Below are positions 1 through 64,000 of a DNA stretch of 64,000 nucleotides, in pieces. The position numbers were made by a program, and so were the translations under genes. The stretch's first letter is position 1. The number at the start of each line of letters is the position of its first letter. Source of the DNA: Patescibacteria group bacterium. Lineage in GTDB: Bacteria > Patescibacteriota > Patescibacteriia > Patescibacteriales > UBA12465. Where the stretch lies: contig JAQUAK010000002.1 in the NCBI GenBank assembly GCA_028687275.1, positions 70,102 to 134,101 on the forward strand, given 5' to 3'. The notes under the pieces are model-generated. The model ran no database searches, was not told the DNA's origin, and saw only the letters and a list, made by a program, of their open reading frames with translations.

Positions 1-1
1 C

Positions 2-358
2 CTTAATACAATCAAAACTGAATTATTAGCTCGTCGCGAACAAATCGTAGACAGCCTTGAAGACATTTCTCAAGCGGATGAGCATGAGGCCGACAATTTA
101 GGTTCTAAATTTCCTGAATACGGTGATAAGCCAGATGAAAATGCCCAAGAAATTAGCGACTACTCCACTAATTCGGCTGCCGAAAAAGTTTTAGAAAAAA
201 CTTTAGAAGATATTGATGGCGCTTTAAAACGCATGGAAGCAGGTACCTATGGTATTTGCAAATATTGCGGTCAGGCTATTAACCCTAAAAGACTACAGGC
301 CAGACCAGTAGCCAGTGCTTGTATTGCTTGTAAAAATGAATTGCAGAATAATGAATAA
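2..358 (+). CDS. TraR/DksA-family C4 zinc-finger protein, 5' end outside window
   Basis: Frame open from window edge to TAA at 356-358. C-terminus GICKYCGQAINPKRLQARPVASACIACK is a CxxC-N17-CxxC finger typical of DksA/TraR. Confidence 0.7.
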   Translation, partial: LNTIKTELLARREQIVDSLEDISQADEHEADNLGSKFPEYGDKPDENAQEISDYSTNSAAEKVLEKTLEDIDGALKRMEAGTYGICKYCGQAINPKRLQARPVASACIACKNELQNNE

Positions 359-839
359 TTATTTCTATAAAAAAAAATACTTTCTCAGCATAGCCGCGAC
401 CCTGGTCATGGCTATGTTTTTTATTACCGATAGAATACTAAAAAATACCGCCCTTAAACTCGGAGAGGGACAAATATACCCTTTAATTAAAAATTGGCTA
501 GATTTTCATTACGTTCCTAATCCTTTTATAGCCTTTTCAATACCAGTCTCGGGTTTAATTTTAAATATTCTAATTATTACTTCAATTTTAGCCCTAGCAA
601 TCTATACGGCTCATTTAATAATAGCCAAAAAGAGCTCCAACACCTTTATTCTTCTCCTGTTCTTCATTTTATTTGGTGCTATAAGCAATCTTTTAGATAG
701 AGTAATTTACGGATTTGTTATTGATTATTTAGATTTTAGATATTTTACTATACTTAATTTAGCGGATATAATGATTAGTGTGCCGTGTATAATATTAATT
801 TTTAAAATATATGGAAACGATAGAAAAAATACAAAGTAA
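351..839 (+). CDS. lspA: lipoprotein signal peptidase II
   Basis: Track ORF 315-839. Multi-TM protein with NPFIAFSIP and NLLDRVIYGFVIDYLDF...NLADIMI motifs of LspA. GTG 315 lies inside the upstream gene, so ATG 336 or 351 is the likelier start. Confidence 0.8.
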   Translation: MNNYFYKKKYFLSIAATLVMAMFFITDRILKNTALKLGEGQIYPLIKNWLDFHYVPNPFIAFSIPVSGLILNILIITSILALAIYTAHLIIAKKSSNTFILLLFFILFGAISNLLDRVIYGFVIDYLDFRYFTILNLADIMISVPCIILIFKIYGNDRKNTK

Positions 840-1521
840 TCAACAAAGAGAAGAAAAAGAAAAAAAGTTTGAAGATTCTTCCGAATTAATAGAAATCAAA
901 AAAATATTACAGTCCTTAAAGGATAAACAGCTAATGAATGAAAATCCTGAGGCATACAAAGAATTAAGTTTTGAGGCATACAAAAAACTGACTGGATTTT
1001 TAATGAATAACGGCCTGGAATTTGTTACAGATGTTAACGACATTTATAGGAAGTACGGTAATAATTTTTCATCACCTTTTATAACCAGGAGAGAGGATCC
1101 TGAAAAAGTAATGTCTCTGTGTGAAGGAGAAAGTATCAATTTATCCTTTGATCCTAATGTTGTCGGAGACAGAGGAGACAAATATGCTAATTGTGCTATT
1201 TGGCCTTACGGAGCCGACGCTGTAGGAGGTATTCGTAATTCTTTTTTAGAAGGGCGAGGCATGGCGGGGCCGATTGTTACCATGATGGCAGTTGAACATA
1301 ACCAAAATAATACATCTCTAGAAAGGCCACAAGATAGTTTAAAAAAAGTTGGGACAATTGAAAGAGATGCTGTGAGAATTGTATCTGGTAAAATAAAAAA
1401 AGAGGATTTAAAATTTATTATTCTAAGAATACAAAGAAATTTTTTTCCTCAAGAGAACCTAACTGAAAAAGAAAAAAATAGTGATAATAAACAAATTTTT
1501 CGTGGTTTCGTTTTTGAATAA
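811..1521 (+). CDS. hypothetical protein (236 aa)
   Basis: Long ORF overlapping the lspA end by 29 nt. No motif I recognise. Confidence 0.45.
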   Translation: METIEKIQSNQQREEKEKKFEDSSELIEIKKILQSLKDKQLMNENPEAYKELSFEAYKKLTGFLMNNGLEFVTDVNDIYRKYGNNFSSPFITRREDPEKVMSLCEGESINLSFDPNVVGDRGDKYANCAIWPYGADAVGGIRNSFLEGRGMAGPIVTMMAVEHNQNNTSLERPQDSLKKVGTIERDAVRIVSGKIKKEDLKFIILRIQRNFFPQENLTEKEKNSDNKQIFRGFVFE

Positions 1522-1549
1522 TAAAAAAGGTTAACAATCAATTAAGACG

Positions 1550-1843
1550 TTAACCTTTCGAGCATTTTATGCAATACTCCGCTGCTGGTACAAGCATGAG
1601 ACGATTCATTTCTATATCTTGCCCACATTTTAAGCAACGACCATAAATACCGCTATCAATACGATACAACGCTTTATTCAAAATCGGAATAAGAATTGTT
1701 TGTTTATAGCGAGTGTATGGAGAAATATCTCCGGATAATAGTTCGTCCTGAATTCTTTCAGGATTTTTATATTTATTTATCCGAGAAATAATTCTAGCTT
1801 TTTGATGCTCCACAAATTCATTATCATAATTATATTTTTTCAT
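1550..1843 (-). CDS. TraR/DksA-family C4 zinc-finger protein
   Basis: C-terminus YGRCLKCGQDIEMNRLMLVPAAEYCIKC carries paired CxxC motifs of the DksA/TraR type. Confidence 0.7.
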   Translation of the reverse strand: MKKYNYDNEFVEHQKARIISRINKYKNPERIQDELLSGDISPYTRYKQTILIPILNKALYRIDSGIYGRCLKCGQDIEMNRLMLVPAAEYCIKCSKG

Positions 1844-1899
1844 GACACTAATTTTGGAACTACACTATATAACATTTTTATATAATTGTCAATAGCTAG

Positions 1900-2331
1900 C
1901 TAAAAACTAATTCCCCTGCTATTCTTATCTAGAATTTTTATACTAATAATAAGTGAATTACTAGGCATGGATGATTTAACCCTTCCTGCCCATTCAACTG
2001 CGCTAACCGTGTCTGCTTGTCCAAAATACTCATCAACACCAATATCTTTTAATTCTGAGCCAGAATCTAAACGATAGGCATCTATATGGCACAATTGCTT
2101 AATTACACCCTTTTTAGCCCTATACAGCTTCATAATTGTATAAGTCGGACTATTTACCAACGCTTTTACACCTAGACCAGCAGCTAATCCTTGAACAAAA
2201 GCAGTTTTACCAGCCCCAAGGTCTCCAGATAAAGCTAAAACCTCACCCCCCTTAAGAGTGGCCGCCAATTCCTTCCCAATAGTAAAAGTTTCTTCCGGAC
2301 TATTACTGATGTATTCAGCTTTTTTTATCAT
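1900..2331 (-). CDS. tsaE: tRNA t6A biosynthesis ATPase TsaE (YjeE)
   Basis: P-loop GDLGAGKTAFVQG and SPTYTIMKLY motif; about 140 aa, the typical TsaE size. Confidence 0.8.
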   Translation of the reverse strand: MIKKAEYISNSPEETFTIGKELAATLKGGEVLALSGDLGAGKTAFVQGLAAGLGVKALVNSPTYTIMKLYRAKKGVIKQLCHIDAYRLDSGSELKDIGVDEYFGQADTVSAVEWAGRVKSSMPSNSLIISIKILDKNSRGISF

Positions 2332-2416
2332 ATTCTTATTCTAAAGGATAATACCAGGAAAATAAAGAGTAACTTGAAAGAGATAAATACTGGCAATATA
2401 ATTAGATATACTAAAC

Positions 2417-2578
2417 ATGTCTTTCAATAACACTTTTGCTTACCTAGCTAATCATAGCCGTCAAACAATGCTTATTAATCTACACAAAGAAGAGTTGGCA
2501 GTGACAGCTATCGCTGCCATTGTAGTCGCTATTAATATTTATTCATTCCTACTTTATCGGAAAGAACATAAAAAATAA
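2417..2578 (+). CDS. possible small membrane protein (53 aa), not on ORF track
   Basis: ATG 2417 to TAA 2576-2578. One hydrophobic helix (LAVTAIAAIVVAINIYSFLLY). Followed directly by a terminator hairpin. Confidence 0.3.
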   Translation: MSFNNTFAYLANHSRQTMLINLHKEELAVTAIAAIVVAINIYSFLLYRKEHKK

Positions 2579-2594
2579 AAGATTAATTAATATA

Positions 2595-2624
2595 AAAAAG
2601 ACTCATTTTTATGAGTCTTTTTTA
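2595..2624. terminator. rho-independent-type hairpin, bidirectional
   Basis: AAGACTCAT-TTTT-ATGAGTCTT flanked by an A-run and a T-run. It sits immediately outside the left att repeat, where the pre-integration tRNA-Val 3' end would have been. Confidence 0.6.
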
Positions 2625-2628
2625 TTAT

Positions 2629-2649
2629 GTGGGCGCACAAGGATTCGAA
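2629..2649. repeat. att core, int-distal copy (partial tRNA-Val 3' end)
   Basis: Identical 21-mer to 13503-13523. Similarity to the tRNA stops after this point. Confidence 0.8.
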
Positions 2650-2764
2650 ACATAAGCCTCGAATTTATAAAGCCCAATAAAATTAAGGCAATTGCTATAA
2701 ATACAGGATATAACGGTTTTACAGGCTTAGTCAACCTTAACCAAAAACTACTCTATTTACCACC

Positions 2765-2789
2765 TTTTGGACACAATATGGACACAGTC
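2765..2789 (+). repeat. 25-bp direct repeat, left copy (candidate integrase arm-type site)
   Basis: TTTTGGACACAATATGGACACAGTC is identical to 13375-13399 and contains GGACACA twice, 11 bp apart. Bracketed by the 11-bp inverted repeat TATTTACCACC (2754-2764) / GGTGGTAAATA (2811-2821). Confidence 0.5.
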
Positions 2790-2871
2790 TGTATTATGGC
2801 GATGCGGGAAGGTGGTAAATAAAAAATAACAACAAAACATGATATAATTAAAAAATACTAATCAAACATAT

Positions 2872-4035
2872 ATGTTTAATAAAATTATAGACAATTTGAC
2901 TTTCAATGATATCGACTGGTTAATACAAAATGAAATTGAGGAAAACCAAAACCTTGAATATAAAAGAGATCTTTGGGGGAATTCTGATGCTGATAAAAAA
3001 GAAATGCTAAAAGACATTGTTTCTATGGCAAATAGCCATGGCGGCTATATTATAATTGGTGTTGGTGAAGGTGATAACAATGAAGCGCATAGTATAAACG
3101 ATATACAAGAAGCTGAATCAAGGAGAGATGAAATATTAAGCTCCTTGTTTGCCAATACTCAACCAAGGCTCCAATCAGTAAAAATAAGAACTTTGACGAA
3201 GGAAAATATTACCGTAATGGCAATAAGCATACCAAACAGTTTCAGAAAACCTCACATGATTACATTTAATGGAATCAACCAATTTTGGATCAGGCATGAT
3301 AGACAGAAAATGAAAATGGCTATTGATGAAATACGGAGGCTATTTATAAATACTTTAGACATAACAAAAGATATACAATCTTTGTTTTCTAGACAAAGTA
3401 ACATTATAAAAATAGTATCAAACAACGAGCCAATGCTAGCAATAGGAGTATCGATGATGCCGCGCGATAGTGAGATTATAGATATACTAGACGCCGATTT
3501 AAGGAATATTTTAGCAAATGGGGAACCCGAAAGATATGGTGGAGTAAGTTTTAATTTTTTACATGAACAGGCACGTCCAACTTATAACGGACTGTCAATA
3601 GGTAGCCATGACTTCAGAAAAATTGACTTACATAGAGATGGATATATCCAAGCAACATCAACAATTTTAGACTATCATAACAATCAGGAAGGCCTTCCTA
3701 TAATGAAAGGCTGGGCTATATTAGAACTTATTTACAGCTTTATTCAAAAGCTGAAAGACATATACAATCATATAGGATACGACGGCCAAATCAGCATATT
3801 TTTTAGCCTATACAATATAGCTGATTTTGGATTATACCCCTACAAGGATGGGGCTATAGGAAATAGGTCTCATAATTTATCAAGATTAGACCAAGATAAT
3901 TTGGAAATAAATAATATAGTTTTTGCTGAAATAGACAAAGACAAAATAACAAAAGTTATAGGCGATAGGATTTGGCAATCTTTTGGTTTTGATGAAGCCC
4001 CCTATTTTGATGACGGCACATTCAAAATAGACTAA
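2872..4035 (+). CDS. AlbA_2 / Schlafen-like (divergent AAA) domain protein
   Basis: N-terminus ENQNLEYKRDL...KEMLKDIVSMANSHGGYIIIGV matches the E-x-LEFK ... faNt-GG-l-iGv pattern of the AlbA_2 domain. C-terminal ~230 aa unassigned. Confidence 0.55.
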   Translation: MFNKIIDNLTFNDIDWLIQNEIEENQNLEYKRDLWGNSDADKKEMLKDIVSMANSHGGYIIIGVGEGDNNEAHSINDIQEAESRRDEILSSLFANTQPRLQSVKIRTLTKENITVMAISIPNSFRKPHMITFNGINQFWIRHDRQKMKMAIDEIRRLFINTLDITKDIQSLFSRQSNIIKIVSNNEPMLAIGVSMMPRDSEIIDILDADLRNILANGEPERYGGVSFNFLHEQARPTYNGLSIGSHDFRKIDLHRDGYIQATSTILDYHNNQEGLPIMKGWAILELIYSFIQKLKDIYNHIGYDGQISIFFSLYNIADFGLYPYKDGAIGNRSHNLSRLDQDNLEINNIVFAEIDKDKITKVIGDRIWQSFGFDEAPYFDDGTFKID

Positions 4036-4084
4036 AATAGATACAATTCCTAAAAAATGATATACTGATTTTAGAAAAAATACT

Positions 4085-4978
4085 ATGAAAAATAAGCCAA
4101 AAACTAAAAAAACTTATAAATTTATTGATTTATTCGCTGGAATAGGTGGATTTCACTTAGCTTTTGACGATGCTGGAGCTGAATGCGTTTTTGTATCCGA
4201 ATGGGATGAGCCAGCCAGAAAAACATATAAAGCTAACTTTGAAAAAAAATCTCCAAAGGTATTTAAAGAAAATAAATTTGTTGGAGATATAACAAAGGTA
4301 AATCCAAAAGATATTCCTGATTTTGATATTATCTGTGGTGGCTTCCCCTGCCAGCCATTCAGTCAATCTGGCTTTAAAAAGGGCTTTAAAGATGACCGTG
4401 GAAACCTGTTTTTTCATATAGCAGACATAATAAAAGAAAAACAACCAAAAGCGTTCTTTTTGGAGAATGTTAGACATTTATTGAACCACGATGATGGAAA
4501 GACATTTGCCACTATCAAAAAAACAATAGAAAAAGACCTCGGTTATTCTTTCTTTCATAAGATAGTTAAGGCTTCAGATTTTGGAGTACCGCAACATAGA
4601 CCCCGCCTATTTATGGTCGGTTTTAAAGACAAAAATATTAACTTTGAATTTCCCGAGCCGATAAAATTAGAAAAAACAATGGATGATATTTTTAAGGGTA
4701 AATGCGAAAAGAAAATAGGTTACACATTAAGAGTCGGTGGGCGTGGATCAAGAATTGACGATAGACATAATTGGGATTCTTATATGGTAAATGGAAAAGT
4801 AAAAAGACTTATGCCAACTGAAGGAAAAAGGATGATGGGATTCCCAGAGAATTATATTTTTCCAGTAACAGATGCTCAAGCCATGAAACAGCTAGGTAAT
4901 GCCGTTGCTGTTCCAGCTATCACTGCCTACGCCAAACAAATCATAAAGACTTTAAAAAAATATGATAAAGGGAAATAA
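4085..4978 (+). CDS. DNA (cytosine-5)-methyltransferase
   Basis: Motif I FAGIGG, motif IV GGFPCQPFS, motif VI ENV, motif VIII QHRPRLF and motif X QLGNAVAVP are all present in canonical order. Confidence 0.9.
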   Translation: MKNKPKTKKTYKFIDLFAGIGGFHLAFDDAGAECVFVSEWDEPARKTYKANFEKKSPKVFKENKFVGDITKVNPKDIPDFDIICGGFPCQPFSQSGFKKGFKDDRGNLFFHIADIIKEKQPKAFFLENVRHLLNHDDGKTFATIKKTIEKDLGYSFFHKIVKASDFGVPQHRPRLFMVGFKDKNINFEFPEPIKLEKTMDDIFKGKCEKKIGYTLRVGGRGSRIDDRHNWDSYMVNGKVKRLMPTEGKRMMGFPENYIFPVTDAQAMKQLGNAVAVPAITAYAKQIIKTLKKYDKGK

Positions 4979-6047
4979 AGGAGAATGGAGCGAATTTTAT
5001 ACATTCTTAAAAGTTCTTGACGATAAGAAATTATTTTTTGCTGACCAAAATCTTGATTTTATTGAAAATCAAATATATCCAGTTCGTGGCGTAATAAGAG
5101 AAGAGGCTAGAACATCTTCAAAATATTATTTTTTGGATAAAGAAAATAATATTCAAATATCCAACATAACGGGAGAAAAGTTAGGCTTCATAGAAGCATC
5201 TAAATTAAAATCTTGTATAACTGAGATGCTTGAAACTTTATCTAAAAAAGGTTTAGGTAGCTCTTTTTCTGTTCCTTGCGCCGAGAATATAATGCCAGAT
5301 TTACATTGCACCCAAATTAAAGCTGGCAATCAAAATAAGGCTGATATAATCGTAAAGGTACAAGAAACTGGGTCACCGATGGAAAATGATTTAGGTTTTA
5401 GTATTAAATCAATGCTTGGTGGCGCTGCTACTCTAGTTAATTCTTCTGGAGCAACTAATTTTATTTATAAAATAAACAACTTCACTGGTAACATTGAAGA
5501 AATAAATAAAATAGCCACAAGGTCAAAAATAAGAGATAGAATAAAAGCAGTTCAGGAAAGTGGCGCTGAAATTGTTTTTGACTCATTAGCCAATGATACC
5601 TTTAAAAATAATCTAGCTTATATAGATTTTACGTTTATTGAAATATTAGCAACTGGTTTAAAAAATTATTTTGAAGGAAAGGTTAGTAAAATCGCAGACT
5701 TACCATTATTACTAGATAGCAATCTAGAATTGAAAAATAGATATAATTTCAGTATTTCCCAACTGGAATCAAAACTAAAAATGTTTTTAAGAATATCTGC
5801 CCTAGGGATGGTGCCTAACACTCCATGGGATGGAGAAAGTCGGGCTACTGGAGGATGTTTGGTCGTTAAACAGAATGGAGATATAGCCTGTTACAGAGTT
5901 TACGATTTTGATGCTTTACAAGAGTATTTGTATAGAAATACGAAATTTGAAACACCTGGTAGCACAAAGCATGGTTTTGGAAAAATATACGAAAAAAATG
6001 GAAACTTATACATAAATCTGAATTTGCAGGTAAGATTTCTAAAATAA
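4962..6047 (+). CDS. type II restriction endonuclease, HpaII-like (tentative)
   Basis: Overlaps the methyltransferase stop by 17 nt. 361 aa. The N-terminal NKGEWSEFYTFLKVL resembles my memory of the HpaII-family N-terminus; not verified by search. Confidence 0.55.
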   Translation: MIKGNKGEWSEFYTFLKVLDDKKLFFADQNLDFIENQIYPVRGVIREEARTSSKYYFLDKENNIQISNITGEKLGFIEASKLKSCITEMLETLSKKGLGSSFSVPCAENIMPDLHCTQIKAGNQNKADIIVKVQETGSPMENDLGFSIKSMLGGAATLVNSSGATNFIYKINNFTGNIEEINKIATRSKIRDRIKAVQESGAEIVFDSLANDTFKNNLAYIDFTFIEILATGLKNYFEGKVSKIADLPLLLDSNLELKNRYNFSISQLESKLKMFLRISALGMVPNTPWDGESRATGGCLVVKQNGDIACYRVYDFDALQEYLYRNTKFETPGSTKHGFGKIYEKNGNLYINLNLQVRFLK

Positions 6048-6111
6048 CAAAAAGTATAAACAATATATCTATATTTCAAATTGTGTTATAAAAAAATAAT
6101 TTACAAAATAT

Positions 6112-6861
6112 ATGGCAAGTCGAATTTTTAGCAAAGCACCCCTCACCGAAGTTATATTGGAAATCAAATTTAAAGATCCCAACATAAAAAATTATGAAAT
6201 TTTAACAGGGGAATTAAACGCAAAATTAAAGAAAAAATACCCTTACTTTGAACCGTTAAAACCACAAGAGATTCCTTCATTTCTATTGCCACACGTAGTA
6301 CACCACCGGTTTAGAAAAAATATTAACGAATACCCCTTATACCAAATAGGGCCAGGCATAGTTACTTTTAATTCTAATGGTGAAAATTATGCAAATGGTG
6401 GTTGGCCAAACTTCAGAAAAACCCTAATAGACTTTATTGCAGCGTATAAAGATGTTTTAACTGACGAGTTATTCACTTCTGAAAATATAGAAAAAATAAC
6501 ATTAAGATATATTGATAAAATAGAAGATGCTCGAATGTACCCAGACACAAAAAAATATTTTCGTGAAAATCTTAAATTATCAATCGAACCAGAATTTGTT
6601 AATAATACTGATTATAAGGATGGGCTACAAGATATATCTTTATTCCAAACATATAAATTAAATGATGGCACCTCAAAGCTATTATTCAATATTCGAACAA
6701 TAACAGAAGGGTCTAGAAAATTATTAGTTGACTCATCTGTTGTAGTAAAAGATATCTCAAGCACAGATTCACTAAAACCATGGCTAGATTTCGCTCACAA
6801 AAAACTCAAAGAGCTATTTTTAGGTCTAACATCAAATATACAAGACACTTTTAACGAATAA
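6112..6861 (+). CDS. hypothetical protein, TIGR04255-like N-terminus (tentative)
   Basis: N-terminal FSKAPLTEVILEIKF resembles the conserved start of the uncharacterised TIGR04255 family. First gene of a three-gene coupled set. Confidence 0.4.
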   Translation: MASRIFSKAPLTEVILEIKFKDPNIKNYEILTGELNAKLKKKYPYFEPLKPQEIPSFLLPHVVHHRFRKNINEYPLYQIGPGIVTFNSNGENYANGGWPNFRKTLIDFIAAYKDVLTDELFTSENIEKITLRYIDKIEDARMYPDTKKYFRENLKLSIEPEFVNNTDYKDGLQDISLFQTYKLNDGTSKLLFNIRTITEGSRKLLVDSSVVVKDISSTDSLKPWLDFAHKKLKELFLGLTSNIQDTFNE

Positions 6862-6862
6862 T

Positions 6863-7135
6863 ATGGAAGCATTAACAATAAAAACAACTGAAGATCGTGA
6901 GTTTAATAATTTTAATTACGATAACGCAGTTCAATCAAAACACATCTTTATTGATAATAAAAAATTTTTTAAACGTATAAATAACCAGAAGCTTTCATCT
7001 GTTACGTCTGGACAAATAAAAAATATAGAGTCTTCTGTCTACATGATGAACTCAGTTTTTGCAAAAGGATGGGTTGATAAAGCCGAATTTATAACAAAAG
7101 ATGAGTTTTTTAAAAGATTTAATCAACAAAAATGA
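6863..7135 (+). CDS. hypothetical protein (90 aa)
   Basis: ATG lies 1 nt after the upstream stop. Its stop overlaps the next start (ATGA). Confidence 0.4.
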   Translation: MEALTIKTTEDREFNNFNYDNAVQSKHIFIDNKKFFKRINNQKLSSVTSGQIKNIESSVYMMNSVFAKGWVDKAEFITKDEFFKRFNQQK

Positions 7136-7815
7136 GCGAAAATTTTTATAAAATACCAGTAACTGAAGACGACCTAAATCAGGGCGATATATTTGAGTCA
7201 ATTCCTTTTGTACAATTAGACTCAAAGATAGTAACCCAAATGGTGGAAACAGAGAATGATCTAAAAACCATGGACATATCTAGCCACGTGCCAGATGAAG
7301 ATCAAAAAACAGACTTGGTTGTGGCATCTATAATGTGGAAGCCTGGCATAGTAATATCGCAAAATTGTGATGCCACAAGAGAAGAGTACATTAGTTTTTG
7401 CGAAATAAGAAGACTTGAAGATACCGATAAGGATTATGCTCAAATTGCTCACAAAAGCGTAGAAAGAAAAATAGAATATTTATCAAAAAAAGAATACCAG
7501 CATCAATTTAAATATTTTTATCTATTACAGGATCAAGGCGTGTTTGATGGTAATAAAATGGCTGTGGATTTTAGAAGAATATACCAAGTCAAAAAAGAAA
7601 TCATTGACGCATTAAAAAATAAACGAATTGCTAGACTAACGGACAAGTCTTTAGATCACTTTAGATCAAAATTAGGAAACTATTTTAAACGTTTCGCTTA
7701 TGATGGGTGGTATGTTTTAAATAAAGGGGAATATGATATATTTTATGATAACGCTAGAAAAAAGCTCAATGATCATGAGCTCAGTTTCATAAAGCCGTAT
7801 CCATGGCATATATAA
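7132..7815 (+). CDS. hypothetical protein (227 aa)
   Basis: Translationally coupled to 6863-7135. No recognisable motif. Confidence 0.45.
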   Translation: MSENFYKIPVTEDDLNQGDIFESIPFVQLDSKIVTQMVETENDLKTMDISSHVPDEDQKTDLVVASIMWKPGIVISQNCDATREEYISFCEIRRLEDTDKDYAQIAHKSVERKIEYLSKKEYQHQFKYFYLLQDQGVFDGNKMAVDFRRIYQVKKEIIDALKNKRIARLTDKSLDHFRSKLGNYFKRFAYDGWYVLNKGEYDIFYDNARKKLNDHELSFIKPYPWHI

Positions 7816-7827
7816 AATATAAAATAC

Positions 7828-7857
7828 AAAAAGTTGCTTAATCAGCAACTTTTTTTT
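7828..7857. terminator. bidirectional hairpin between convergent genes
   Basis: AAAAAGTTGCT-TAATC-AGCAACTTTTT with flanking A and T runs. Confidence 0.65.
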
Positions 7858-7868
7858 ATTGGTAACTA

Positions 7869-8582
7869 TTAAAATCTTAAAACATCAAGCCCAAGTATTT
7901 TGGCACCATTTTCCAAACGACATTCTCTTTGTTCCATATCAAATACTATTTTTAAAAACATATAATTGAATTCAAATAATGCCAACTCTTTGCCACCATC
8001 CCCTGTTTTAAAAAATCTATATGTGACTCCAACTTTATCAATTGTTTTATTCGAGCCTATGCAAATATAGCCATGGAAATCTCTTTTTCCTAGAATGATT
8101 TTCCTAACCTCATCAAATCTTGAAGAAAGGCAAAAATCAATACCATGGTCTAAACATAAAAGCTCTAAACCGATTTTATATAATGCGCGTGCGAGCAACT
8201 TCATATTTTTATTAGACATTTTTTTTCTGCCAGTGAATTTTAAATTAAATCCTTCATGGGTCTTTATAAAATCATTTTTATTATTTCTCTTAAGAACTAA
8301 GTTGATATGTTTCTTTGATGGATTTTCTAAAGATACAGTACTAAAACTTGCACGCGGAACGCTTCCTTTTTTTGTTTCAATACCATAAAAAGTTCTAAGA
8401 AATAAAATTACATCAAAATTTACCAGCTCACTATCCAAAACAGATAAAATACCATTGTTACACTCATCACAAACCACTCCTTTTGGTAAAATCTTTTCTT
8501 TACTACCCAAAGATTCTGGAAAAATATGTTCCACACTTAAAAAAGAATTAGTCTCACTTTTACAAAATAAACAAATACTCAT
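7869..8582 (-). CDS. HNH endonuclease-family protein
   Basis: N-terminus CLFCKSE...SVEHIFPESLG...VCDECNNG is a Cys4/His HNH (HNH_5-like) pattern. C-terminal ~150 aa unassigned. Confidence 0.65.
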   Translation of the reverse strand: MSICLFCKSETNSFLSVEHIFPESLGSKEKILPKGVVCDECNNGILSVLDSELVNFDVILFLRTFYGIETKKGSVPRASFSTVSLENPSKKHINLVLKRNNKNDFIKTHEGFNLKFTGRKKMSNKNMKLLARALYKIGLELLCLDHGIDFCLSSRFDEVRKIILGKRDFHGYICIGSNKTIDKVGVTYRFFKTGDGGKELALFEFNYMFLKIVFDMEQRECRLENGAKILGLDVLRF

Positions 8583-8584
8583 AA

Positions 8585-9409
8585 TTACTTAATATTTATA
8601 CCAGTTTGATTTGCCTTCATGTCTCCGCCTTCTTCTAAGCAGTAAGTAATCTCATACTCAGTTCCTTTATCCGAGCGATAAGAGTACAAAAATTTTTCTT
8701 TATTAAGAGGGTCTTTTGGTAAATTAGACATATAAACAATATGAGCTTCTGCAGATATTACTTTTGATAACTCATCAGTATTACTAGCAATAGGATATAA
8801 ATTATTATCATTGTAATACATTTCAAGGGCTGTTTGTAATTGTTTAATATCTGATATTCTTTTTGCATCCCTTGCTTTCTTTCTAGCAGAATTTAGAATT
8901 ATTGTAGATATAGTTGACAATAAGATAGTCACAATCGCGACTATAATCAATATTGAGTATGTGGAAACGGCCATCTTAGATAAGAATGGTACAGCGCTAT
9001 ATAAAAAGGCAAAAAGGTTAATAATTAGCAACCAACTAATCAAGGCGTAAAAATACTTAAAAGGGCTTCTAAAAAATTGGAACCTGTAATCATCCGAGTT
9101 TGTTTTTAAAAATATTTGACTAATCTGATTTCTAACATCTTCATAGTATTCGTATTGAATTAAAATCTTTTTTAAGGAAAACCAAACTACATAACCAAAA
9201 AGCAAAAGTGGTAATAAAAGAAACCAGGTCATTAAAACGTTGGTATTACTATAAATTTTATAATTAACCAACGTAACAATTATGGTCGACATCGCAAATA
9301 CTGTTGTAAAATAGAATTTAATTAACTCTGTTTGTATATCATTAAGTTTCTGTAATTTCTGGTCGCATTGCTTAAGCTCCTCCAATAAATATAATTTGTA
9401 ATCGTCCAT
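8585..9409 (-). CDS. multi-TM protein with C-terminal type IV pilin-like domain
   Basis: About 160 aa with several TM segments. This is followed by ILIIVAIVTILLSTISTIILNSARKKARDAKRISDIKQLQTALEMYYNDNNLYP, which mimics the mature N-terminal helix plus head start of type IV (pseudo)pilins, but without a G/FTLIE prepilin cleavage site. Stop is 2 nt from the HNH gene start. Confidence 0.55.
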   Translation of the reverse strand: MDDYKLYLLEELKQCDQKLQKLNDIQTELIKFYFTTVFAMSTIIVTLVNYKIYSNTNVLMTWFLLLPLLLFGYVVWFSLKKILIQYEYYEDVRNQISQIFLKTNSDDYRFQFFRSPFKYFYALISWLLIINLFAFLYSAVPFLSKMAVSTYSILIIVAIVTILLSTISTIILNSARKKARDAKRISDIKQLQTALEMYYNDNNLYPIASNTDELSKVISAEAHIVYMSNLPKDPLNKEKFLYSYRSDKGTEYEITYCLEEGGDMKANQTGINIK

Positions 9410-9573
9410 AGTTTTGATTTAATTACTATAATAACTCTATATATTTATAGTACTACCCAGATGGGTAAAAATCAATTTATATATTAAATATTCTTAATTA
9501 AAACTACAAAAATAACAAATAAGCCAGCATATGTGAATTGGACTTTAACCAGTAATTATGATAAATTGTCATT

Positions 9574-9720
9574 GACTACCTACAATTATTAGTAATAAAA
9601 AGCACGAAAAGACTGCTCAGTCTTTGCCGTTTTACGGGCAGAAATGGGCAGTTGACCTCCGCAAAACGGTAGCTTCGTGCTATTGCTAATAGTGGGTAGT
9701 CTGGTTGACTGCCCTTTTTT
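9574..9720 (+). ncRNA. candidate structured RNA / cis-regulatory leader with terminator-like 3' end
   Basis: Nested helices 9574-9583/9692-9701, 9601-9608/9674-9681 and 9626-9633/9663-9670. GGGCAGTTGACC (9646-9657) pairs with GGTTGACTGCCC (9703-9714), followed by T6. Several pairs are G-T, valid only for a plus-strand RNA. Confidence 0.4.
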
Positions 9721-9753
9721 GTTAGGGCACTTTAATAAAATAATCATAATTTT

Positions 9754-10173
9754 ATGCGAAAAAAGCGCCCAAGCAAGAAAACTAAATGGATCATTGGATT
9801 AACTTTGTTCTTTGTATTTATAATCGTAATTTCTTTAACGAGTCAAAACTCTCCAATCCCCGAAACTACACATAAGGATATAAGTAATATGACCGCTCTA
9901 CAACAAATGACGATTGCTTTTGATGGAGATTATCCAGAAAAGGAAATTAAAGACAGAATTACTGAAGCAATGGTCTTATATAATGTACCAATAACAGAAG
10001 AAAACTATAGTAAGGCTGGAAGTTCTTTAGTAGCATTAAAAAATAATTCTAATATAGAAGAAATGCTTATTTTAGACTATATGATAAATAAGCTATACAC
10101 TCCAAGCGCTAATCTATCCTTCCCAGAAGCGGCTGGGCTATCTGTTACCGTATTGAAAACAGGCGCCAACTAA
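9754..10173 (+). CDS. hypothetical membrane-anchored/secreted protein (139 aa)
   Basis: N-terminal basic stretch plus a hydrophobic helix (WIIGLTLFFVFIIVISL). No other motif. Confidence 0.45.
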   Translation: MRKKRPSKKTKWIIGLTLFFVFIIVISLTSQNSPIPETTHKDISNMTALQQMTIAFDGDYPEKEIKDRITEAMVLYNVPITEENYSKAGSSLVALKNNSNIEEMLILDYMINKLYTPSANLSFPEAAGLSVTVLKTGAN

Positions 10174-10230
10174 ACATTTGCCTATAATGCCACCAAGATA
10201 TAATATATAGCTATATATAAATAAAATTAT

Positions 10231-10968
10231 ATGGAGGCACAAACTAAAAAATCGTCAGACATAACTAGGTGGGTGTTAAACAGAATACAAACAGAGCGAG
10301 CACTTGATTCTAGATCAGGAAAAAATGTTATTACTTTTAGCTATGGCAATAAAAAAAATGAACCGACGGCATCAGAGCAATATCACGAACTAGAAAAACT
10401 TAGTGACTGCGGAGCAATAAGAGTAATAAAAGAGGCTTTTGAAAATATTATTTCCTTAAAAACGGGAAAACGAATTAAAGTCGTAGAAGATGCTCCAATA
10501 GTAATGCTCTCCAAAAAAACTATATTCCCTAGCCAAGCAATAATAGAGATCAAAGAAAAAAAGTTTTTTGAACTACTAGTAAAGCACAACATTATTGCAG
10601 ACAAAGAAAAAATTAAATATACATTTAATCCCGATATTCCTGAAGGAAGCTTTACTGTCGGAGAAAAAACAATTCAATTCCGTGGAAGAGTAAGTGCTAT
10701 AATTCAATATTTTTATGAGAACAAAAGTAAATTAAGTATTAACTCTGATTTTGAAGATTTTATAAAGTATCTATCATCGCATGACAATATAGTAATCCAA
10801 AATTTAAAATCACCAGATAATAAAATATTTAGAGATGGAATAAAAGAAATTAACGAAAGAATTAAAAAAGAATTTATAAACATAAACACAATTATAGGCA
10901 AAACAAATAAAGAAAAAACGACTGGAAGAAATACATATCAATGGAGAATTGAGTTTGATTCTATTTAA
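10231..10968 (+). CDS. hypothetical protein (245 aa)
   Basis: Long ORF followed by a terminator. No motif recognised; no reverse-transcriptase YxDD motif. Confidence 0.45.
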   Translation: MEAQTKKSSDITRWVLNRIQTERALDSRSGKNVITFSYGNKKNEPTASEQYHELEKLSDCGAIRVIKEAFENIISLKTGKRIKVVEDAPIVMLSKKTIFPSQAIIEIKEKKFFELLVKHNIIADKEKIKYTFNPDIPEGSFTVGEKTIQFRGRVSAIIQYFYENKSKLSINSDFEDFIKYLSSHDNIVIQNLKSPDNKIFRDGIKEINERIKKEFININTIIGKTNKEKTTGRNTYQWRIEFDSI

Positions 10969-11000
10969 AAGGGCTTAGGGGGAGTGTTAATAAAAAAACT

Positions 11001-11026
11001 AATTGGCTAAATATAGCCAATTTTTT
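11001..11026 (+). terminator. rho-independent-type terminator
   Basis: AATTGGCTA-AATA-TAGCCAATT followed by a T-run. Confidence 0.65.
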
Positions 11027-11089
11027 GTTATAAAAAACGCTCTAAAATTGTTTCATCAAATGTGGGAAAATGGGGATACATTAACAATT

Positions 11090-11310
11090 CACGGCAGACA
11101 GCGCGACCTTGGTTCGCCTGTATAAACAATCAAAATCAACAGCTCAAACTGCTTCTAATAAAAGGGAGAAGCTGTCGGTGGTGTCTAAAGTCTAAATTCC
11201 CGCTCTGTGCAAACACTCACAACGGGGACTTCCCTTTAGACATCACTGAGTAATCCTAATTGCCTGTGATACACACTAGTCTTTAATCCCTAGAAATAAT
11301 AAAGGGAAGG
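11090..11310 (+). ncRNA. candidate structured non-coding RNA of unknown class
   Basis: Locally G+C-richer than the flanks. A 16-bp helix 11175-11190/11234-11249 has two G-T pairs (plus-strand RNA only). Hairpins at 11099-11120 and 11151-11172. The track ORF 11062-11253 has no coding-like features. Confidence 0.35.
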
Positions 11311-11341
11311 AGAAAAGTGTTTTATATAGCCATATAAGAAT

Positions 11342-11551
11342 ATGAAAAAAATAGACACTAACGGACTAGACATAAAACAGACAGACACTAAAAAGAAAAA
11401 AATATTTAGACCAACCGAACTTAATCTTCCTCGCAAGGTATATTTAACCGAAGATGTATATACAATTCTCAGGCGTCAAAAAAGGAAACAGCAGAAATCA
11501 ATGGCAAGGATAGCCTGTGATCTTATTAGGGCAACATATTTTAAAAAATAA
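11342..11551 (+). CDS. small basic protein, possible ribbon-helix-helix DNA binder
   Basis: 69 aa. KVYLTEDVYTILRRQKRKQQKSMARIACDLI resembles a beta-strand plus two helices of RHH regulators. Weak call. Confidence 0.3.
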   Translation: MKKIDTNGLDIKQTDTKKKKIFRPTELNLPRKVYLTEDVYTILRRQKRKQQKSMARIACDLIRATYFKK

Positions 11552-11588
11552 AAAACAAACTATATTCCGAATTTTGACTAAAAATGAT

Positions 11589-12017
11589 ATGGCTAAAATA
11601 TTAAAAACAAAAATAAGAAAAAAAGACAAATACCTTGAATTTATTTACTGGATTTCTCAACCGAGTATTATGAGACAACCAAAAAAACTACAAGATTTTG
11701 CAAAAAAAATCGGAATACACAAAGACACTCTAACTAACTGGAAATATACAGAGTCATTTTGGGAAGATGTTAAAACGGAAAGAATTAGTTTTATGCAAGA
11801 AATACTTGGAGACGCTATAGTGGCTCTAAAAAGAAGAATTATAAAATATGGACGTGCATCTGATGTAAGATTAGCGTTTCAACTGGCAGGAGAATGGAAC
11901 TACGAAAAAAAGCTATCAGAAGAAATATCCATAAAGGTTGAAAATAAACTAACGGAATCCAAAATTGAAGAAATGACAGATAAACTAAAGAAGTGGAAAA
12001 GAGAAAATCTTGAATAA
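11589..12017 (+). CDS. HTH protein, phage terminase-small-subunit-like (tentative)
   Basis: Track ORF 11517-12017; internal ATG 11589 avoids overlap with the upstream gene. LQDFAKKIGIHKDTLTNWK is an HTH of the kind at the N-terminus of small terminase / transposase-HTH proteins. Confidence 0.3.
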   Translation: MAKILKTKIRKKDKYLEFIYWISQPSIMRQPKKLQDFAKKIGIHKDTLTNWKYTESFWEDVKTERISFMQEILGDAIVALKRRIIKYGRASDVRLAFQLAGEWNYEKKLSEEISIKVENKLTESKIEEMTDKLKKWKRENLE

Positions 12018-12108
12018 TAACTGGAAAATATGTCAAAAAAGTAATAGAGTAATGCTGTACAGATGTGACTTAGTGGGTCGCATTCCGCATTGCTCGTTAA
12101 CAAACTAA

Positions 12109-12318
12109 ATGAAACTAAGTTCAAACGAACACAACCAAATACCAAGTCTAATGACGCCTAAAGATTTAGCATCAATGCTAAAGGTTTCTGGCACAACCAT
12201 TTATAGAATAGTGGAGAGTAGAAAAATACCTTTCTATAAAATAAATGGTGGTATTAGATTTAAACAAACAGACATAGAAGCTTACATGAGTAAGAATCGT
12301 TTTGAACCGTTCAAATAA
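12109..12318 (+). CDS. xis: excisionase-family / MerR-type HTH DNA-binding protein
   Basis: LMTPKDLASMLKVSGTTIYRIVESRKIPFYKINGGIRFKQTDIEAYM is the classic HTH_17 excisionase pattern. Located immediately upstream of the integrase. Confidence 0.7.
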   Translation: MKLSSNEHNQIPSLMTPKDLASMLKVSGTTIYRIVESRKIPFYKINGGIRFKQTDIEAYMSKNRFEPFK

Positions 12319-12322
12319 TTAT

Positions 12323-13471
12323 ATGAGTGTATATAGACGCGGAAACAAATACTGGGTAAGCATAAGATACAATCAACGCAGATACAGGCTATCCTGCCCA
12401 GCTAATACACAAGCGGGAGCAAAAGCCTATGAAGCCTCTCTAAGGAGCAAATTAGCCCAAGGAAAGCCTATTATGGACAAACAGGAAGAATCTATTAGCT
12501 TCTCTAATTTCGTCGATAAATGGTTTAATACCTACGTTATAACCAATAACAAACCATCGGAACAGCTTAACAAAAAAATGGCCATTAAAAACCATTTAAG
12601 ACCATTCTTTGGTAAAATAGACATTGATAAAATCAACAACCTAAATATTGAAGAGTTTAAGGCCAAAAAGCAAAACGAAGGTAAATGTAATAAAAGTATA
12701 AATAATTATCTCGGCATGCTAAGAAAATGTTTAAACTGCGCCGAGGAGTGGGAGTTAATAAATAAAGCACCAAAAATAAGACCCTTAAAAGTCCCTCCGC
12801 AAAAATTTAACTTTTTTACTGAGGCAGAATATAACCAAATACTTGAAGAGGCAAAAAAGATAAACGAAGAATTTTATGAAATGGTTTTATTTACTCTAAG
12901 AACAGGTGTAAGGGTTGGAGAATTGTTAGCCTTAAGATGGGAAGATATAGATTTTGATAAAAAAACAGTGACAATCCAAAGATCTATAGTAAACGGAATT
13001 ATCGGGTCTCCAAAAAGTAATAAAGTAAGAGAAATACCATTAGCGGATGACATTTTTTTCATCCTAAAGCGCAAAAAGGCCACTTTAAAAAACTTTAAAA
13101 TTTTGACACTTTGGAAAATTAAAATTAGCCGTTTTTCGCTAAACAGAGCGCTAAAACGTGTTTGTGGTGTTTTTGATTTTAAAGTCGGCGGTTGGCACGA
13201 TTTAAGACACACTTTTGCCTCTAAATTAGCCAACAACGGAATACCCCTTCAAGTCATCCAAACACTGCTCGGACACTCCGATTTAAAGATGACTCAACGC
13301 TACGCACACTTAGAGCCACTAACACTAAGCGATGCCATTAAGACGCTTGAGTCTAAAAAGCCTTTAGCTTTTAATTTTGGACACAATATGGACACAGTCA
13401 CTAAAAATCCAGACAATTCCGAGATTAAAAGAATTCCTATAAACAGCAATTTTACCCTTAATATAAAATAA
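12323..13471 (+). CDS. int: tyrosine-type site-specific integrase
   Basis: Track ORF 12302-13471; MSVYRRGNKYW is the typical start. Catalytic region LRTGVRVGELLAL ... WHDLRHTFAS ... LGHSDLKMTQRYAHL contains the R..HxxR..Y residues. Confidence 0.9.
   Translation: MSVYRRGNKYWVSIRYNQRRYRLSCPANTQAGAKAYEASLRSKLAQGKPIMDKQEESISFSNFVDKWFNTYVITNNKPSEQLNKKMAIKNHLRPFFGKIDIDKINNLNIEEFKAKKQNEGKCNKSINNYLGMLRKCLNCAEEWELINKAPKIRPLKVPPQKFNFFTEAEYNQILEEAKKINEEFYEMVLFTLRTGVRVGELLALRWEDIDFDKKTVTIQRSIVNGIIGSPKSNKVREIPLADDIFFILKRKKATLKNFKILTLWKIKISRFSLNRALKRVCGVFDFKVGGWHDLRHTFASKLANNGIPLQVIQTLLGHSDLKMTQRYAHLEPLTLSDAIKTLESKKPLAFNFGHNMDTVTKNPDNSEIKRIPINSNFTLNIK
13375..13399 (+). repeat. 25-bp direct repeat, right copy (inside integrase 3' coding region)
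   Basis: Identical to 2765-2789. Encodes FGHNMDTV of the integrase tail. Confidence 0.5.
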
Positions 13472-13502
13472 AAACAGGCTATAAACCTGTTTTTAAATAA
13501 GG

Positions 13503-13523
13503 GTGGGCGCACAAGGATTCGAA
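13503..13523. repeat. att core, int-proximal copy (within tRNA-Val)
   Basis: Identical 21-mer to 2629-2649. Confidence 0.8.
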
Positions 13524-13577
13524 CCCTGGACCCCTTCGGTGTAAACGAAGTGCTCTAACCAGCTGAGCTATGCGCCC
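13504..13577 (-). tRNA. tRNA-Val (anticodon TAC)
   Basis: Reverse complement GGGCGCATAGCTCAGCTGGTTAGAGCACTTCGTTTACACCGAAGGGGTCCAGGGTTCGAATCCTTGTGCGCCCA folds as a cloverleaf. Anticodon loop TTTACAC. No encoded CCA. Confidence 0.9.
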
Positions 13578-13590
13578 GATTCTTAAGGGG

Positions 13591-13674
<84 letters not shown>

Positions 13675-13721
13675 TTTTTAAAGAGGCAATTAAGCCTCTT
13701 TAAACTGATTGTAAAATAATT

Positions 13722-14081
13722 TTAGCGAATTACCTTCTCTTTCAAGCGCTTCTTGTAGCCACGCTTTAAGAAATATAATTTTGCTCGACGAACGGTAGCA
13801 ATCTTTTTAACTTCAATCTTAGCGATTGTAGGTAAACTCAAGGGGAAAATCTTTTCCACGCCAACACCATTAGAAACCTTGCGAACAGTAATAGTGGCTC
13901 CAATCTCTTTCTTATGTTTACGTGCAATAATCATGCCTTCAAAATATTGAATGCGTTCTTTTTCTTCACCCTTTGAATTTAATTCTTTAATCTTCTGATG
14001 AATTCGAACCGTCATGCCCGGTTTTAATTCCATTTCTTCAGTTTTCTGCTCCTCTTTGGAGTCAATAGTTTTATCTGACAT
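13722..14081 (-). CDS. rplS: 50S ribosomal protein L19
   Basis: RIQYFEGMIIARKHKKEIGATITVRKVSNGVGVEKIFPLSLP matches conserved L19 sequence. Confidence 0.9.
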   Translation of the reverse strand: MSDKTIDSKEEQKTEEMELKPGMTVRIHQKIKELNSKGEEKERIQYFEGMIIARKHKKEIGATITVRKVSNGVGVEKIFPLSLPTIAKIEVKKIATVRRAKLYFLKRGYKKRLKEKVIR

Positions 14082-14104
14082 ATATATTTGGCAAAAACCA
14101 GAAA

Positions 14105-14123
14105 CGAGGTGCTAAGCATCTCG
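14105..14123 (-). promoter_or_regulatory. hairpin in the rplS 5' leader (possible attenuator)
   Basis: Minus-strand RNA CGAGAUGC-UUA-GCACCUCG followed by a U-rich tract, between a TATAAT-like box and the rplS start. Confidence 0.25.
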
Positions 14124-14167
14124 CTCTGTCTAAATTACTTAAGTCAAGTCTAATATTATAATCAAAT

Positions 14168-14731
14168 TTAACACTTGTCAAGCCGTTTTTTAATATAACT
14201 ATATACTTGTTGAAAAGACTCTTCTGGGCTTAAATTAGTAGTATTTAAATAAAAATCATAATGTTCACGCACATAGACATCAATACCATAATACTTCTTA
14301 TAGCGCAAATTATCACTTTCCAGGCGTTTTTTTAGACTATTTTTAACTGACTCAACGCTATCAGTCTCTCCTCCCTCGTTTCTTTCGTTCTCTTGCTGCA
14401 AATGACTAAACACTCGACGAGCACCTTCGTCTTCATCTACATCAAGATAAATCTTGATTGAGTGAGGAATAAAATACCAAGAGGTTCTGCCTTCAATAAT
14501 AAAATTATCATTTTCTTCTCCAAGTTTTTTTTGGTAAGTATCAACTTCCTGATCAGTCTCTATGTCAGTTTCGCCAAGTTTATTATATTCAGCTAAAGTT
14601 AAGCCTTTTTTAGCAGCCGCTTCTCGTCTTAAGCCGCCCATATAATAACGAGGCCAGGCTAAAGAATCAGCCAATTTTTGGGCTATAGTTGATTTACCTG
14701 AACCATGAGCTCCGCTAAGAGAAATAATCAT
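14168..14731 (-). CDS. cytidylate kinase-like nucleotide kinase
   Basis: P-loop ISLSGAHGSGKSTIAQKLA. Size and layout of the archaeal-type CMP kinase / AAA kinase family. Confidence 0.6.
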   Translation of the reverse strand: MIISLSGAHGSGKSTIAQKLADSLAWPRYYMGGLRREAAAKKGLTLAEYNKLGETDIETDQEVDTYQKKLGEENDNFIIEGRTSWYFIPHSIKIYLDVDEDEGARRVFSHLQQENERNEGGETDSVESVKNSLKKRLESDNLRYKKYYGIDVYVREHYDFYLNTTNLSPEESFQQVYSYIKKRLDKC

Positions 14732-14896
14732 AAAAAATAAAAAGCGCGAAATAAACTGAATAATTGCACGCCTACTAACAAATAAATTCTATTTTACTTT
14801 TACCCTTAAGTTATACTATAATAATAACATATTTAGAATAAGGGGCAAGTGATATTAACACTTGTCGATAACTAATACCGCGTAAGCGCTTTTTTT

Positions 14897-17800
14897 ATGT
14901 ATTTAGAAAAACTGGAAATTCAAGGCTTTAAATCTTTCGCCAATAAAAATAAATTAATATTTTCCAACACTATTGATGAGAAAGGACATCGTGGATTAAC
15001 CTCTGTTGTTGGTCCTAATGGCTCTGGAAAGTCTAATATCGCCGATGCCGTCCGTTGGGTTTTAGGCGAACAAAGTCTAAAAACTTTACGCGGTAAAAAA
15101 AGTGAAGATGTAATTTTTTCCGGATCTGATCAAAAAAGCCAATTATCAATGGCTGAAGTTTCTTTATTTTTAAACAATGAAGATCGTCAAATTGCTATAA
15201 TTCAACCAATTTTAGAAAATGGCGAAGAAGAAAACGAAACTGATCCTGCAGGACGCTCTTTGTCTCCACTAGATTACGATCAAATTATTATTACCCGTCG
15301 CCTCTATCGTAGCGGCGAAAGTGAATATTTACTTAATGGCAATCGCGTCCGCTTAGCTGACATACAAATACTTTTAGCCAGAGCCAATGTTGGTCAAAAA
15401 ACTTACAGCGTTATTGGACAAGGAATGGTAGAAAATTTTCTTAACACTGGCGCCTCTGAGCGTAAAGACTTCTTTGATGAAGCTACCGGAGTAAAGCAAT
15501 TCCAAATTAAGCGTGATCAATCTTTAAATAAATTAGAAAATAGCTACGAAAATTTACGCCAAGTGGAAATGCTGCTTAATGAAATCCGTCCTCGTCTAAA
15601 AATGCTAACTCGGCAAGTTGATAAATTGAAAAAGCGAAGTCAACTAGAACAAGAATTAAGTTCTCACCAGCATCAATATTTTTTCCATCTTTGGCAGGAT
15701 ATTAATGAAAAATTAAATAATACTAATAAGCAATTAGTTATTTTAGAGAAAGAACAAGGTGAAAAAGAAAAAGAATTAGAACTAATTAATACTGGTTTAG
15801 AAAAGATCAAGCGAAGTGATGATGGGTCTAATATTTCTGAGCTACAAGAAAAATTAAGGGTATCTCAAAACGAAAGAGCTGTTATTATAAGAGATATTTC
15901 TCGCTTAAATGCTGAACTAGAACTACAGTTAGAGTCACAGGGTCAATTTGATGTTGCCTGGCTAAATAATAAGCACGAGGAATTAAAACGTGAACAAGAA
16001 CAACTAACTAAAGAGATAGGATTATTACAAAGCCAGAATCAGAGCAACAAAGAAAAAGAATTACGCGATGAACTTCAAAGAGTCGCTGAAGAAATTTCTA
16101 AAAAAGAAGTAATTAAAACTAAAAATAACCTTCGCTTAGAAGAAAAAGCTAGACTCATTAAACAAATCACTCGTTTAGACGCAACTCTGGAGGCTAATCT
16201 TGAGGCTCAGGGTCAATTTGATGTTGCCTGGCTGAATAATAAACAAGAAGAACTACGTCAATCTTTAGATAAGTTAAAAAACGAGATTGAAACAATTAAC
16301 TTAAATGAAGCACAAAGTGCAATCAAAAATTTAGAAGAAAAGCGCATCGCTCTTGATAGCCTGATTACTCGTGACAACAACGAACTACAAAATATTAATC
16401 GTGAGTTAAAGATAAACGTTAAGCCTGCGGCAGGAAGAGATGAAATTAACGAGAGCATTGAATCATTTCTTAGACAGTTAGACGCTATCAAAGAGGAACA
16501 GGATTTAGATAAAATAAAAGCCCTAATTGAAGAGGCAAAAAAAGAGTTCAAAAAGAAAATTACCACCCTGATTGATGGAGAAAATTCAATTAAGTTAGAG
16601 CAGGCTAAAACTTTACAAGAAAATATTATTAGAAATAGTGAAGAAAGACAAGAATTAATCGCTGAAATTAACGAGCTCAGACTTGATCTTTCTACTAAAC
16701 AAGAAAGACGCCGTTTACTAGAACACCAAGAACATCAATCACAGATTGAAATCCAAGATATTGAAGCTAAAATTGCTAAAAGCCAGATTAAATTTGATGC
16801 CAATAAAATTAAAGAAGAACAGTCACAAATTAATCAGAAGATTAAAGAATTAGAGGACAATATTAGTGAAGCAACAACAAGTAGTAGAACGGACGCCTTA
16901 ATTAACAAAAGACAGGAATTAATTAATGAGCTAAACGAATGTCGACTAAGTATTAATTCACGTCATGATAAAATTAAGTTGTTTTCAGAAAAACAACAAC
17001 AAAATTTAAAAGAGATTAAAGATATCCAAGACAAAATCGCAAAGAGTCAGGTTAAATTTGATGCTAACAAGCTTGAGGCTGATAAAAAATCTTTAAATAT
17101 TAAATTATCTCTACTTGATGTCGATATTAACAAATGGCAAGTTGAACTAAACCAATATAACCAAGACAAAGAAGAAGAAAAGAGGCAACTATTTTCCTAT
17201 CAATCCCAAATTCAAGAATTACAGAGTGAGTTAAATCAATTATCGAATAAAACTAATAATTATAAAATCGAAATCGCTCGTCAAGAAACAAGACTTGAAG
17301 ATTTAGAAAATAATATTAATAATGAAGAAATTGAAATTGAATCTATTAAAAATTATCAAATCAAAAATGAGGAAGAAATTGAAGATGAGCGCTTACGCAA
17401 GCGCATTAATGAATTAAAAAATCAATTAGAGCTAATTGGCGGCATTGATCCAGAGACAGAAAAAGAATTTATTGAAACCGACGAGCGCTATCAATTCTTA
17501 ACCAAACAAACTGATGATCTAAGCGCTGCCATCCAGTCGCTAGATCGAGTAATTACTGAACTAGATATTAATATCAAAGAAAGATTTGAAAAAGAATTTA
17601 AAATTATTTCAGAAAAATTTAGTGAATACTTTAAAATTCTATTCAACGGTGGTAATGCTAAAATGTTTAAATTAGAAACTGAAGATGCAAATAAAGACGC
17701 TGACGTGAATTTAGCAAATAATGATAATAAAGAAGATGAAAGATATAGACGACTAAAACAATTAAAAAAATACAGCACTTCTGGTGTTGGTGGCATTGAA

Positions 17801-18148
17801 ATTCAAGCAACGCCTCCAGGTAAAAAAATACAATCAATCTCTATGCTTTCTGGCGGCGAGAGAGCCTTAACAGCAATTGCCTTAATTTGTGCTATTATTA
17901 GTGCTAATCCATCTCCATTTGTTTTATTAGATGAAGTTGACGCCGCCCTTGATGAGTCAAACTCAGAGCGCCTAGCACAAATCCTTGACGATTTATCTGC
18001 CAAAACTCAATTTATTACCATTACTCATAATCGTGCCCTAATGAAAAGAGCAAGTATTATTTATGGTGTAACCATGAAAGCAGATAGTGTTAGCCAATTA
18101 TTAAGCATTCGTCTAGATGAAATGGAAACTTTTCAAAACAAAACTTAG
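14897..18148 (+). CDS. smc: SMC-family chromosome partition ATPase, apparently hinge-less
   Basis: N-head LEIQGFKSF...GPNGSGKSNIADAVRWVLGEQS...LRG. C-head LSGGERALTAIALICAI...LLDEVDAALD. About 650 aa of uninterrupted coiled-coil-like sequence between the heads, with no hinge-like Gly-rich globular segment. Confidence 0.85.
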   Translation: MYLEKLEIQGFKSFANKNKLIFSNTIDEKGHRGLTSVVGPNGSGKSNIADAVRWVLGEQSLKTLRGKKSEDVIFSGSDQKSQLSMAEVSLFLNNEDRQIAIIQPILENGEEENETDPAGRSLSPLDYDQIIITRRLYRSGESEYLLNGNRVRLADIQILLARANVGQKTYSVIGQGMVENFLNTGASERKDFFDEATGVKQFQIKRDQSLNKLENSYENLRQVEMLLNEIRPRLKMLTRQVDKLKKRSQLEQELSSHQHQYFFHLWQDINEKLNNTNKQLVILEKEQGEKEKELELINTGLEKIKRSDDGSNISELQEKLRVSQNERAVIIRDISRLNAELELQLESQGQFDVAWLNNKHEELKREQEQLTKEIGLLQSQNQSNKEKELRDELQRVAEEISKKEVIKTKNNLRLEEKARLIKQITRLDATLEANLEAQGQFDVAWLNNKQEELRQSLDKLKNEIETINLNEAQSAIKNLEEKRIALDSLITRDNNELQNINRELKINVKPAAGRDEINESIESFLRQLDAIKEEQDLDKIKALIEEAKKEFKKKITTLIDGENSIKLEQAKTLQENIIRNSEERQELIAEINELRLDLSTKQERRRLLEHQEHQSQIEIQDIEAKIAKSQIKFDANKIKEEQSQINQKIKELEDNISEATTSSRTDALINKRQELINELNECRLSINSRHDKIKLFSEKQQQNLKEIKDIQDKIAKSQVKFDANKLEADKKSLNIKLSLLDVDINKWQVELNQYNQDKEEEKRQLFSYQSQIQELQSELNQLSNKTNNYKIEIARQETRLEDLENNINNEEIEIESIKNYQIKNEEEIEDERLRKRINELKNQLELIGGIDPETEKEFIETDERYQFLTKQTDDLSAAIQSLDRVITELDINIKERFEKEFKIISEKFSEYFKILFNGGNAKMFKLETEDANKDADVNLANNDNKEDERYRRLKQLKKYSTSGVGGIEIQATPPGKKIQSISMLSGGERALTAIALICAIISANPSPFVLLDEVDAALDESNSERLAQILDDLSAKTQFITITHNRALMKRASIIYGVTMKADSVSQLLSIRLDEMETFQNKT

Positions 18149-18172
18149 TTAAAAATTGCATCTAATCCTATA

Positions 18173-18201
18173 AAAAAATCACTTATAATAAGTGATTTTT
18201 T
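18173..18201 (+). terminator. rho-independent-type terminator after smc
   Basis: ATCACTTAT/ATAAGTGAT stem flanked by an A-run and a T-run. Confidence 0.6.
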
Positions 18202-18377
18202 ATAAAAACAGAAAAAATAAAATTATAAATATCGGTTAAATCCCTAAACAATGGGCTATCCATAAAACAATGGCAGGGACCCCATCCATGAGATTTACTT
18301 TATCTCTGTTTTTTTGTTATAATAACAGTAATTAAACCTTATCTTCAAAGGGAAATTATTTTATTCACTATTTTAGT

Positions 18378-19748
18378 ATGTATAAAAAAATAACTTATCT
18401 TTTATTACTTAGTTTTTTTATTTTGGGCTCTGGTTTTGGTTGTAAAACAACAGATAAAAAAACAGCTGCCGCCATGCAACCAATTACCTTGACCTACTGG
18501 CGAGTTTTCGATGGCCCTGATGCTTTTAAAGATATTATAGACCAGTATAAAATCATCCACCCAAATATAACTATTAACTACCGTAAGCTACGCTATGAAG
18601 AATATGAAAATGAATTACTTAATGCTTTAGCAGAAGACCGTGGCCCAGATATTCTATCTATTCATAATACCTGGATTAAAAAATATCAAAATAAACTAGC
18701 CCCCATGCCGCCGTCAATTACGATGGCCTATCAGGAAGAAACTGGTTCAATTAAAAAAGAAATAATTAGCGTATTAAGAACTTACAATAGTCCAAACTTA
18801 AAAGATATTAAAGATAATTTTGTTGATGCTGTTTTTAATGACGTAGTTTTAGACGCCAATCAAGTCTATGGCCTCCCTTTATCGGTGGATACCTTGGCTC
18901 TTTACTACAACAGAGATTTATTTAACAATGCTGGCATCACTCAAACTCCTTTATATTGGAACAAAGAATTCCAACAAACTGTTAAAAAACTAACTAAACA
19001 AGATTCTGTTCAGGGTATAACCCAGTCTGGGATAGCTTTAGGTGGAGATGTTAATATAACCAGATTTAGTGATATTTTAGCTGTATTAATGATGCAAAAT
19101 GGAGCCACTATGATTAATGGTAATCAGGTTTTATTTAATGCTATTCCTGCCGTAACTAAGGATACAAATTATAATCCCGGTTTAGAAGCCTTACGTTTCT
19201 ATATTGATTTTGCCAACCCGGGCAAAGAAGTTTATTCTTGGAATGAGGATTTACCTAATTCTTTAGACATGTTTATTAACGGAAAATTGGCAATGATGTT
19301 TGGGTATTCTTATAATCTACCCGATATCAAAGCAGGGGCTCCAAAATTAAATTTTTCAATTAGTAAATTACCACAAATAGAAGGAAGTCCAGTGGAGGTT
19401 AATTTTGCCAATTACTGGGTAGAAAGTGTTTCGAAAAAAAGTTTACAACAAAATGAGGCCTGGGATTTTATTATTTTTGCTACTAAAGCCGAACAAGCTA
19501 AGACTTATTTAGAAAAAACCAAAAAACCCACTGCCTTAAGATCTTTGGTAGCAGAACAAAGAAGTGATATCGATATTGGCATCTTTGCTGATCAGGTATT
19601 AACCGCCAAAAGCTGGTATAAAGGTCTTGATGCTAACGCGGCAGAAACAGCCATGGCCGAGATGATTCGTAAAGCTAGACAAGGCACTGAAAAAATATTA
19701 GATGTTTTAAACACTGGGGCCTCTAAGGTTCAACAAACAATTAACTAA
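18378..19748 (+). CDS. ABC-transporter extracellular solute-binding lipoprotein (family 1)
   Basis: Lipobox LGSGFGC after the signal peptide. PDILSIHNTWI and GLPLSVDTLALYYN are typical of sugar-type SBPs. No permease or ATPase genes adjacent. Confidence 0.75.
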   Translation: MYKKITYLLLLSFFILGSGFGCKTTDKKTAAAMQPITLTYWRVFDGPDAFKDIIDQYKIIHPNITINYRKLRYEEYENELLNALAEDRGPDILSIHNTWIKKYQNKLAPMPPSITMAYQEETGSIKKEIISVLRTYNSPNLKDIKDNFVDAVFNDVVLDANQVYGLPLSVDTLALYYNRDLFNNAGITQTPLYWNKEFQQTVKKLTKQDSVQGITQSGIALGGDVNITRFSDILAVLMMQNGATMINGNQVLFNAIPAVTKDTNYNPGLEALRFYIDFANPGKEVYSWNEDLPNSLDMFINGKLAMMFGYSYNLPDIKAGAPKLNFSISKLPQIEGSPVEVNFANYWVESVSKKSLQQNEAWDFIIFATKAEQAKTYLEKTKKPTALRSLVAEQRSDIDIGIFADQVLTAKSWYKGLDANAAETAMAEMIRKARQGTEKILDVLNTGASKVQQTIN

Positions 19749-19752
19749 CTAT

Positions 19753-20169
19753 ATGTTTAAAAAACTTATTACTTATTTAGGGGTATTCTTGGTAATCTCT
19801 TTTATCGCACTAGCTCCTTTAAGCTCTCAAGCTCAAATCATTAGCTCAACTAGCACTAAATACGCTAGTGGTAATTATGATTTAAACGATATGACTCAAT
19901 TGTTTATTACAGCGGCAAACTGGATACTAGGTATCGTTGGCTCCTTAACCTTAGTTATGTTTATTTATGGCGGCTTACTATTTCTTATTTCTTCAGGCAG
20001 TAGTGAACAAATTTCTAAAGCCAAAGGAGTGCTAATCGCAGCTGTAATTGGTTTAATAATTGTATTTAGTAGTTACTTAATTATCAAATTTGTACTTTCT
20101 TCTGTTGGTATCGGTTGGGAGGGAGGAAAAACAATTATACCTATTGTAAGCGCTCCAAGCCAAAATTAA
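19753..20169 (+). CDS. TrbC/VirB2-like (T4SS-pilin-like) small membrane protein
   Basis: Signal peptide ending SQAQ, two TM helices and the loop motif LISSGSSEQISKAKGVLIAAVIGLIIV. Paralogous to the 23564-26145 cluster. Confidence 0.6.
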   Translation: MFKKLITYLGVFLVISFIALAPLSSQAQIISSTSTKYASGNYDLNDMTQLFITAANWILGIVGSLTLVMFIYGGLLFLISSGSSEQISKAKGVLIAAVIGLIIVFSSYLIIKFVLSSVGIGWEGGKTIIPIVSAPSQN

Positions 20170-20194
20170 TTTTAACTTCTTAAAAGAAACTGCC

Positions 20195-20863
20195 ATGACA
20201 GGATTTACTTTAAAGATATTGGAAAACGAACAGAGGGCGGGTGATAAATTAAAGACTGCTCGATTAAAGAAACGCATGCCCCTTGAGGATGTTTCTAAAA
20301 AATTACAGATTAGATTGGAATATTTATCAGCCCTAGAACGTGAAGAATATGGAGTATTACCATCTGGTTTATATGGCAAGCAATTTCTAAAAGAATATTG
20401 TCGTTTTCTTGGTCTTAATTTTAAACAAATTATCGTTCTTACGCCCTTCAATGAAGACAAGGAAGATGAAAATCCATTTTCCCAAAAAATTCTAAGAAAA
20501 CATAAATTTCTTGTTTTTCCCAAATTAGTTCGTAGTCTTATTTTCATTGCTCTATTTTTAATTTGTATCCTATATTTACTGATTTATTTTCGACAATTAA
20601 TATCACCGCCCAGCCTAAGTGTTGAATACCCTAATAAAAATTTAGTAACCACAGAACTTGTTATTGATGTTAGAGGTAAAAGTGATCCGGAAACAGAAAT
20701 AAGAATTAATAATGCCAGTATAATGAGCGCTAAAGATGGCAGCTTCTCTCAAGAAATTAAACTTAAACAGGGCCTGAATAAGCTCACGATTAGTGCCAAA
20801 AAGAAGTATGGCGAAGAGAGTATTATTCAACGTCAAGTCTTAGTTGAAGAAAATTATGAATAA
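20195..20863 (+). CDS. RodZ-like HTH (XRE) membrane protein
   Basis: LKTARLKKRMPLEDVSKKLQIRLEYLSALEREEY HTH, then a single TM and an extracytoplasmic beta-rich tail. Confidence 0.6.
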   Translation: MTGFTLKILENEQRAGDKLKTARLKKRMPLEDVSKKLQIRLEYLSALEREEYGVLPSGLYGKQFLKEYCRFLGLNFKQIIVLTPFNEDKEDENPFSQKILRKHKFLVFPKLVRSLIFIALFLICILYLLIYFRQLISPPSLSVEYPNKNLVTTELVIDVRGKSDPETEIRINNASIMSAKDGSFSQEIKLKQGLNKLTISAKKKYGEESIIQRQVLVEENYE

Positions 20864-21407
20864 ACCTAATAAAACAGTTCTATTTGACATTAATCGAATT
20901 TTGAATAAAATAGCAGTAGGGGAAGGCCAAAGGATTGCAGAGCTAGGTTGTGGTAATTTTGGCTATTTTGTCTTTCCTGTCGCCCAGCTCGTTGGTTCGC
21001 GCGGCCGCCTTTACGCAGTTGATATCTTGAAAAACACTTTAGAAGATATCAAAAAAAGAGCTATGCTCGAAAATATTCAACAGATTGAAACAGTTTGGAG
21101 TAATTTAGAAATATTTAAAGGCACAAAAATTGAAAGCACCAGTCTGGATCACGCCCTCTTAATAAATGTTTTACACCAATCCCCCAAGAAAGTTGAGATT
21201 CTAAGGGAGTCTGTACGTATGCTTAAGACTGGTGGGCGCTTGTTAATAATTGAATGGAAGAATATTGCCAGTCCTATTGGACCGGCAGTTAGTCAACGTG
21301 TTAATAAAGAAAATATAAAAGACGCCGCTCCGAAACTTGGATTAATATTAGAATCAGAGTTTGAAGTTGGCCCTTACCATTACGGTTTAATATTTCATAA
21401 ATCATAA
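20844..21407 (+). CDS. class I SAM-dependent methyltransferase
   Basis: Motif I IAELGCGNFGY and post-I D (AVDI). About 190 aa. Confidence 0.65.
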   Translation: MKKIMNKPNKTVLFDINRILNKIAVGEGQRIAELGCGNFGYFVFPVAQLVGSRGRLYAVDILKNTLEDIKKRAMLENIQQIETVWSNLEIFKGTKIESTSLDHALLINVLHQSPKKVEILRESVRMLKTGGRLLIIEWKNIASPIGPAVSQRVNKENIKDAAPKLGLILESEFEVGPYHYGLIFHKS

Positions 21408-21412
21408 AAATT

Positions 21413-21796
21413 ATGCAAAACTTACTAACTTGGAGTTATTGGTTCAATCTACGCCCTGAACCATTCTTACCACACATCATGCAAATATTCTTTGGCTTTC
21501 TCGTGCTTTTATTTTTATTAAGCATCTTTACCGCTGTCAAACAAAGTCGAAAGAGCTTATACCGCCACTTCTGGAAAAAGGCTTATATGTTTAGTTTAAG
21601 CAACTTAGTAATTGGCGTTATTCTCTTTTTCTTTAATTATGAAAGCGCGGCTTTTCTGGCCTCTCGTTTTTGGGTTGGAATATGGTTAATTATCATGATT
21701 CTTTGGATTCTGCCAATTATTAAAAGCCTTAGACTGGTTCCCGTCAAAAAGAAACAACGTGAACAAGAACAAGAATTTAAAAAATATATACCTTAA
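21413..21796 (+). CDS. hypothetical membrane protein
   Basis: Four predicted TM helices. Followed by a terminator at ~21796-21826. Confidence 0.4.
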   Translation: MQNLLTWSYWFNLRPEPFLPHIMQIFFGFLVLLFLLSIFTAVKQSRKSLYRHFWKKAYMFSLSNLVIGVILFFFNYESAAFLASRFWVGIWLIIMILWILPIIKSLRLVPVKKKQREQEQEFKKYIP

Positions 21797-21872
21797 AAAA
21801 ATCCCTCCAAATGGAGGGATTTTTTATTTATCTTTTACTCATAATAAAAACTTAACCTGTGTTAAAATAGTC

Positions 21873-23462
21873 CTAATTCCTACTATAAACTGAACTCAAC
21901 TTATCTTGAAAAACAATTTGCCACTCATCGGACTCCTTAATATAATCATGGAGAAAATCAGTCACAACTAAATCACTATCCTTTACATTAAGTAAGATTT
22001 TTTCCCAAGGTTGAAGTCTTATTTTTTTCTGATTATTTTTTATTAAAACTAAATCAATCTGATACTCATCTAATTTCTCTTGAGCGCTATCAATAGACTT
22101 TCTAAAATCTAAATACTCTTCTAAAATAGTGTGATTCTTGTAGACAACTTGAGGCATGCGACCATCAATAAATAATTTTTTCTCCGGGTAGGCCCAGATT
22201 AAATAACCTCCCCAATTATACTCGCTAAACATTCTCTGGCTATGTGTCTCCTGATTATTTTTTAAATAATCGACAGCGGAGCAGGGATATTGACTGTCAC
22301 AAAAACTATTAATAATATGTTGATTAAAAGGCAAGTAAGTAGAAATTAAGAGACTAGATAATAATAATGAAAGAGCTAAAAAAGATAAAATCACAACTCT
22401 AATATTGATAGTAAAATTATGCCAGACAGATTTGAAAATATCTTGATAAAATAAAACTAACAAAGGTAAGGAAACAACCACAAATAAAGGAAAATGACGC
22501 CGTGATCGCCAAGCTAACATAAAAAACAGAACAAAAAGACCGCTATCCCAAAAGCCGATTGTTTTATTTCTTTTACGATTAAACCAAACCCAAATTATAG
22601 CTCCGGCCGCACTTATGGATAAATAAATAAGTTGAGGATAATATAATGGCAAAGAAAACTGTCCTTGCCATTCTCTAATATAGGACATGTAAAAGGTGTT
22701 ACCGTAACCGCCTAAAAATGAATATAGCTGCCAACCGTAAGGATTAATTAAAGTAGCCACAACTGATAGACCTAGAATCAATAAAACTTTGTTTTTTTCT
22801 CTATTTTTTAACAACAAAAAAGAAAAATACTTTAAAAATGATAATTTAGATAAATACGGAGCTAAATATAGATACCCACAATATAAGCCTAGTAAAACTA
22901 AGCCTAAGGTAAAGCTAGCGTGCATATTTGCCCAAACTAAGAACAAAAGAGGGGTAAAATATAATAAATATTTTTTTTGTGGATAAGTATCAATAAAGAT
23001 AAGTAGAGAAACTAAACCTATTAAGCCAAACTCTTGAACCCTAATACCTAAGTGTGGCTGACTGGCCCAAAAGCCAATAAAAAGAATGATGAAGCTCAAA
23101 TACTTATTAAAATTTGAATTATACGATAAGAGGCTGCGTCGCCAACTTAAATAGAAGGCTATAAGAGCTAGGGCTAAAAATGCAAGCTGTAAAGATAAAG
23201 ATCCTAAAAAATCATAAATATAAGCCATGACGGCGTTTAATAACCATTCATGATCGATCCAGTCCTCATTAATTAAAGTATAGTTATACTGATTAAACGA
23301 AGAAATCTCGTGGCTACTAATAATGTTATTCCCAGCTTGTAAGTGCCAACCCAAATCTAAATCGGAGTAGGAAAAAGAGTTTTTTAGGAGAAAAACTAAT
23401 AATAACAACCCCGCCAGGAAAGGCATAATATAGAGCAATATTTTGTTTATTTTGGCAAACAT
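21873..23462 (-). CDS. polytopic membrane protein, possible GT-C-type glycosyltransferase
   Basis: More than 10 TM helices followed by a ~140 aa soluble C-terminal domain. Topology-based guess only. Confidence 0.4.
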   Translation of the reverse strand: MFAKINKILLYIMPFLAGLLLLVFLLKNSFSYSDLDLGWHLQAGNNIISSHEISSFNQYNYTLINEDWIDHEWLLNAVMAYIYDFLGSLSLQLAFLALALIAFYLSWRRSLLSYNSNFNKYLSFIILFIGFWASQPHLGIRVQEFGLIGLVSLLIFIDTYPQKKYLLYFTPLLFLVWANMHASFTLGLVLLGLYCGYLYLAPYLSKLSFLKYFSFLLLKNREKNKVLLILGLSVVATLINPYGWQLYSFLGGYGNTFYMSYIREWQGQFSLPLYYPQLIYLSISAAGAIIWVWFNRKRNKTIGFWDSGLFVLFFMLAWRSRRHFPLFVVVSLPLLVLFYQDIFKSVWHNFTINIRVVILSFLALSLLLSSLLISTYLPFNQHIINSFCDSQYPCSAVDYLKNNQETHSQRMFSEYNWGGYLIWAYPEKKLFIDGRMPQVVYKNHTILEEYLDFRKSIDSAQEKLDEYQIDLVLIKNNQKKIRLQPWEKILLNVKDSDLVVTDFLHDYIKESDEWQIVFQDKLSSVYSRN

Positions 23463-23563
23463 ATAAATAGTTTAGCACAAGCTAAAATATTTGTCTTAGC
23501 CTTAATATTGTGCTAAAATAAAAGCATCATTTTAATTATCAACAACTAGAAAGGTGGTGAATT

Positions 23564-23947
23564 ATGAATAAAAAAATCTTAAAGCATTTAGTTGTTTTTG
23601 CTATGTTATCTTTATTGGTTTTGCCAGTTGTAACAATGGCTCAAACTAATATTGACGTTGGCATAAACGAAATTCAAGAAGGCTTTAACGGAGAAGGTTT
23701 AAGCAATACTGATCCTCGTATCATTGTTGCTAGAATCATCAACGTAGCTATGCTTTTCTTGGGTATCATCGCTGTAGTTATCATCCTACTTGCTGGTTTC
23801 AAATGGATGACTGCCGCTGGTAATGAAGATAAGGTTGGCGAAGCTCAGAAGTTAATGGGAGCTGGTGTAATCGGTTTAGTTATCGTTCTATCCGCTTGGG
23901 GGATCGCATCCTTCTTACTCGATAGATTGATTAATGCTACCGCTTAA
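23564..23947 (+). CDS. TrbC/VirB2-like pilin paralog 1
   Basis: Strong SD (AAGGTGGTGA), signal peptide ending MAQ, and motif FKWMTAAGNEDKVGEAQKLMGAGVIGLVIV. Confidence 0.65.
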   Translation: MNKKILKHLVVFAMLSLLVLPVVTMAQTNIDVGINEIQEGFNGEGLSNTDPRIIVARIINVAMLFLGIIAVVIILLAGFKWMTAAGNEDKVGEAQKLMGAGVIGLVIVLSAWGIASFLLDRLINATA

Positions 23948-23979
23948 CTTGTTTTTAGAATCGATTTTAAAAACGCAAA

Positions 23980-24038
23980 GCCCTTGATTTTATCAAGGGC
24001 CAGCGCTCTGGAAGTCAAATTTTTTGGCTTCTAGAGCG
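23980..24038 (+). terminator. two consecutive hairpins after pilin paralog 1 (partial terminator/attenuator)
   Basis: GCCCTTGAT-TTT-ATCAAGGGC (23980-24000) and CGCTCTGGAAG...CTTCTAGAGCG (24004-24038). Confidence 0.45.
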
Positions 24039-24064
24039 GTGAAATTATACCTTAGATTAAAAAT

Positions 24065-24460
24065 ATGTCATTTAGCAAAATTACAAAATTTCTTAGTCTT
24101 TTAATACTAATAAGCCTGTTCACTGCCGGCTTTTTTAATATTGCTCTAGCACAACAAGATCCCTCATACGGGCTCGATACTAGTGCTAACAGTGTTGATG
24201 CTTTCAAGGCTCAAGTGGCCACCCCTGATCCTAATTTTTTAAGCACCAAGGTTGGAAATGTTATTGGCATTGTGTTGTCATTTGTAGGCGTCGTCTTTTT
24301 AATATTAATGATCTTTGCTGGGCTAACTTGGATGACTGCGGCTGGTAATCAAGAAAAGGTAACTAAGGCTAAAGACTTAATGATTAACGCTATTATTGGG
24401 TTAGTCATTGTTATGGCGGCTTATGCTATAACTGCCTTTGTTGGTGATCGCTTAATTTAA
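24065..24460 (+). CDS. TrbC/VirB2-like pilin paralog 2
   Basis: Signal peptide ending ALAQ; LTWMTAAGNQEKVTKAKDLMINAIIGLVIV. Confidence 0.65.
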   Translation: MSFSKITKFLSLLILISLFTAGFFNIALAQQDPSYGLDTSANSVDAFKAQVATPDPNFLSTKVGNVIGIVLSFVGVVFLILMIFAGLTWMTAAGNQEKVTKAKDLMINAIIGLVIVMAAYAITAFVGDRLI

Positions 24461-24465
24461 TTAAT

Positions 24466-24903
24466 ATGAGTCTGCACAAATTATCATTTTCCTATATTTT
24501 ATTAGTTGCTTCAGCTCTGTTTTTTTTGAATACCAATTTTGTGTTTGCCCAAAGCTATACTTTCGCTGATGACAGCGGATTAAAGCAAGCTAGCGCCCAA
24601 GCTGGCTACGACACAAGCTCTAATGACTCTTTGACAGGCTATGTCTCTAAAATAATCTCGGTGATTCTATCAGTTTTAGGAATTATCTTCTTAGCTTTCA
24701 CTATTTATGGAGGCATTGTGTGGATGACTGCGGCTGGAAATGAAGAGAAGGTTAAAAAAGCAAAAGAATTAATTATTGAGTCTATTATTGGTGTTATTAT
24801 TGTTATTGCTGCCTATGCTATTAGTTATTTTGTATTACAAGCAACTACTAATTCAGGCCTTAAAACAAATACCCCAGTTGTTACCCAGCCTAATGTCCAA
24901 TAA
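24466..24903 (+). CDS. TrbC/VirB2-like pilin paralog 3
   Basis: Signal peptide ending VFAQ; IVWMTAAGNEEKVKKAKELIIESIIGVIIV. Confidence 0.65.
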   Translation: MSLHKLSFSYILLVASALFFLNTNFVFAQSYTFADDSGLKQASAQAGYDTSSNDSLTGYVSKIISVILSVLGIIFLAFTIYGGIVWMTAAGNEEKVKKAKELIIESIIGVIIVIAAYAISYFVLQATTNSGLKTNTPVVTQPNVQ

Positions 24904-24919
24904 ATAAGCTAATTATCCC

Positions 24920-25300
24920 ATGTTATCATTTGTAAAAAAATCATTTCTCCTTATTTTTCCATCTTTATTATACGCCCAGAATGTAATGGCGGCTAATCTA
25001 AAAGATGCTTTTCCTAATGCTAAAAAAGTGGCTGACGCCGGATCATATGCCACTTATGATGATGGCTCAAATGTATTACTAAACAGTGCTCTTGGCAACA
25101 TAATAACAACCTTCTTATCACTTCTGGGGGTTATCTTTATTATTTTATCAATTTACGGTGGCTTTTTATATTTAACCTCTCGTGGAAACCAAGAACAAAC
25201 AAAAAAGGCTTTAAGTATTATTACCCAATCTTTAATTGGTCTAATTATTATTCTTTCTGCCTACGCTATTTCCTACTTTATTTTCAAATTTTTAGCCTAA
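24920..25300 (+). CDS. TrbC/VirB2-like pilin paralog 4
   Basis: FLYLTSRGNQEQTKKALSIITQSLIGLIII; same two-TM layout. Confidence 0.6.
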   Translation: MLSFVKKSFLLIFPSLLYAQNVMAANLKDAFPNAKKVADAGSYATYDDGSNVLLNSALGNIITTFLSLLGVIFIILSIYGGFLYLTSRGNQEQTKKALSIITQSLIGLIIILSAYAISYFIFKFLA

Positions 25301-25310
25301 AATTATCTTT

Positions 25311-25727
25311 ATGAATTTAAAATTAATAAAACTCTCTATATTCAGTCTATTACTATCACTCTTTTTATTTAATCTATCTCCAGTTCTAGCCCAAGAGACT
25401 AGCCTACTTAAAACAGAGCAGGGGCCAATGGAAATCTTGCAAGATGTTGCTGCCGGTGATTATGGCCCTTATTCTAGCACAACTAATGAAAATTCACTCA
25501 CCGCAGTTGTTGGCTTAGTTATAAATACGGCCCTAAGTCTTTTAGGGGTAATTTTCATTATTCTGATGGTCCTGGCTGGATATAATTGGATGACAGCTTC
25601 TGGTAGTCAGGAAAAAGTACAAGAAGCACAAGACACTATTAAAAGAGCTATAATCGGCTTGGTAATCGTAATTGGTTCTTGGGCTATTTGGAATTTCATT
25701 TTAGAAAATTTAATTGCCAATTTATAA
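25311..25727 (+). CDS. TrbC/VirB2-like pilin paralog 5
   Basis: Signal peptide ending VLAQ; YNWMTASGSQEKVQEAQDTIKRAIIGLVIV. Confidence 0.65.
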   Translation: MNLKLIKLSIFSLLLSLFLFNLSPVLAQETSLLKTEQGPMEILQDVAAGDYGPYSSTTNENSLTAVVGLVINTALSLLGVIFIILMVLAGYNWMTASGSQEKVQEAQDTIKRAIIGLVIVIGSWAIWNFILENLIANL

Positions 25728-25728
25728 T

Positions 25729-26145
25729 ATGAAAAATAAATTTAAAAATCTACTTATCTTTTCTCTATTACTCCTTATCCCATTGTTCTTTGTACACGCC
25801 CAAGAAGGTAGCACAAAAAAAAGTCTGGCAGAAACGGTTGGCGGACCAACTCAGAATGTACTAGCCAATACTAGTCTCAGTGATTTTAGTTTAGGAGCAA
25901 TAATAGCCATTGTTATTCAGGCGGCACTTGGTTTATTGGGCATAATTTTTGTAGTTATTATGGTTTTTGCTGGTTATCGCTGGATGACATCTGCTGGCAA
26001 CGAAGAAGCAGTTAAGACTTCACAACAAATGATAACTAGAGCCATTATTGGTTTAATTATTGTCTTAATGGCCTACGCCATAACTTACTTTGTTTTTGGA
26101 CAATTACCCTTCGGCGGTGGAGCGACTCAACCACCAGTTGTCTAA
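25729..26145 (+). CDS. TrbC/VirB2-like pilin paralog 6
   Basis: Track ORF 25714-26145; ATG 25729 (MKNKFKNL) avoids overlap with the upstream gene. YRWMTSAGNEEAVKTSQQMITRAIIGLIIV. Confidence 0.65.
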   Translation: MKNKFKNLLIFSLLLLIPLFFVHAQEGSTKKSLAETVGGPTQNVLANTSLSDFSLGAIIAIVIQAALGLLGIIFVVIMVFAGYRWMTSAGNEEAVKTSQQMITRAIIGLIIVLMAYAITYFVFGQLPFGGGATQPPVV

Positions 26146-26174
26146 TTAGTCATATTATATAATTTTGACAAAGA

Positions 26175-26207
26175 AAAAAGGCACCTATTAAAAACAGGTG
26201 CCTTTTT
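26175..26207. terminator. bidirectional hairpin between convergent genes
   Basis: AAAAAGGCACCT-ATTAAAAAC-AGGTGCCTTTTT. Confidence 0.7.
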
Positions 26208-26241
26208 AAAACAATCAGTACTTTGGTTTTATGCAGTTTAA

Positions 26242-26955
26242 TTAAAACCGCCCAAGCTGAGTTGCTTTAAAAGCATATTGTCTACCGTCATGGTAGTAAG
26301 CGATGTTTGGCATACCACCTGGTTTAGTGGTGGATTTTGCCTGAATTGTAGATGATCTAAAAGTCGCGGTGTAATTTCCAGGCATTTGAAAATCAAATTC
26401 CTGGATACTTGGGTTTTTTGAACTACCAGCTTCTAACGAGAACTCCCTGACAAAACCACCAGGTCCAGTCACTGTGACCTGTACCAGATAGTTCCAATAA
26501 TTCACAAGAATTCCTTTGAATCCTCGCTGACTATTAGTTTGTTCTCCGGACACAAAAGCATCAGCCACTCTAACCATGTAGTAAGCGTTTGCCATTGCCA
26601 TGGGATCTTTTGTATTAACGCTGATATTAGTTACCGGAGCGTTACTGACAAGCAGTTCATTTTTCTGCTCAATCAGTTTCTCAATCTGAGAAATTAAGAA
26701 GTCTCTCCTCGCTAAATTTTCATTTAGCATATTATTGGTTACTAGGTCTGCGTTTTTTTGGCTTTTAAAATTCAGCACCTGCAGATCCTTATCAAGCGCC
26801 TTCAAGTCTTTTTGCAAATCACTGATTTGCTGACTAATTTGCTCAGAAAGCTCAACCGGATTCATGCCACCAATATTGAATGATCCATACCTTCTTTGTC
26901 CTTGGACAAAAGTAACTGTTGCCATTAAAATAGCAATTAAAATGATTTTTTTCAT
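26242..26955 (-). CDS. hypothetical secreted protein with coiled-coil N-terminal half
   Basis: Signal peptide MKKIILIAILMATVTFVQG. Heptad-like segment, then a beta-rich C-terminal half. Confidence 0.45.
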   Translation of the reverse strand: MKKIILIAILMATVTFVQGQRRYGSFNIGGMNPVELSEQISQQISDLQKDLKALDKDLQVLNFKSQKNADLVTNNMLNENLARRDFLISQIEKLIEQKNELLVSNAPVTNISVNTKDPMAMANAYYMVRVADAFVSGEQTNSQRGFKGILVNYWNYLVQVTVTGPGGFVREFSLEAGSSKNPSIQEFDFQMPGNYTATFRSSTIQAKSTTKPGGMPNIAYYHDGRQYAFKATQLGRF

Positions 26956-27190
26956 GTCTTATGGTTTTTTTTGTTAATGTTCGTTGAAACTCTAAGTTCA
27001 AAGTGATGATTATTTATATCCCACTCAGAACTAATTACTATATCACATTTATTACAATATGTCAATGATTTATCCACAGCCCTATATTGACTTATGTAAT
27101 AAGACGTGCTATAAAGTAAGGTTGTCAAAATCCCTGATTGCTATTTAGTCTTTAGGGGTTTTTTAATTGACTTAATAATTCTACGCTAAT

Positions 27191-27808
27191 ATGAAAAAAA
27201 TCAAACTCAGCGAAGATCTAGTGCCCCTTAGTAGACGCCAGCATACGGCTTTAATCCTAGCGATTGCCTGTGTCTTTCAGTTTATGTTTTTCTTTGCGCC
27301 CATCCTATCGGCCCAAGCAATTACTTTAAACAATGATGATATTAAAATGGATGCCACTTCAAAGGGCAGCGCTGATCCGATTGTTAGCCAATTAATTGAA
27401 GATGCTAAAAATAATAATATAAAATTTGTAGATATCGAAAAAGATGCTCCTTTAAATGAGGGTGATAATTTATCACTTGAAGTAAAGCTACAGGTTTTAA
27501 GCGCTAGCACTCATACTATTACTGCCTATAATTCTGACCCTGCTCAAACTGATGACACTCCATGTATTACTGCCAACGGTTTTGATGTCTGTGAACACTG
27601 GCAAGAAGACACTATTGCTGCTAACTTTTTAAAGTTCGGGACTAAGGTTAGAATCCCTGAATTATATGGTGATAGAATATTTGTAGTGCGTGATCGCATG
27701 AATAAAAGATATACTAGTCGAGTTGATATTTGGATGAAAGAAAAGACTGATGCTCGTAGCTTTGGCGTTAAAGTGGCTAAAATAGAAGTAGTTGAATTTG
27801 TAAATTAA
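27191..27808 (+). CDS. 3D-domain (RlpA/MltA-like) cell-wall-associated protein
   Basis: TITAYNSDPAQTDDTPCITANG...VRIPELYGDRIFVVRDRMNKRYTSRVDIWM is the 3D-domain pattern. N-terminal TM/signal. Confidence 0.7.
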   Translation: MKKIKLSEDLVPLSRRQHTALILAIACVFQFMFFFAPILSAQAITLNNDDIKMDATSKGSADPIVSQLIEDAKNNNIKFVDIEKDAPLNEGDNLSLEVKLQVLSASTHTITAYNSDPAQTDDTPCITANGFDVCEHWQEDTIAANFLKFGTKVRIPELYGDRIFVVRDRMNKRYTSRVDIWMKEKTDARSFGVKVAKIEVVEFVN

Positions 27809-27825
27809 TAATTTTCAAAAAAATA

Positions 27826-27866
27826 TAAAAAATCCGCGTGCCAATTAAAAGACACGCGGATTTTTG
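27826..27866. terminator. bidirectional hairpin
   Basis: AATCCGCGTG-N12-CACGCGGATT with flanking A/T runs. Confidence 0.7.
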
Positions 27867-27881
27867 TTTGTATAAATTATT

Positions 27882-30290
27882 TTAGAAGAGAAATGATAAA
27901 AAACCTCTTCTCTTTAAAGATTTTTCCTTGATGGCTAAATTAAGTGTTGTTGGAACAATTGTATCTGGAATAAGGGAAATACTATCAATTCCAGCTGCCA
28001 TTAAAAATTCAGCAAACTCAGGGAAGTCACTCGGACCCTGTCCGCAAATACCAACTTTACGCTTACGTTTCTTTGCCACTGTAATTAAATTCTTAATCAT
28101 TATCTTAACTGCTTCATTTTTTTCATTAGCTAGACCCTCAATTTTAAGGGTACCGCCAGAATCACGATCAATACCTAACAATAATTGAGTTAAATCATTA
28201 GAACCAATGGAAAAGCCATCAAAAATATCACAGAACTTATCAGCTAAAATAATATTTGAAGGAATTTCAGCCATTACATAAATCTCTAGACCATTAACAC
28301 CTCTCTTTAAACCATTTTTAGCCATTATTTCTTGAACCTTTATTCCTTCTTCAATAGTGCGACAGAAAGGAACCATTATCTTTAAGTTGGTTAAACCGTA
28401 GTCATCCCGAACAATTTTCATGGCCTTACATTCAAGATTAAAAGCAGGCACAAATTGCTTGGCATAATAACGACTAGCGCCACGCCAACCAATCATTGGG
28501 TTTGATTCAAGTGGCTCAAATTCTTTACCACCAATTAAATTGGCATACTCATTGGTCTTAAAGTCAGACAAACGAACAATTACATCCTTAGGATGAAAGG
28601 CGGCAGCAATAATAGCAACTCCTTGTGCTAAACGATCAATAAAATATTGGGTCTTATCGGCATAACCAGCAGTTAGCCTATCAATTTCTTTAATTGCCTC
28701 CTTATCCTTTAAGTTGGGGTAATTGATTAAAGCTAGGGGATGAATTTTAATATAATTATTGATAATAAATTCCAATCTAGCTAAACCAACGCCATCGTTA
28801 GGTATAAATGATTGAGCAAAGGCCATTTCCGGTTCGCCCATATTCATCATTATTTTTGTTTTTGGTCTCTTTAGATTTTTAATATCTGTTGTTATAAGAG
28901 AAAAAGGAATTTTGCCTTCATAAACAAAGCCCTCTTCGCCTTCAGCACAGCTTACTGTAACCATTTGTTTATCTTTAAGCAATTTAGACCCATTATTAGT
29001 CCCCACTAAACAAGGGATGCCTAGTTCACGAGAAACAATAGCGGCATGACAAGTGCGCCCACCCTTATCGGTAATAATTGCCGAAGCTATTTTCATGATT
29101 GGCTCCCAGTCCGGATCAGTCATGTCAGTAACTAAAACCTCACCCGGCTTAAAGCTATGAATTTGTTTAACATCCATGATGCGACGAGTTTTACCAGCAC
29201 CAATCTTATTGCCAACGCTTTGTCCAGTTAAAAGTACCTTACCTCTCTTCTTTAAACGATATTCCTCAATAACTTGCAGATTACGGACACTTTGGACTGT
29301 CTCTGGCCTTGCTTGAATAATATATAACTGCTCATCACGTCCATCCATAGCCCATTCAATGTCCATAGGATGCCCATAGTGAGCCTCTATGTCCATTCCC
29401 CATTGAGCGAGTTGCTTTACCTGTTTATCTTTAATGGAAGCCTTTAAACGATCTTTGGCTGGAACCGGAATATTTTTAACTGGAGATTTTCCACCTTTAT
29501 TATAAATCATTTTAACAGCTTTTTTGCCAATTGAACGTGAAATAATAGCTAATGTTGGTTTAAATACATAATATTCATCTGGGTTAACCCTCCCTTGAAC
29601 AATATTTTCACCTAAACCATAAATGGAATTAATCAAAACTGTATTTTTAAAACCACTCTCAGTATCAATGGTAAACATAACCCCAGAAGAACCTAGATCT
29701 GACCTTATCATTTTTTGTACACCAACCGATAAGGCAATTGAAAAATGATCAAAACCCTTATCCTCACGATAAGAGATAGCTCGATCAGTAAATAAAGAAG
29801 CAATGCATTTTTTTACTGCCAACAAAAGTTCTTTTTCACCAACAATATTTAAGAAGGTTTCTTGTTGTCCAGCAAAAGAAGCGTCCGGCAAATCTTCCGC
29901 GGTAGCACTTGAACGAACCGCTACATCTAAATTCTTTACTTTACTCTCGGCTGAAAGACGTTTATAAGCAGCCACAATTTCTTTCTTGAAATCAACCGGC
30001 AATTGAACTGCTAAAATTGCACTTCTAACCATCTTGCCGTGAGCCATTAAATTACGGGTGTCTTTTGTGTCTAAGTCTTTTAGAATTTCCTTAATTTTTG
30101 TTTTTAGACCAGTGCTTTCTAAAAAATAATTGTAAGCATTGGCGGTAGTAGCAAAGCCATTGGGAACTTTTATTCCTTTATCTTTAAGCTTGCGATACAT
30201 CTCTCCTAAAGATGCATTTTTCCCTCCAACTGAAGGCACATCTTTAATAGATAGCTCTTCAAAAAAACGGATAAATTCAGGTTTGATCAT
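27882..30290 (-). CDS. ppsA: phosphoenolpyruvate synthase (pyruvate, water dikinase)
   Basis: 802 aa. N-terminal VGGKNASLGEM, phosphohistidine region GGRTCHAAIVSRELGIPCLVG, C-terminal PEP-utilising FSIGSNDLTQL. Confidence 0.9.
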   Translation of the reverse strand: MIKPEFIRFFEELSIKDVPSVGGKNASLGEMYRKLKDKGIKVPNGFATTANAYNYFLESTGLKTKIKEILKDLDTKDTRNLMAHGKMVRSAILAVQLPVDFKKEIVAAYKRLSAESKVKNLDVAVRSSATAEDLPDASFAGQQETFLNIVGEKELLLAVKKCIASLFTDRAISYREDKGFDHFSIALSVGVQKMIRSDLGSSGVMFTIDTESGFKNTVLINSIYGLGENIVQGRVNPDEYYVFKPTLAIISRSIGKKAVKMIYNKGGKSPVKNIPVPAKDRLKASIKDKQVKQLAQWGMDIEAHYGHPMDIEWAMDGRDEQLYIIQARPETVQSVRNLQVIEEYRLKKRGKVLLTGQSVGNKIGAGKTRRIMDVKQIHSFKPGEVLVTDMTDPDWEPIMKIASAIITDKGGRTCHAAIVSRELGIPCLVGTNNGSKLLKDKQMVTVSCAEGEEGFVYEGKIPFSLITTDIKNLKRPKTKIMMNMGEPEMAFAQSFIPNDGVGLARLEFIINNYIKIHPLALINYPNLKDKEAIKEIDRLTAGYADKTQYFIDRLAQGVAIIAAAFHPKDVIVRLSDFKTNEYANLIGGKEFEPLESNPMIGWRGASRYYAKQFVPAFNLECKAMKIVRDDYGLTNLKIMVPFCRTIEEGIKVQEIMAKNGLKRGVNGLEIYVMAEIPSNIILADKFCDIFDGFSIGSNDLTQLLLGIDRDSGGTLKIEGLANEKNEAVKIMIKNLITVAKKRKRKVGICGQGPSDFPEFAEFLMAAGIDSISLIPDTIVPTTLNLAIKEKSLKRRGFLSFLF

Positions 30291-30401
30291 AAAAATTATT
30301 TTAAATTATTTACTCTTAAAAAATGTAATTTTATTATAACACATTCTTTACTTTATTATAATTATACCTTAATATGTTATCAGATAAATACGAAAAGTCA
30401 T

Positions 30402-30483
30402 GCGGGCGTGGCGGAATTGGTAGACGCACTTGGTTTAGGACCAAGCGGGGAAACTCTTGAGAGTTCGAGTCTCTCCGCCCGCA
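30402..30483 (+). tRNA. tRNA-Leu (anticodon TAG)
   Basis: 82-nt type II tRNA. Anticodon stem CTTGG/CCAAG, loop TTTAGGA, T-arm GAGAGTTCGAGTCTCTC. Confidence 0.9.
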
Positions 30484-30501
30484 CAATTTAATTGCATAAT
30501 C

Positions 30502-31323
30502 ATGCTGACTCTATTGCACTCTTTTTACCCCACAAGCGTTTTATTAAAATTTGGCCCATTAACCATTCATTGGTATGGGCTCTGTTTAGTATTAGCGATA
30601 GGGGCAGCTATTCTCATAAGCATTAAACTAGGCAAGTATTATAATATCTCAAGAGAGACTATGCTTGATTTAGCAATTTATCTCATTATTGGTGGTATTT
30701 TAGGAGCTCGTATTTATGAAATATTTTTAGAATTTCCTTACTATTCTCATAATTTATTGGCTGTTATAAAAATTTGGGAGGGTGGTCTGGCAATCCATGG
30801 CGCCATTATTGGCGGTATTATTGCCGCCATTTATTTCGCTAAAAAAAATAAATTATCTTTAATTTATTTAATTGCTCTAGTCGTACCCGGCATGGCTATA
30901 GGTCAGGCAATTGGACGTTGGGGAAATTGGTTTAATCAAGAACTTTTTGGTCTACCCAGCAATCTTCCCTGGTCAATCCCTATCGAAACAATTAACAGGC
31001 CTTTTCAATACATTGATTCAGTCTATTTCCATCCTACTTTTTTATACGAAAGCCTAGGTTCATTGTTGATCTTTTTATTTTTATTTTTACTAACTTACTT
31101 GTGGCGAAAAAATTTAAAATTAAAACAAGCTAAAATTATTATTTTTGTTTATTTATTCTCCTATTCTATTTTACGTTTTAGTTTAGAGTTTATAAAAGTT
31201 GATCAGACACCGATATTTCTAGGTCTGCGTTGGCCACAAGTCGCTAGCTTAATTACAATTATAATCAGTTTTATTATTCTGCTTTCCATTTTTAAAAATA
31301 AGGTGAAATCTAAAACCATATGA
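30502..31323 (+). CDS. lgt: prolipoprotein diacylglyceryl transferase
   Basis: Track ORF starts at 30457 inside the tRNA; ATG 30502 is likelier. GRWGNWFNQELFG and HPTFLYESL motifs. Confidence 0.85.
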   Translation: MLTLLHSFYPTSVLLKFGPLTIHWYGLCLVLAIGAAILISIKLGKYYNISRETMLDLAIYLIIGGILGARIYEIFLEFPYYSHNLLAVIKIWEGGLAIHGAIIGGIIAAIYFAKKNKLSLIYLIALVVPGMAIGQAIGRWGNWFNQELFGLPSNLPWSIPIETINRPFQYIDSVYFHPTFLYESLGSLLIFLFLFLLTYLWRKNLKLKQAKIIIFVYLFSYSILRFSLEFIKVDQTPIFLGLRWPQVASLITIIISFIILLSIFKNKVKSKTI

Positions 31324-32501
31324 TACGTGAATTATCAGCTCATATTAATAACAAGAAAAGCCTAACCTTATTATATCTATTAGGAACAATTTTGGCTGTG
31401 GCAAACGCTTTGCCAACCTATATTCAATCAAGTTTTTTAGCTACAACACTATCCATTTCTTGGGTTAGTGTCTTTTTTGCCGGAGCTAATTTTATTACTA
31501 TAATTTCTATACTATTTTTCCCCCGCCTAATCAAAAAATTAGGTAATATTATTACCACTCAGTTCATTTTAGTAATTTTTATTTTTTCTTTATTGGGAAT
31601 GAGTCTTGCTTCTGGCCCTGTTAGTCTTTTTGTAGCCTTCTTAATGTTAAGTGTGTCCAGTAATCTTATTTGGATTAACATGGATATACTAGTAGAAAAT
31701 TTCTCCGACAATGCCACCACCGGAATAACTAGAACTATTTATTTTACGGCCATTAATCTGGGCTGGATTATAGCCCCAACCTTATCTAGTTATATTATTA
31801 ATAACGGTGGATACTACTGGGTATTTATCGCTGCTGCTGCTTGTCTAGTTCCATTTTTAATCATATTGATTAAAAACAAAGCTATGATTAGATACAATGA
31901 AGAGTATCAAGCAAAAAGCATTAAACAATCTTTTAAAGCTTTGTGGAATAATAAAAACTTACGCGGCATTTTCTTTATTGCTTTTTTATTAAACATTTTT
32001 ATTAGTAGCGCAGTTGTTTACATTCCTTTTTATCTACATAACAATCTTGGTTTTGATTGGTCTACCTTAGGTATTATGTTTTCAGTTATGCTGCTTCCAT
32101 TTATAATTTTTGAAATACCGGCGGGCTGGTTAGCAGATAAATACCTAGGAGAAAAAGAAATTATGACTACCGGGATTACTATTATTATTATTGCTTTAAT
32201 CTTATTTTTTAGCGTTAAAGAGTTAAACCCTTGGATATGGGGAGGAATATTATTTTTCAGTCGTATTGGGGCCTCTTTAGTTGAGGCGATGAGGGAAACA
32301 TACTTCTTTAAAATAGTTGACGCTCAAGATGTGAGTTATATTAATTTTTTCCGTATAACTGCTCCGCTAGGTATTTTAGTTGGAACCATCGTAGCAGGTA
32401 TTATTATAAATTTTTACCCCCTAGAATACCTTTTCTTATTTGTAGCTCTAATTATGTCCTCTGCTTATGTGTTTATCTATTCCATTAAAGATACTCTTTA
32501 A
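31320..32501 (+). CDS. MFS transporter
   Basis: About 12 TM helices in a 6+6 layout with a central basic loop. Confidence 0.65.
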   Translation: MIRELSAHINNKKSLTLLYLLGTILAVANALPTYIQSSFLATTLSISWVSVFFAGANFITIISILFFPRLIKKLGNIITTQFILVIFIFSLLGMSLASGPVSLFVAFLMLSVSSNLIWINMDILVENFSDNATTGITRTIYFTAINLGWIIAPTLSSYIINNGGYYWVFIAAAACLVPFLIILIKNKAMIRYNEEYQAKSIKQSFKALWNNKNLRGIFFIAFLLNIFISSAVVYIPFYLHNNLGFDWSTLGIMFSVMLLPFIIFEIPAGWLADKYLGEKEIMTTGITIIIIALILFFSVKELNPWIWGGILFFSRIGASLVEAMRETYFFKIVDAQDVSYINFFRITAPLGILVGTIVAGIIINFYPLEYLFLFVALIMSSAYVFIYSIKDTL

Positions 32502-32545
32502 ATTTGACGATTTATAAATAATCTTCTAAAATAACTCTAGCTTAA

Positions 32546-32617
32546 GCGGGTATCGTATAATGGCTTTTATGTCAGCCTTCCAAGCTGAAGATGGGGGTTC
32601 GATTCCCCCTACCCGCT
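32546..32617 (+). tRNA. tRNA-Gly (anticodon TCC)
   Basis: Acceptor GCGGGTA/TACCCGC, anticodon stem-loop TCAGC-CTTCCAA-GCTGA, T-arm GGGGGTTCGATTCCCCC. Terminator hairpin follows at 32623-32650. Confidence 0.85.
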
Positions 32618-32666
32618 CATACAAAAAGGCTCCTTTAGGAGCCTTTTTTTAAAAATTAAATGACTA

Positions 32667-33368
32667 TCAATATTGACCAAACTCATACTTAACTATCTTT
32701 TTTCTAATCGGGCCTCTAACTAAAAAATATACTCCTCCTTTAAACCACTTCCACAAAACTCTAACCATGCCTTCTTTTTCCAGGCGTCTAACAGAAAAAT
32801 ATAAAAAACTCGATATAATCATACGATAGCTGCCGGTCTTAGCTAAACGATTTATATAATCATAATCTTCACCAATAAAAATACTTTCATCAAAACCACC
32901 AACCTGATCATGTTTAACTTTTAAAGATAGCATTCCTACGCCGACAGAAGCGGGAAAAAAATACTGTCCCAGCCAACAAATTTTATGATAAAAAAAATCA
33001 AACAAAAGATATATTTTGCTACTTGAATTAAATTTTAAATAAAAACCAGCCACACTTAAGTCTCTAGATTTAAATTCATTATAAACAGCCGGTAAAAAAC
33101 CATCAGGCAAAGAAGTGTCTGCATCTAAAAAAAGGAGAACGTCCCCTTTGGCGATTTTAGCCCCTTGATTTCTTTGTCTTGCTGGAGATCTATTTTCATC
33201 ATCAACAAAAACACACTTTTCTGCAAGTGCAATCTCTTTTGTTTTATCCTCAGACTTACCGTCAGAAACAATAATTTCATAATCTGAAAAGCCCTGACTC
33301 TTAATGTCTCTTAAAATTTGAGGTAAATATTTTTCTTCATTTAAAGTCGGAATAATTATAGAAATCAT
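32667..33368 (-). CDS. family 2 glycosyltransferase
   Basis: ISIIIPTLNEEKYL, VSDGKSEDKT and LFLDADT (DxD) motifs. ATG at 33368 lies 2 nt after the upstream stop. Confidence 0.75.
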   Translation of the reverse strand: MISIIIPTLNEEKYLPQILRDIKSQGFSDYEIIVSDGKSEDKTKEIALAEKCVFVDDENRSPARQRNQGAKIAKGDVLLFLDADTSLPDGFLPAVYNEFKSRDLSVAGFYLKFNSSSKIYLLFDFFYHKICWLGQYFFPASVGVGMLSLKVKHDQVGGFDESIFIGEDYDYINRLAKTGSYRMIISSFLYFSVRRLEKEGMVRVLWKWFKGGVYFLVRGPIRKKIVKYEFGQY

Positions 33369-33369
33369 A

Positions 33370-34371
33370 TTAAAATAATTCGCGTGCAAAAAGCCAAAAA
33401 CTTTGATCATCATGTTTATATTGCCAGTACCACCACTCTACCCCCCAAAGATATGCTTTATTAAACTTAGTATCAAGTGCATACTGTAAATTTTCTTTAA
33501 ACTGCTGCACATCAAAAGAATATTTAGCCTCATTCTGCGATAGATATATAATCTTACCCTGAGGAACCCAGGGCTCTGCCTGTAACTCAATAATTACCCT
33601 GTTATCGGGTTTAATGCTGGCAAACCAAGCTTTAGCAGCATAAAACCAAGGCGGTATTGGATATTTCATATAGCCAATTGTTTTATTCCAAATGACTCGA
33701 TATATAGTTGTGCCAAATATATCACCATATTTGGCTTCCTTGAGCCACAAATTTAATTCACCTGGCCCGGAAACAATCACTGGACGCTTATCTAGTGATT
33801 TAACTAAGGCAACTTCTTGAGCAAAAAATTCTTCATTGCTAGGAGGACAAATACCAAAAGTATTTAAAAATGGCTCATTTTCTACTTGCCAATATTTTAT
33901 AGAAGAATTATCTTTATAGCGATTCACAGTTTTTTTAATCATTACCAGAGTGTCTGATCTAATGCTTTCCACGCTTTCCGTATTTGTCCAACTTGGAGCA
34001 TGACATTCTGGCCACCGAGGCAAGCGCCAACCAATATTAATTACAAAATTAACATTTCTCTTTGCCCCCTCAGTGATCATAAAATCATAATCACTATAAT
34101 CAAACACGCCTTTTGTGTTTTCAATTTCATCCCAATAAATAGGGAGTCTAATATTTTTTACCTTTAAATCATCAAGTATGGCCAAATACACCTCCTGCCA
34201 ATTTAACCCTATCTCTTCAGCATATTTTTTAGAATAGGTAATCCCAAAATATTCAGGATTTCTTTCGATTTTAATATCCTTGTTGTTATTTTTAAATATA
34301 CGAGTAAATATAGACAAACTAATCAACATAACAATAAAGGTTAGCCCAATTATTTTGTAAGAGGTTTTCAT
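33370..34371 (-). CDS. putative clan GH-A glycoside hydrolase, membrane-anchored
   Basis: N-terminal TM. TIM-barrel-like pattern with WQVENEP (catalytic NEP motif) and a later ELQAEPW. Confidence 0.4.
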   Translation of the reverse strand: MKTSYKIIGLTFIVMLISLSIFTRIFKNNNKDIKIERNPEYFGITYSKKYAEEIGLNWQEVYLAILDDLKVKNIRLPIYWDEIENTKGVFDYSDYDFMITEGAKRNVNFVINIGWRLPRWPECHAPSWTNTESVESIRSDTLVMIKKTVNRYKDNSSIKYWQVENEPFLNTFGICPPSNEEFFAQEVALVKSLDKRPVIVSGPGELNLWLKEAKYGDIFGTTIYRVIWNKTIGYMKYPIPPWFYAAKAWFASIKPDNRVIIELQAEPWVPQGKIIYLSQNEAKYSFDVQQFKENLQYALDTKFNKAYLWGVEWWYWQYKHDDQSFWLFARELF

Positions 34372-35309
34372 AAGAAAAGAAAATAAATACCAGCGCTAAT
34401 TAATAATATGGCAAAAGCTTTTTGAGACAAAGCTCGCCAAGAAATATCTTCTTTTAATATTTTGGGGGCAAGCAAAGAAACAATTAAACCTAAAACAATT
34501 ATCCAAGCATACTGCACTCCTTGCAAGGCATTAACAAGTGCAACTGGGCCAAGATAAATTGCATAATTTTGTAAAACAAAACCAAGAGATCCTAATATTT
34601 GATTACCAATAATTAAACTCTGATTTCTTTTCCTGCTTGGTTTACGTTCAAATAATGACTTAATCTCACGTCGAGCTCTTGGTGATAATAAAATAAAAAT
34701 AACCGCCAAGGCGGCACCCAAACGAATCCACAAAAAAGCACTTAGAAAATCTTGCTCGCCATAAGCCATTTTTGAGCCCACAAAATAAAGAGCATACATA
34801 AAACCAGAGGCAAGAGCAAAAAATATACTATGGCTTGAATATTTTTGTTTTAAATTCAATGATGACAAAACTTTATCCCAAAAACCAAGTTTCAATTTAG
34901 GTAAAAAGGCAACAACCGTAACACCTAAAATTAATAGTCCCATGGCTAATAGCTGACTTGAACTAAAATTATCTCCTAAAATTAAATATGATAAGGGCAG
35001 TGAAAAAACTGGAGTAGAGCCGCCAATAATTACAACCGCCCTTGAAGCCTCACCTCGACGAAGAGAGGCATATAAAAACAAAAGAGCAGCGGCAAAAACA
35101 AATCCCAAAAAAATATTAAATAAGAAAAAATTAAATCCTGGCCAAGATAAAAACCAAGGAGCAATTATAAGTACAGAAGCCCCCATTATACAGGCAATAA
35201 AAGTATAGGCACGAGCACTACCTAAAACTTTCTCCACTAAAAACTTATCGATTAAATTAGTGATTGCTAATAAAAAATAAGCCGTTAAAGCAACTATAAA
35301 CCAACTCAT
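34368..35309 (-). CDS. EamA/DMT-family transporter
   Basis: 10 TM helices in two 5-TM halves. Confidence 0.65.
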   Translation of the reverse strand: MSWFIVALTAYFLLAITNLIDKFLVEKVLGSARAYTFIACIMGASVLIIAPWFLSWPGFNFFLFNIFLGFVFAAALLFLYASLRRGEASRAVVIIGGSTPVFSLPLSYLILGDNFSSSQLLAMGLLILGVTVVAFLPKLKLGFWDKVLSSLNLKQKYSSHSIFFALASGFMYALYFVGSKMAYGEQDFLSAFLWIRLGAALAVIFILLSPRARREIKSLFERKPSRKRNQSLIIGNQILGSLGFVLQNYAIYLGPVALVNALQGVQYAWIIVLGLIVSLLAPKILKEDISWRALSQKAFAILLISAGIYFLFL

Positions 35310-35312
35310 AAA

Positions 35313-36611
35313 TTAATTATTTTTAAATATTTCTTCATAAATATTTTGTGTGCCGTTGTGTTCGGCGTACAAATAAGCATTTAAAGAGGCTTTGGCTAAG
35401 CGCCCATCATCTATCCAATCATAAATCCATTCATCTACATACATTGGATCTAAACTATCGAGCCCTGCTCCAATTGTAAGTAGCCATTCACGATTAAATA
35501 CCTCCTGTGAACCAACTGGATCGGAAATAATAATAGGTAGACCTAAACCAGCATAGAAACTTAATTCTGATGGCTTTGTCCATAAAATATCAGTATCAAC
35601 TAAACAAAGATTAAATAAACGAAAATATTCCATTTTCTGCGGGTGATAAACTATTGTTATGTTAGGATTATTCCGTAAATTTAATTTTTCAAGAACTTGT
35701 TCAAAGTAATTATAGACATCTAAGCGACTGCCAGCCACTAAATTTAATTTTATTTTTCCATTTTCAATATCTTTTTTTAATTTTTCCGCAATCAAAGCCG
35801 CAATTTCCCTTTGAGCGCCAGCCCCGCCAACAGCAAAAGTAATAGTAGGTTTTTTGGATTGGTTAATAAAATTATGTTCTTCAACTTTTGTTGATAATAT
35901 ACCCTTGTCAATAATTTTATTTGGGTCTAACGTCCTTAAACGTTTAACCACACTATTAACTAATTCGTTATTATCGCCACTAATATTTTCCAAGGGCAAG
36001 GGAAACCCAGTAATAATAATATTACTTTCTTTAACTCCATACATCATTAATCTGTCTTTCACCCTATTGTTTGGGGCTAAATATTTTACACGGCTTGTCT
36101 CCGGACTAATTGGTGCCCAAGCACGAGAGATGTCCGCATCACAAACAATACAATAAATATCCCCCTTATACTTATAATACTCAGCCGCATAAGCAGCTAC
36201 AAAAAAAGAAGTCACAAGAGGTATTGGATTTTTATTTAGCCTTTCAATTAATTTTTTACCAACACCTCTCTTTACTTCTTTGAAAAATAATTTTTGCTGA
36301 AGACTTTGTTTTTCTAAATTTCTATTAGGATAAAATTTTTCTATCCGCTGAAAATAATCCATAGCCTTAAAAACAAAATCACCTAGAAGTGGCACTTTCT
36401 TAAAGTATGAAATTTTTTCATAAGCCCTTTTACTGTTCAGCCAATATTTTTTTTCCCAATCTTCAATTTCTAAATAATCATTGAGATTAATGGGGCCATC
36501 TAAACTATGTTCGATTAATGGGTATATAGCACGTTGATGACCATAGCCCATGTCAGCCGCCACTAAATGAATTTTATTGTAACTATCCATATAATTATAT
36601 TTCATTTTCAT
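35313..36611 (-). CDS. GT-B fold glycosyltransferase (MGDG-synthase/MurG-like), tentative
   Basis: N-terminal HLVAADMGYGHQRAIYPL and C-terminal KPSELSFYAGLGLPIII...GSQEVFN resemble GT28-type donor-binding motifs. Confidence 0.4.
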   Translation of the reverse strand: MKMKYNYMDSYNKIHLVAADMGYGHQRAIYPLIEHSLDGPINLNDYLEIEDWEKKYWLNSKRAYEKISYFKKVPLLGDFVFKAMDYFQRIEKFYPNRNLEKQSLQQKLFFKEVKRGVGKKLIERLNKNPIPLVTSFFVAAYAAEYYKYKGDIYCIVCDADISRAWAPISPETSRVKYLAPNNRVKDRLMMYGVKESNIIITGFPLPLENISGDNNELVNSVVKRLRTLDPNKIIDKGILSTKVEEHNFINQSKKPTITFAVGGAGAQREIAALIAEKLKKDIENGKIKLNLVAGSRLDVYNYFEQVLEKLNLRNNPNITIVYHPQKMEYFRLFNLCLVDTDILWTKPSELSFYAGLGLPIIISDPVGSQEVFNREWLLTIGAGLDSLDPMYVDEWIYDWIDDGRLAKASLNAYLYAEHNGTQNIYEEIFKNN

Positions 36612-36667
36612 TATACTATAAAAAAATAGCCCCTGAAAGGGCTATTTTAAATTAATCTTTATAGTGT

Positions 36668-37600
36668 CTACTTTACGGTCGCTTGAATTGTCGCCTCTGC
36701 ACCTTGAATATATTGATAAGCAGATAAAGCTGCAACCGTAGCCTGTCCCATAGCAATAGTAATCTGCTTATAATCACTAACAACCACGTCTCCAGCTGCA
36801 AATAATCCAGGAGTTTTAGTTGCTTGCTTTTCATCCGCTAAAATTTGATCTTTGCTGTCTCGTTCCACAAATTCACTAACTAAGTCTGTGCTAGCAATTC
36901 TACCAATTTCCACAAAAATACCATCGAGTGGCAGTTTAATAATTTTATCATCTACATCTGTATAAACTATTCCATCAACTTTTTCCTTACCTTCAATTGT
37001 TTCTATTTTAGCATTAGTAATTATATCAATATTTTCTCTACGCTTTACCTCTTCAACTAAAGAATCAAAAGCCTTAAATTTATCACCTCTAGCAATTAAA
37101 TAAACTTTGCTAGCTATTTTTGATAAAACTTCAGCAGCATCAAAAGCTGAGTTTCCACTACCTATAACCGCAACCTCTTTTCCTCTATACAAAGGTCCGT
37201 CACAGTTAGCGCAATAAGAGACACCCCTTCCGCTTAATTCTAATTCACCTGGGACGGCTAAGCGTCGAGGCGCTAGACCCATAGTGATTATAACTGTTTT
37301 TGCTTCAAATTGATCTTTTTCTGTAAATAAAACAAAATTTCCGTCTGCTTTTTTTTCAATCTTTTTTACTTCAGCCGTCTTAACTTCAACCCCTGAAGCA
37401 AGTGCATGGTCATTAAACCTGGTAATAAGCTCAAAGTTACTAATATTAATAAAACCGGGATAATTTTCAATTTCTCCCGCCCAAATGATTTGCCCACCAG
37501 CTTCTTTACCTAAAATCAGAGTTTTCATTTCTCGACGAGCCGCATAAATCCCAGCTGTAATTCCGGCTGGTCCTTGTCCAATAATGATTGTGTCGTACAT
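36668..37600 (-). CDS. trxB: thioredoxin-disulfide reductase
   Basis: FAD motif IIIGQGPAGITAGIYA, redox-active CANC (YCANCDG), NADPH motif VIGSGNSAFDAA. ATG 37600 (MYDTIIIG) preferred over track start 37642. Confidence 0.85.
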   Translation of the reverse strand: MYDTIIIGQGPAGITAGIYAARREMKTLILGKEAGGQIIWAGEIENYPGFINISNFELITRFNDHALASGVEVKTAEVKKIEKKADGNFVLFTEKDQFEAKTVIITMGLAPRRLAVPGELELSGRGVSYCANCDGPLYRGKEVAVIGSGNSAFDAAEVLSKIASKVYLIARGDKFKAFDSLVEEVKRRENIDIITNAKIETIEGKEKVDGIVYTDVDDKIIKLPLDGIFVEIGRIASTDLVSEFVERDSKDQILADEKQATKTPGLFAAGDVVVSDYKQITIAMGQATVAALSAYQYIQGAEATIQATVK

Positions 37601-37746
37601 AATAATTTTACTAATTAATTTATATGTGCAAATATTATACATCTTCGTATTTGAAAATGCAATTTAATTTTTATACTAAATATTAGATAAGTTATCTTGA
37701 TATTATTATATAATATTGCTAATATTAGCAAAAATTAAATAACTAA

Positions 37747-38381
37747 TGTTCTACGAAGAACATTACTATATCAAATTTATCTAAAAAAAATTTATTTTGC
37801 CTTTGATTATTTTACTATTGTTCTTCGTAGAACAATGATTTAATTTATTAAATATAATAATATATAATATTTTACTCGTAGCATGTTCTACGTAGAACAT
37901 GTATATATCTTTTAACATCAATAATTAATAAATATATATTTATTCAAAGATATAAATCTACAAATGTTCTATAAAGAACATTTAGGACAAAGCGTATGCT
38001 TATTTTTAAATAATAGTTATAAAGATATATTAATTTTAATTGTTCTACATAGAACATTTATCTTCAAATTCATAGAAGATAGTTATAATTATAGTAGGTA
38101 ATATTTGTTCTACGCAGAACATCAGCTAATTTTATAAAATCTTCTTTATAAATGTTCTACGCAGAACACAACTTACTAACTATATTATCTAAATTTTTAC
38201 ATGTTCTACGTAGAACATATTAATATAGGCTGTTATCTGTAAAATATCCTACAAAAAACAAAAAATCAGCCTAAGCTGATTAAATTGTGGACCATAAGGG
38301 ACTTGAACCCTTGACCTCTTCCATGCCATGGAAGCGCTCTAGCCAACTGAGCTAATGGCCCTTAATGTTCTACGCAGAACT
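37747..38381. repeat. array of nine parS-like 16-bp palindromes, consensus TGTTCTACGNAGAACA
   Basis: Cores start at 37747, 37819, 37884, 37965, 38041, 38106, 38153, 38202 and 38366. The copies at 37884 and 38202 are the perfect palindrome TGTTCTACGTAGAACA. The intervening sequence is AT-rich and non-coding. Confidence 0.85.
38288..38361 (-). tRNA. tRNA-Ala (anticodon GGC)
   Basis: GGGCCATTAGCTCAGTTGGCTAGAGCGCTTCCATGGCATGGAAG...TCCA. The G3-U70 wobble pair (Ala identity element) is present. Confidence 0.9.
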
Positions 38382-38444
38382 TTTACTATAATAACACATT
38401 CCATTATCCTGTCAATAACATTTTTTAATATACTTGTCAATATG

Positions 38445-38516
38445 TGCCCTCGCTAGGAATCGAACCTGGATCTAGAACTTAGGAGGTTCTTGTTTTATCC
38501 ATTAAACTACAAGGGC
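38445..38516 (-). tRNA. tRNA-Arg (anticodon CCT)
   Basis: GCCCTTGTAGTTTAATGGATAAAACAAGAACCTCCTAAGTTCTAGATCCAGGTTCGATTCCTAGCGAGGGCA. Anticodon loop CTCCTAA. Confidence 0.9.
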
Positions 38517-38700
38517 AAGGCAAGACAAAATAATAATAACTGATATTTATTATTTTTACAACTAAAAAACAGTCTTTTATATTATAATAACATTAAATAA
38601 ATTTTTGACAAAGATTAAAATTTGTTCTAAAATACTATTAGCCAAAATCATATTTAATTAAAGGCTTAAAATTAAAAATCTACTGCGAAGGAGGTGGTAG

Positions 38701-39114
38701 ATGCTTAAATTTATGTTTAATAAAGATACAAAGTTAGAAAAATTCAAAGATGCTGAAACTATTATCGGCGCTTCTATTAAAGTTAAAGGTAATTTTAATG
38801 GTCAGGGCGACATTGTGGTTGAGGGAATGCTTGAGGGATCATTAAAAACGATAGCCAATGTTTTTGTTGGAGAAAAGGCTAAAGTTAGCGCTAATATTGA
38901 AGCTTCAGAGGCTTTAATCAACGGAGAGGTTAGTGGTGGTATAAAAATTAAAAAATATTTAGCTATTGGGGAAACAGCAAGAATTAGTGGTGATATTCAA
39001 TGTGGAGAAATTTCAATTGAAAGAGGTGCCTCTATAACAGGTCAAATCATTGTTTCTTCAGAAGAATCAAAAAAAATTGATAATAAAAAAGATAAAATTG
39101 AGAATGAGGCTTAA
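38701..39114 (+). CDS. bactofilin
   Basis: Strong SD (GAAGGAGGTGG). IIGASIKVKGNFNGQGDIVVEGMLEGSL...VSANIEASEALINGEVSG beta-helix repeats of the DUF583/bactofilin type. Confidence 0.8.
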   Translation: MLKFMFNKDTKLEKFKDAETIIGASIKVKGNFNGQGDIVVEGMLEGSLKTIANVFVGEKAKVSANIEASEALINGEVSGGIKIKKYLAIGETARISGDIQCGEISIERGASITGQIIVSSEESKKIDNKKDKIENEA

Positions 39115-39126
39115 ATATTATCGTAT

Positions 39127-39876
39127 TTGCTTATGAATGCATATATTTACGATGATTTTTTAAATAAAAACCGTTATCGTCGCTCGCTTAATCGTGTAGA
39201 AATAAGATTAACAGACCTTGGTTTAAACGGAAAAATCATTAGACTAGGCGCAATCAAGAATATTAAGGAGGTTATTCAGGCGGAAATTAAAAACGGAATT
39301 AAAAATATCATCGCAGTTGGCAACAACGAAACAGTTAATAAGGTTATTAGTGCAATGATAACAAATAAAAACTACAGCCCGTTTCAAAAGGATGTATTAT
39401 TTTCTGTTATTCCAATTGGTGGAAACAATTCAATCGCTAATTCTTTCGGCATAAAGAAAGAAGAAGATGCTTGTAATATTTTACTTGCTCGCAGGGTGAA
39501 GCAAATAGACGTTGCCTACGCTGGGAATAATATTTTTTTAAACAAAGCAGAGTTAATAAGTAATGACGCAATTATTGAAATTAATAGCGATTATCACATA
39601 GAATTAGACAGTAAAACTAATGTTAAAATTATTAACGTAAATGATGACAGCAAACTGATGTTTAAAGATAAAATATACCCCAATGACGATAATTTAAATT
39701 TGATTGTAGGCGGAAGAAATGCAGACAATACCTTTATTACTAGTGACCACATTAAGATGCGCGGTACTGGTGAAATAATTCTTGATGAATCAATAGTAAT
39801 TTCTTTACCAAGTGAAATGGGCATTATCCAACAAAAAATAAATATTATAGTCGGAAAAGATAGAAGTTTCAATTAA
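39127..39876 (+). CDS. diacylglycerol-kinase-family lipid kinase (YegS/BmrU-like)
   Basis: IIAVGNNETVNKVISAM and IPIGGNNSIANSFG motifs of the DAGK catalytic domain. Confidence 0.6.
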   Translation: MLMNAYIYDDFLNKNRYRRSLNRVEIRLTDLGLNGKIIRLGAIKNIKEVIQAEIKNGIKNIIAVGNNETVNKVISAMITNKNYSPFQKDVLFSVIPIGGNNSIANSFGIKKEEDACNILLARRVKQIDVAYAGNNIFLNKAELISNDAIIEINSDYHIELDSKTNVKIINVNDDSKLMFKDKIYPNDDNLNLIVGGRNADNTFITSDHIKMRGTGEIILDESIVISLPSEMGIIQQKINIIVGKDRSFN

Positions 39877-39902
39877 AAAAACCGGATCAACCGGTTTTTT
39901 TT
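39875..39902. terminator. bidirectional hairpin
   Basis: AAAAAACCGG-ATCAA-CCGGTTTTTT. Confidence 0.65.
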
Positions 39903-39921
39903 AAATAATCTAAATAAATAA

Positions 39922-40668
39922 TTACTCAATAACTTCACCCTCAATTATGGGTGTTTTTTCTTGCTTTTTAACCACTAAGCTTTGCTGTAAAACGGTCAAA
40001 AGAGTTAGAACTAACCAGTATAAGGTTAAACCACCAGGCAGAGTGACTCCAATAAAAATAGTTATCGCCGGCATAAAATATAACATCTGTTTATTCATGA
40101 TTTCAGCCATGCCTTCTTTTTTCTCTCCAGGAATTGAAACCGCATTATTACTTTTCTTGGCCATCATCATTTTAGCCTGCCAAAACTGGGCTGCACCCGC
40201 CATAACTGCTAAATATATACTTGGTTTACTTAAATCCATTAACCCCAAAAGGCTGGTGTTAATAATTTCTGGTCTATATAAAAAGGAATAAACCAAATCT
40301 AAGTGTTTATTTAAGTCCTCTCTAAAAATTCTATAAATAGCAATAAAAACAGGAAATTGCACTAATAAAGGTAAGCAAGATGAAAAAGGGTTAACCTTAT
40401 ATTTTTTATAAAGCTCCATCAATTCTTTCCCCATCGCCTGCTGATTGCCCTTATATTTAGCTTTTAGCTCATTAATCTTTGGCTGCAGGTCTTGTAAAGC
40501 TTTCTGTGATTTAATTGATTTTCTAGATAGGGGCCAAAGAACTAGCTTTACAATCGCTGTTAATAAGATAATAGCAACACCAAAATCTTGCAAAGAAACA
40601 GTGTTATAAAGAAAAATTAATAAATTAAAAATTGGTTGATAAAATACTGTTTGAAATAGTTCTAACAT
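39922..40668 (-). CDS. yidC: membrane protein insertase YidC (short form)
   Basis: KMQALQPKINELKAKYKGN-type motif (KALQDLQPKINELKAKYKGNQQAMGKELMELYKKYKVNP) and conserved TM core. Located in the rnpA-yidD-yidC operon. Confidence 0.85.
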   Translation of the reverse strand: MLELFQTVFYQPIFNLLIFLYNTVSLQDFGVAIILLTAIVKLVLWPLSRKSIKSQKALQDLQPKINELKAKYKGNQQAMGKELMELYKKYKVNPFSSCLPLLVQFPVFIAIYRIFREDLNKHLDLVYSFLYRPEIINTSLLGLMDLSKPSIYLAVMAGAAQFWQAKMMMAKKSNNAVSIPGEKKEGMAEIMNKQMLYFMPAITIFIGVTLPGGLTLYWLVLTLLTVLQQSLVVKKQEKTPIIEGEVIE

Positions 40669-40678
40669 AAAAATATTA

Positions 40679-40936
40679 TTATTTTACAGGATCATAGCCC
40701 CCTTTATTAAACGGATTACAGCGCAATACGCGCCAAATTGTCTTAAGCGCCCCTCTAATCGGCCCATATTTTTCAATTACCTGAATACTGTATTCTGAGC
40801 AAGTTGGATGAAACCGACAAAACCCATGCGGGTACAAATAATTTAAAGGCCCATGATCAAAAGATAGGGTTTTTTGATAAATTTTAATTAAAACAATTAA
40901 AAAATTTGCAATTATTTTAGATAAATATTTTATCAT
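40679..40936 (-). CDS. yidD: membrane protein insertion efficiency factor YidD
   Basis: [45 protein letters not shown] is diagnostic. Confidence 0.9.
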
Positions 40937-40945
40937 ATCCTAATG

Positions 40946-41293
40946 TTATAATTTTTTTTCGGTAATTTTTTCTAATATTTGAATAATTTCGGTTTCTATA
41001 TCAAAAAATTTTACATCCTCCTTACTATTAGGCAAGACAATTATAACACAATCGATTGAAAATGGTAATTTATTATCTATCTTAGCGACAACATTAAAAA
41101 TTTTTCTTTTTAAGGAATGTCGAGCAACAGCACTTTTTCTTATTTTTTTACCTAAAATTATACTAAAACGAGAATAGTCTAAACTATTCTTTAATACCTT
41201 AAAGCCTAAAAACCGCCCGTATATACTACGGCCGGTTTTAAAAATATTTTCAAAATCTTTATCTAGGCTTATTTTATGAGCACTAGGAATCAT
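40946..41293 (-). CDS. rnpA: ribonuclease P protein component
   Basis: Position between rpmH and yidD. Basic protein with an RFSIILGKKIRKSAVARHSLKRK (RNR-like) motif. ATG 41293 avoids overlap with rpmH. Confidence 0.75.
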   Translation of the reverse strand: MIPSAHKISLDKDFENIFKTGRSIYGRFLGFKVLKNSLDYSRFSIILGKKIRKSAVARHSLKRKIFNVVAKIDNKLPFSIDCVIIVLPNSKEDVKFFDIETEIIQILEKITEKKL

Positions 41294-41303
41294 GAGTATA
41301 TAT

Positions 41304-41441
41304 CTATTTAGATAAAACTTCGCGTCCTTTATCACGACGACGCTTTAAAACATCACGACCGTCTTTAGTGCTCATACGTTTTAAAAATCCATGTTTTTTT
41401 TGAGCACGACGCTTATTTGGTTGATAAGTTCTCTTAGGCAT
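41304..41441 (-). CDS. rpmH: 50S ribosomal protein L34 (not on ORF track, 45 aa)
   Basis: Hand translation gives [45 protein letters not shown], canonical L34. Confidence 0.9.
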
Positions 41442-41606
41442 ATTCTTAATTTATTCTAAATAATATAACCAAGATAACACTAATTTTTTAAAAGGTCAAT
41501 ATAATCATCAAATAACTTATACACTTATTATAAACACCTTATAAACACAATATTAGCTTGTGCCCCCCTGTGTTATAACTTATAATATAAGCACACAAAT
41601 AAATTT

Positions 41607-43001
41607 ATGAATAATGATCAAATCTGGCAAGCAACCTTAGGTGAGTTGGAAATTAATTTATCAAGAGTTAATTTTGTGACCTGGTTTAAGGATACTTTTT
41701 TAGCCTCTCTTGAAAATGGAAGTGCTATTATTTGTGTGCCAAACGCTTTTGTAAAAAAATGGTTGGAAGAAAAATATCATAAAAATATTGTTAGCTCTCT
41801 AGAAAACATAGCCAAACAAAAACTAAATCAAATTATTTATAAAATAGAATTACGACATCTTCCGGGACAAATTGTAGTTGGCGCAAAAATAGAGGGAAAT
41901 AGAATGGCTACCAATAATGAAAGCGCACCGATATCACAACCCTCAGAAATAAAAAATAATAATGTTAATAAGTTTGGTTTAAACCCTAAGTATGTTTTTG
42001 AAAATTTTATTGTTGGTAAGGGTAATGAGTTAGCGAATGCTGCCTGTCAGGCAGTAGTAAATAATTTAGGAAAAGCTTATAATCCTTTATTTATTTATGG
42101 CGGTGTTGGCTTGGGTAAAACTCACTTACTACAAGCTATTGGTAATGAGGTAGCAAAACACACTGATAAGTTGTTATACACAACTAGTGAAAAATTTACA
42201 AACAACTATATTCAGGCCGTTCAAACTGGTAAGGGAAAAGATTTTAAAAACATGTACCGTAACGTGGACCTACTTTTAATTGATGATGTCCAATTTATGG
42301 GTGGTAAAGACGGAACTCAAGAAGAATTTTTTCATACTTTTAATGAACTGCAACAAAGTGATAAACAAATTGTAATGACATCTGATCGCCCGCCAAAATC
42401 AATCCCAGCTATTGAAAAAAGATTAATCTCTCGCTTTGAGTCTGGTATGGTTGCTGACGTTGGTAAGCCAGATGTTGAAACAAAAATTGCCATCTTAGAA
42501 AAAAAATCTCTAGAAAAAAGCTTTCCTTTGGATAAGGATGTTTTGGTGTTTATTGCAAATAATGTACAAAATAATATTCGTGAGCTTGAGGGAGCTTTAA
42601 ATAAAGTAATCGTTATTCATCAATTAAACAACTCTATACCTACCTTAAAAAGTGTTAAAACAGCATTAAGTGATTATGTATCAAGCTTACAAGCTAAATC
42701 TTTAACCCCAAAAGAAATTATTGAAGCAGTTTCAAGTTTTTATGAAATAAATATTAAAGATATTACCGGTAGTAGTAGGAAAAAAGAATTAGTGGGACCA
42801 AGACAGGCTGCTATATACTTAATTAGAGAAGAATTAAATACATCATACCCTAGTATTGGCCAAGAGATGGGCGGACGTGATCACACAACAGCTATGCATG
42901 CTTATAATAAAATATTAAAAGAGGTTACTGAAGGTGAAAATGAAAAATTAAAGCAAGATTTAGAATCAATTAAACAAATTTTTAGCTCCTCTCCATATTA
43001 A
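41607..43001 (+). CDS. dnaA: chromosomal replication initiator DnaA
   Basis: Walker A GGVGLGKTHLLQAIG, LLIDDVQF, sensor IRELEGAL. C-terminal DNA-binding domain SIGQEMGGRDHTTAMHAYNKI. Confidence 0.95.
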   Translation: MNNDQIWQATLGELEINLSRVNFVTWFKDTFLASLENGSAIICVPNAFVKKWLEEKYHKNIVSSLENIAKQKLNQIIYKIELRHLPGQIVVGAKIEGNRMATNNESAPISQPSEIKNNNVNKFGLNPKYVFENFIVGKGNELANAACQAVVNNLGKAYNPLFIYGGVGLGKTHLLQAIGNEVAKHTDKLLYTTSEKFTNNYIQAVQTGKGKDFKNMYRNVDLLLIDDVQFMGGKDGTQEEFFHTFNELQQSDKQIVMTSDRPPKSIPAIEKRLISRFESGMVADVGKPDVETKIAILEKKSLEKSFPLDKDVLVFIANNVQNNIRELEGALNKVIVIHQLNNSIPTLKSVKTALSDYVSSLQAKSLTPKEIIEAVSSFYEINIKDITGSSRKKELVGPRQAAIYLIREELNTSYPSIGQEMGGRDHTTAMHAYNKILKEVTEGENEKLKQDLESIKQIFSSSPY

Positions 43002-43262
43002 TAATGGGCATTAGTTGTGTATAAGGCTTCGTTTTTCTGTGGATTAACTTGTTACTAAAAAATATTAAACAGTTTATAAGCATCTAGTTATTAATACTCA
43101 AAAAAGTAATCCACTTTTACAACAAGTACAAGTCACTAATAAAAAACACCCTCATCCACAAAAGAATTAAGCTAATAATAAAATAAAAATAACTCATTTC
43201 AAATTTTTCCACACCCCTTATTACTACTATTATTAAAATATATATAAATTAATATATAATAT
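43002..43262. other. probable oriC (DnaA-box cluster plus AT-rich unwinding tract)
   Basis: 9-mers within 1 mismatch of TTATCCACA: 43016-43024 (TTATACACA, minus), 43038-43046 (TAATCCACA, minus), 43152-43160 (TCATCCACA), 43205-43213 (TTTTCCACA). One with 2 mismatches at 43107-43115. An almost pure A/T tract at 43220-43262. Confidence 0.6.
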
Positions 43263-44384
43263 ATGAAATTTATCTGTTTACAAGAAAATCTAAAAAAGGG
43301 ATTAGCTATGGTTAATCATATAAACAGTAAAAATATTAATTTACCCATACTAAATAATATTTTAATTAAGTCTGGTGATAATGGAATAGAGTTAATTAGT
43401 ACTAATTTAGAAATTGGAATAACACATCAATTGAGAGGAAAAGTTGAGAATAGCGGAGAGATGACAATTGATGCTAAAACAATAAGTGATTATGTTAATT
43501 TATTACCATCAGAAAAAATTGAATTAGATGAAAAGGAAAATGAAGTTTCTTTAAGGTGTGGAAATTATAAAACAAAAATAAAAGGAGAGTCGTCAAAGGA
43601 GTTTCCACTTATTCCAGTCATTGATAAAAATAATTTTTGTGAATTAAATATTTTTGACTTCAAAAAAGCTTTAAGTAGTGTTGCTTTTGCCGTCGCAAGT
43701 AATGATAACCGCTTAGAGTTATCTGGGGTAATGTTTTCTTTTGATGATAAAGTATTAACTTTAGCCGCAACTGATAGTTATCGATTAGCCGAAAGAAAAA
43801 TTAAAGTTAATACTGGAAATATTGGTGACTCAAAGGTAGTTGTTCCAGCTAAAACAGTTCAAGAAATTTTAAGAATAATTTCTAATTATAGTAGTGATGC
43901 TCAGGCGATAGAATCTGATGTTGTTAAAATATATTTATCTGATAATCAAATTTTATTTAGTTTAGATTCAATAGAATTGATATCTCGTTTAATTAACGGT
44001 CAGTACCCAGATTATAAGCAAATAATTCCAGATAAATATAAAACAAATGCTAGTATTAATCGTCAGGACTTAATTAGAGCTATTAAAGCCTCCTCTATAT
44101 TTTCAAAGGCAGGGGTTTTTGATGTATCTTTAATTTTTAAGAAAGGATTGGTTAATGTTTATTCATCTTCTGGTCAAAATGGAGAAAGCTCAATTGACCT
44201 TAAGGCTGAGGTCGTGGGGGATGATAATGATATTACTATTAATTATCGATATCTTTTGGACGGTTTAAATATTATTGAGAGCGAAATAATTAATCTTCAA
44301 GTGATTAATAGTAATACTCCTTGCTCCTTATCATCAATTGATGATGAAGATTATTTGTATATTGTTATGCCGATTAGAAATTAA
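43263..44384 (+). CDS. dnaN: DNA polymerase III beta sliding clamp
   Basis: Position after dnaA. 373 aa. LAATDSYRLAERK and NGQYPDYKQIIP motifs. Confidence 0.9.
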   Translation: MKFICLQENLKKGLAMVNHINSKNINLPILNNILIKSGDNGIELISTNLEIGITHQLRGKVENSGEMTIDAKTISDYVNLLPSEKIELDEKENEVSLRCGNYKTKIKGESSKEFPLIPVIDKNNFCELNIFDFKKALSSVAFAVASNDNRLELSGVMFSFDDKVLTLAATDSYRLAERKIKVNTGNIGDSKVVVPAKTVQEILRIISNYSSDAQAIESDVVKIYLSDNQILFSLDSIELISRLINGQYPDYKQIIPDKYKTNASINRQDLIRAIKASSIFSKAGVFDVSLIFKKGLVNVYSSSGQNGESSIDLKAEVVGDDNDITINYRYLLDGLNIIESEIINLQVINSNTPCSLSSIDDEDYLYIVMPIRN

Positions 44385-44400
44385 TAAATAGTTATAGACT

Positions 44401-44430
44401 AAAAAAGACCTTTTAATAAAGGTCTTTTTT
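44401..44430. terminator. bidirectional hairpin
   Basis: AAAAAAGACC-TTTTAATAAA-GGTCTTTTTT. Confidence 0.65.
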
Positions 44431-44447
44431 AATCGATTTTATTTAAA

Positions 44448-46958
44448 TTATCTTATTAAATTATAATTAGATAATCCAGTTGCGCAATTACCCACATCAT
44501 CACAAGCAATTGCGCTAATTGTTTGATATCCATTATTAAGACCGTCTAAAGATATGTTTATTTCAGTTTCAGCTCCACCCCCTAATAGGGCGTTATCATT
44601 TAAGTAATATTTAATAGATTTAATTCCTCTTGGGGCAGTTGCAGTAACTACAACGGTGAGTATGTTGGAATTTATTACATCCCCACTCTTTGGGCTGACG
44701 ATATTTATAACAGGAGTGTTTTCTGGTTTTATTAAATCTAGATTTTCTATTATTTCCGGATTAGAGCTTTGATTATTTTCTTTAGCCCAGCGTAAGACAG
44801 ACTCTTCCCAAGTATTAAATTGAGGATCAATACTAGGATTTTCTGGGGCTGGACCTAGGGGGTCATTTTTATCAACATAATAAAGAATAGAGTGGTGATT
44901 ATAGACTTCAAGTTCAGCTTTATTTTCTTCAGGCGTGCTTGAATTAGCGGGTAAACCCGTCTCTTTGTCAATAATTATCTTCTTAGTATATTCAAGTTCA
45001 CCATCTATTGCTGCCTTGTTAGTTTTTTCATCATCTAAAGATTTAAATGTTTCTACCGGGGTTCCAGTTAAAGATCTTTTCATAAATTCATTCCAAATTG
45101 GTGCTGCTACAACACTTCCGTCAGCGCCAGCCTTCATTTTTGTATTATCTGTATTTCCAATCCAAACCCCAGCAACAAGTGATGGTGTATAACCAATCGT
45201 CCAGGCGTCACGGAAGTCGTTAGTTGTTCCCGTTTTAGCCGCTACGGGGCGATCCTCGAGGGTTAACCAGTTTTTAGGTCCAAACACATAGGAGCGGGCT
45301 TGGTTGTCGCTTAGAACGCTGTTTATCATTCTAGCAGACTTAGTTGTTAGAACTCTGCTTTGCTGATCTTTGTACTCTTCTAAAACCTTTCCATTTTTAT
45401 CTTCTATTTTTAGGATAAGGGCCACTTGATTTAATTTTCCTTCTCTGGAAAAAGCGCTAAAAGCATTAACGTGCTCTATCATTTTTACTTCTCCACCACC
45501 TAAAACAAGTGAAAGCCCAAAACGGCTACGATCACCAAGTGTGGTATAACCAAGATTATCAGCAAGATTTAAAACCTGATTAATTCCAGCTAAATAAATT
45601 GCTTTAACAGCAGGTATATTAAGTGACCCAGCTAAAGCTTGGCGAATACTAACTGGTCCTAGTTCTTTCCCGTTATAATTATGAGGTGTATACGGATTAT
45701 TGGGATCAGTAGAAAAATTAGTTACAACGTCGTAAAGCTTGGTATTGGGAGTATATCCCTGCTCAAATAGAGCGGCATAGACAATGGGCTTCATCGATGA
45801 GCCTGGCTGTCTTGGCCTATCAACGACGTTTACTTGGCCATCTATCTCGTCATTAAAATAATCACGTGATCCAACCATAGCTAAAACCTGTCCTGTCTTT
45901 GGGTCTATAGCCACTAAAGCAGCATTATTAGCATTATATTTTTCTTGGTAGTTTTCAGTCTTTTCTTTAATAATTTCTTCGGCATTTTTTTGTTTATCCC
46001 AATCAATAGTAGTATATATTTTTAAGCCACCCTGCTCCACCTCCGTTTCTCCATATTTTTCCGATAATAATTCTTTAATCATCATCACAAAATGAGGGGC
46101 AATAATATTTGTTTCTTGTCTTTCAAATTTAATTTCATAACTCTTAGCAGCGTTTTTTTCTGCTTCAGTGATATATCCTTGTTCGGCCATTAAGTCTAAG
46201 ATATAATCTTTCCTGCCTAATAATAAATCTTTATTATTTCCATAGGGAGAATAACGACTAGGCGCTTGTGGAAGTGCAGCCAGAAGAGCTGATTCTGCTA
46301 AATTAACATCACGAACACTTTTATTAAAATATTTTTGACTGGCCGCCTCCACGCCGTAGGTGTTAGAGCCATAAGGAATTTCATTTAAATACATTTGCAG
46401 AATCTCGTCTTTACTAAACTTTTTCTCTATGCGTTGAGCTAAAACTATTTCTTTGATTTTACGAACATAACTTTTTTCTGAACTTAAAACCGCATTTTTT
46501 ATAAATTGTTGAGTTAGTGTTGAGCCACCGGCCATCCGGCTATAAATAACATTAGTGACAACTGTTCTTACCATCGCCCAAATACTGAAACCGCCATGTT
46601 TATAAAAATTTTTATCTTCAATGGATATTGTAGCCTTTTTTACACTAGTTGGTATTTCTTCTAAGCTTATCAAGGTCCTTTTTTCTTCACCGTGAATCTC
46701 ATATAAGATATGTTCACCGCTACGATCATATATTTTTGTGCTTTGGGCCACCTCACGATCAATGAGTTGATTTGGGTTGGGTAAATTTCTAGAAACCCAA
46801 GCTACTAAAATAAAAGCAGTTAATAGGCCTAGGGCCATTAAAAGCATAAATGCCACAAATATTTTATTTTTTAACTTTAACTTTTTTTTAGGTGAATTAT
46901 TATTTCTCCAAAAATCAGCCTTAGGCTTAGATATGGTTCTTAGTTGTGGGATAGGCAT
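44448..46958 (-). CDS. class A penicillin-binding protein (PBP1A-type transglycosylase/transpeptidase)
   Basis: GT51 motifs EDKNFYKHGG and GGSTLTQQ. Transpeptidase SSMKP (SxxK), SLN and KTGT. Extra Ig-like C-terminal domain. Confidence 0.9.
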   Translation of the reverse strand: MPIPQLRTISKPKADFWRNNNSPKKKLKLKNKIFVAFMLLMALGLLTAFILVAWVSRNLPNPNQLIDREVAQSTKIYDRSGEHILYEIHGEEKRTLISLEEIPTSVKKATISIEDKNFYKHGGFSIWAMVRTVVTNVIYSRMAGGSTLTQQFIKNAVLSSEKSYVRKIKEIVLAQRIEKKFSKDEILQMYLNEIPYGSNTYGVEAASQKYFNKSVRDVNLAESALLAALPQAPSRYSPYGNNKDLLLGRKDYILDLMAEQGYITEAEKNAAKSYEIKFERQETNIIAPHFVMMIKELLSEKYGETEVEQGGLKIYTTIDWDKQKNAEEIIKEKTENYQEKYNANNAALVAIDPKTGQVLAMVGSRDYFNDEIDGQVNVVDRPRQPGSSMKPIVYAALFEQGYTPNTKLYDVVTNFSTDPNNPYTPHNYNGKELGPVSIRQALAGSLNIPAVKAIYLAGINQVLNLADNLGYTTLGDRSRFGLSLVLGGGEVKMIEHVNAFSAFSREGKLNQVALILKIEDKNGKVLEEYKDQQSRVLTTKSARMINSVLSDNQARSYVFGPKNWLTLEDRPVAAKTGTTNDFRDAWTIGYTPSLVAGVWIGNTDNTKMKAGADGSVVAAPIWNEFMKRSLTGTPVETFKSLDDEKTNKAAIDGELEYTKKIIIDKETGLPANSSTPEENKAELEVYNHHSILYYVDKNDPLGPAPENPSIDPQFNTWEESVLRWAKENNQSSNPEIIENLDLIKPENTPVINIVSPKSGDVINSNILTVVVTATAPRGIKSIKYYLNDNALLGGGAETEINISLDGLNNGYQTISAIACDDVGNCATGLSNYNLIR

Positions 46959-47180
46959 ATTATTTATAATATTTAGGTGTAGTTTCCGGAAATACTGTAT
47001 TAATTATTAAACCGGAGCCAAACTCAACTTCCGCACAAACATCCGGGCTTGGTTGAATTTTTAAGTAAAAATGTCGATTAGTATTAATAATGATTATTGT
47101 TATTATATCAGATTTCTTATTTTTAGTGAAAAATATTTATATTATTGATATTTTAGAAAATAAGATATAATGTAATAAAT

Positions 47181-47957
47181 ATGTTAATTACCAGCTTACA
47201 AAATAATTTAATAAAAAACATTGTCAAATTGCGAAAAACTCGCAATAGAAAACAACAAGAATTAGTTGTTATTGATGGTTTAAGGGAAATTAAAGTTGCC
47301 TTTGATTATGGTTTTGACTTTAATTTATTGCTTCATTGTCCAGAAATTAATAACGAAAGCTGGCTAGAAGCACCTTTAGAAATTACAACTGTCAGCAAAG
47401 AGGTTTTTCAAAAAATTGCTTATGCTGACAATCCTAATGGTTGGCTAGCTCTTGTTCAGCCGCGTTATCAACAGTTAAAAGATTTAAAGATTAATAAAAA
47501 CCCCCTAGTTCTAATTTTAGAAGCAGTGGAAAAGCCTGGAAATCTTGGAGCGATGCTTAGAACCGCTTATGCCGCCAAAGTAGATGTAGTTATTCTAAAT
47601 GATTTGCAAACAGACCTTTATAATCCTAACGTTATTAAAGCTAGTTCTGGTCATGTGTTTAGTGATCAAATAGCGATGGCTAGTAAGTCTGAAACCCTAG
47701 AGTGGCTAAGGGTAAATAAAATTAGTATTTATTCTACAAACATAACTGCTGCTAAGCCATATGATAAAATTAATTGGAAAAAGGCGTCGGCTATTGTTAT
47801 GGGAACGGAGGCAACTGGTCTGAGTAATTTTTGGATTGACAATGCTGATAATAATATTATTATTCCCATGCAAGCAGGAATTGATTCTTTAAATGTATCG
47901 GTTAGTGCTGGGGTTGTGATGTTTGAGGCAAGAAGACAACGTAATTTGAAAAAATAA
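47181..47957 (+). CDS. TrmH/SpoU-family RNA 2'-O-methyltransferase
   Basis: LEAVEKPGNLGAMLRTA, VMGTEATGLS and IPMQAGIDSLNVSVSAGV are the three SpoU motifs. Confidence 0.8.
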   Translation: MLITSLQNNLIKNIVKLRKTRNRKQQELVVIDGLREIKVAFDYGFDFNLLLHCPEINNESWLEAPLEITTVSKEVFQKIAYADNPNGWLALVQPRYQQLKDLKINKNPLVLILEAVEKPGNLGAMLRTAYAAKVDVVILNDLQTDLYNPNVIKASSGHVFSDQIAMASKSETLEWLRVNKISIYSTNITAAKPYDKINWKKASAIVMGTEATGLSNFWIDNADNNIIIPMQAGIDSLNVSVSAGVVMFEARRQRNLKK

Positions 47958-48029
47958 GGCTAATTTTAGTCATTATTTTTATTTGACAGTCTAGTTTTTA
48001 TCTTGTATTATCAGAATATTGTAAAAAGA

Positions 48030-48101
48030 GCGCCCATAGTTCAATGGATAGAACACCAGCCTTCTAAGCTGGTTATGTAGGTTCGATTCCTACTGGGCGT
48101 A
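48030..48101 (+). tRNA. tRNA-Arg (anticodon TCT)
   Basis: Anticodon stem-loop CCAGC-CTTCTAA-GCTGG, T-arm GTAGGTTCGATTCCTAC, G1-U72 wobble in the acceptor stem. Confidence 0.85.
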
Positions 48102-48130
48102 CATTAGATTAATAATTATTTATTATATAT

Positions 48131-48289
48131 ATGACAGACAAGAAAGTAGTAAAAAAGACAGCCACAAAAGCAGCTAAGAAAAGTCCAGTTAAAGTTGATA
48201 AAACTAGAGCTGAAATTGAAGAATTATTTTCAGCAAATTTCGGTTGTGATTGTAGTTGTTGCTCACATCATTGTGGAGAAGAAAAATAG
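48131..48289 (+). CDS. possible small Lys-rich / Cys-His-cluster peptide (52 aa), not on ORF track
   Basis: Hand translation gives MTDKKVVKKTATKAAKKSPVKVDKTRAEIEELFSANFGCDCSCCSHHCGEEK. No obvious SD. Lies between two same-strand tRNAs. Confidence 0.3.
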   Translation: MTDKKVVKKTATKAAKKSPVKVDKTRAEIEELFSANFGCDCSCCSHHCGEEK

Positions 48290-48312
48290 TCTTAAGTAAT
48301 TAAGATAATTAT

Positions 48313-48384
48313 GGTGCCTATGGTTTAGTGGTAGAACAGCGGATTGTGGTTCCGTTAGTCCGGGTTCGATTCCCGGTAGGCACC
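48313..48384 (+). tRNA. tRNA-His (anticodon GTG)
   Basis: Encoded G-1 opposite C73, anticodon loop TTGTGGT, T-arm CCGGGTTCGATTCCCGG. Terminator hairpin at 48396-48421. Confidence 0.9.
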
Positions 48385-48760
48385 CCTAGTTGAGAAGACG
48401 AGTTTAAAAGCTCGTTTTTTCTTTTATATAAGGCAAAAAATGGAGTTTGCCATTCATATTTCACCCCTAGATGGAATAATTGTAGGTTTTTCATCACTGT
48501 TTAAATTATTGTATTATTTAATAAAATCAGTTTGTTTTCTTTCTAATAAATCAAAAAAGGAGTTTTGTACCTCAAAAGCAAGATCATTTTCTGGTCTCAA
48601 AACGTTACTTATTTCAACTATTGAAAATTTAATTTCTTGATCATGTGTTCTCATAGTTATATTTTATCAAAAAAGCATAAAATAGCATCAAAGTAATTGG
48701 TTTTTAATTAAATTATTGATAATATAATAATATATTTCAAAAGTAATAATTTTTAAAAAT

Positions 48761-49897
48761 ATGGCTAGTTGGAGTTTTAGAAGGAGAATAAAAATAATAC
48801 CAGGTGTAAGACTAAATTTTAGCAGAGGAGGAATAAGTACTTCTATTGGAATTAGGGGCGCTAATTTTACTTTTAGCAAAGATGGAACATACCTGAATAC
48901 CGGGATTCCCGGAACAGGTATTTATAAAAGGCAAAAAATTTCCTCATCATCTAAATTAAGGAATAATTTAGCGAGTGAAGAAAATGATAATCTAAACCCT
49001 CAACCAATAACAGAACAAAAAGATAATATTTTTAGTGTAGAACCTGATAAAATTACTAGTCAGAATATGGAGGGCGTAAAACAATCTATAATAGATGCTC
49101 ATTGTCAACGAAAAGAACTGGTAGTAGATATTAAAAAAGTTAAAAAAGATTTAACCTTGTCAAAAATAAAACTTTTTTTAATTTATCTTTTTATTATTGG
49201 ATTTATTTATAAAAAAATAACAGAAGAAATAAAGAAAAATATTATAAGTCAAAAAGAGGCAATTTTAGAATTAGAAAAACAAATAAATGAATCGTATGTT
49301 CAGTTAGATGCTGAATTTGATAGCGAATCTCTGAATAAGTATGAAAAGGTTTTTGAAAGTTTTAAAGAATTAATGGGGATAGAAAAGATTTGGGACATAA
49401 CAAGGGAGGAGGAAAATGACAAAACAAAAACTAGATCATCAGCTTCTAGGGCAATTGTTAGAAAAGAAATAAAAATAGGGCTTAAAGATTTGGAAGATAT
49501 TAAATATAGAAAGCAATCCTTGTATTTTAGTAATGCTAATGGAGCGGATTTATATTTTTACCCAAGCTTTATTGTTATGCAAGGAAAAGATAGTTTTGGT
49601 GTTTTAGGCTTAGATGAAATAGAATTTAATTTTAATAGCGCTAAACTTGTTGAAGAAGAAAAAGTTCCTAAAGATTCAGAGATTATAGAGTATACCTGGT
49701 TTAAGGTTAATAAAAATGGACAACCAGATAAAAGATTTAAAGATAATTATCAAATACCAGTTGTGAAATACGGCGTTATTAACCTAAAAACAAAAAATGG
49801 ATTAAACGAAGAATATCAATTTAGTAATTACCTGATAAGTGAGAAATTTTCTAATGCATTTTTAGAGTTTAAAAAAATAGTAGAAAAATCAAATTAA
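48761..49897 (+). CDS. DUF4236-domain protein with central TM helix
   Basis: N-terminus SFRRRIKIIPGVRLNFSRGGISTSIGIRGANFTFSKDGTYLNTGIPGTGIY is the DUF4236 pattern as I recall it. TM segment LFLIYLFIIGFIY. Confidence 0.5.
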   Translation: MASWSFRRRIKIIPGVRLNFSRGGISTSIGIRGANFTFSKDGTYLNTGIPGTGIYKRQKISSSSKLRNNLASEENDNLNPQPITEQKDNIFSVEPDKITSQNMEGVKQSIIDAHCQRKELVVDIKKVKKDLTLSKIKLFLIYLFIIGFIYKKITEEIKKNIISQKEAILELEKQINESYVQLDAEFDSESLNKYEKVFESFKELMGIEKIWDITREEENDKTKTRSSASRAIVRKEIKIGLKDLEDIKYRKQSLYFSNANGADLYFYPSFIVMQGKDSFGVLGLDEIEFNFNSAKLVEEEKVPKDSEIIEYTWFKVNKNGQPDKRFKDNYQIPVVKYGVINLKTKNGLNEEYQFSNYLISEKFSNAFLEFKKIVEKSN

Positions 49898-50517
49898 TGT
49901 TTAATTTTATTAAATCACAAAGAAAGATTGGCGGTGAAATTGCCTACCACAATTTAACTGAATGGTGGGTTGAAACATTTAATAAGCAAGAACGGGATTA
50001 TATTGTAAAGACATTTCAGCCCCTTGGTGGTTCTGGTAGTGCCTTAATAAAAGGTGAAATTCAGTATAGCAGTGGCAGTGCGGTTTCTTTATTGGCTAAC
50101 TTAGCAGGGTGGTTTAAAAATGTTAAAGACAGAGAAATTGGTTATAAATTATTAGATAAAGCCGAAAAACTAATTACCGATAATACAGAGATATTGGATA
50201 TTCATTTTTTTTATCATAATAAAATAGAATTTTATTATCGTTTTAGAGCAATAGATCAAGAATCCTTAGACATTGCAATTGAGGCTTGTAAAAAACAAAT
50301 TAATCTATCCTCTCATGCTAGCATAGCTTTTACAAAAGAATATGAGTGTCAAAGATTACCAATACATACTGGCTATGAGCAGTTGGCTATAATTTTAGAA
50401 AAACAAGAGAAATATGACGAAGCAATAGGTTTATGTAAACAAGCTAAAGAGCAAATATGGAACGGCGAATGGGACAAAAGAATAGAAAGATGTATAAAAA
50501 GAAAAAATAAATCATAA
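49897..50517 (+). CDS. hypothetical protein (206 aa)
   Basis: Start overlaps the upstream stop (TAATG). No motif recognised. Confidence 0.4.
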   Translation: MFNFIKSQRKIGGEIAYHNLTEWWVETFNKQERDYIVKTFQPLGGSGSALIKGEIQYSSGSAVSLLANLAGWFKNVKDREIGYKLLDKAEKLITDNTEILDIHFFYHNKIEFYYRFRAIDQESLDIAIEACKKQINLSSHASIAFTKEYECQRLPIHTGYEQLAIILEKQEKYDEAIGLCKQAKEQIWNGEWDKRIERCIKRKNKS

Positions 50518-50529
50518 CCTTAAACTTCA

Positions 50530-51273
50530 ATGGAAAAGTATTACCAGCTTTTAGAGCAGTTAAGAGGAATAGGGGATAAGTGTTTACTTAATCATCCGGA
50601 ACCGCAAAACGAAAAAGAAGCGTTATTACTTTATGCTATTGCCAAGGCGGATAAAACTCTTTGTGCTGCCGCTCTTTTGTGTCGCAATGGAATGGGTGAG
50701 GATGCTTCTATTTTATGTAGAAGTATTTTTGAATTATCCTTAACAATAGAATATATTTTTAGCGATCAAACCAATGATTTAGCTAAAAGATATTTTAGAT
50801 ATGATTGGATTCAAAGAAAAAAGATGTATGGTTATATGATTAGATCTGGTAGATTTCAAAAGTATTTATTATCAACAGAAAGCCAACAAATAATTTCTAC
50901 CATTAATAAAGAAGCAAAGAAGGTGAACAAAAAATATAATTATGGTAATAGTTGGTCTGATAAAAGTATTTATGAAATGGCTAACAGCACCGGGTTACTG
51001 GGTTTATATGAAACTGCTTATAGGATACAATGTAATTTGAGTCACTCTAACCCAAGATCATCTAACGATTATTTTAAAGAAGAGGGTGGTCGTTTAATTC
51101 TAAATTCTGGCCCAAGTGACAATTTGGTAACAGAAACGCTCGTTACTGTTTTTGGTTGTTATCTTCATATTGTGGTAAAGATTAATGATTATTTTAATAA
51201 GGGCGTAGGAGCGGATATTAAAAAAATTGAAGATGAATTTATAAATTTAATAAAAGTAGCTAATAATAGTTAA
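50530..51273 (+). CDS. hypothetical protein, DUF5677-like (tentative)
   Basis: All-helical. AALLCRNGMGEDASILCRSIFELSLTIEYI resembles the DUF5677 core as I recall it. Unverified. Confidence 0.35.
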   Translation: MEKYYQLLEQLRGIGDKCLLNHPEPQNEKEALLLYAIAKADKTLCAAALLCRNGMGEDASILCRSIFELSLTIEYIFSDQTNDLAKRYFRYDWIQRKKMYGYMIRSGRFQKYLLSTESQQIISTINKEAKKVNKKYNYGNSWSDKSIYEMANSTGLLGLYETAYRIQCNLSHSNPRSSNDYFKEEGGRLILNSGPSDNLVTETLVTVFGCYLHIVVKINDYFNKGVGADIKKIEDEFINLIKVANNS

Positions 51274-51477
51274 TTTATTAAATATTCAATCAAAAAACTT
51301 TTCCAAGTTTTGTGATTAGCCGCACCCTAGAAGTGAATAAGAAATATCCCAATAAAAAGGGGTATTTTTTTGTTATAAACGTACAACCATTAGAGGGAAT
51401 GTGAACTAATCATTGACAAATATATATAAATGTGATATAGTGATTTGTTAGTAATTGATCATTAAAAAATATTTTTT

Positions 51478-51524
51478 AAATTGATTGCCAAGGGCATAGT
51501 TACTATGCTTTTAGCAATCAATTT
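51478..51524 (+). promoter_or_regulatory. nested perfect inverted repeat upstream of 51558 ORF
   Basis: AAATTGATTGC (51478-51488) / GCAATCAATTT (51514-51524) enclosing GCATAG-TTA-CTATGC (51494-51508). Confidence 0.4.
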
Positions 51525-51557
51525 AAATCATTAATATTCACAAAAAAAAACAGAAAA

Positions 51558-51998
51558 ATGGAAGCAAAAACTAAACTGCAGCCTGGTTACAAAACGTTAG
51601 CTACGGAGAAAAACGTCTTAATTAAATTTCCACGCGCAAATGATAAAACAATGCCTTACATAGAAAGGCACAAGTTTTTAAATGACGAAGGAAGACTTGT
51701 AGAAGTAGCCTCTCACTTTAAGGTGGAGGATTATTACAACAAGAACATCTTAATAAGAAACTTCTTTATTTATCCCGGGCTTCGGGGTCAATGGTTGGTG
51801 GTAGATGAAGTATCAATTGTTGAAAAAACCGACAATTATAGAAAAAAAACCACTATAATCATTGACATTAAAATGAAAGGTTTGGATGCCGGTAAATTGG
51901 TTCCAAAGAGCAAACTTTCAATTGGCTGCTCTTCTGGTCGGGTTGAAATACCTGGCGCTCCAGGCTATTTTATTGACTTTAAGCCAATGGGAAAATAA
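51558..51998 (+). CDS. hypothetical protein (146 aa)
   Basis: ORF followed by a strong terminator at 52018-52046 (AGGCCATCT-CCCC-AGATGGCCT plus T-run). Confidence 0.4.
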   Translation: MEAKTKLQPGYKTLATEKNVLIKFPRANDKTMPYIERHKFLNDEGRLVEVASHFKVEDYYNKNILIRNFFIYPGLRGQWLVVDEVSIVEKTDNYRKKTTIIIDIKMKGLDAGKLVPKSKLSIGCSSGRVEIPGAPGYFIDFKPMGK

Positions 51999-52135
51999 AA
52001 AAAGTCATTCAAGTGTCCAGGCCATCTCCCCAGATGGCCTTTTTTTATGGCAGAAATATTAGTAGTATATATTTCTAGAGAAAATGTTAATTTAATGGTA
52101 ATATAAAAATATAAGAAAGCTTAAATAATAATTAT

Positions 52136-52978
52136 ATGATCGATGGTAAAAGTGAAATTTTAAGTGATGAAGAAGAAATCAGAGTTCTTAATCTAAACGA
52201 CAAGACTAAAGCTCTTAATGAGCTTGAAGTGGAAGATATTGAAGGTCCTTCCAATGAAGATCCTTTAGTGGTAACTGATTTTTTAAAGCTTATTGATGTG
52301 GCTAAGGAAAATAAGCTTGATATTTTGAGTGCACGCGAAATTCTTAGTGGTGGTGTTTTTGGTCCAATTTACACTTTTGAAGCTAAGGAATTAATTAGTG
52401 GCAAGAAGATAAAAATTGTTGAGCGTTGCTTTAGTGAAATTAAGGATGTTGAAAGACGTTTTGCTTCGGTTAATGTTAGCATGCCTTGGCGGAAAGACTC
52501 TGAGCCACGCTATGAAATAAGAAACAATAAAAATGAAAATAAAAATCGCTTAATAATTGATTATTTGTATAATGAAGAACAAGCTTTGAAAAATCTACAA
52601 GGCATTAAAGGTATTCCTGCTTTCTATGGAGCGGTTTATGATGAGTTAAATGGCTCTATTTTAGAGGAATATATTGATGGACCAGATTTAAGCATGCTGT
52701 TATTAAGGGATAAAAAGGATCGTCAAGAATGGGACGTGATGGAAATTTTTGAAAAATTAAAACAAATATATATTCAAGCAGCTGAAGTTGGCTATATTCA
52801 TAATGACCCTAGTCACTCCACGGTTATGTTGGATAAAAAAAGTCAGCAACCATATTTAGCTGACTGGTATTTATGTTCTCGAGGTAATATTGAGGCTGAT
52901 GGCCCAATTAAAGATAAATATGTACAAGGGTTAAAAGAGATTGAAGATTTGAAAAAGGATTTATTAGAAGTTATATAA
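52136..52978 (+). CDS. atypical protein-kinase-fold protein (Kdo/RIO/APH-like), tentative
   Basis: YIHNDPSHSTVMLD resembles the HxDxxxxN catalytic loop and LADWY a DFG-equivalent. N-lobe Lys candidates are present, but there is no clear Gly loop. Confidence 0.35.
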   Translation: MIDGKSEILSDEEEIRVLNLNDKTKALNELEVEDIEGPSNEDPLVVTDFLKLIDVAKENKLDILSAREILSGGVFGPIYTFEAKELISGKKIKIVERCFSEIKDVERRFASVNVSMPWRKDSEPRYEIRNNKNENKNRLIIDYLYNEEQALKNLQGIKGIPAFYGAVYDELNGSILEEYIDGPDLSMLLLRDKKDRQEWDVMEIFEKLKQIYIQAAEVGYIHNDPSHSTVMLDKKSQQPYLADWYLCSRGNIEADGPIKDKYVQGLKEIEDLKKDLLEVI

Positions 52979-53010
52979 ATAAAAAAGCCTAATTATCTAA
53001 GTAATTAGGC

Positions 53011-53673
53011 TTATAAATCATCAACGAGCTGTACTACTCTGTGTCGGATGTTTTTAATATCAGTGGAATTAAAGTTTATAGGCTGGCCAATATTAATAAC
53101 AATATTTTGCCCTCCTCTAATTTTATGCCACTTAAAACCGATACTAATTGGCATCACTTTGTCCATGCCGTATAATCTAATTGGAATAATTGTTGGATTT
53201 AAATCAGCAATTATTTTTGCAGGACCATAACGACAAGTACCAATAGATTCATCACGACTACGGGTTCCGGCGAAGTATAAAAGCAAGTTACTGTTATTAA
53301 GAATCTTTTTAAAATCGATAATATTTTTATCGATAGTTTGCATGCTACCACCGCGGTAGGCAGGGATAATTTTTAGAAAATAACAAAAGATTCTTCTACT
53401 GGGTTTCTTAAAGAAGTTTTCCCAGGCAGCCGCATTCCAGGGAATATAAGAAAACCTTTTAATGATGTCCCACGGTCTAAATAGGGCGTAAGCTATCACC
53501 AGTGAGTCTATTAGACTTTGGTGATTAGAGAGAAACAGTATGCCGGTGCTCTGAGGAATGTTTTCCTTGCCATTTATTGTTAGTTTATTTCTAACCTTAA
53601 ATAGCCACCAAGCAATTAGCCAGAATGAAAAAAGAAAAACAGCGCTAATCAAATTTTTGATGAGTTTTTTCAT
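53011..53673 (-). CDS. plsC: 1-acyl-sn-glycerol-3-phosphate acyltransferase
   Basis: NHQSLIDS (HX4D) and FAGTRSR motifs. N-terminal TM anchor. Confidence 0.8.
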   Translation of the reverse strand: MKKLIKNLISAVFLFSFWLIAWWLFKVRNKLTINGKENIPQSTGILFLSNHQSLIDSLVIAYALFRPWDIIKRFSYIPWNAAAWENFFKKPSRRIFCYFLKIIPAYRGGSMQTIDKNIIDFKKILNNSNLLLYFAGTRSRDESIGTCRYGPAKIIADLNPTIIPIRLYGMDKVMPISIGFKWHKIRGGQNIVINIGQPINFNSTDIKNIRHRVVQLVDDL

Positions 53674-53837
53674 GATTGATATGTTTTTAAGGTTCTAATA
53701 ATAGTTTAACTGCTAATACATAGCTTGGCAAATTAATAATTATATTTTGCTAATATTAATGGATCATGAGCGATGTATTATTAATTTTATTGAAAACAAG
53801 ATATAATGTTAATAGATGATAAAAATTAAGTTGAATT

Positions 53838-54560
53838 ATGAAGAAAGTACTTAAATATAAAAAAACAGCATTTATTATTTCAATTATAATTTTTGCCATT
53901 GCTGTGGGCATACCGTTAATTGTGAAAGGTGGAGTATTTGGGATTTCCGAAGAAATATTAGAAGTGTTTCTTTTATTTTTTTTGCTGCTCGGCTCTTATT
54001 CACTAAACCTTCTCTATTTAAAAGAGGTAGGGCGTTTACGTCGTTACCAAGTTAACTTGGAGGACCGTTTGCAAGACACTTTTAAATATATTGGTTCGGT
54101 TAACTTGCAAATGGAGGAGATGAGGAAGGCCTTTGCTAATTTCAAAAAATACCCAGAAAGCAAAAAAGATATTAGAACTGTATTTGTTTATTTTTCAGAA
54201 AAAATATTAAGCATGATTAACGCTGATTGGGTAATTTTAAGAATTATTGATACAAAAAATGAACACACAGTGCGGGAAGATAAATTTGTTCGTCATCAAA
54301 ATGGCAACTCAGTTTTAAAGATTGAAAATAAAGATATTTTATCTGGCAAGAAACGTTTAAACGACTGTACGATTATTAGTTCAGATCAAGACAATCTAAA
54401 TATTAAAACAGCTTGTATTTTACCACTTAAGTTAGAAAATCGTGATCAGGAATTTTTTATTCGTTCAATGATTAATCAATTAGAAATGTTGTTTGTTGTC
54501 TTTTCGTCGTTAAGTGATAGTAAGCAGCCAAATACAAGAAAGCTAAGTTTTAAAAAATAA
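53838..54560 (+). CDS. hypothetical membrane protein
   Basis: Two N-terminal TM helices and a ~170 aa cytoplasmic domain of unknown type. Confidence 0.4.
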   Translation: MKKVLKYKKTAFIISIIIFAIAVGIPLIVKGGVFGISEEILEVFLLFFLLLGSYSLNLLYLKEVGRLRRYQVNLEDRLQDTFKYIGSVNLQMEEMRKAFANFKKYPESKKDIRTVFVYFSEKILSMINADWVILRIIDTKNEHTVREDKFVRHQNGNSVLKIENKDILSGKKRLNDCTIISSDQDNLNIKTACILPLKLENRDQEFFIRSMINQLEMLFVVFSSLSDSKQPNTRKLSFKK

Positions 54561-54570
54561 TTTTAAGTTT

Positions 54571-54828
54571 ATGGTAAGAGCAAAAAATAATGAAGATAAG
54601 TTTGAAGAGTTTAAGTTAAATGGATATGAACTCGTTAATAAGATTAAGGAATTAATTAAGGCTGGCAATATTCGTAGAATAATAATTAAAAACGAAAAAG
54701 GCAAGGTGATGATGGAAATCCCGGTAACGGTGGCCGTAATCGGAGCTGTTTTTGCTCCTGTTTTAGCGGCTATTGGTGCTTTGGCCGCCCTATTAAATAA
54801 ATGTAGCTTGGTAGTAGAAAAGAAGTAG
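54571..54828 (+). CDS. DUF4342-like small protein
   Basis: IRRIIIKNEKGKVMMEIPVTVAVIGAVFAPVLAAIGALAALL matches the DUF4342 pattern as I recall it. Confidence 0.45.
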   Translation: MVRAKNNEDKFEEFKLNGYELVNKIKELIKAGNIRRIIIKNEKGKVMMEIPVTVAVIGAVFAPVLAAIGALAALLNKCSLVVEKK

Positions 54829-54896
54829 GATTAATTATTTTTTTATAAAAAAAGAGAATTTTCATTCTCTTTTTTTTGTTGCTTATTAATTTTTAT

Positions 54897-56267
54897 TTAG
54901 GCTGATTTAATTAGATTTAAAACTTCGTCACGTTTTTCAATCATTACTTTCTCATCATTAGCTTCTAAATTCAAACGGACCTTATCTTCAGTGTTAGAGG
55001 CTCTTACATTAAACCAGTATTCAGGATAAGTAACACTGACGCCATCTAAAGTTTTTATATCAGTGTCAGTGTAAGTGTTTTTTATTCTATCAAGGACCTT
55101 GTCTTTGTCTGCTACCGAAAGGTTTATCTCTCCAGAGTGGCTATAACGTCTGTAGGGTTTAATAAATTCAGCTACACTAGAATCTTGTGCGGAGAATAAT
55201 TCTAGTAAACGTCCAATCATTATTATTGGCATTTCAAAGCAGCCAATTTCTAGATTAAGAAAAAAGTGTCCAGAAGACTCCCCGGCAAAGTAGGCATCTT
55301 CAGCTAGCATTTGTTCTTTAATTAAAGAGTGTCCAACTCGACTAGGAATAGCTACTCCGCCAGCCTCTTCAATCAAATCAACAGTTATTTTACCTGGTCG
55401 GACATCGTAACAAATTTTGCTATGAGGTTTATCTTTTAGAAATATTTGGGCAAGTAGACCTCGAATAATAGCTGGGTCAATTAATTGACCTAAATTATCC
55501 AAAAAGAAAACACGGTCACCGTCGCCGTCGGTGGCAATGCCCAAGTCAGCGCCATTTTTTATAATAGTTTCTGATAACTGCCTAATATTTTCTGGTTTTA
55601 GGGGGTCGGCTTCGTGAGCGGGAAAATTACCATCTAAATCTAAATTTATCCCCTCCAGTTTAATCGGTAAGTTTTGGGCTAATAACTTCAGATATTGTGC
55701 GCCCATACCATTAGCGGCGTCAGCTACAACATATAAAGGTTTAATTTTATCTTTATGAATAAAATTTAGGTCATGCATTAATTGGTCCTCAGCCCCTGTT
55801 GATAAAAGTGCGGAATTAGTTTTAATGTTTTGATTTAAAATACTACTATCTATATGCTCTTTTAACCATTCAATGCCAGTCTCGCCGCTAACGGGCAAGC
55901 TCTTAGCTCTTACCAATTTAAAACCGTTCCATTCTTTAGGGTTGTGAGAAGCTGAGACCATGATGCCGCCATCAGCTACTTGTTTAGAAACGCTGAAATA
56001 AAAGGCAGGAGTTGATAATAGGCCAGCATCGATAACCTCGGCTCCAGCAGCTTGGAGTCCAGAAATTAAGCTCATACTAACTGCTGGTGAACTTAAGCGC
56101 ATATCACGCGCTACTAGAATTTTTAAAGTTTTTCCGGCCACATAATCCTGATCATGCTTACGTAGGGACACAAAAGCTTTTCCAAGTTGATAGGCAAAAT
56201 CGAGATCAAAATCTTTATTAAAAATTCCTCTGATATCGTAGGCCTTAAATATATTAGGATTAAACAT
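54897..56267 (-). CDS. phosphomannomutase/phosphoglucomutase
   Basis: Active-site GIMVSASHNP, metal loop TDGDGDR, sugar loop GESSGH. Confidence 0.9.
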   Translation of the reverse strand: MFNPNIFKAYDIRGIFNKDFDLDFAYQLGKAFVSLRKHDQDYVAGKTLKILVARDMRLSSPAVSMSLISGLQAAGAEVIDAGLLSTPAFYFSVSKQVADGGIMVSASHNPKEWNGFKLVRAKSLPVSGETGIEWLKEHIDSSILNQNIKTNSALLSTGAEDQLMHDLNFIHKDKIKPLYVVADAANGMGAQYLKLLAQNLPIKLEGINLDLDGNFPAHEADPLKPENIRQLSETIIKNGADLGIATDGDGDRVFFLDNLGQLIDPAIIRGLLAQIFLKDKPHSKICYDVRPGKITVDLIEEAGGVAIPSRVGHSLIKEQMLAEDAYFAGESSGHFFLNLEIGCFEMPIIMIGRLLELFSAQDSSVAEFIKPYRRYSHSGEINLSVADKDKVLDRIKNTYTDTDIKTLDGVSVTYPEYWFNVRASNTEDKVRLNLEANDEKVMIEKRDEVLNLIKSA

Positions 56268-57396
56268 AAGAATTTATTTTTTTAAAGTATATTAAAATTG
56301 CTCCTAGGCCGAAGCTACTAGCTACAAAAGAAATAAGCCAACCAAGATAAGGGATCACACAGAGCGACCATAAAATAATTACACCAACAATTAGGGCTAG
56401 AGTAAAGTTTTGTTTATTTTTACTGAATTTATCAAGTAAATATTTACCTACCAAGATGGCAATAATAATTTTACCAAGACATAAAAGAGTAATCCAAAAA
56501 ATAACCAAAATTAAAGCCAGGGGCATGCCAATAATTGAAAAGGTTAAAATAATAGCCACTAAAGGTACGATTAAAGAGGTTAAAAGCCCCCAAGTTAGAC
56601 TTTTATTTATATTTTCTTTTAGACTTTTACTAAGATTAATTAAGTGTTTTTTTCCTAAGGTGCTTAATACTAAGCCAATAACAAGTACCGCAAAAATTTT
56701 ATAAATAAATGACCAGACTTTTCGAGTAGTATCTTTTTTATCAGTATTTTCTTTTTTTATTGATTCGGTTTTTCCAGTAATATTTGCTTGTTCCGATATA
56801 TTTAAATAACTTCCTTCACTGTATAAAAAATCACCGTTGATATTAGCCTCTGGGCTAATCGTAATTTTCTGAGCTTGGCTACTGTGACTAAAGTTAAAGT
56901 TTTTGCCAATTTTTCCTGCGAGACTAATACTATCGCTGCTACCATCGACATTGCCTTTAATAGTCCCCTTAATATCCGTATTTAAAGCCCCTGTTACTAA
57001 GTCCCAATTAATTTGAGCATTTTTTTCAATATTCAAATTATTGCCAACAAAATTTACGTTACGGGCGATAGAGCCATTTATAGTAGCCGTGTTGCTGATT
57101 GAGCGAAGATTGCCGTTAATTTCGCCATTAACAACAATTGTCTGCGCCAAGGCAATTAAATCACCATCTAGACGCCCATTAATTGTAATGGTTTTAGCTA
57201 AAGCAATTAAATCACCATTAATATCTCCATCAACTATAATATTATTACTGGCGGTGTATAAATTACCATCAATTGTTTCTCCTTGCGGAATATATAAATT
57301 TTCACTAGACTTGAGTTCCGCAGCCGAGACGCTTATTGGTATAATAAATAATCCAAGAAGAAAAGTGGCCATGAATAATTTGACGATTTTAGTCAT
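56260..57396 (-). CDS. bactofilin-repeat (beta-helical) protein with signal peptide and C-terminal multi-TM anchor
   Basis: Signal peptide ending SVSA. Repeats DGDINGDLIALAKTITINGRLDGDLIALAQTIVVNGEINGNL. Four to five C-terminal TM helices. Confidence 0.5.
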   Translation of the reverse strand: MTKIVKLFMATFLLGLFIIPISVSAAELKSSENLYIPQGETIDGNLYTASNNIIVDGDINGDLIALAKTITINGRLDGDLIALAQTIVVNGEINGNLRSISNTATINGSIARNVNFVGNNLNIEKNAQINWDLVTGALNTDIKGTIKGNVDGSSDSISLAGKIGKNFNFSHSSQAQKITISPEANINGDFLYSEGSYLNISEQANITGKTESIKKENTDKKDTTRKVWSFIYKIFAVLVIGLVLSTLGKKHLINLSKSLKENINKSLTWGLLTSLIVPLVAIILTFSIIGMPLALILVIFWITLLCLGKIIIAILVGKYLLDKFSKNKQNFTLALIVGVIILWSLCVIPYLGWLISFVASSFGLGAILIYFKKINSYV

Positions 57397-57451
57397 AAAA
57401 ATAAATTTTTAAATATTTGCTATAATAATATGGATATTATATCCTAAATGT

Positions 57452-59041
57452 ATGCTGGAAGCAATTAAAGAGCTAATTGAAAATGCGCCAAAGTTGATAC
57501 ATAATCGTGACGAACTTTCTGCCTTTAAGAGAGAGTTAAGTAAAAAATACAAGATATCATCTTTAGCCAACGCCGTTATTATTAAAGAGTATAAGCGTCT
57601 ATTAAGTCTGAATAAAATTGAGGCTAATTTTGATTTAGAATTACTTTTACGCAAACGATCTATCCGGACTTTATCTGGAATCGCGCCTGTGGCCGTTTTG
57701 ACTAAATCTTATCCTTGTCCGGGGAATTGTGCTTATTGTCCCAGACAAAAAGACGTGCCAGTTAGTTATTTGTCTAATGAGCCCGCTGTGATGAGAGCTA
57801 TTCGTTGTGATTATCATCCCTACACTCAAGTAAGTTCTCGTTTACGCGCTTTAGAAGACAATGGTCATCGTCCGGAAAAAATTGAAGTTATCGTTATTGG
57901 TGGTACTTGGAGTTATCTGCCAACGAAATATAAGTACTGGTATATTTTAAATTGTTTTAAGGCTGCTAATGAATATAAGGCTAAGGGTGGTTTACGTAAA
58001 TCTCCTTATAAGCAGAATTTAAAATTAGCAGAATTAAAGGAGTTGTTATTAAAAGAGCAGAAGAAAAATGAAAGTTCATCTTACCGTATTATTGGCTTAA
58101 CCTTAGAAACAAGGCCAGACTATATTAATAATAAAGAAGTTGAGGAGATGAGAGCTCTGGGTTGTACGCGTGTGGAAATTGGCGTTCAAGCGCTTAGTGA
58201 TGAGATTTTAAAGCTTAATAAAAGAGGGCATGGAGTAAAAGAGGTGGCTGAGGCTACGGCTTTATTAAAAAAATATGGTTTCAAAATTACTTATCATTTA
58301 ATGCCAGCTCTGCCCGGGGCAAGTCCTAAAAAAGATTTACAGATGTTTAAGCAGTTATTTACCGATGAACGTTTTCAACCTGATCAAATTAAATTTTATC
58401 CAACAGTTGTGACTGAGGGGAGCTTGCTTTATAAATGGTATAAACAGGGCAAGTATAAACCTTATAGTGATAAAGTTTTGCAAAATTTAATCGCTCAGTG
58501 TAAGGCAGTGGTGCCTGAGTATGTACGAATTATTCGTTTAATTCGTGACATCCCCGCCGAATCAATTGTTGCTGGTAATAAAATTACGAATTTACGTCAA
58601 ATTTTACAGCAGCGAGGAATTAAATGTTCTTGCATTCGTTGTCGTGAAGCTAAAGAGCTGACAATGACTAAATACAAAATCAATATTATTAGTTATGAAG
58701 CTTCTGGTGGGCTCGAATATTTTATTAGTGCTGATAGTCTTGATCATAAAATTTTGTATGGATTTTGTCGCTTACGTTTAGATAAGAATAGTCCGATTTC
58801 GCCTGCAATAATTAGAGAATTACATGTCTACGGGGAATTAATGCCAGTCGGTAGTGGCTCAAAAGTTCAGCATCGTGGTCTAGGCAAAGAATTAATGAAT
58901 AAGGCAGAACAGATAGTTAAACAAGAAAAGGCTGAGAAGTTAGCTATTATTTCTGGGGTTGGTGTTCGTGGATATTACCGTAAAATTGGCTATAAGCTTG
59001 CTAATACTTACATGATTAAAAAAATGGTTTATAATAAATAG
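57452..59041 (+). CDS. elp3: Elp3-family radical-SAM / GNAT acetyltransferase (tRNA U34 modification)
   Basis: Radical SAM CPGNCAYCP, the Elp3-typical GGTWS and LETRPDYI motifs, and a C-terminal GNAT with QHRGLGKELM. Confidence 0.85.
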   Translation: MLEAIKELIENAPKLIHNRDELSAFKRELSKKYKISSLANAVIIKEYKRLLSLNKIEANFDLELLLRKRSIRTLSGIAPVAVLTKSYPCPGNCAYCPRQKDVPVSYLSNEPAVMRAIRCDYHPYTQVSSRLRALEDNGHRPEKIEVIVIGGTWSYLPTKYKYWYILNCFKAANEYKAKGGLRKSPYKQNLKLAELKELLLKEQKKNESSSYRIIGLTLETRPDYINNKEVEEMRALGCTRVEIGVQALSDEILKLNKRGHGVKEVAEATALLKKYGFKITYHLMPALPGASPKKDLQMFKQLFTDERFQPDQIKFYPTVVTEGSLLYKWYKQGKYKPYSDKVLQNLIAQCKAVVPEYVRIIRLIRDIPAESIVAGNKITNLRQILQQRGIKCSCIRCREAKELTMTKYKINIISYEASGGLEYFISADSLDHKILYGFCRLRLDKNSPISPAIIRELHVYGELMPVGSGSKVQHRGLGKELMNKAEQIVKQEKAEKLAIISGVGVRGYYRKIGYKLANTYMIKKMVYNK

Positions 59042-59112
59042 TAATGTATTAAATTTATGATATAGCATAGTTTTTAGTAAATATTAATTAACGTCAGATA
59101 AAATTAAAATAT

Positions 59113-60360
59113 ATGCAAAATTTAAATTTAAACCAAGTTGACCCTAAAGTTGCCGACATTATTAAACGTGAAGCTGAACGTCAAAGTAATGAAATAGAAT
59201 TAATTGCTTCAGAAAATTATACTTCGCCTGCGGTGCGCACCGCTCTGGGGTCAATATTAACTAATAAATACAGTGAAGGCTATCCAACTAAACGTTATTA
59301 TGGAGGTAATGCTATTATTGACGAAGTAGAAATTTTAGCTATCGAGAGAGCTAAGGAATTATTTTCGGCTGAGCACGTTAATGTCCAGGCACTTTCTGGT
59401 TCTCCGGCTAATGCCGCTGTCTACATGGCTTTTCTAGAGCCAGGAGATAAGGTTTTAGGTTTAAGACTAGATCACGGCGGGCATCTTTCTCATGGTCACA
59501 AAGTTAATTTTTCTGGACGCTTATATAACTTTGTTCAATATGGAGTTGATGAGAAAACAGGAATTATTGACATGGAGGAGGTTAGAAAAATTGCTTTAGA
59601 AGAAAGACCAAAAATGATTGTAGCAGGTTTTAGTGCCTATTCTAGAGAAATAGATTGGGCTAAGTTTAAAGAAATTGCCGATGAAGTTGGTGCCTATACT
59701 TTTGCTGATATTGCTCATATTGCTGGCTTGATTGCTGGCAAACAGTTAGTCAACCCTGTTCCAATTTTTGATGTTATTTCTACTACTACTCATAAGACTT
59801 TAAGGGGGCCAAGAGGAGCAATTATAATGTGTAAGGAGAAATATGCTAAACAGATTGATCGAGCGGTTTTCCCAGGCATGCAAGGAGGGCCTCATGATAA
59901 TGTTACTGCGGCTAAGGCTGTCGCTTTTGCTGAGGCCCTAAAGCCAGAATTTCAAGAGTACAGTCGACAAATTATTATTAATGCCAAAGCTTTGTCTGAT
60001 AATTTGTTAAGGAGGGGTTACGGGGTTGTTTCTGGGGGAACGGATAACCATTTATTAGTGCTTGATTTAAGTGTTTTAGATATTGGCGGTAAAGAGGCCG
60101 AACAAGCGCTTGAGGCAGTTGGTATATCAGTTTCTCGATCAACTATTCCCAACGACCCTAAACCACCTTTAAATCCCTCTGGTATTCGTCTGGGAACACC
60201 CGCCGTAACTACTAGAGGAATGAAAGAAGGGGAAATGGAAAAAATAGCTGATTTTATAGATAGATCTTTAAAGGCAAGGTTGGATATGGTGGAATTAGCA
60301 AATATTAAGAATGAAGTAAAAAATCTATGTCATCTCTTCCCTCTTTTTCCCAGTAATTAA
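59113..60360 (+). CDS. glyA: serine hydroxymethyltransferase
   Basis: LIASENYTSPAV, and the PLP-lysine region TTTHKTLRGPRG. Confidence 0.95.
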   Translation: MQNLNLNQVDPKVADIIKREAERQSNEIELIASENYTSPAVRTALGSILTNKYSEGYPTKRYYGGNAIIDEVEILAIERAKELFSAEHVNVQALSGSPANAAVYMAFLEPGDKVLGLRLDHGGHLSHGHKVNFSGRLYNFVQYGVDEKTGIIDMEEVRKIALEERPKMIVAGFSAYSREIDWAKFKEIADEVGAYTFADIAHIAGLIAGKQLVNPVPIFDVISTTTHKTLRGPRGAIIMCKEKYAKQIDRAVFPGMQGGPHDNVTAAKAVAFAEALKPEFQEYSRQIIINAKALSDNLLRRGYGVVSGGTDNHLLVLDLSVLDIGGKEAEQALEAVGISVSRSTIPNDPKPPLNPSGIRLGTPAVTTRGMKEGEMEKIADFIDRSLKARLDMVELANIKNEVKNLCHLFPLFPSN

Positions 60361-60377
60361 TTTATTTTAGATTTAAT

Positions 60378-61178
60378 ATGTTAAAACTTATTAACGGTAA
60401 AGCAATTGCTGATCGTATTAAGGATAAAGTTGCTCAGCAAATTAATGCTTTAAAAGGACCAAGGCCAAATTTAGCTATTGTTTTAGTGGGAGAGCGTGAA
60501 GACTCTAAGCTATATGTCACTCTCAAAGAGAGAGAGGCTGTGGGAGTCGGAGTAGATACACATTTATATAAGTTAGAAGCTAGTGCCACTGAAGAAGAAA
60601 TTTTATCTGTTATTAATTTTTTAAATGATGATGAGGTGGTAGATGCTATACTAATCCAATTACCATTACCAGGTCATTTAAATACCAATAAAATCATTGA
60701 GGCTATTAGTCCGGCTAAAGATGTGGATGGTTTTCATTCCCTTCATCCTGATTTTGTAGTTTCACCAGTACTAGCCTCAGTTGAAGCTTGTTTGGATGAA
60801 ATTAAATTTTTAGCAGATAGAAAAAAGGCCTGTATCTTATATAACTCAGAAATTTTTGGCAACACTATTCGAGAGATGTTATTGAAAAGAGGTTTGGAGG
60901 TGGTAGATAGAAAAAGGATTGAGCAAGCGGACTTAGTTATTAGCGCCTTAGGCGAGCCACATAAAATTAAAAAAGAAATGATTAAGAAAGACGCAGTTTT
61001 AATTGATATCGGTATCACTAAATTAGAAGGAAAGGTTTTAGGTGATGTTGATTTTGAAGATGTAAAAGAAAAGGCTGCATATTTGACACCGGTGCCGGGA
61101 GGGATTGGACCAATGACGATTGCTTATTTGTTTTATAATGTTTGGCAGATATTTAAACATAAAAATAAAATTAGTTAG
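60378..61178 (+). CDS. folD: bifunctional methylenetetrahydrofolate dehydrogenase/cyclohydrolase
   Basis: [27 protein letters not shown] and [14 protein letters not shown]. Confidence 0.9.
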
Positions 61179-61186
61179 ATTTTTTC

Positions 61187-62944
61187 ATGATAGATAAAAA
61201 GAAACAATTATTAGAATTACTTAAGATCCATTTTAATTATGGATCTTTTCGTCCTGGTCAAGAAAAGGCGATTGACTCAATTTTGGCCGGCTTAAACACA
61301 ATTACTGTTTTGCCCACTGGCGGCGGCAAATCGATGATTTTTCAATTACCCTCCTTAGTTTTAGAGGGGGTTACTTTAGTGGTCTCACCTTTAATTGCTT
61401 TAATGAAAGATCAGGTCGATTCATTAGATAGAGTTGGTATCCCGGCTACTTTTATCAACTCTTCGATCTCTTTACAAGAATTAAATGAACGTTTAGATAA
61501 GATTAGAAAATCTTATTATCGTTTAGTCTATATTGCTCCGGAGAGATTTTATAATCAATCTTTTGTTAATGAATTAAAAAAAATAAAAATTTCTTTATTT
61601 GCTATTGATGAGGCTCATTGTATTAGTCAGTGGGGTCATGATTTTCGCCCTAGTTATATTCGCTTAAAAGAGGCAATTAAATTATGCGGTTCACCGACGG
61701 TCGTTGCCCTTACCGCCACCGCCACGCCAGAGGTGAGAGAAGATATTGCTCGGCAGCTCGGTTTTAAAGATTACGAATTAGTTATTAGTGGCTTTGCTCG
61801 TCCCAATTTACAGTTAGCAGCCGTCGTGACTAGTAATAATCGTAAAATGGATTATATTTTAGATGCAATTAATAGTCAGCCTGGCGCTTCTGGTATTGTT
61901 TACGTTGGCACTAGATCCAAGGTGGATGAAATTGTGGAATATTTATCTGATAATGGTGTTTCCGCAGTCTCTTATCATGCTGGCATTGATAGTGATAGTC
62001 GTGGCTGGGTACAGGAACAATTTATGCAGGGGAAGGCGCAGGTAGTGGTGGCTACTAATGCCTTTGGGTTAGGGATTAATAAGAAGGATATTCGTTTTGT
62101 TATCCATCATGACTTGCCGGGCACTTTAGAGGCTTATTATCAAGAAGCTGGTCGAGCTGGACGTGATGGCTTAACCAGTTATTGTATATTATTCTATTCC
62201 CCATCAGATCGTTATCTGCAGGAGTTTTTTATCTCTGGAGATAATCCTAGTCCAAGTATGATTAAGGAGGTATATCAATATCTACTTGATGCTCATGCGG
62301 CGAGAGCAGAAAATGAAAATTCTATCCTAATTACCTATGCGGAAATCGGCAAGCGCTTATCAGAGTCCGCTCCAGACATGGCTATTGGTACAGTTGTTAA
62401 AATATTAGAAAAAGAAGGTTATGTTTCACGTCCAAATGAGCGCACTACTAACTCTTATATTCAATTACTTTGTTCCTGGGAGGAATTGTTAAATGGAATT
62501 AGTTCACGGGCTAAAGTTCAGTTGGCAATAGCAGAAAAACTTAAAGAAAAATATGAAGAAAAGATGTTGCAAGGTTGGCAGTTTTCTCTTGAAGAAGTCG
62601 CCATTGTCTTGCATGTTAAAAAAGATGTTCTAAATCGAGCCATTAAGAAGTTGGCCGAACAAGAACTGGTTACATATAGGCCGCCATTTAAAGGTACTGA
62701 AATTAGAATCTTAAAAATTGTTGATCCAGAGGATTTATCCTTAGATTTTAAAGCCTTAGAAATAAAGGCTGAACATGCTCGGGGCAAGCTAAACGAAATG
62801 GAGTCCTATGTTTATTCTAATACTTGTCGGCAGCAGTATATTCTAAAATATTTTGGTGAGCATGACGCTAAGACTTGTGGCTGCTGTGATAATTGTTTAA
62901 AAAAAGAAAGAATGCCTACTAAAAATTATCTTGGTGATTATTAA
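61187..62944 (+). CDS. recQ: ATP-dependent DNA helicase RecQ
   Basis: [53 protein letters not shown], and the Zn-binding CRQQ...CGCCDNC. Confidence 0.9.
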
Positions 62945-62947
62945 TGT

Positions 62948-63637
62948 ATGAGAGATAAAACTTTAGCTAAATTAAAAGGGATTGTAGCTGAGTCATATCA
63001 ATTGACAGCAGATCATTTTAGTAATACCCGTAGTAAAATAGCGGCGTCAGACTTTATTTGGGCGGCCAGCCAAATAAAAGAAAGTGATGACGTCTTAGAT
63101 GCTGGTTGCGGTAATGGACGCTTATTGGATTATGTTAAAACAAGTCCTGATAAATATTTAGGCATTGACCAGAGTCAAGCCTTAGTTGAAAGAGCACAAC
63201 AATTACACCCAGAATATAGCTTTAAGAGTTTTGATTTAACGGAATCTGATCTTCCCTCTCAAAAATTTTCCTTAATATTTTGTTCGGCAGTCCTTAGTCA
63301 TATCCCTGGCAAGCGAGCAAGAATCAAAGTTTTGCAAGACTTGCTGTCGACCGGAAAGACTGGCTCAAGACTATTAATTAGTTTTTGGAAGATGAATGGT
63401 AAATATAAAAATAAAATATATTTAAATTTTTTGAAAAAAATTATTGGTCAGCATAGGTTTCCTGTAAGAGAGTTAGTTTTCCCTTGGAAAAATGCTCAAG
63501 GTGAAGAAATTTGTCAGCGCTATTATCATTCTTTTACTAAAAGTAGTTTTAGGAAAGAGATTAGTTTGGCTGGCTGGAAAATAGAAGAGGAAAGAGATGA
63601 TAAGCATAATTACTGGTTGATGGCTTCGAAAAAATAG
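62948..63637 (+). CDS. class I SAM-dependent methyltransferase
   Basis: Motif I VLDAGCGNGRL, then GIDQS. Confidence 0.65.
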   Translation: MRDKTLAKLKGIVAESYQLTADHFSNTRSKIAASDFIWAASQIKESDDVLDAGCGNGRLLDYVKTSPDKYLGIDQSQALVERAQQLHPEYSFKSFDLTESDLPSQKFSLIFCSAVLSHIPGKRARIKVLQDLLSTGKTGSRLLISFWKMNGKYKNKIYLNFLKKIIGQHRFPVRELVFPWKNAQGEEICQRYYHSFTKSSFRKEISLAGWKIEEERDDKHNYWLMASKK

Positions 63638-63643
63638 ATATGC

Positions 63644-63673
63644 TTGACACCCCCAGGGGGTGTATGATATAAT
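63644..63673 (+). promoter_or_regulatory. sigma70-type promoter with embedded CsoR/RcnR-type operator
   Basis: TTGACA (63644-63649), an 18-bp spacer, then TATAAT (63668-63673). The 17-bp palindrome ACACCCCCAGGGGGTGT (63647-63663) fills the spacer. Confidence 0.6.
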
Positions 63674-63689
63674 CTTTTTATTAAGATAT

Positions 63690-63935
63690 ATGAAAACTGC
63701 TGAACAAAGAATCAATAATATAATCGGACAGTTGGAGGGGATAAAGAAAATGATGCTTAATTCGCCGGATGATTGTTTCGCTCTCTTAACCCAAATGAAG
63801 GCTATTAAATCAGCCGTTTCTTCTTTAACTGAAAAAATCTTATCATCAGAATTTGATCGTTGTTTAGGTGGTCGTTTGGCTCCAGAAAAAAGATTAAAAA
63901 TGGAGGGCTTATTTAGAGAAATAATTAAAAAATAA
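63690..63935 (+). CDS. CsoR/RcnR/FrmR-family metal-sensing transcriptional repressor
   Basis: RINNIIGQLEGIKKMM...DDCFALLTQMKAIKSAV is the DUF156 pattern with the conserved Cys. Track start GTG 63660 lies inside the promoter, so ATG 63690 is preferred. Confidence 0.7.
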   Translation: MKTAEQRINNIIGQLEGIKKMMLNSPDDCFALLTQMKAIKSAVSSLTEKILSSEFDRCLGGRLAPEKRLKMEGLFREIIKK

Positions 63936-64000
63936 TATAGAAATAATAAACACAGCTTATTTATACTAATACTGTAAAAAGCTGTAACAAAACTATGGGT

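Follow-up and report, generated by a model that had tools for sequence, protein, structure and literature searches.

Nine copies of a 16-bp palindrome, TGTTCTACGNAGAACA, lie at 37747-38381 in one non-coding gap close to the replication origin of a Patescibacteria chromosome, and they probably (roughly 0.7) represent a chromosomal centromere, a dense parS-type cluster about 4.6 kb from oriC that would be the target of a ParB protein. The array itself is real, conserved and origin-proximal, and its sites look like a variant of parS that probably loads a ParB encoded elsewhere. Two properties of parS are found: proximity to the origin, and a physical tie of the same sequence to parA-parB, the latter in other phyla and not in the window, by which we mean the whole 64-kb stretch of DNA that was analysed. 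Origin-proximal parS clusters are already well known. What is new here is that the T6/A11 variant (T and A at positions 6 and 11 of the palindrome) is apparently used across several phyla, that the sites reach a plasmid-like density of 9–12 in less than 1 kb of one intergenic gap, and that in the origin-region DNA of a Patescibacteria clade the array is separate from any parAB operon.

The array and its origin setting

No copy of the palindrome occurs in the 64-kb window outside the gap. The nine sites, to which no strand is assigned, are the following.

37747-37762, no strand: site 1, TGTTCTACGAAGAACA
37819-37834, no strand: site 2, TGTTCTTCGTAGAACA
37884-37899, no strand: site 3, perfect palindrome TGTTCTACGTAGAACA, 18 bp with the flanking A/T
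37965-37980, no strand: site 4, TGTTCTATAAAGAACA, the centre most divergent of the set
38041-38056, no strand: site 5, TGTTCTACATAGAACA
38106-38121, no strand: site 6, TGTTCTACGCAGAACA
38153-38168, no strand: site 7, TGTTCTACGCAGAACA
38202-38217, no strand: site 8, perfect palindrome TGTTCTACGTAGAACA
38366-38381, no strand: site 9, TGTTCTACGCAGAACT, with T as its last base instead of A

A re-scan of the window recovered every core where an earlier note on this DNA had placed it, with the same start-to-start distances (72/65/81/76/65/47/49/164 bp), and also bore out its description of two perfect copies, sites 3 and 8, both extendable to ATGTTCTACGTAGAACAT, and of a ninth copy that deviates at the last base. 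The relaxed pattern GTTC-N6-GAAC has nine matches in the 64 kb, all within the array, against an expected 0.39 and a maximum of 2 in 100 shuffles. The nine sites thus take up 635 bp of one intergenic gap. The label of a tandem array, which the same note had used, does not fit: what recurs is a core of about 16–20 bp alone, the spacers are unrelated to each other, the spacing is irregular (47–164 bp) and Tandem Repeats Finder (TRF) reports no array in the gap. Nor is this a CRISPR array, given the 16-bp palindromic core, the irregular spacing and the lack of a significant match to any CRISPR repeat family; the sole family match lies outside the sites and is at chance level (25 bits against a gathering score of 50).

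The gap lies between a thioredoxin-reductase-like gene and a bactofilin gene, in the following surroundings.

14897-18148, plus strand: SMC-like ATPase, with SMC_N domains only
36668-37642, minus strand: trxB-like (thioredoxin-reductase-like) gene, left flank of the gap
37643-38700, no strand: non-coding gap with the array
38287-38361, minus strand: tRNA-Ala(ggc), located within the array; a terminator-like hairpin of its own is at 38264-38281
38388-38415, minus strand: promoter-like site TTGACA-16-TGnTATTAT upstream of tRNA-Ala, 11/12 matches
38444-38516, minus strand: tRNA-Arg(cct), a conserved neighbour of the array
38701-39114, plus strand: bactofilin, right flank of the gap
39127-39876, plus strand: DAGK-like gene, forming a pair with bactofilin (38701-39876)
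between the DAGK-like gene and dnaA, minus strand: yidC, yidD and rnpA
41607-43001, plus strand: dnaA, in the origin region
43016-43213, no strand: probable oriC, with four clustered DnaA boxes (up to one mismatch each) between dnaA and dnaN
43263-44384, plus strand: dnaN

That the gap is non-coding save for the two tRNAs, as had been claimed, agrees with both checks made here: the open reading frames in 37643-38700 are short and of low complexity, with no plausible small ORF and no gene besides the tRNAs, and no Rfam family other than tRNA is matched. The claimed closeness to the origin also stands, at 3.2 kb from the array to dnaA and 4.6 kb to the DnaA-box cluster.

Such a position raises the possibility that the palindromes are themselves part of the replication origin and are bound there by an initiator or by a regulator of the origin. 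The cumulative G-C minimum of the window, at 38683, coincides with the right edge of the array gap, and the array region is very AT-rich, as this explanation would have it. However, the curve has another minimum near 42 kb that is only slightly less deep, the palindrome is unlike a DnaA box, and the DnaA boxes are in the dnaA-dnaN gap and not in the array, since 37643-38700 contains no TTATCCACA-like 9-mer with up to one mismatch. The same sites also lie next to parAB in other phyla (see below). We consider a role as an origin element highly improbable.

Conservation within Patescibacteria

The same palindrome recurs, in 3–12 copies each, at about 27 related Patescibacteria loci. These are syntenic low-GC loci, some of them filed under misleading NCBI labels such as ‘uncultured Gammaproteobacteria’, and every cluster lies beside bactofilin-DAGK, yidC-yidD-rnpA or dnaA-dnaN. 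The comparison of the syntenic gap among related genomes, which the earlier note had proposed as a check, therefore shows the array to be retained in the origin region throughout a deep clade of Patescibacteria. Across 26 Patescibacteria sources, the window included, 136 sites have at most two mismatches to the perfect palindrome; 131 of them are in the main cluster and the other five are 350–1300 bp away. The clusters combined make up 10.2 kb of the 274 kb that these sources provide. A REP-like spread of the motif, which would have spoken against the parS reading, is thus not seen in the DNA examined. Many of the Patescibacteria arrays are found where a contig ends and thus seem to interrupt assembly.

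The closest relatives are L112, with 83–86% nucleotide identity in the flanking genes and 12 sites (9 of them with up to two mismatches), and L120, with 80% identity and 11 sites, all 11 within two mismatches. The array gap of L255, a relative whose 959 kb form a single contig, contains four sites, which are more degenerate. In a three-way alignment of L112 and L120 with the window, 80 of 96 columns are invariant in the sites compared with 124 of 368 in ungapped spacers, a further 266 spacer columns containing gaps. Palindromes that are kept while the spacers diverge are a clear phylogenetic footprint. Over 149 sites, the stem positions that the search pattern did not impose are nearly fixed (T1 98%, T6 96%, A11 95% and A16 99%), and variation is concentrated in the central 4 bp. 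Stems that are invariant in sequence, with the variation confined to the centre, argue for a DNA site read by a protein rather than for an RNA hairpin, the stems of which would covary.

This bears directly on the possibility that the copies are transcribed hairpins (small RNAs or terminators) or selfish REP/MITE-like repeats. Every site can be folded, with 6–9 bp and –4.7 to –10.6 kcal/mol, and one of them scores as terminator-like, but the hairpins are mostly weak and lack U-tracts, no Rfam family is matched, and the stems do not covary. As for mobile repeats, the window has no copies outside the locus in 64 kb, every copy in the 274 kb of relatives’ DNA is within about 1.3 kb of the main cluster, and only the 16–20 bp core is repeated. 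Explanations of this kind are scarcely credible.

The location of the array differs between subgroups, in that it is found at one or the other end of the bactofilin-DAGK pair. In a divergent subgroup (L056, L072, L081/L115, L117, L121 and L124; DnaA 57–63% identical), it occupies the space that separates yidC from the DAGK-like gene. Since the array shifts from gap to gap and keeps its proximity to the origin, it tracks the origin region and not one promoter.

For this reason we regard it as very unlikely that the sites are operators for a repressor of the flanking genes (tRNA-Ala, tRNA-Arg, bactofilin and trxB). Palindromes of 16 bp are typical of HTH dimers, and for site 9 such a role is less remote: it ends 4 nt short of the tRNA-Ala 5′ end, on the upstream side, it overlaps the +1 predicted for the strong tRNA-Ala promoter, and the relatives L120, L049 and L012 have a site at the same place. 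Yet 9–12 sites in a gap with two tRNA genes are far beyond regulatory need, promoter-like matches in the gap are no more common than in shuffles (13 versus 10.2 ± 3.1), and in the divergent subgroup the array has moved to the yidC-DAGK gap, with proximity to the origin as the only feature retained. The tie of the same palindrome to parAB elsewhere also speaks against an operator set.

Relation to parS and to parAB in other phyla

With the chromosomal parS of ParB/Spo0J (consensus TGTTNCACGTGAAACA) the sites share a 16-bp palindrome in the same frame, the outer TGTT/AACA and the central ACGT, as well as an origin-proximal location, multiple copies and retention across relatives. Measured against the parS consensus TGTTNCACGTGNAACA, the perfect copies agree at 14 of 16 bases, the remaining ones at 13 of 16. 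The two mismatches form a mirrored pair at positions 6 and 11, T/A here instead of the C/G of chromosomal parS, and to our knowledge these positions are not known to vary in characterised parS sites. The perfect palindrome TGTTCTACGTAGAACA differs solely at these two positions (C6 to T, G11 to A) from TGTTCCACGTGGAACA, which is the parS of Bdellovibrio bacteriovorus and binds its ParB in vitro (PMC10547168). The arrangement differs as well: chromosomal parS sites are spread over kilobases and are often inside genes, whereas here nine are packed into 635 bp of one gap, with no parAB within tens of kilobases of the array.

Plasmid centromere arrays are likewise dense and non-coding, with about ten ParB-type palindromes. 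The F-plasmid array sopC, for example, has a 43-bp unit with an inverted repeat that recurs 12 times in tandem next to sopAB. Unlike this regular tandem repeat on a plasmid, the present array is irregular, repeats its core only and consists of chromosomal parS-type sites at a chromosomal locus with core genes on both sides; regular head-to-tail units beside a partition operon, as in sopC, are not found in it. The parS of Burkholderiaceae-type secondary replicons, TGTTCTAATTAGAACA, is likewise a 16-bp palindrome with the outer half-site TGTTCT/AGAACA, and we find it in L074/L099 at 1 kb or less from a parA-parB pair. It differs in having a central AATT instead of ACGT, its own parAB adjacent and GC-rich Proteobacteria as hosts. 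A further comparison is offered by Noc-binding sites (NBS), 16-bp palindromes that are read by an HTH protein of the ParB fold and are derived from parS through mirrored substitutions. Such sites are dispersed along the chromosome outside the terminus region and deviate from parS at other positions, in contrast to the one origin-proximal locus here; Noc is mentioned as a ParB paralogue in PMC12704722. The 14-mer GTTCTACGTAGAAC is absent from the roughly 8 million full texts searched, and this literature contained nothing direct on the motif or on chromosome partitioning by ParB in Patescibacteria.

We scanned 185,579 species-representative genomes for two GTTCT-N4-AGAAC sites 33–63 bp apart, which gave 104 loci, and JGI metagenomes with a stricter pattern, which gave 28. 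Many pattern matches in the genome collection were discarded as unrelated repeats, among them units of 21 bp in Treponema and of 22 bp in Bacteroidales as well as other palindromes whose centre differs, and two groups of loci were left, those syntenic in Patescibacteria and those adjoining parAB. In the latter, clusters of 2–7 copies of TGTTCTACGTAGAACA abut soj/parA-spo0J/parB genes in at least 13 loci from other phyla, at least four in number and including Acidobacteriota-type genomes, Bdellovibrionota and Bacillota. They come both from the genome collection (L068, L071, L082, L032, L047 and L031) and from the metagenomes (L107, L111, L114, L116, L118, L123 and L126), and the clusters are placed as follows.

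Upstream of parA: L068 and L071 (Acidobacteriota), L082 (Bdellovibrionales) and L032 (Oligoflexia)
Upstream of parA, on GC-rich soil contigs: L107, L111, L114, L116, L118 and L126
Between parA and parB: L047 and L123 (Bacillota)
Just downstream of parB: L031 (Clostridia)

Pfam identified a canonical ParA (AAA_31/CbiA) and a three-domain ParB (ParB_N, HTH_ParB and ParB_C) in all four loci tested (L068, L082, L047 and L031). Canonical TGTTCCACGTGGAACA is mixed into the variant clusters of L047, L123 and L133, the hybrid TGTTCCACGTAGAACA occurs within the clusters of L033, L107 and L127, and another hybrid, TGTTCTACGTGGAACG, is in the L071 cluster. Because the two forms and their hybrids share clusters, variant and canonical parS belong to one recognition family. 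The site flanks are A/T-rich (consensus AAAATGTTCTACGTAGAACATTTT) even in genomes of 57–60% GC; those of the Patescibacteria sites are similarly A/T-rich, a likeness that their AT-rich background makes uninformative.

Viral contigs contain at least 120 single matches to the perfect palindrome, many with a common homologous flank that resembles conserved coding context. No clustered arrays are among them, and the viral contigs with the palindrome gave no ParA match and only two weak matches to the ParB profile; we therefore judged these single matches to be unrelated.

The earlier note had taken the mirrored change as the mark of a co-evolved ParB specificity, which is not borne out. In ParBs beside variant arrays, the recognition helix starts with I-T-N (L047), V-S-N (L068, L114 and L126) or L-V-N (L082); I-A-N is also found among variant-associated ParBs, and L031 and L133 keep Ala. 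The ParBs of B. subtilis, Thermus and Myxococcus have (I/V)-A-N at this place. Judged from these alignments, there is no consistent recognition-helix change in the variant-associated ParBs. Given the inconsistent helices and the clusters in which canonical, hybrid and variant half-sites are mixed, we favour the view that T at position 6 is tolerated over a clean switch of specificity.

A probable ParB encoded elsewhere and what it may do

In most bacteria, parAB lies next to its own parS cluster, and an array with no linked parAB is therefore atypical. We searched six-frame translations using hmmsearch --max with profiles made from the ParBs and ParAs that adjoin variant arrays. With filters off, no ParB or ParA was found in the 64-kb window (best E about 2) or in the origin regions of the roughly 27 relatives, which amount to about 295 kb, nothing falling below E = 0.7. 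Pfam scans of 50 window ORFs likewise returned no ParB or ParA, and no ParB-like match appeared at E ≤ 1 among the unannotated window ORFs. Both genes are thus absent within 26–37 kb of the array in the window and within about 10 kb in any relative. A homologue search seeded with a Clostridia ParB returned Clostridia-like ParBs only. Of the earlier proposal of a dense parS cluster at the origin, the sites have gained in support, through the identical palindrome beside parAB in other phyla and the conservation at the origin region, whereas the ParB and ParA that should go with them are found neither in the window nor in the origin regions of relatives.

How likely the genome is to encode such a ParB can be judged from its probable affiliation. 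Its nearest named neighbours carry the NCBI name ‘Candidatus Falkowbacteria’; among them is L257, the DnaA of which is 69% identical to that of the window and which is as close as the divergent array-bearing subgroup (57–63%). The window translates cleanly with genetic code 11, giving long uninterrupted ORFs, which we take to exclude the recoded Gracilibacteria orders for this genome. The label ‘Candidatus Falkowbacteria’ corresponds to GTDB class ABY1, order BM507 (PMC11809585), making ABY1/BM507 the likely GTDB order of the genome, as judged by the NCBI labels of its neighbours alone. Most Patescibacteria orders have chromosomal parB in 90% or more of their species, with 49/49 near-complete species positive in BM507, 97% in Saccharimonadales and 96% in Moranbacterales; parB-poor orders are Paceibacterales (19%) and UBA1369 and Peribacterales (about 6%), and the proportion is 0% in UBA1406, BD1-5 and Absconditabacterales (PMC12704722 Dataset S1). 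Considering the 49/49 in BM507 and the Falkowbacteria neighbours, ParB is probably encoded elsewhere in this genome.

The missing linkage could also mean that canonical ParB was lost and that a dimeric DNA-binding protein other than ParB organises or tethers the origin, for example to the adjacent bactofilin scaffold. Besides the absence of ParB and ParA from the DNA around the array, three observations would agree with this: several Patescibacteria orders largely lack a chromosomal ParB, the bactofilin-DAGK pair always adjoins the array, and bactofilins of Myxococcus position the ParABS machinery (mentioned in PMC12704722). However, an unrelated protein would have to read the exact extended palindrome that flanks parAB in other phyla, ParB was present in 100% of the surveyed species of ABY1/BM507, to which the genome probably belongs, and no conserved DNA-binding candidate is present near the array, the neighbours of which are a GT-B glycosyltransferase-like protein, an EamA transporter, a GT2 enzyme, the DAGK-like protein and bactofilin. 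We hold a binder of this sort to be quite unlikely, although it would become the main rival were the genome to lack ParB. A DUF6938 neighbour was considered as the binder and rejected, as it resembles a GT-B glycosyltransferase.

If the array is a parS-type centromere, as we prefer, a dimeric HTH protein of the ParB/Spo0J family encoded outside the window would bind each palindrome. ParB dimers would then bind CTP, close as clamps and slide outward from the sites, and nine loading sites in 635 bp should create a high local density of ParB over the origin, dnaA and the neighbouring genes. Such a density would label the origin for segregation, whether or not ParA takes part, and the ParB-covered origin would probably recruit or load the SMC complex. 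The SMC-like ATPase is a possible downstream client of such a ParB-parS loading site; what links it to the array is their co-occurrence in the window only. The presence of ParB in the genome, its binding and spreading, SMC loading and a role of ParA or bactofilin are what we infer, and the steps of the mechanism are modelled on ParB-parS systems in general (PMC10547168, PMC12704722). Unlikely, in our estimate, is a version in which the 9–12 sites form a centromere without a canonical linked ParABS, served by an as yet unknown reader protein or by an orphan ParB that would work without ParA and with bactofilin as a tether to the membrane or pole.

We know of no experimental work on chromosome segregation in Patescibacteria (CPR). 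A compact, conserved candidate centromere of 9–12 sites offers a handle on this process, both as a tag for the origin and as a platform for ParB loading in vitro, and the array may serve as a marker for locating origins in fragmented metagenome-assembled genomes (MAGs). Beyond this clade, TGTTCTACGTAGAACA stands beside parAB, in place of canonical parS or together with it, in Acidobacteriota-type genomes, Bdellovibrionota and Bacillota. Since the variant adjoins parAB in several phyla, parS annotation that requires C at position 6 would miss real centromeres. Specificity at positions 6 and 11 is now directly testable, as a choice between a tolerated change and a switched specificity. Should the array prove to be a centromere without a canonical linked ParABS, it would mean a new way for ultra-small symbiotic bacteria to anchor their origin.

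Palindromes at the origin in relatives

Within window 38366-38415, a single copy of the palindrome lies 4 nt 5' of the tRNA-Ala start and overlaps the predicted +1 belonging to TTGACA-16-TGnTATTAT, a strong promoter-like site; the array-bearing Patescibacteria relatives L120, L049 and L012 carry a copy in this position too. The array is not universal across the wider clade, given that a close relative, 'Candidatus Falkowbacteria' L257 (GCA_026396805.1; DnaA 69% identical), carries no palindrome sites within ±10 kb. This genome retains the gene order dnaN-dnaA-rpmH-rnpA-yidD-yidC and lacks the bactofilin-DAGK pair.

Related clusters in other bacteria and single copies in viruses

Contigs of Paraburkholderia and Cupriavidus contain clusters of TGTTCTAATTAGAACA or TGTTCTTATAAGAACA, which share the outer half-site with the window palindrome but differ from it in the centre.

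Paraburkholderia/Cupriavidus clusters
L074, 7509-7991
L099, 4202-4684
L013, 332-1541

A parA-parB pair lies approximately 1 kb or less from the cluster in L074 and L099, and the Paraburkholderia/Cupriavidus clusters are probably centromeres of secondary replicons. A further parS array may be present in a Pirellulaceae contig (L088), which ends in a 38-bp tandem unit containing GTTCTACGTAGAAC (7705-7823); the unit breaks the assembly of this contig. In the Acidobacteriota locus L068, a 362-aa open reading frame without any Pfam match (4381-5469) is located between parA and parB, downstream of a cluster of parS variants.

At least 120 viral contigs (L135-L254) also contain the perfect 16-mer, always as a single copy, and in many of them the flanking sequence is homologous and resembles a conserved coding context. 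ParB-profile matches in these contigs are limited to two, both weak. We rejected the viral matches as kin of the array and regard them as unrelated, given that they are single copies without clustered arrays or ParA.

Other features of the window

The SMC-like protein (14897-18148) matches SMC_N/AAA families only, with no hinge family match at E < 1e-3. A second, longer protein with a bactofilin domain (378 aa) is encoded at 56260-57396. The region 2872-13674 looks like an integrated island.

Features of the putative island (2872-13674)
Schlafen/AlbA_2 protein
C5 cytosine methylase and HpaII-type restriction enzyme
HNH nuclease
12302-13471, tyrosine integrase, adjoining tRNA-Val/tRNA-Leu
13502-13674, tRNA-Val/tRNA-Leu, adjoining the integrase

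Assembly breaks and record labels

Many Patescibacteria arrays are located at contig ends (L039 and L097, L025, L076, L084, L095); L039 and L097 are two contigs of one MAG, and a single array is divided between their ends. The array repeats appear to fragment short-read assemblies in the origin region. Public MAG records (L012, L067, L072, L076, L084, L095 and L025) are labelled 'uncultured Gammaproteobacteria' or 'Muribaculaceae'; they show synteny and protein-level similarity to this Patescibacteria origin region, and their labels are probably wrong.
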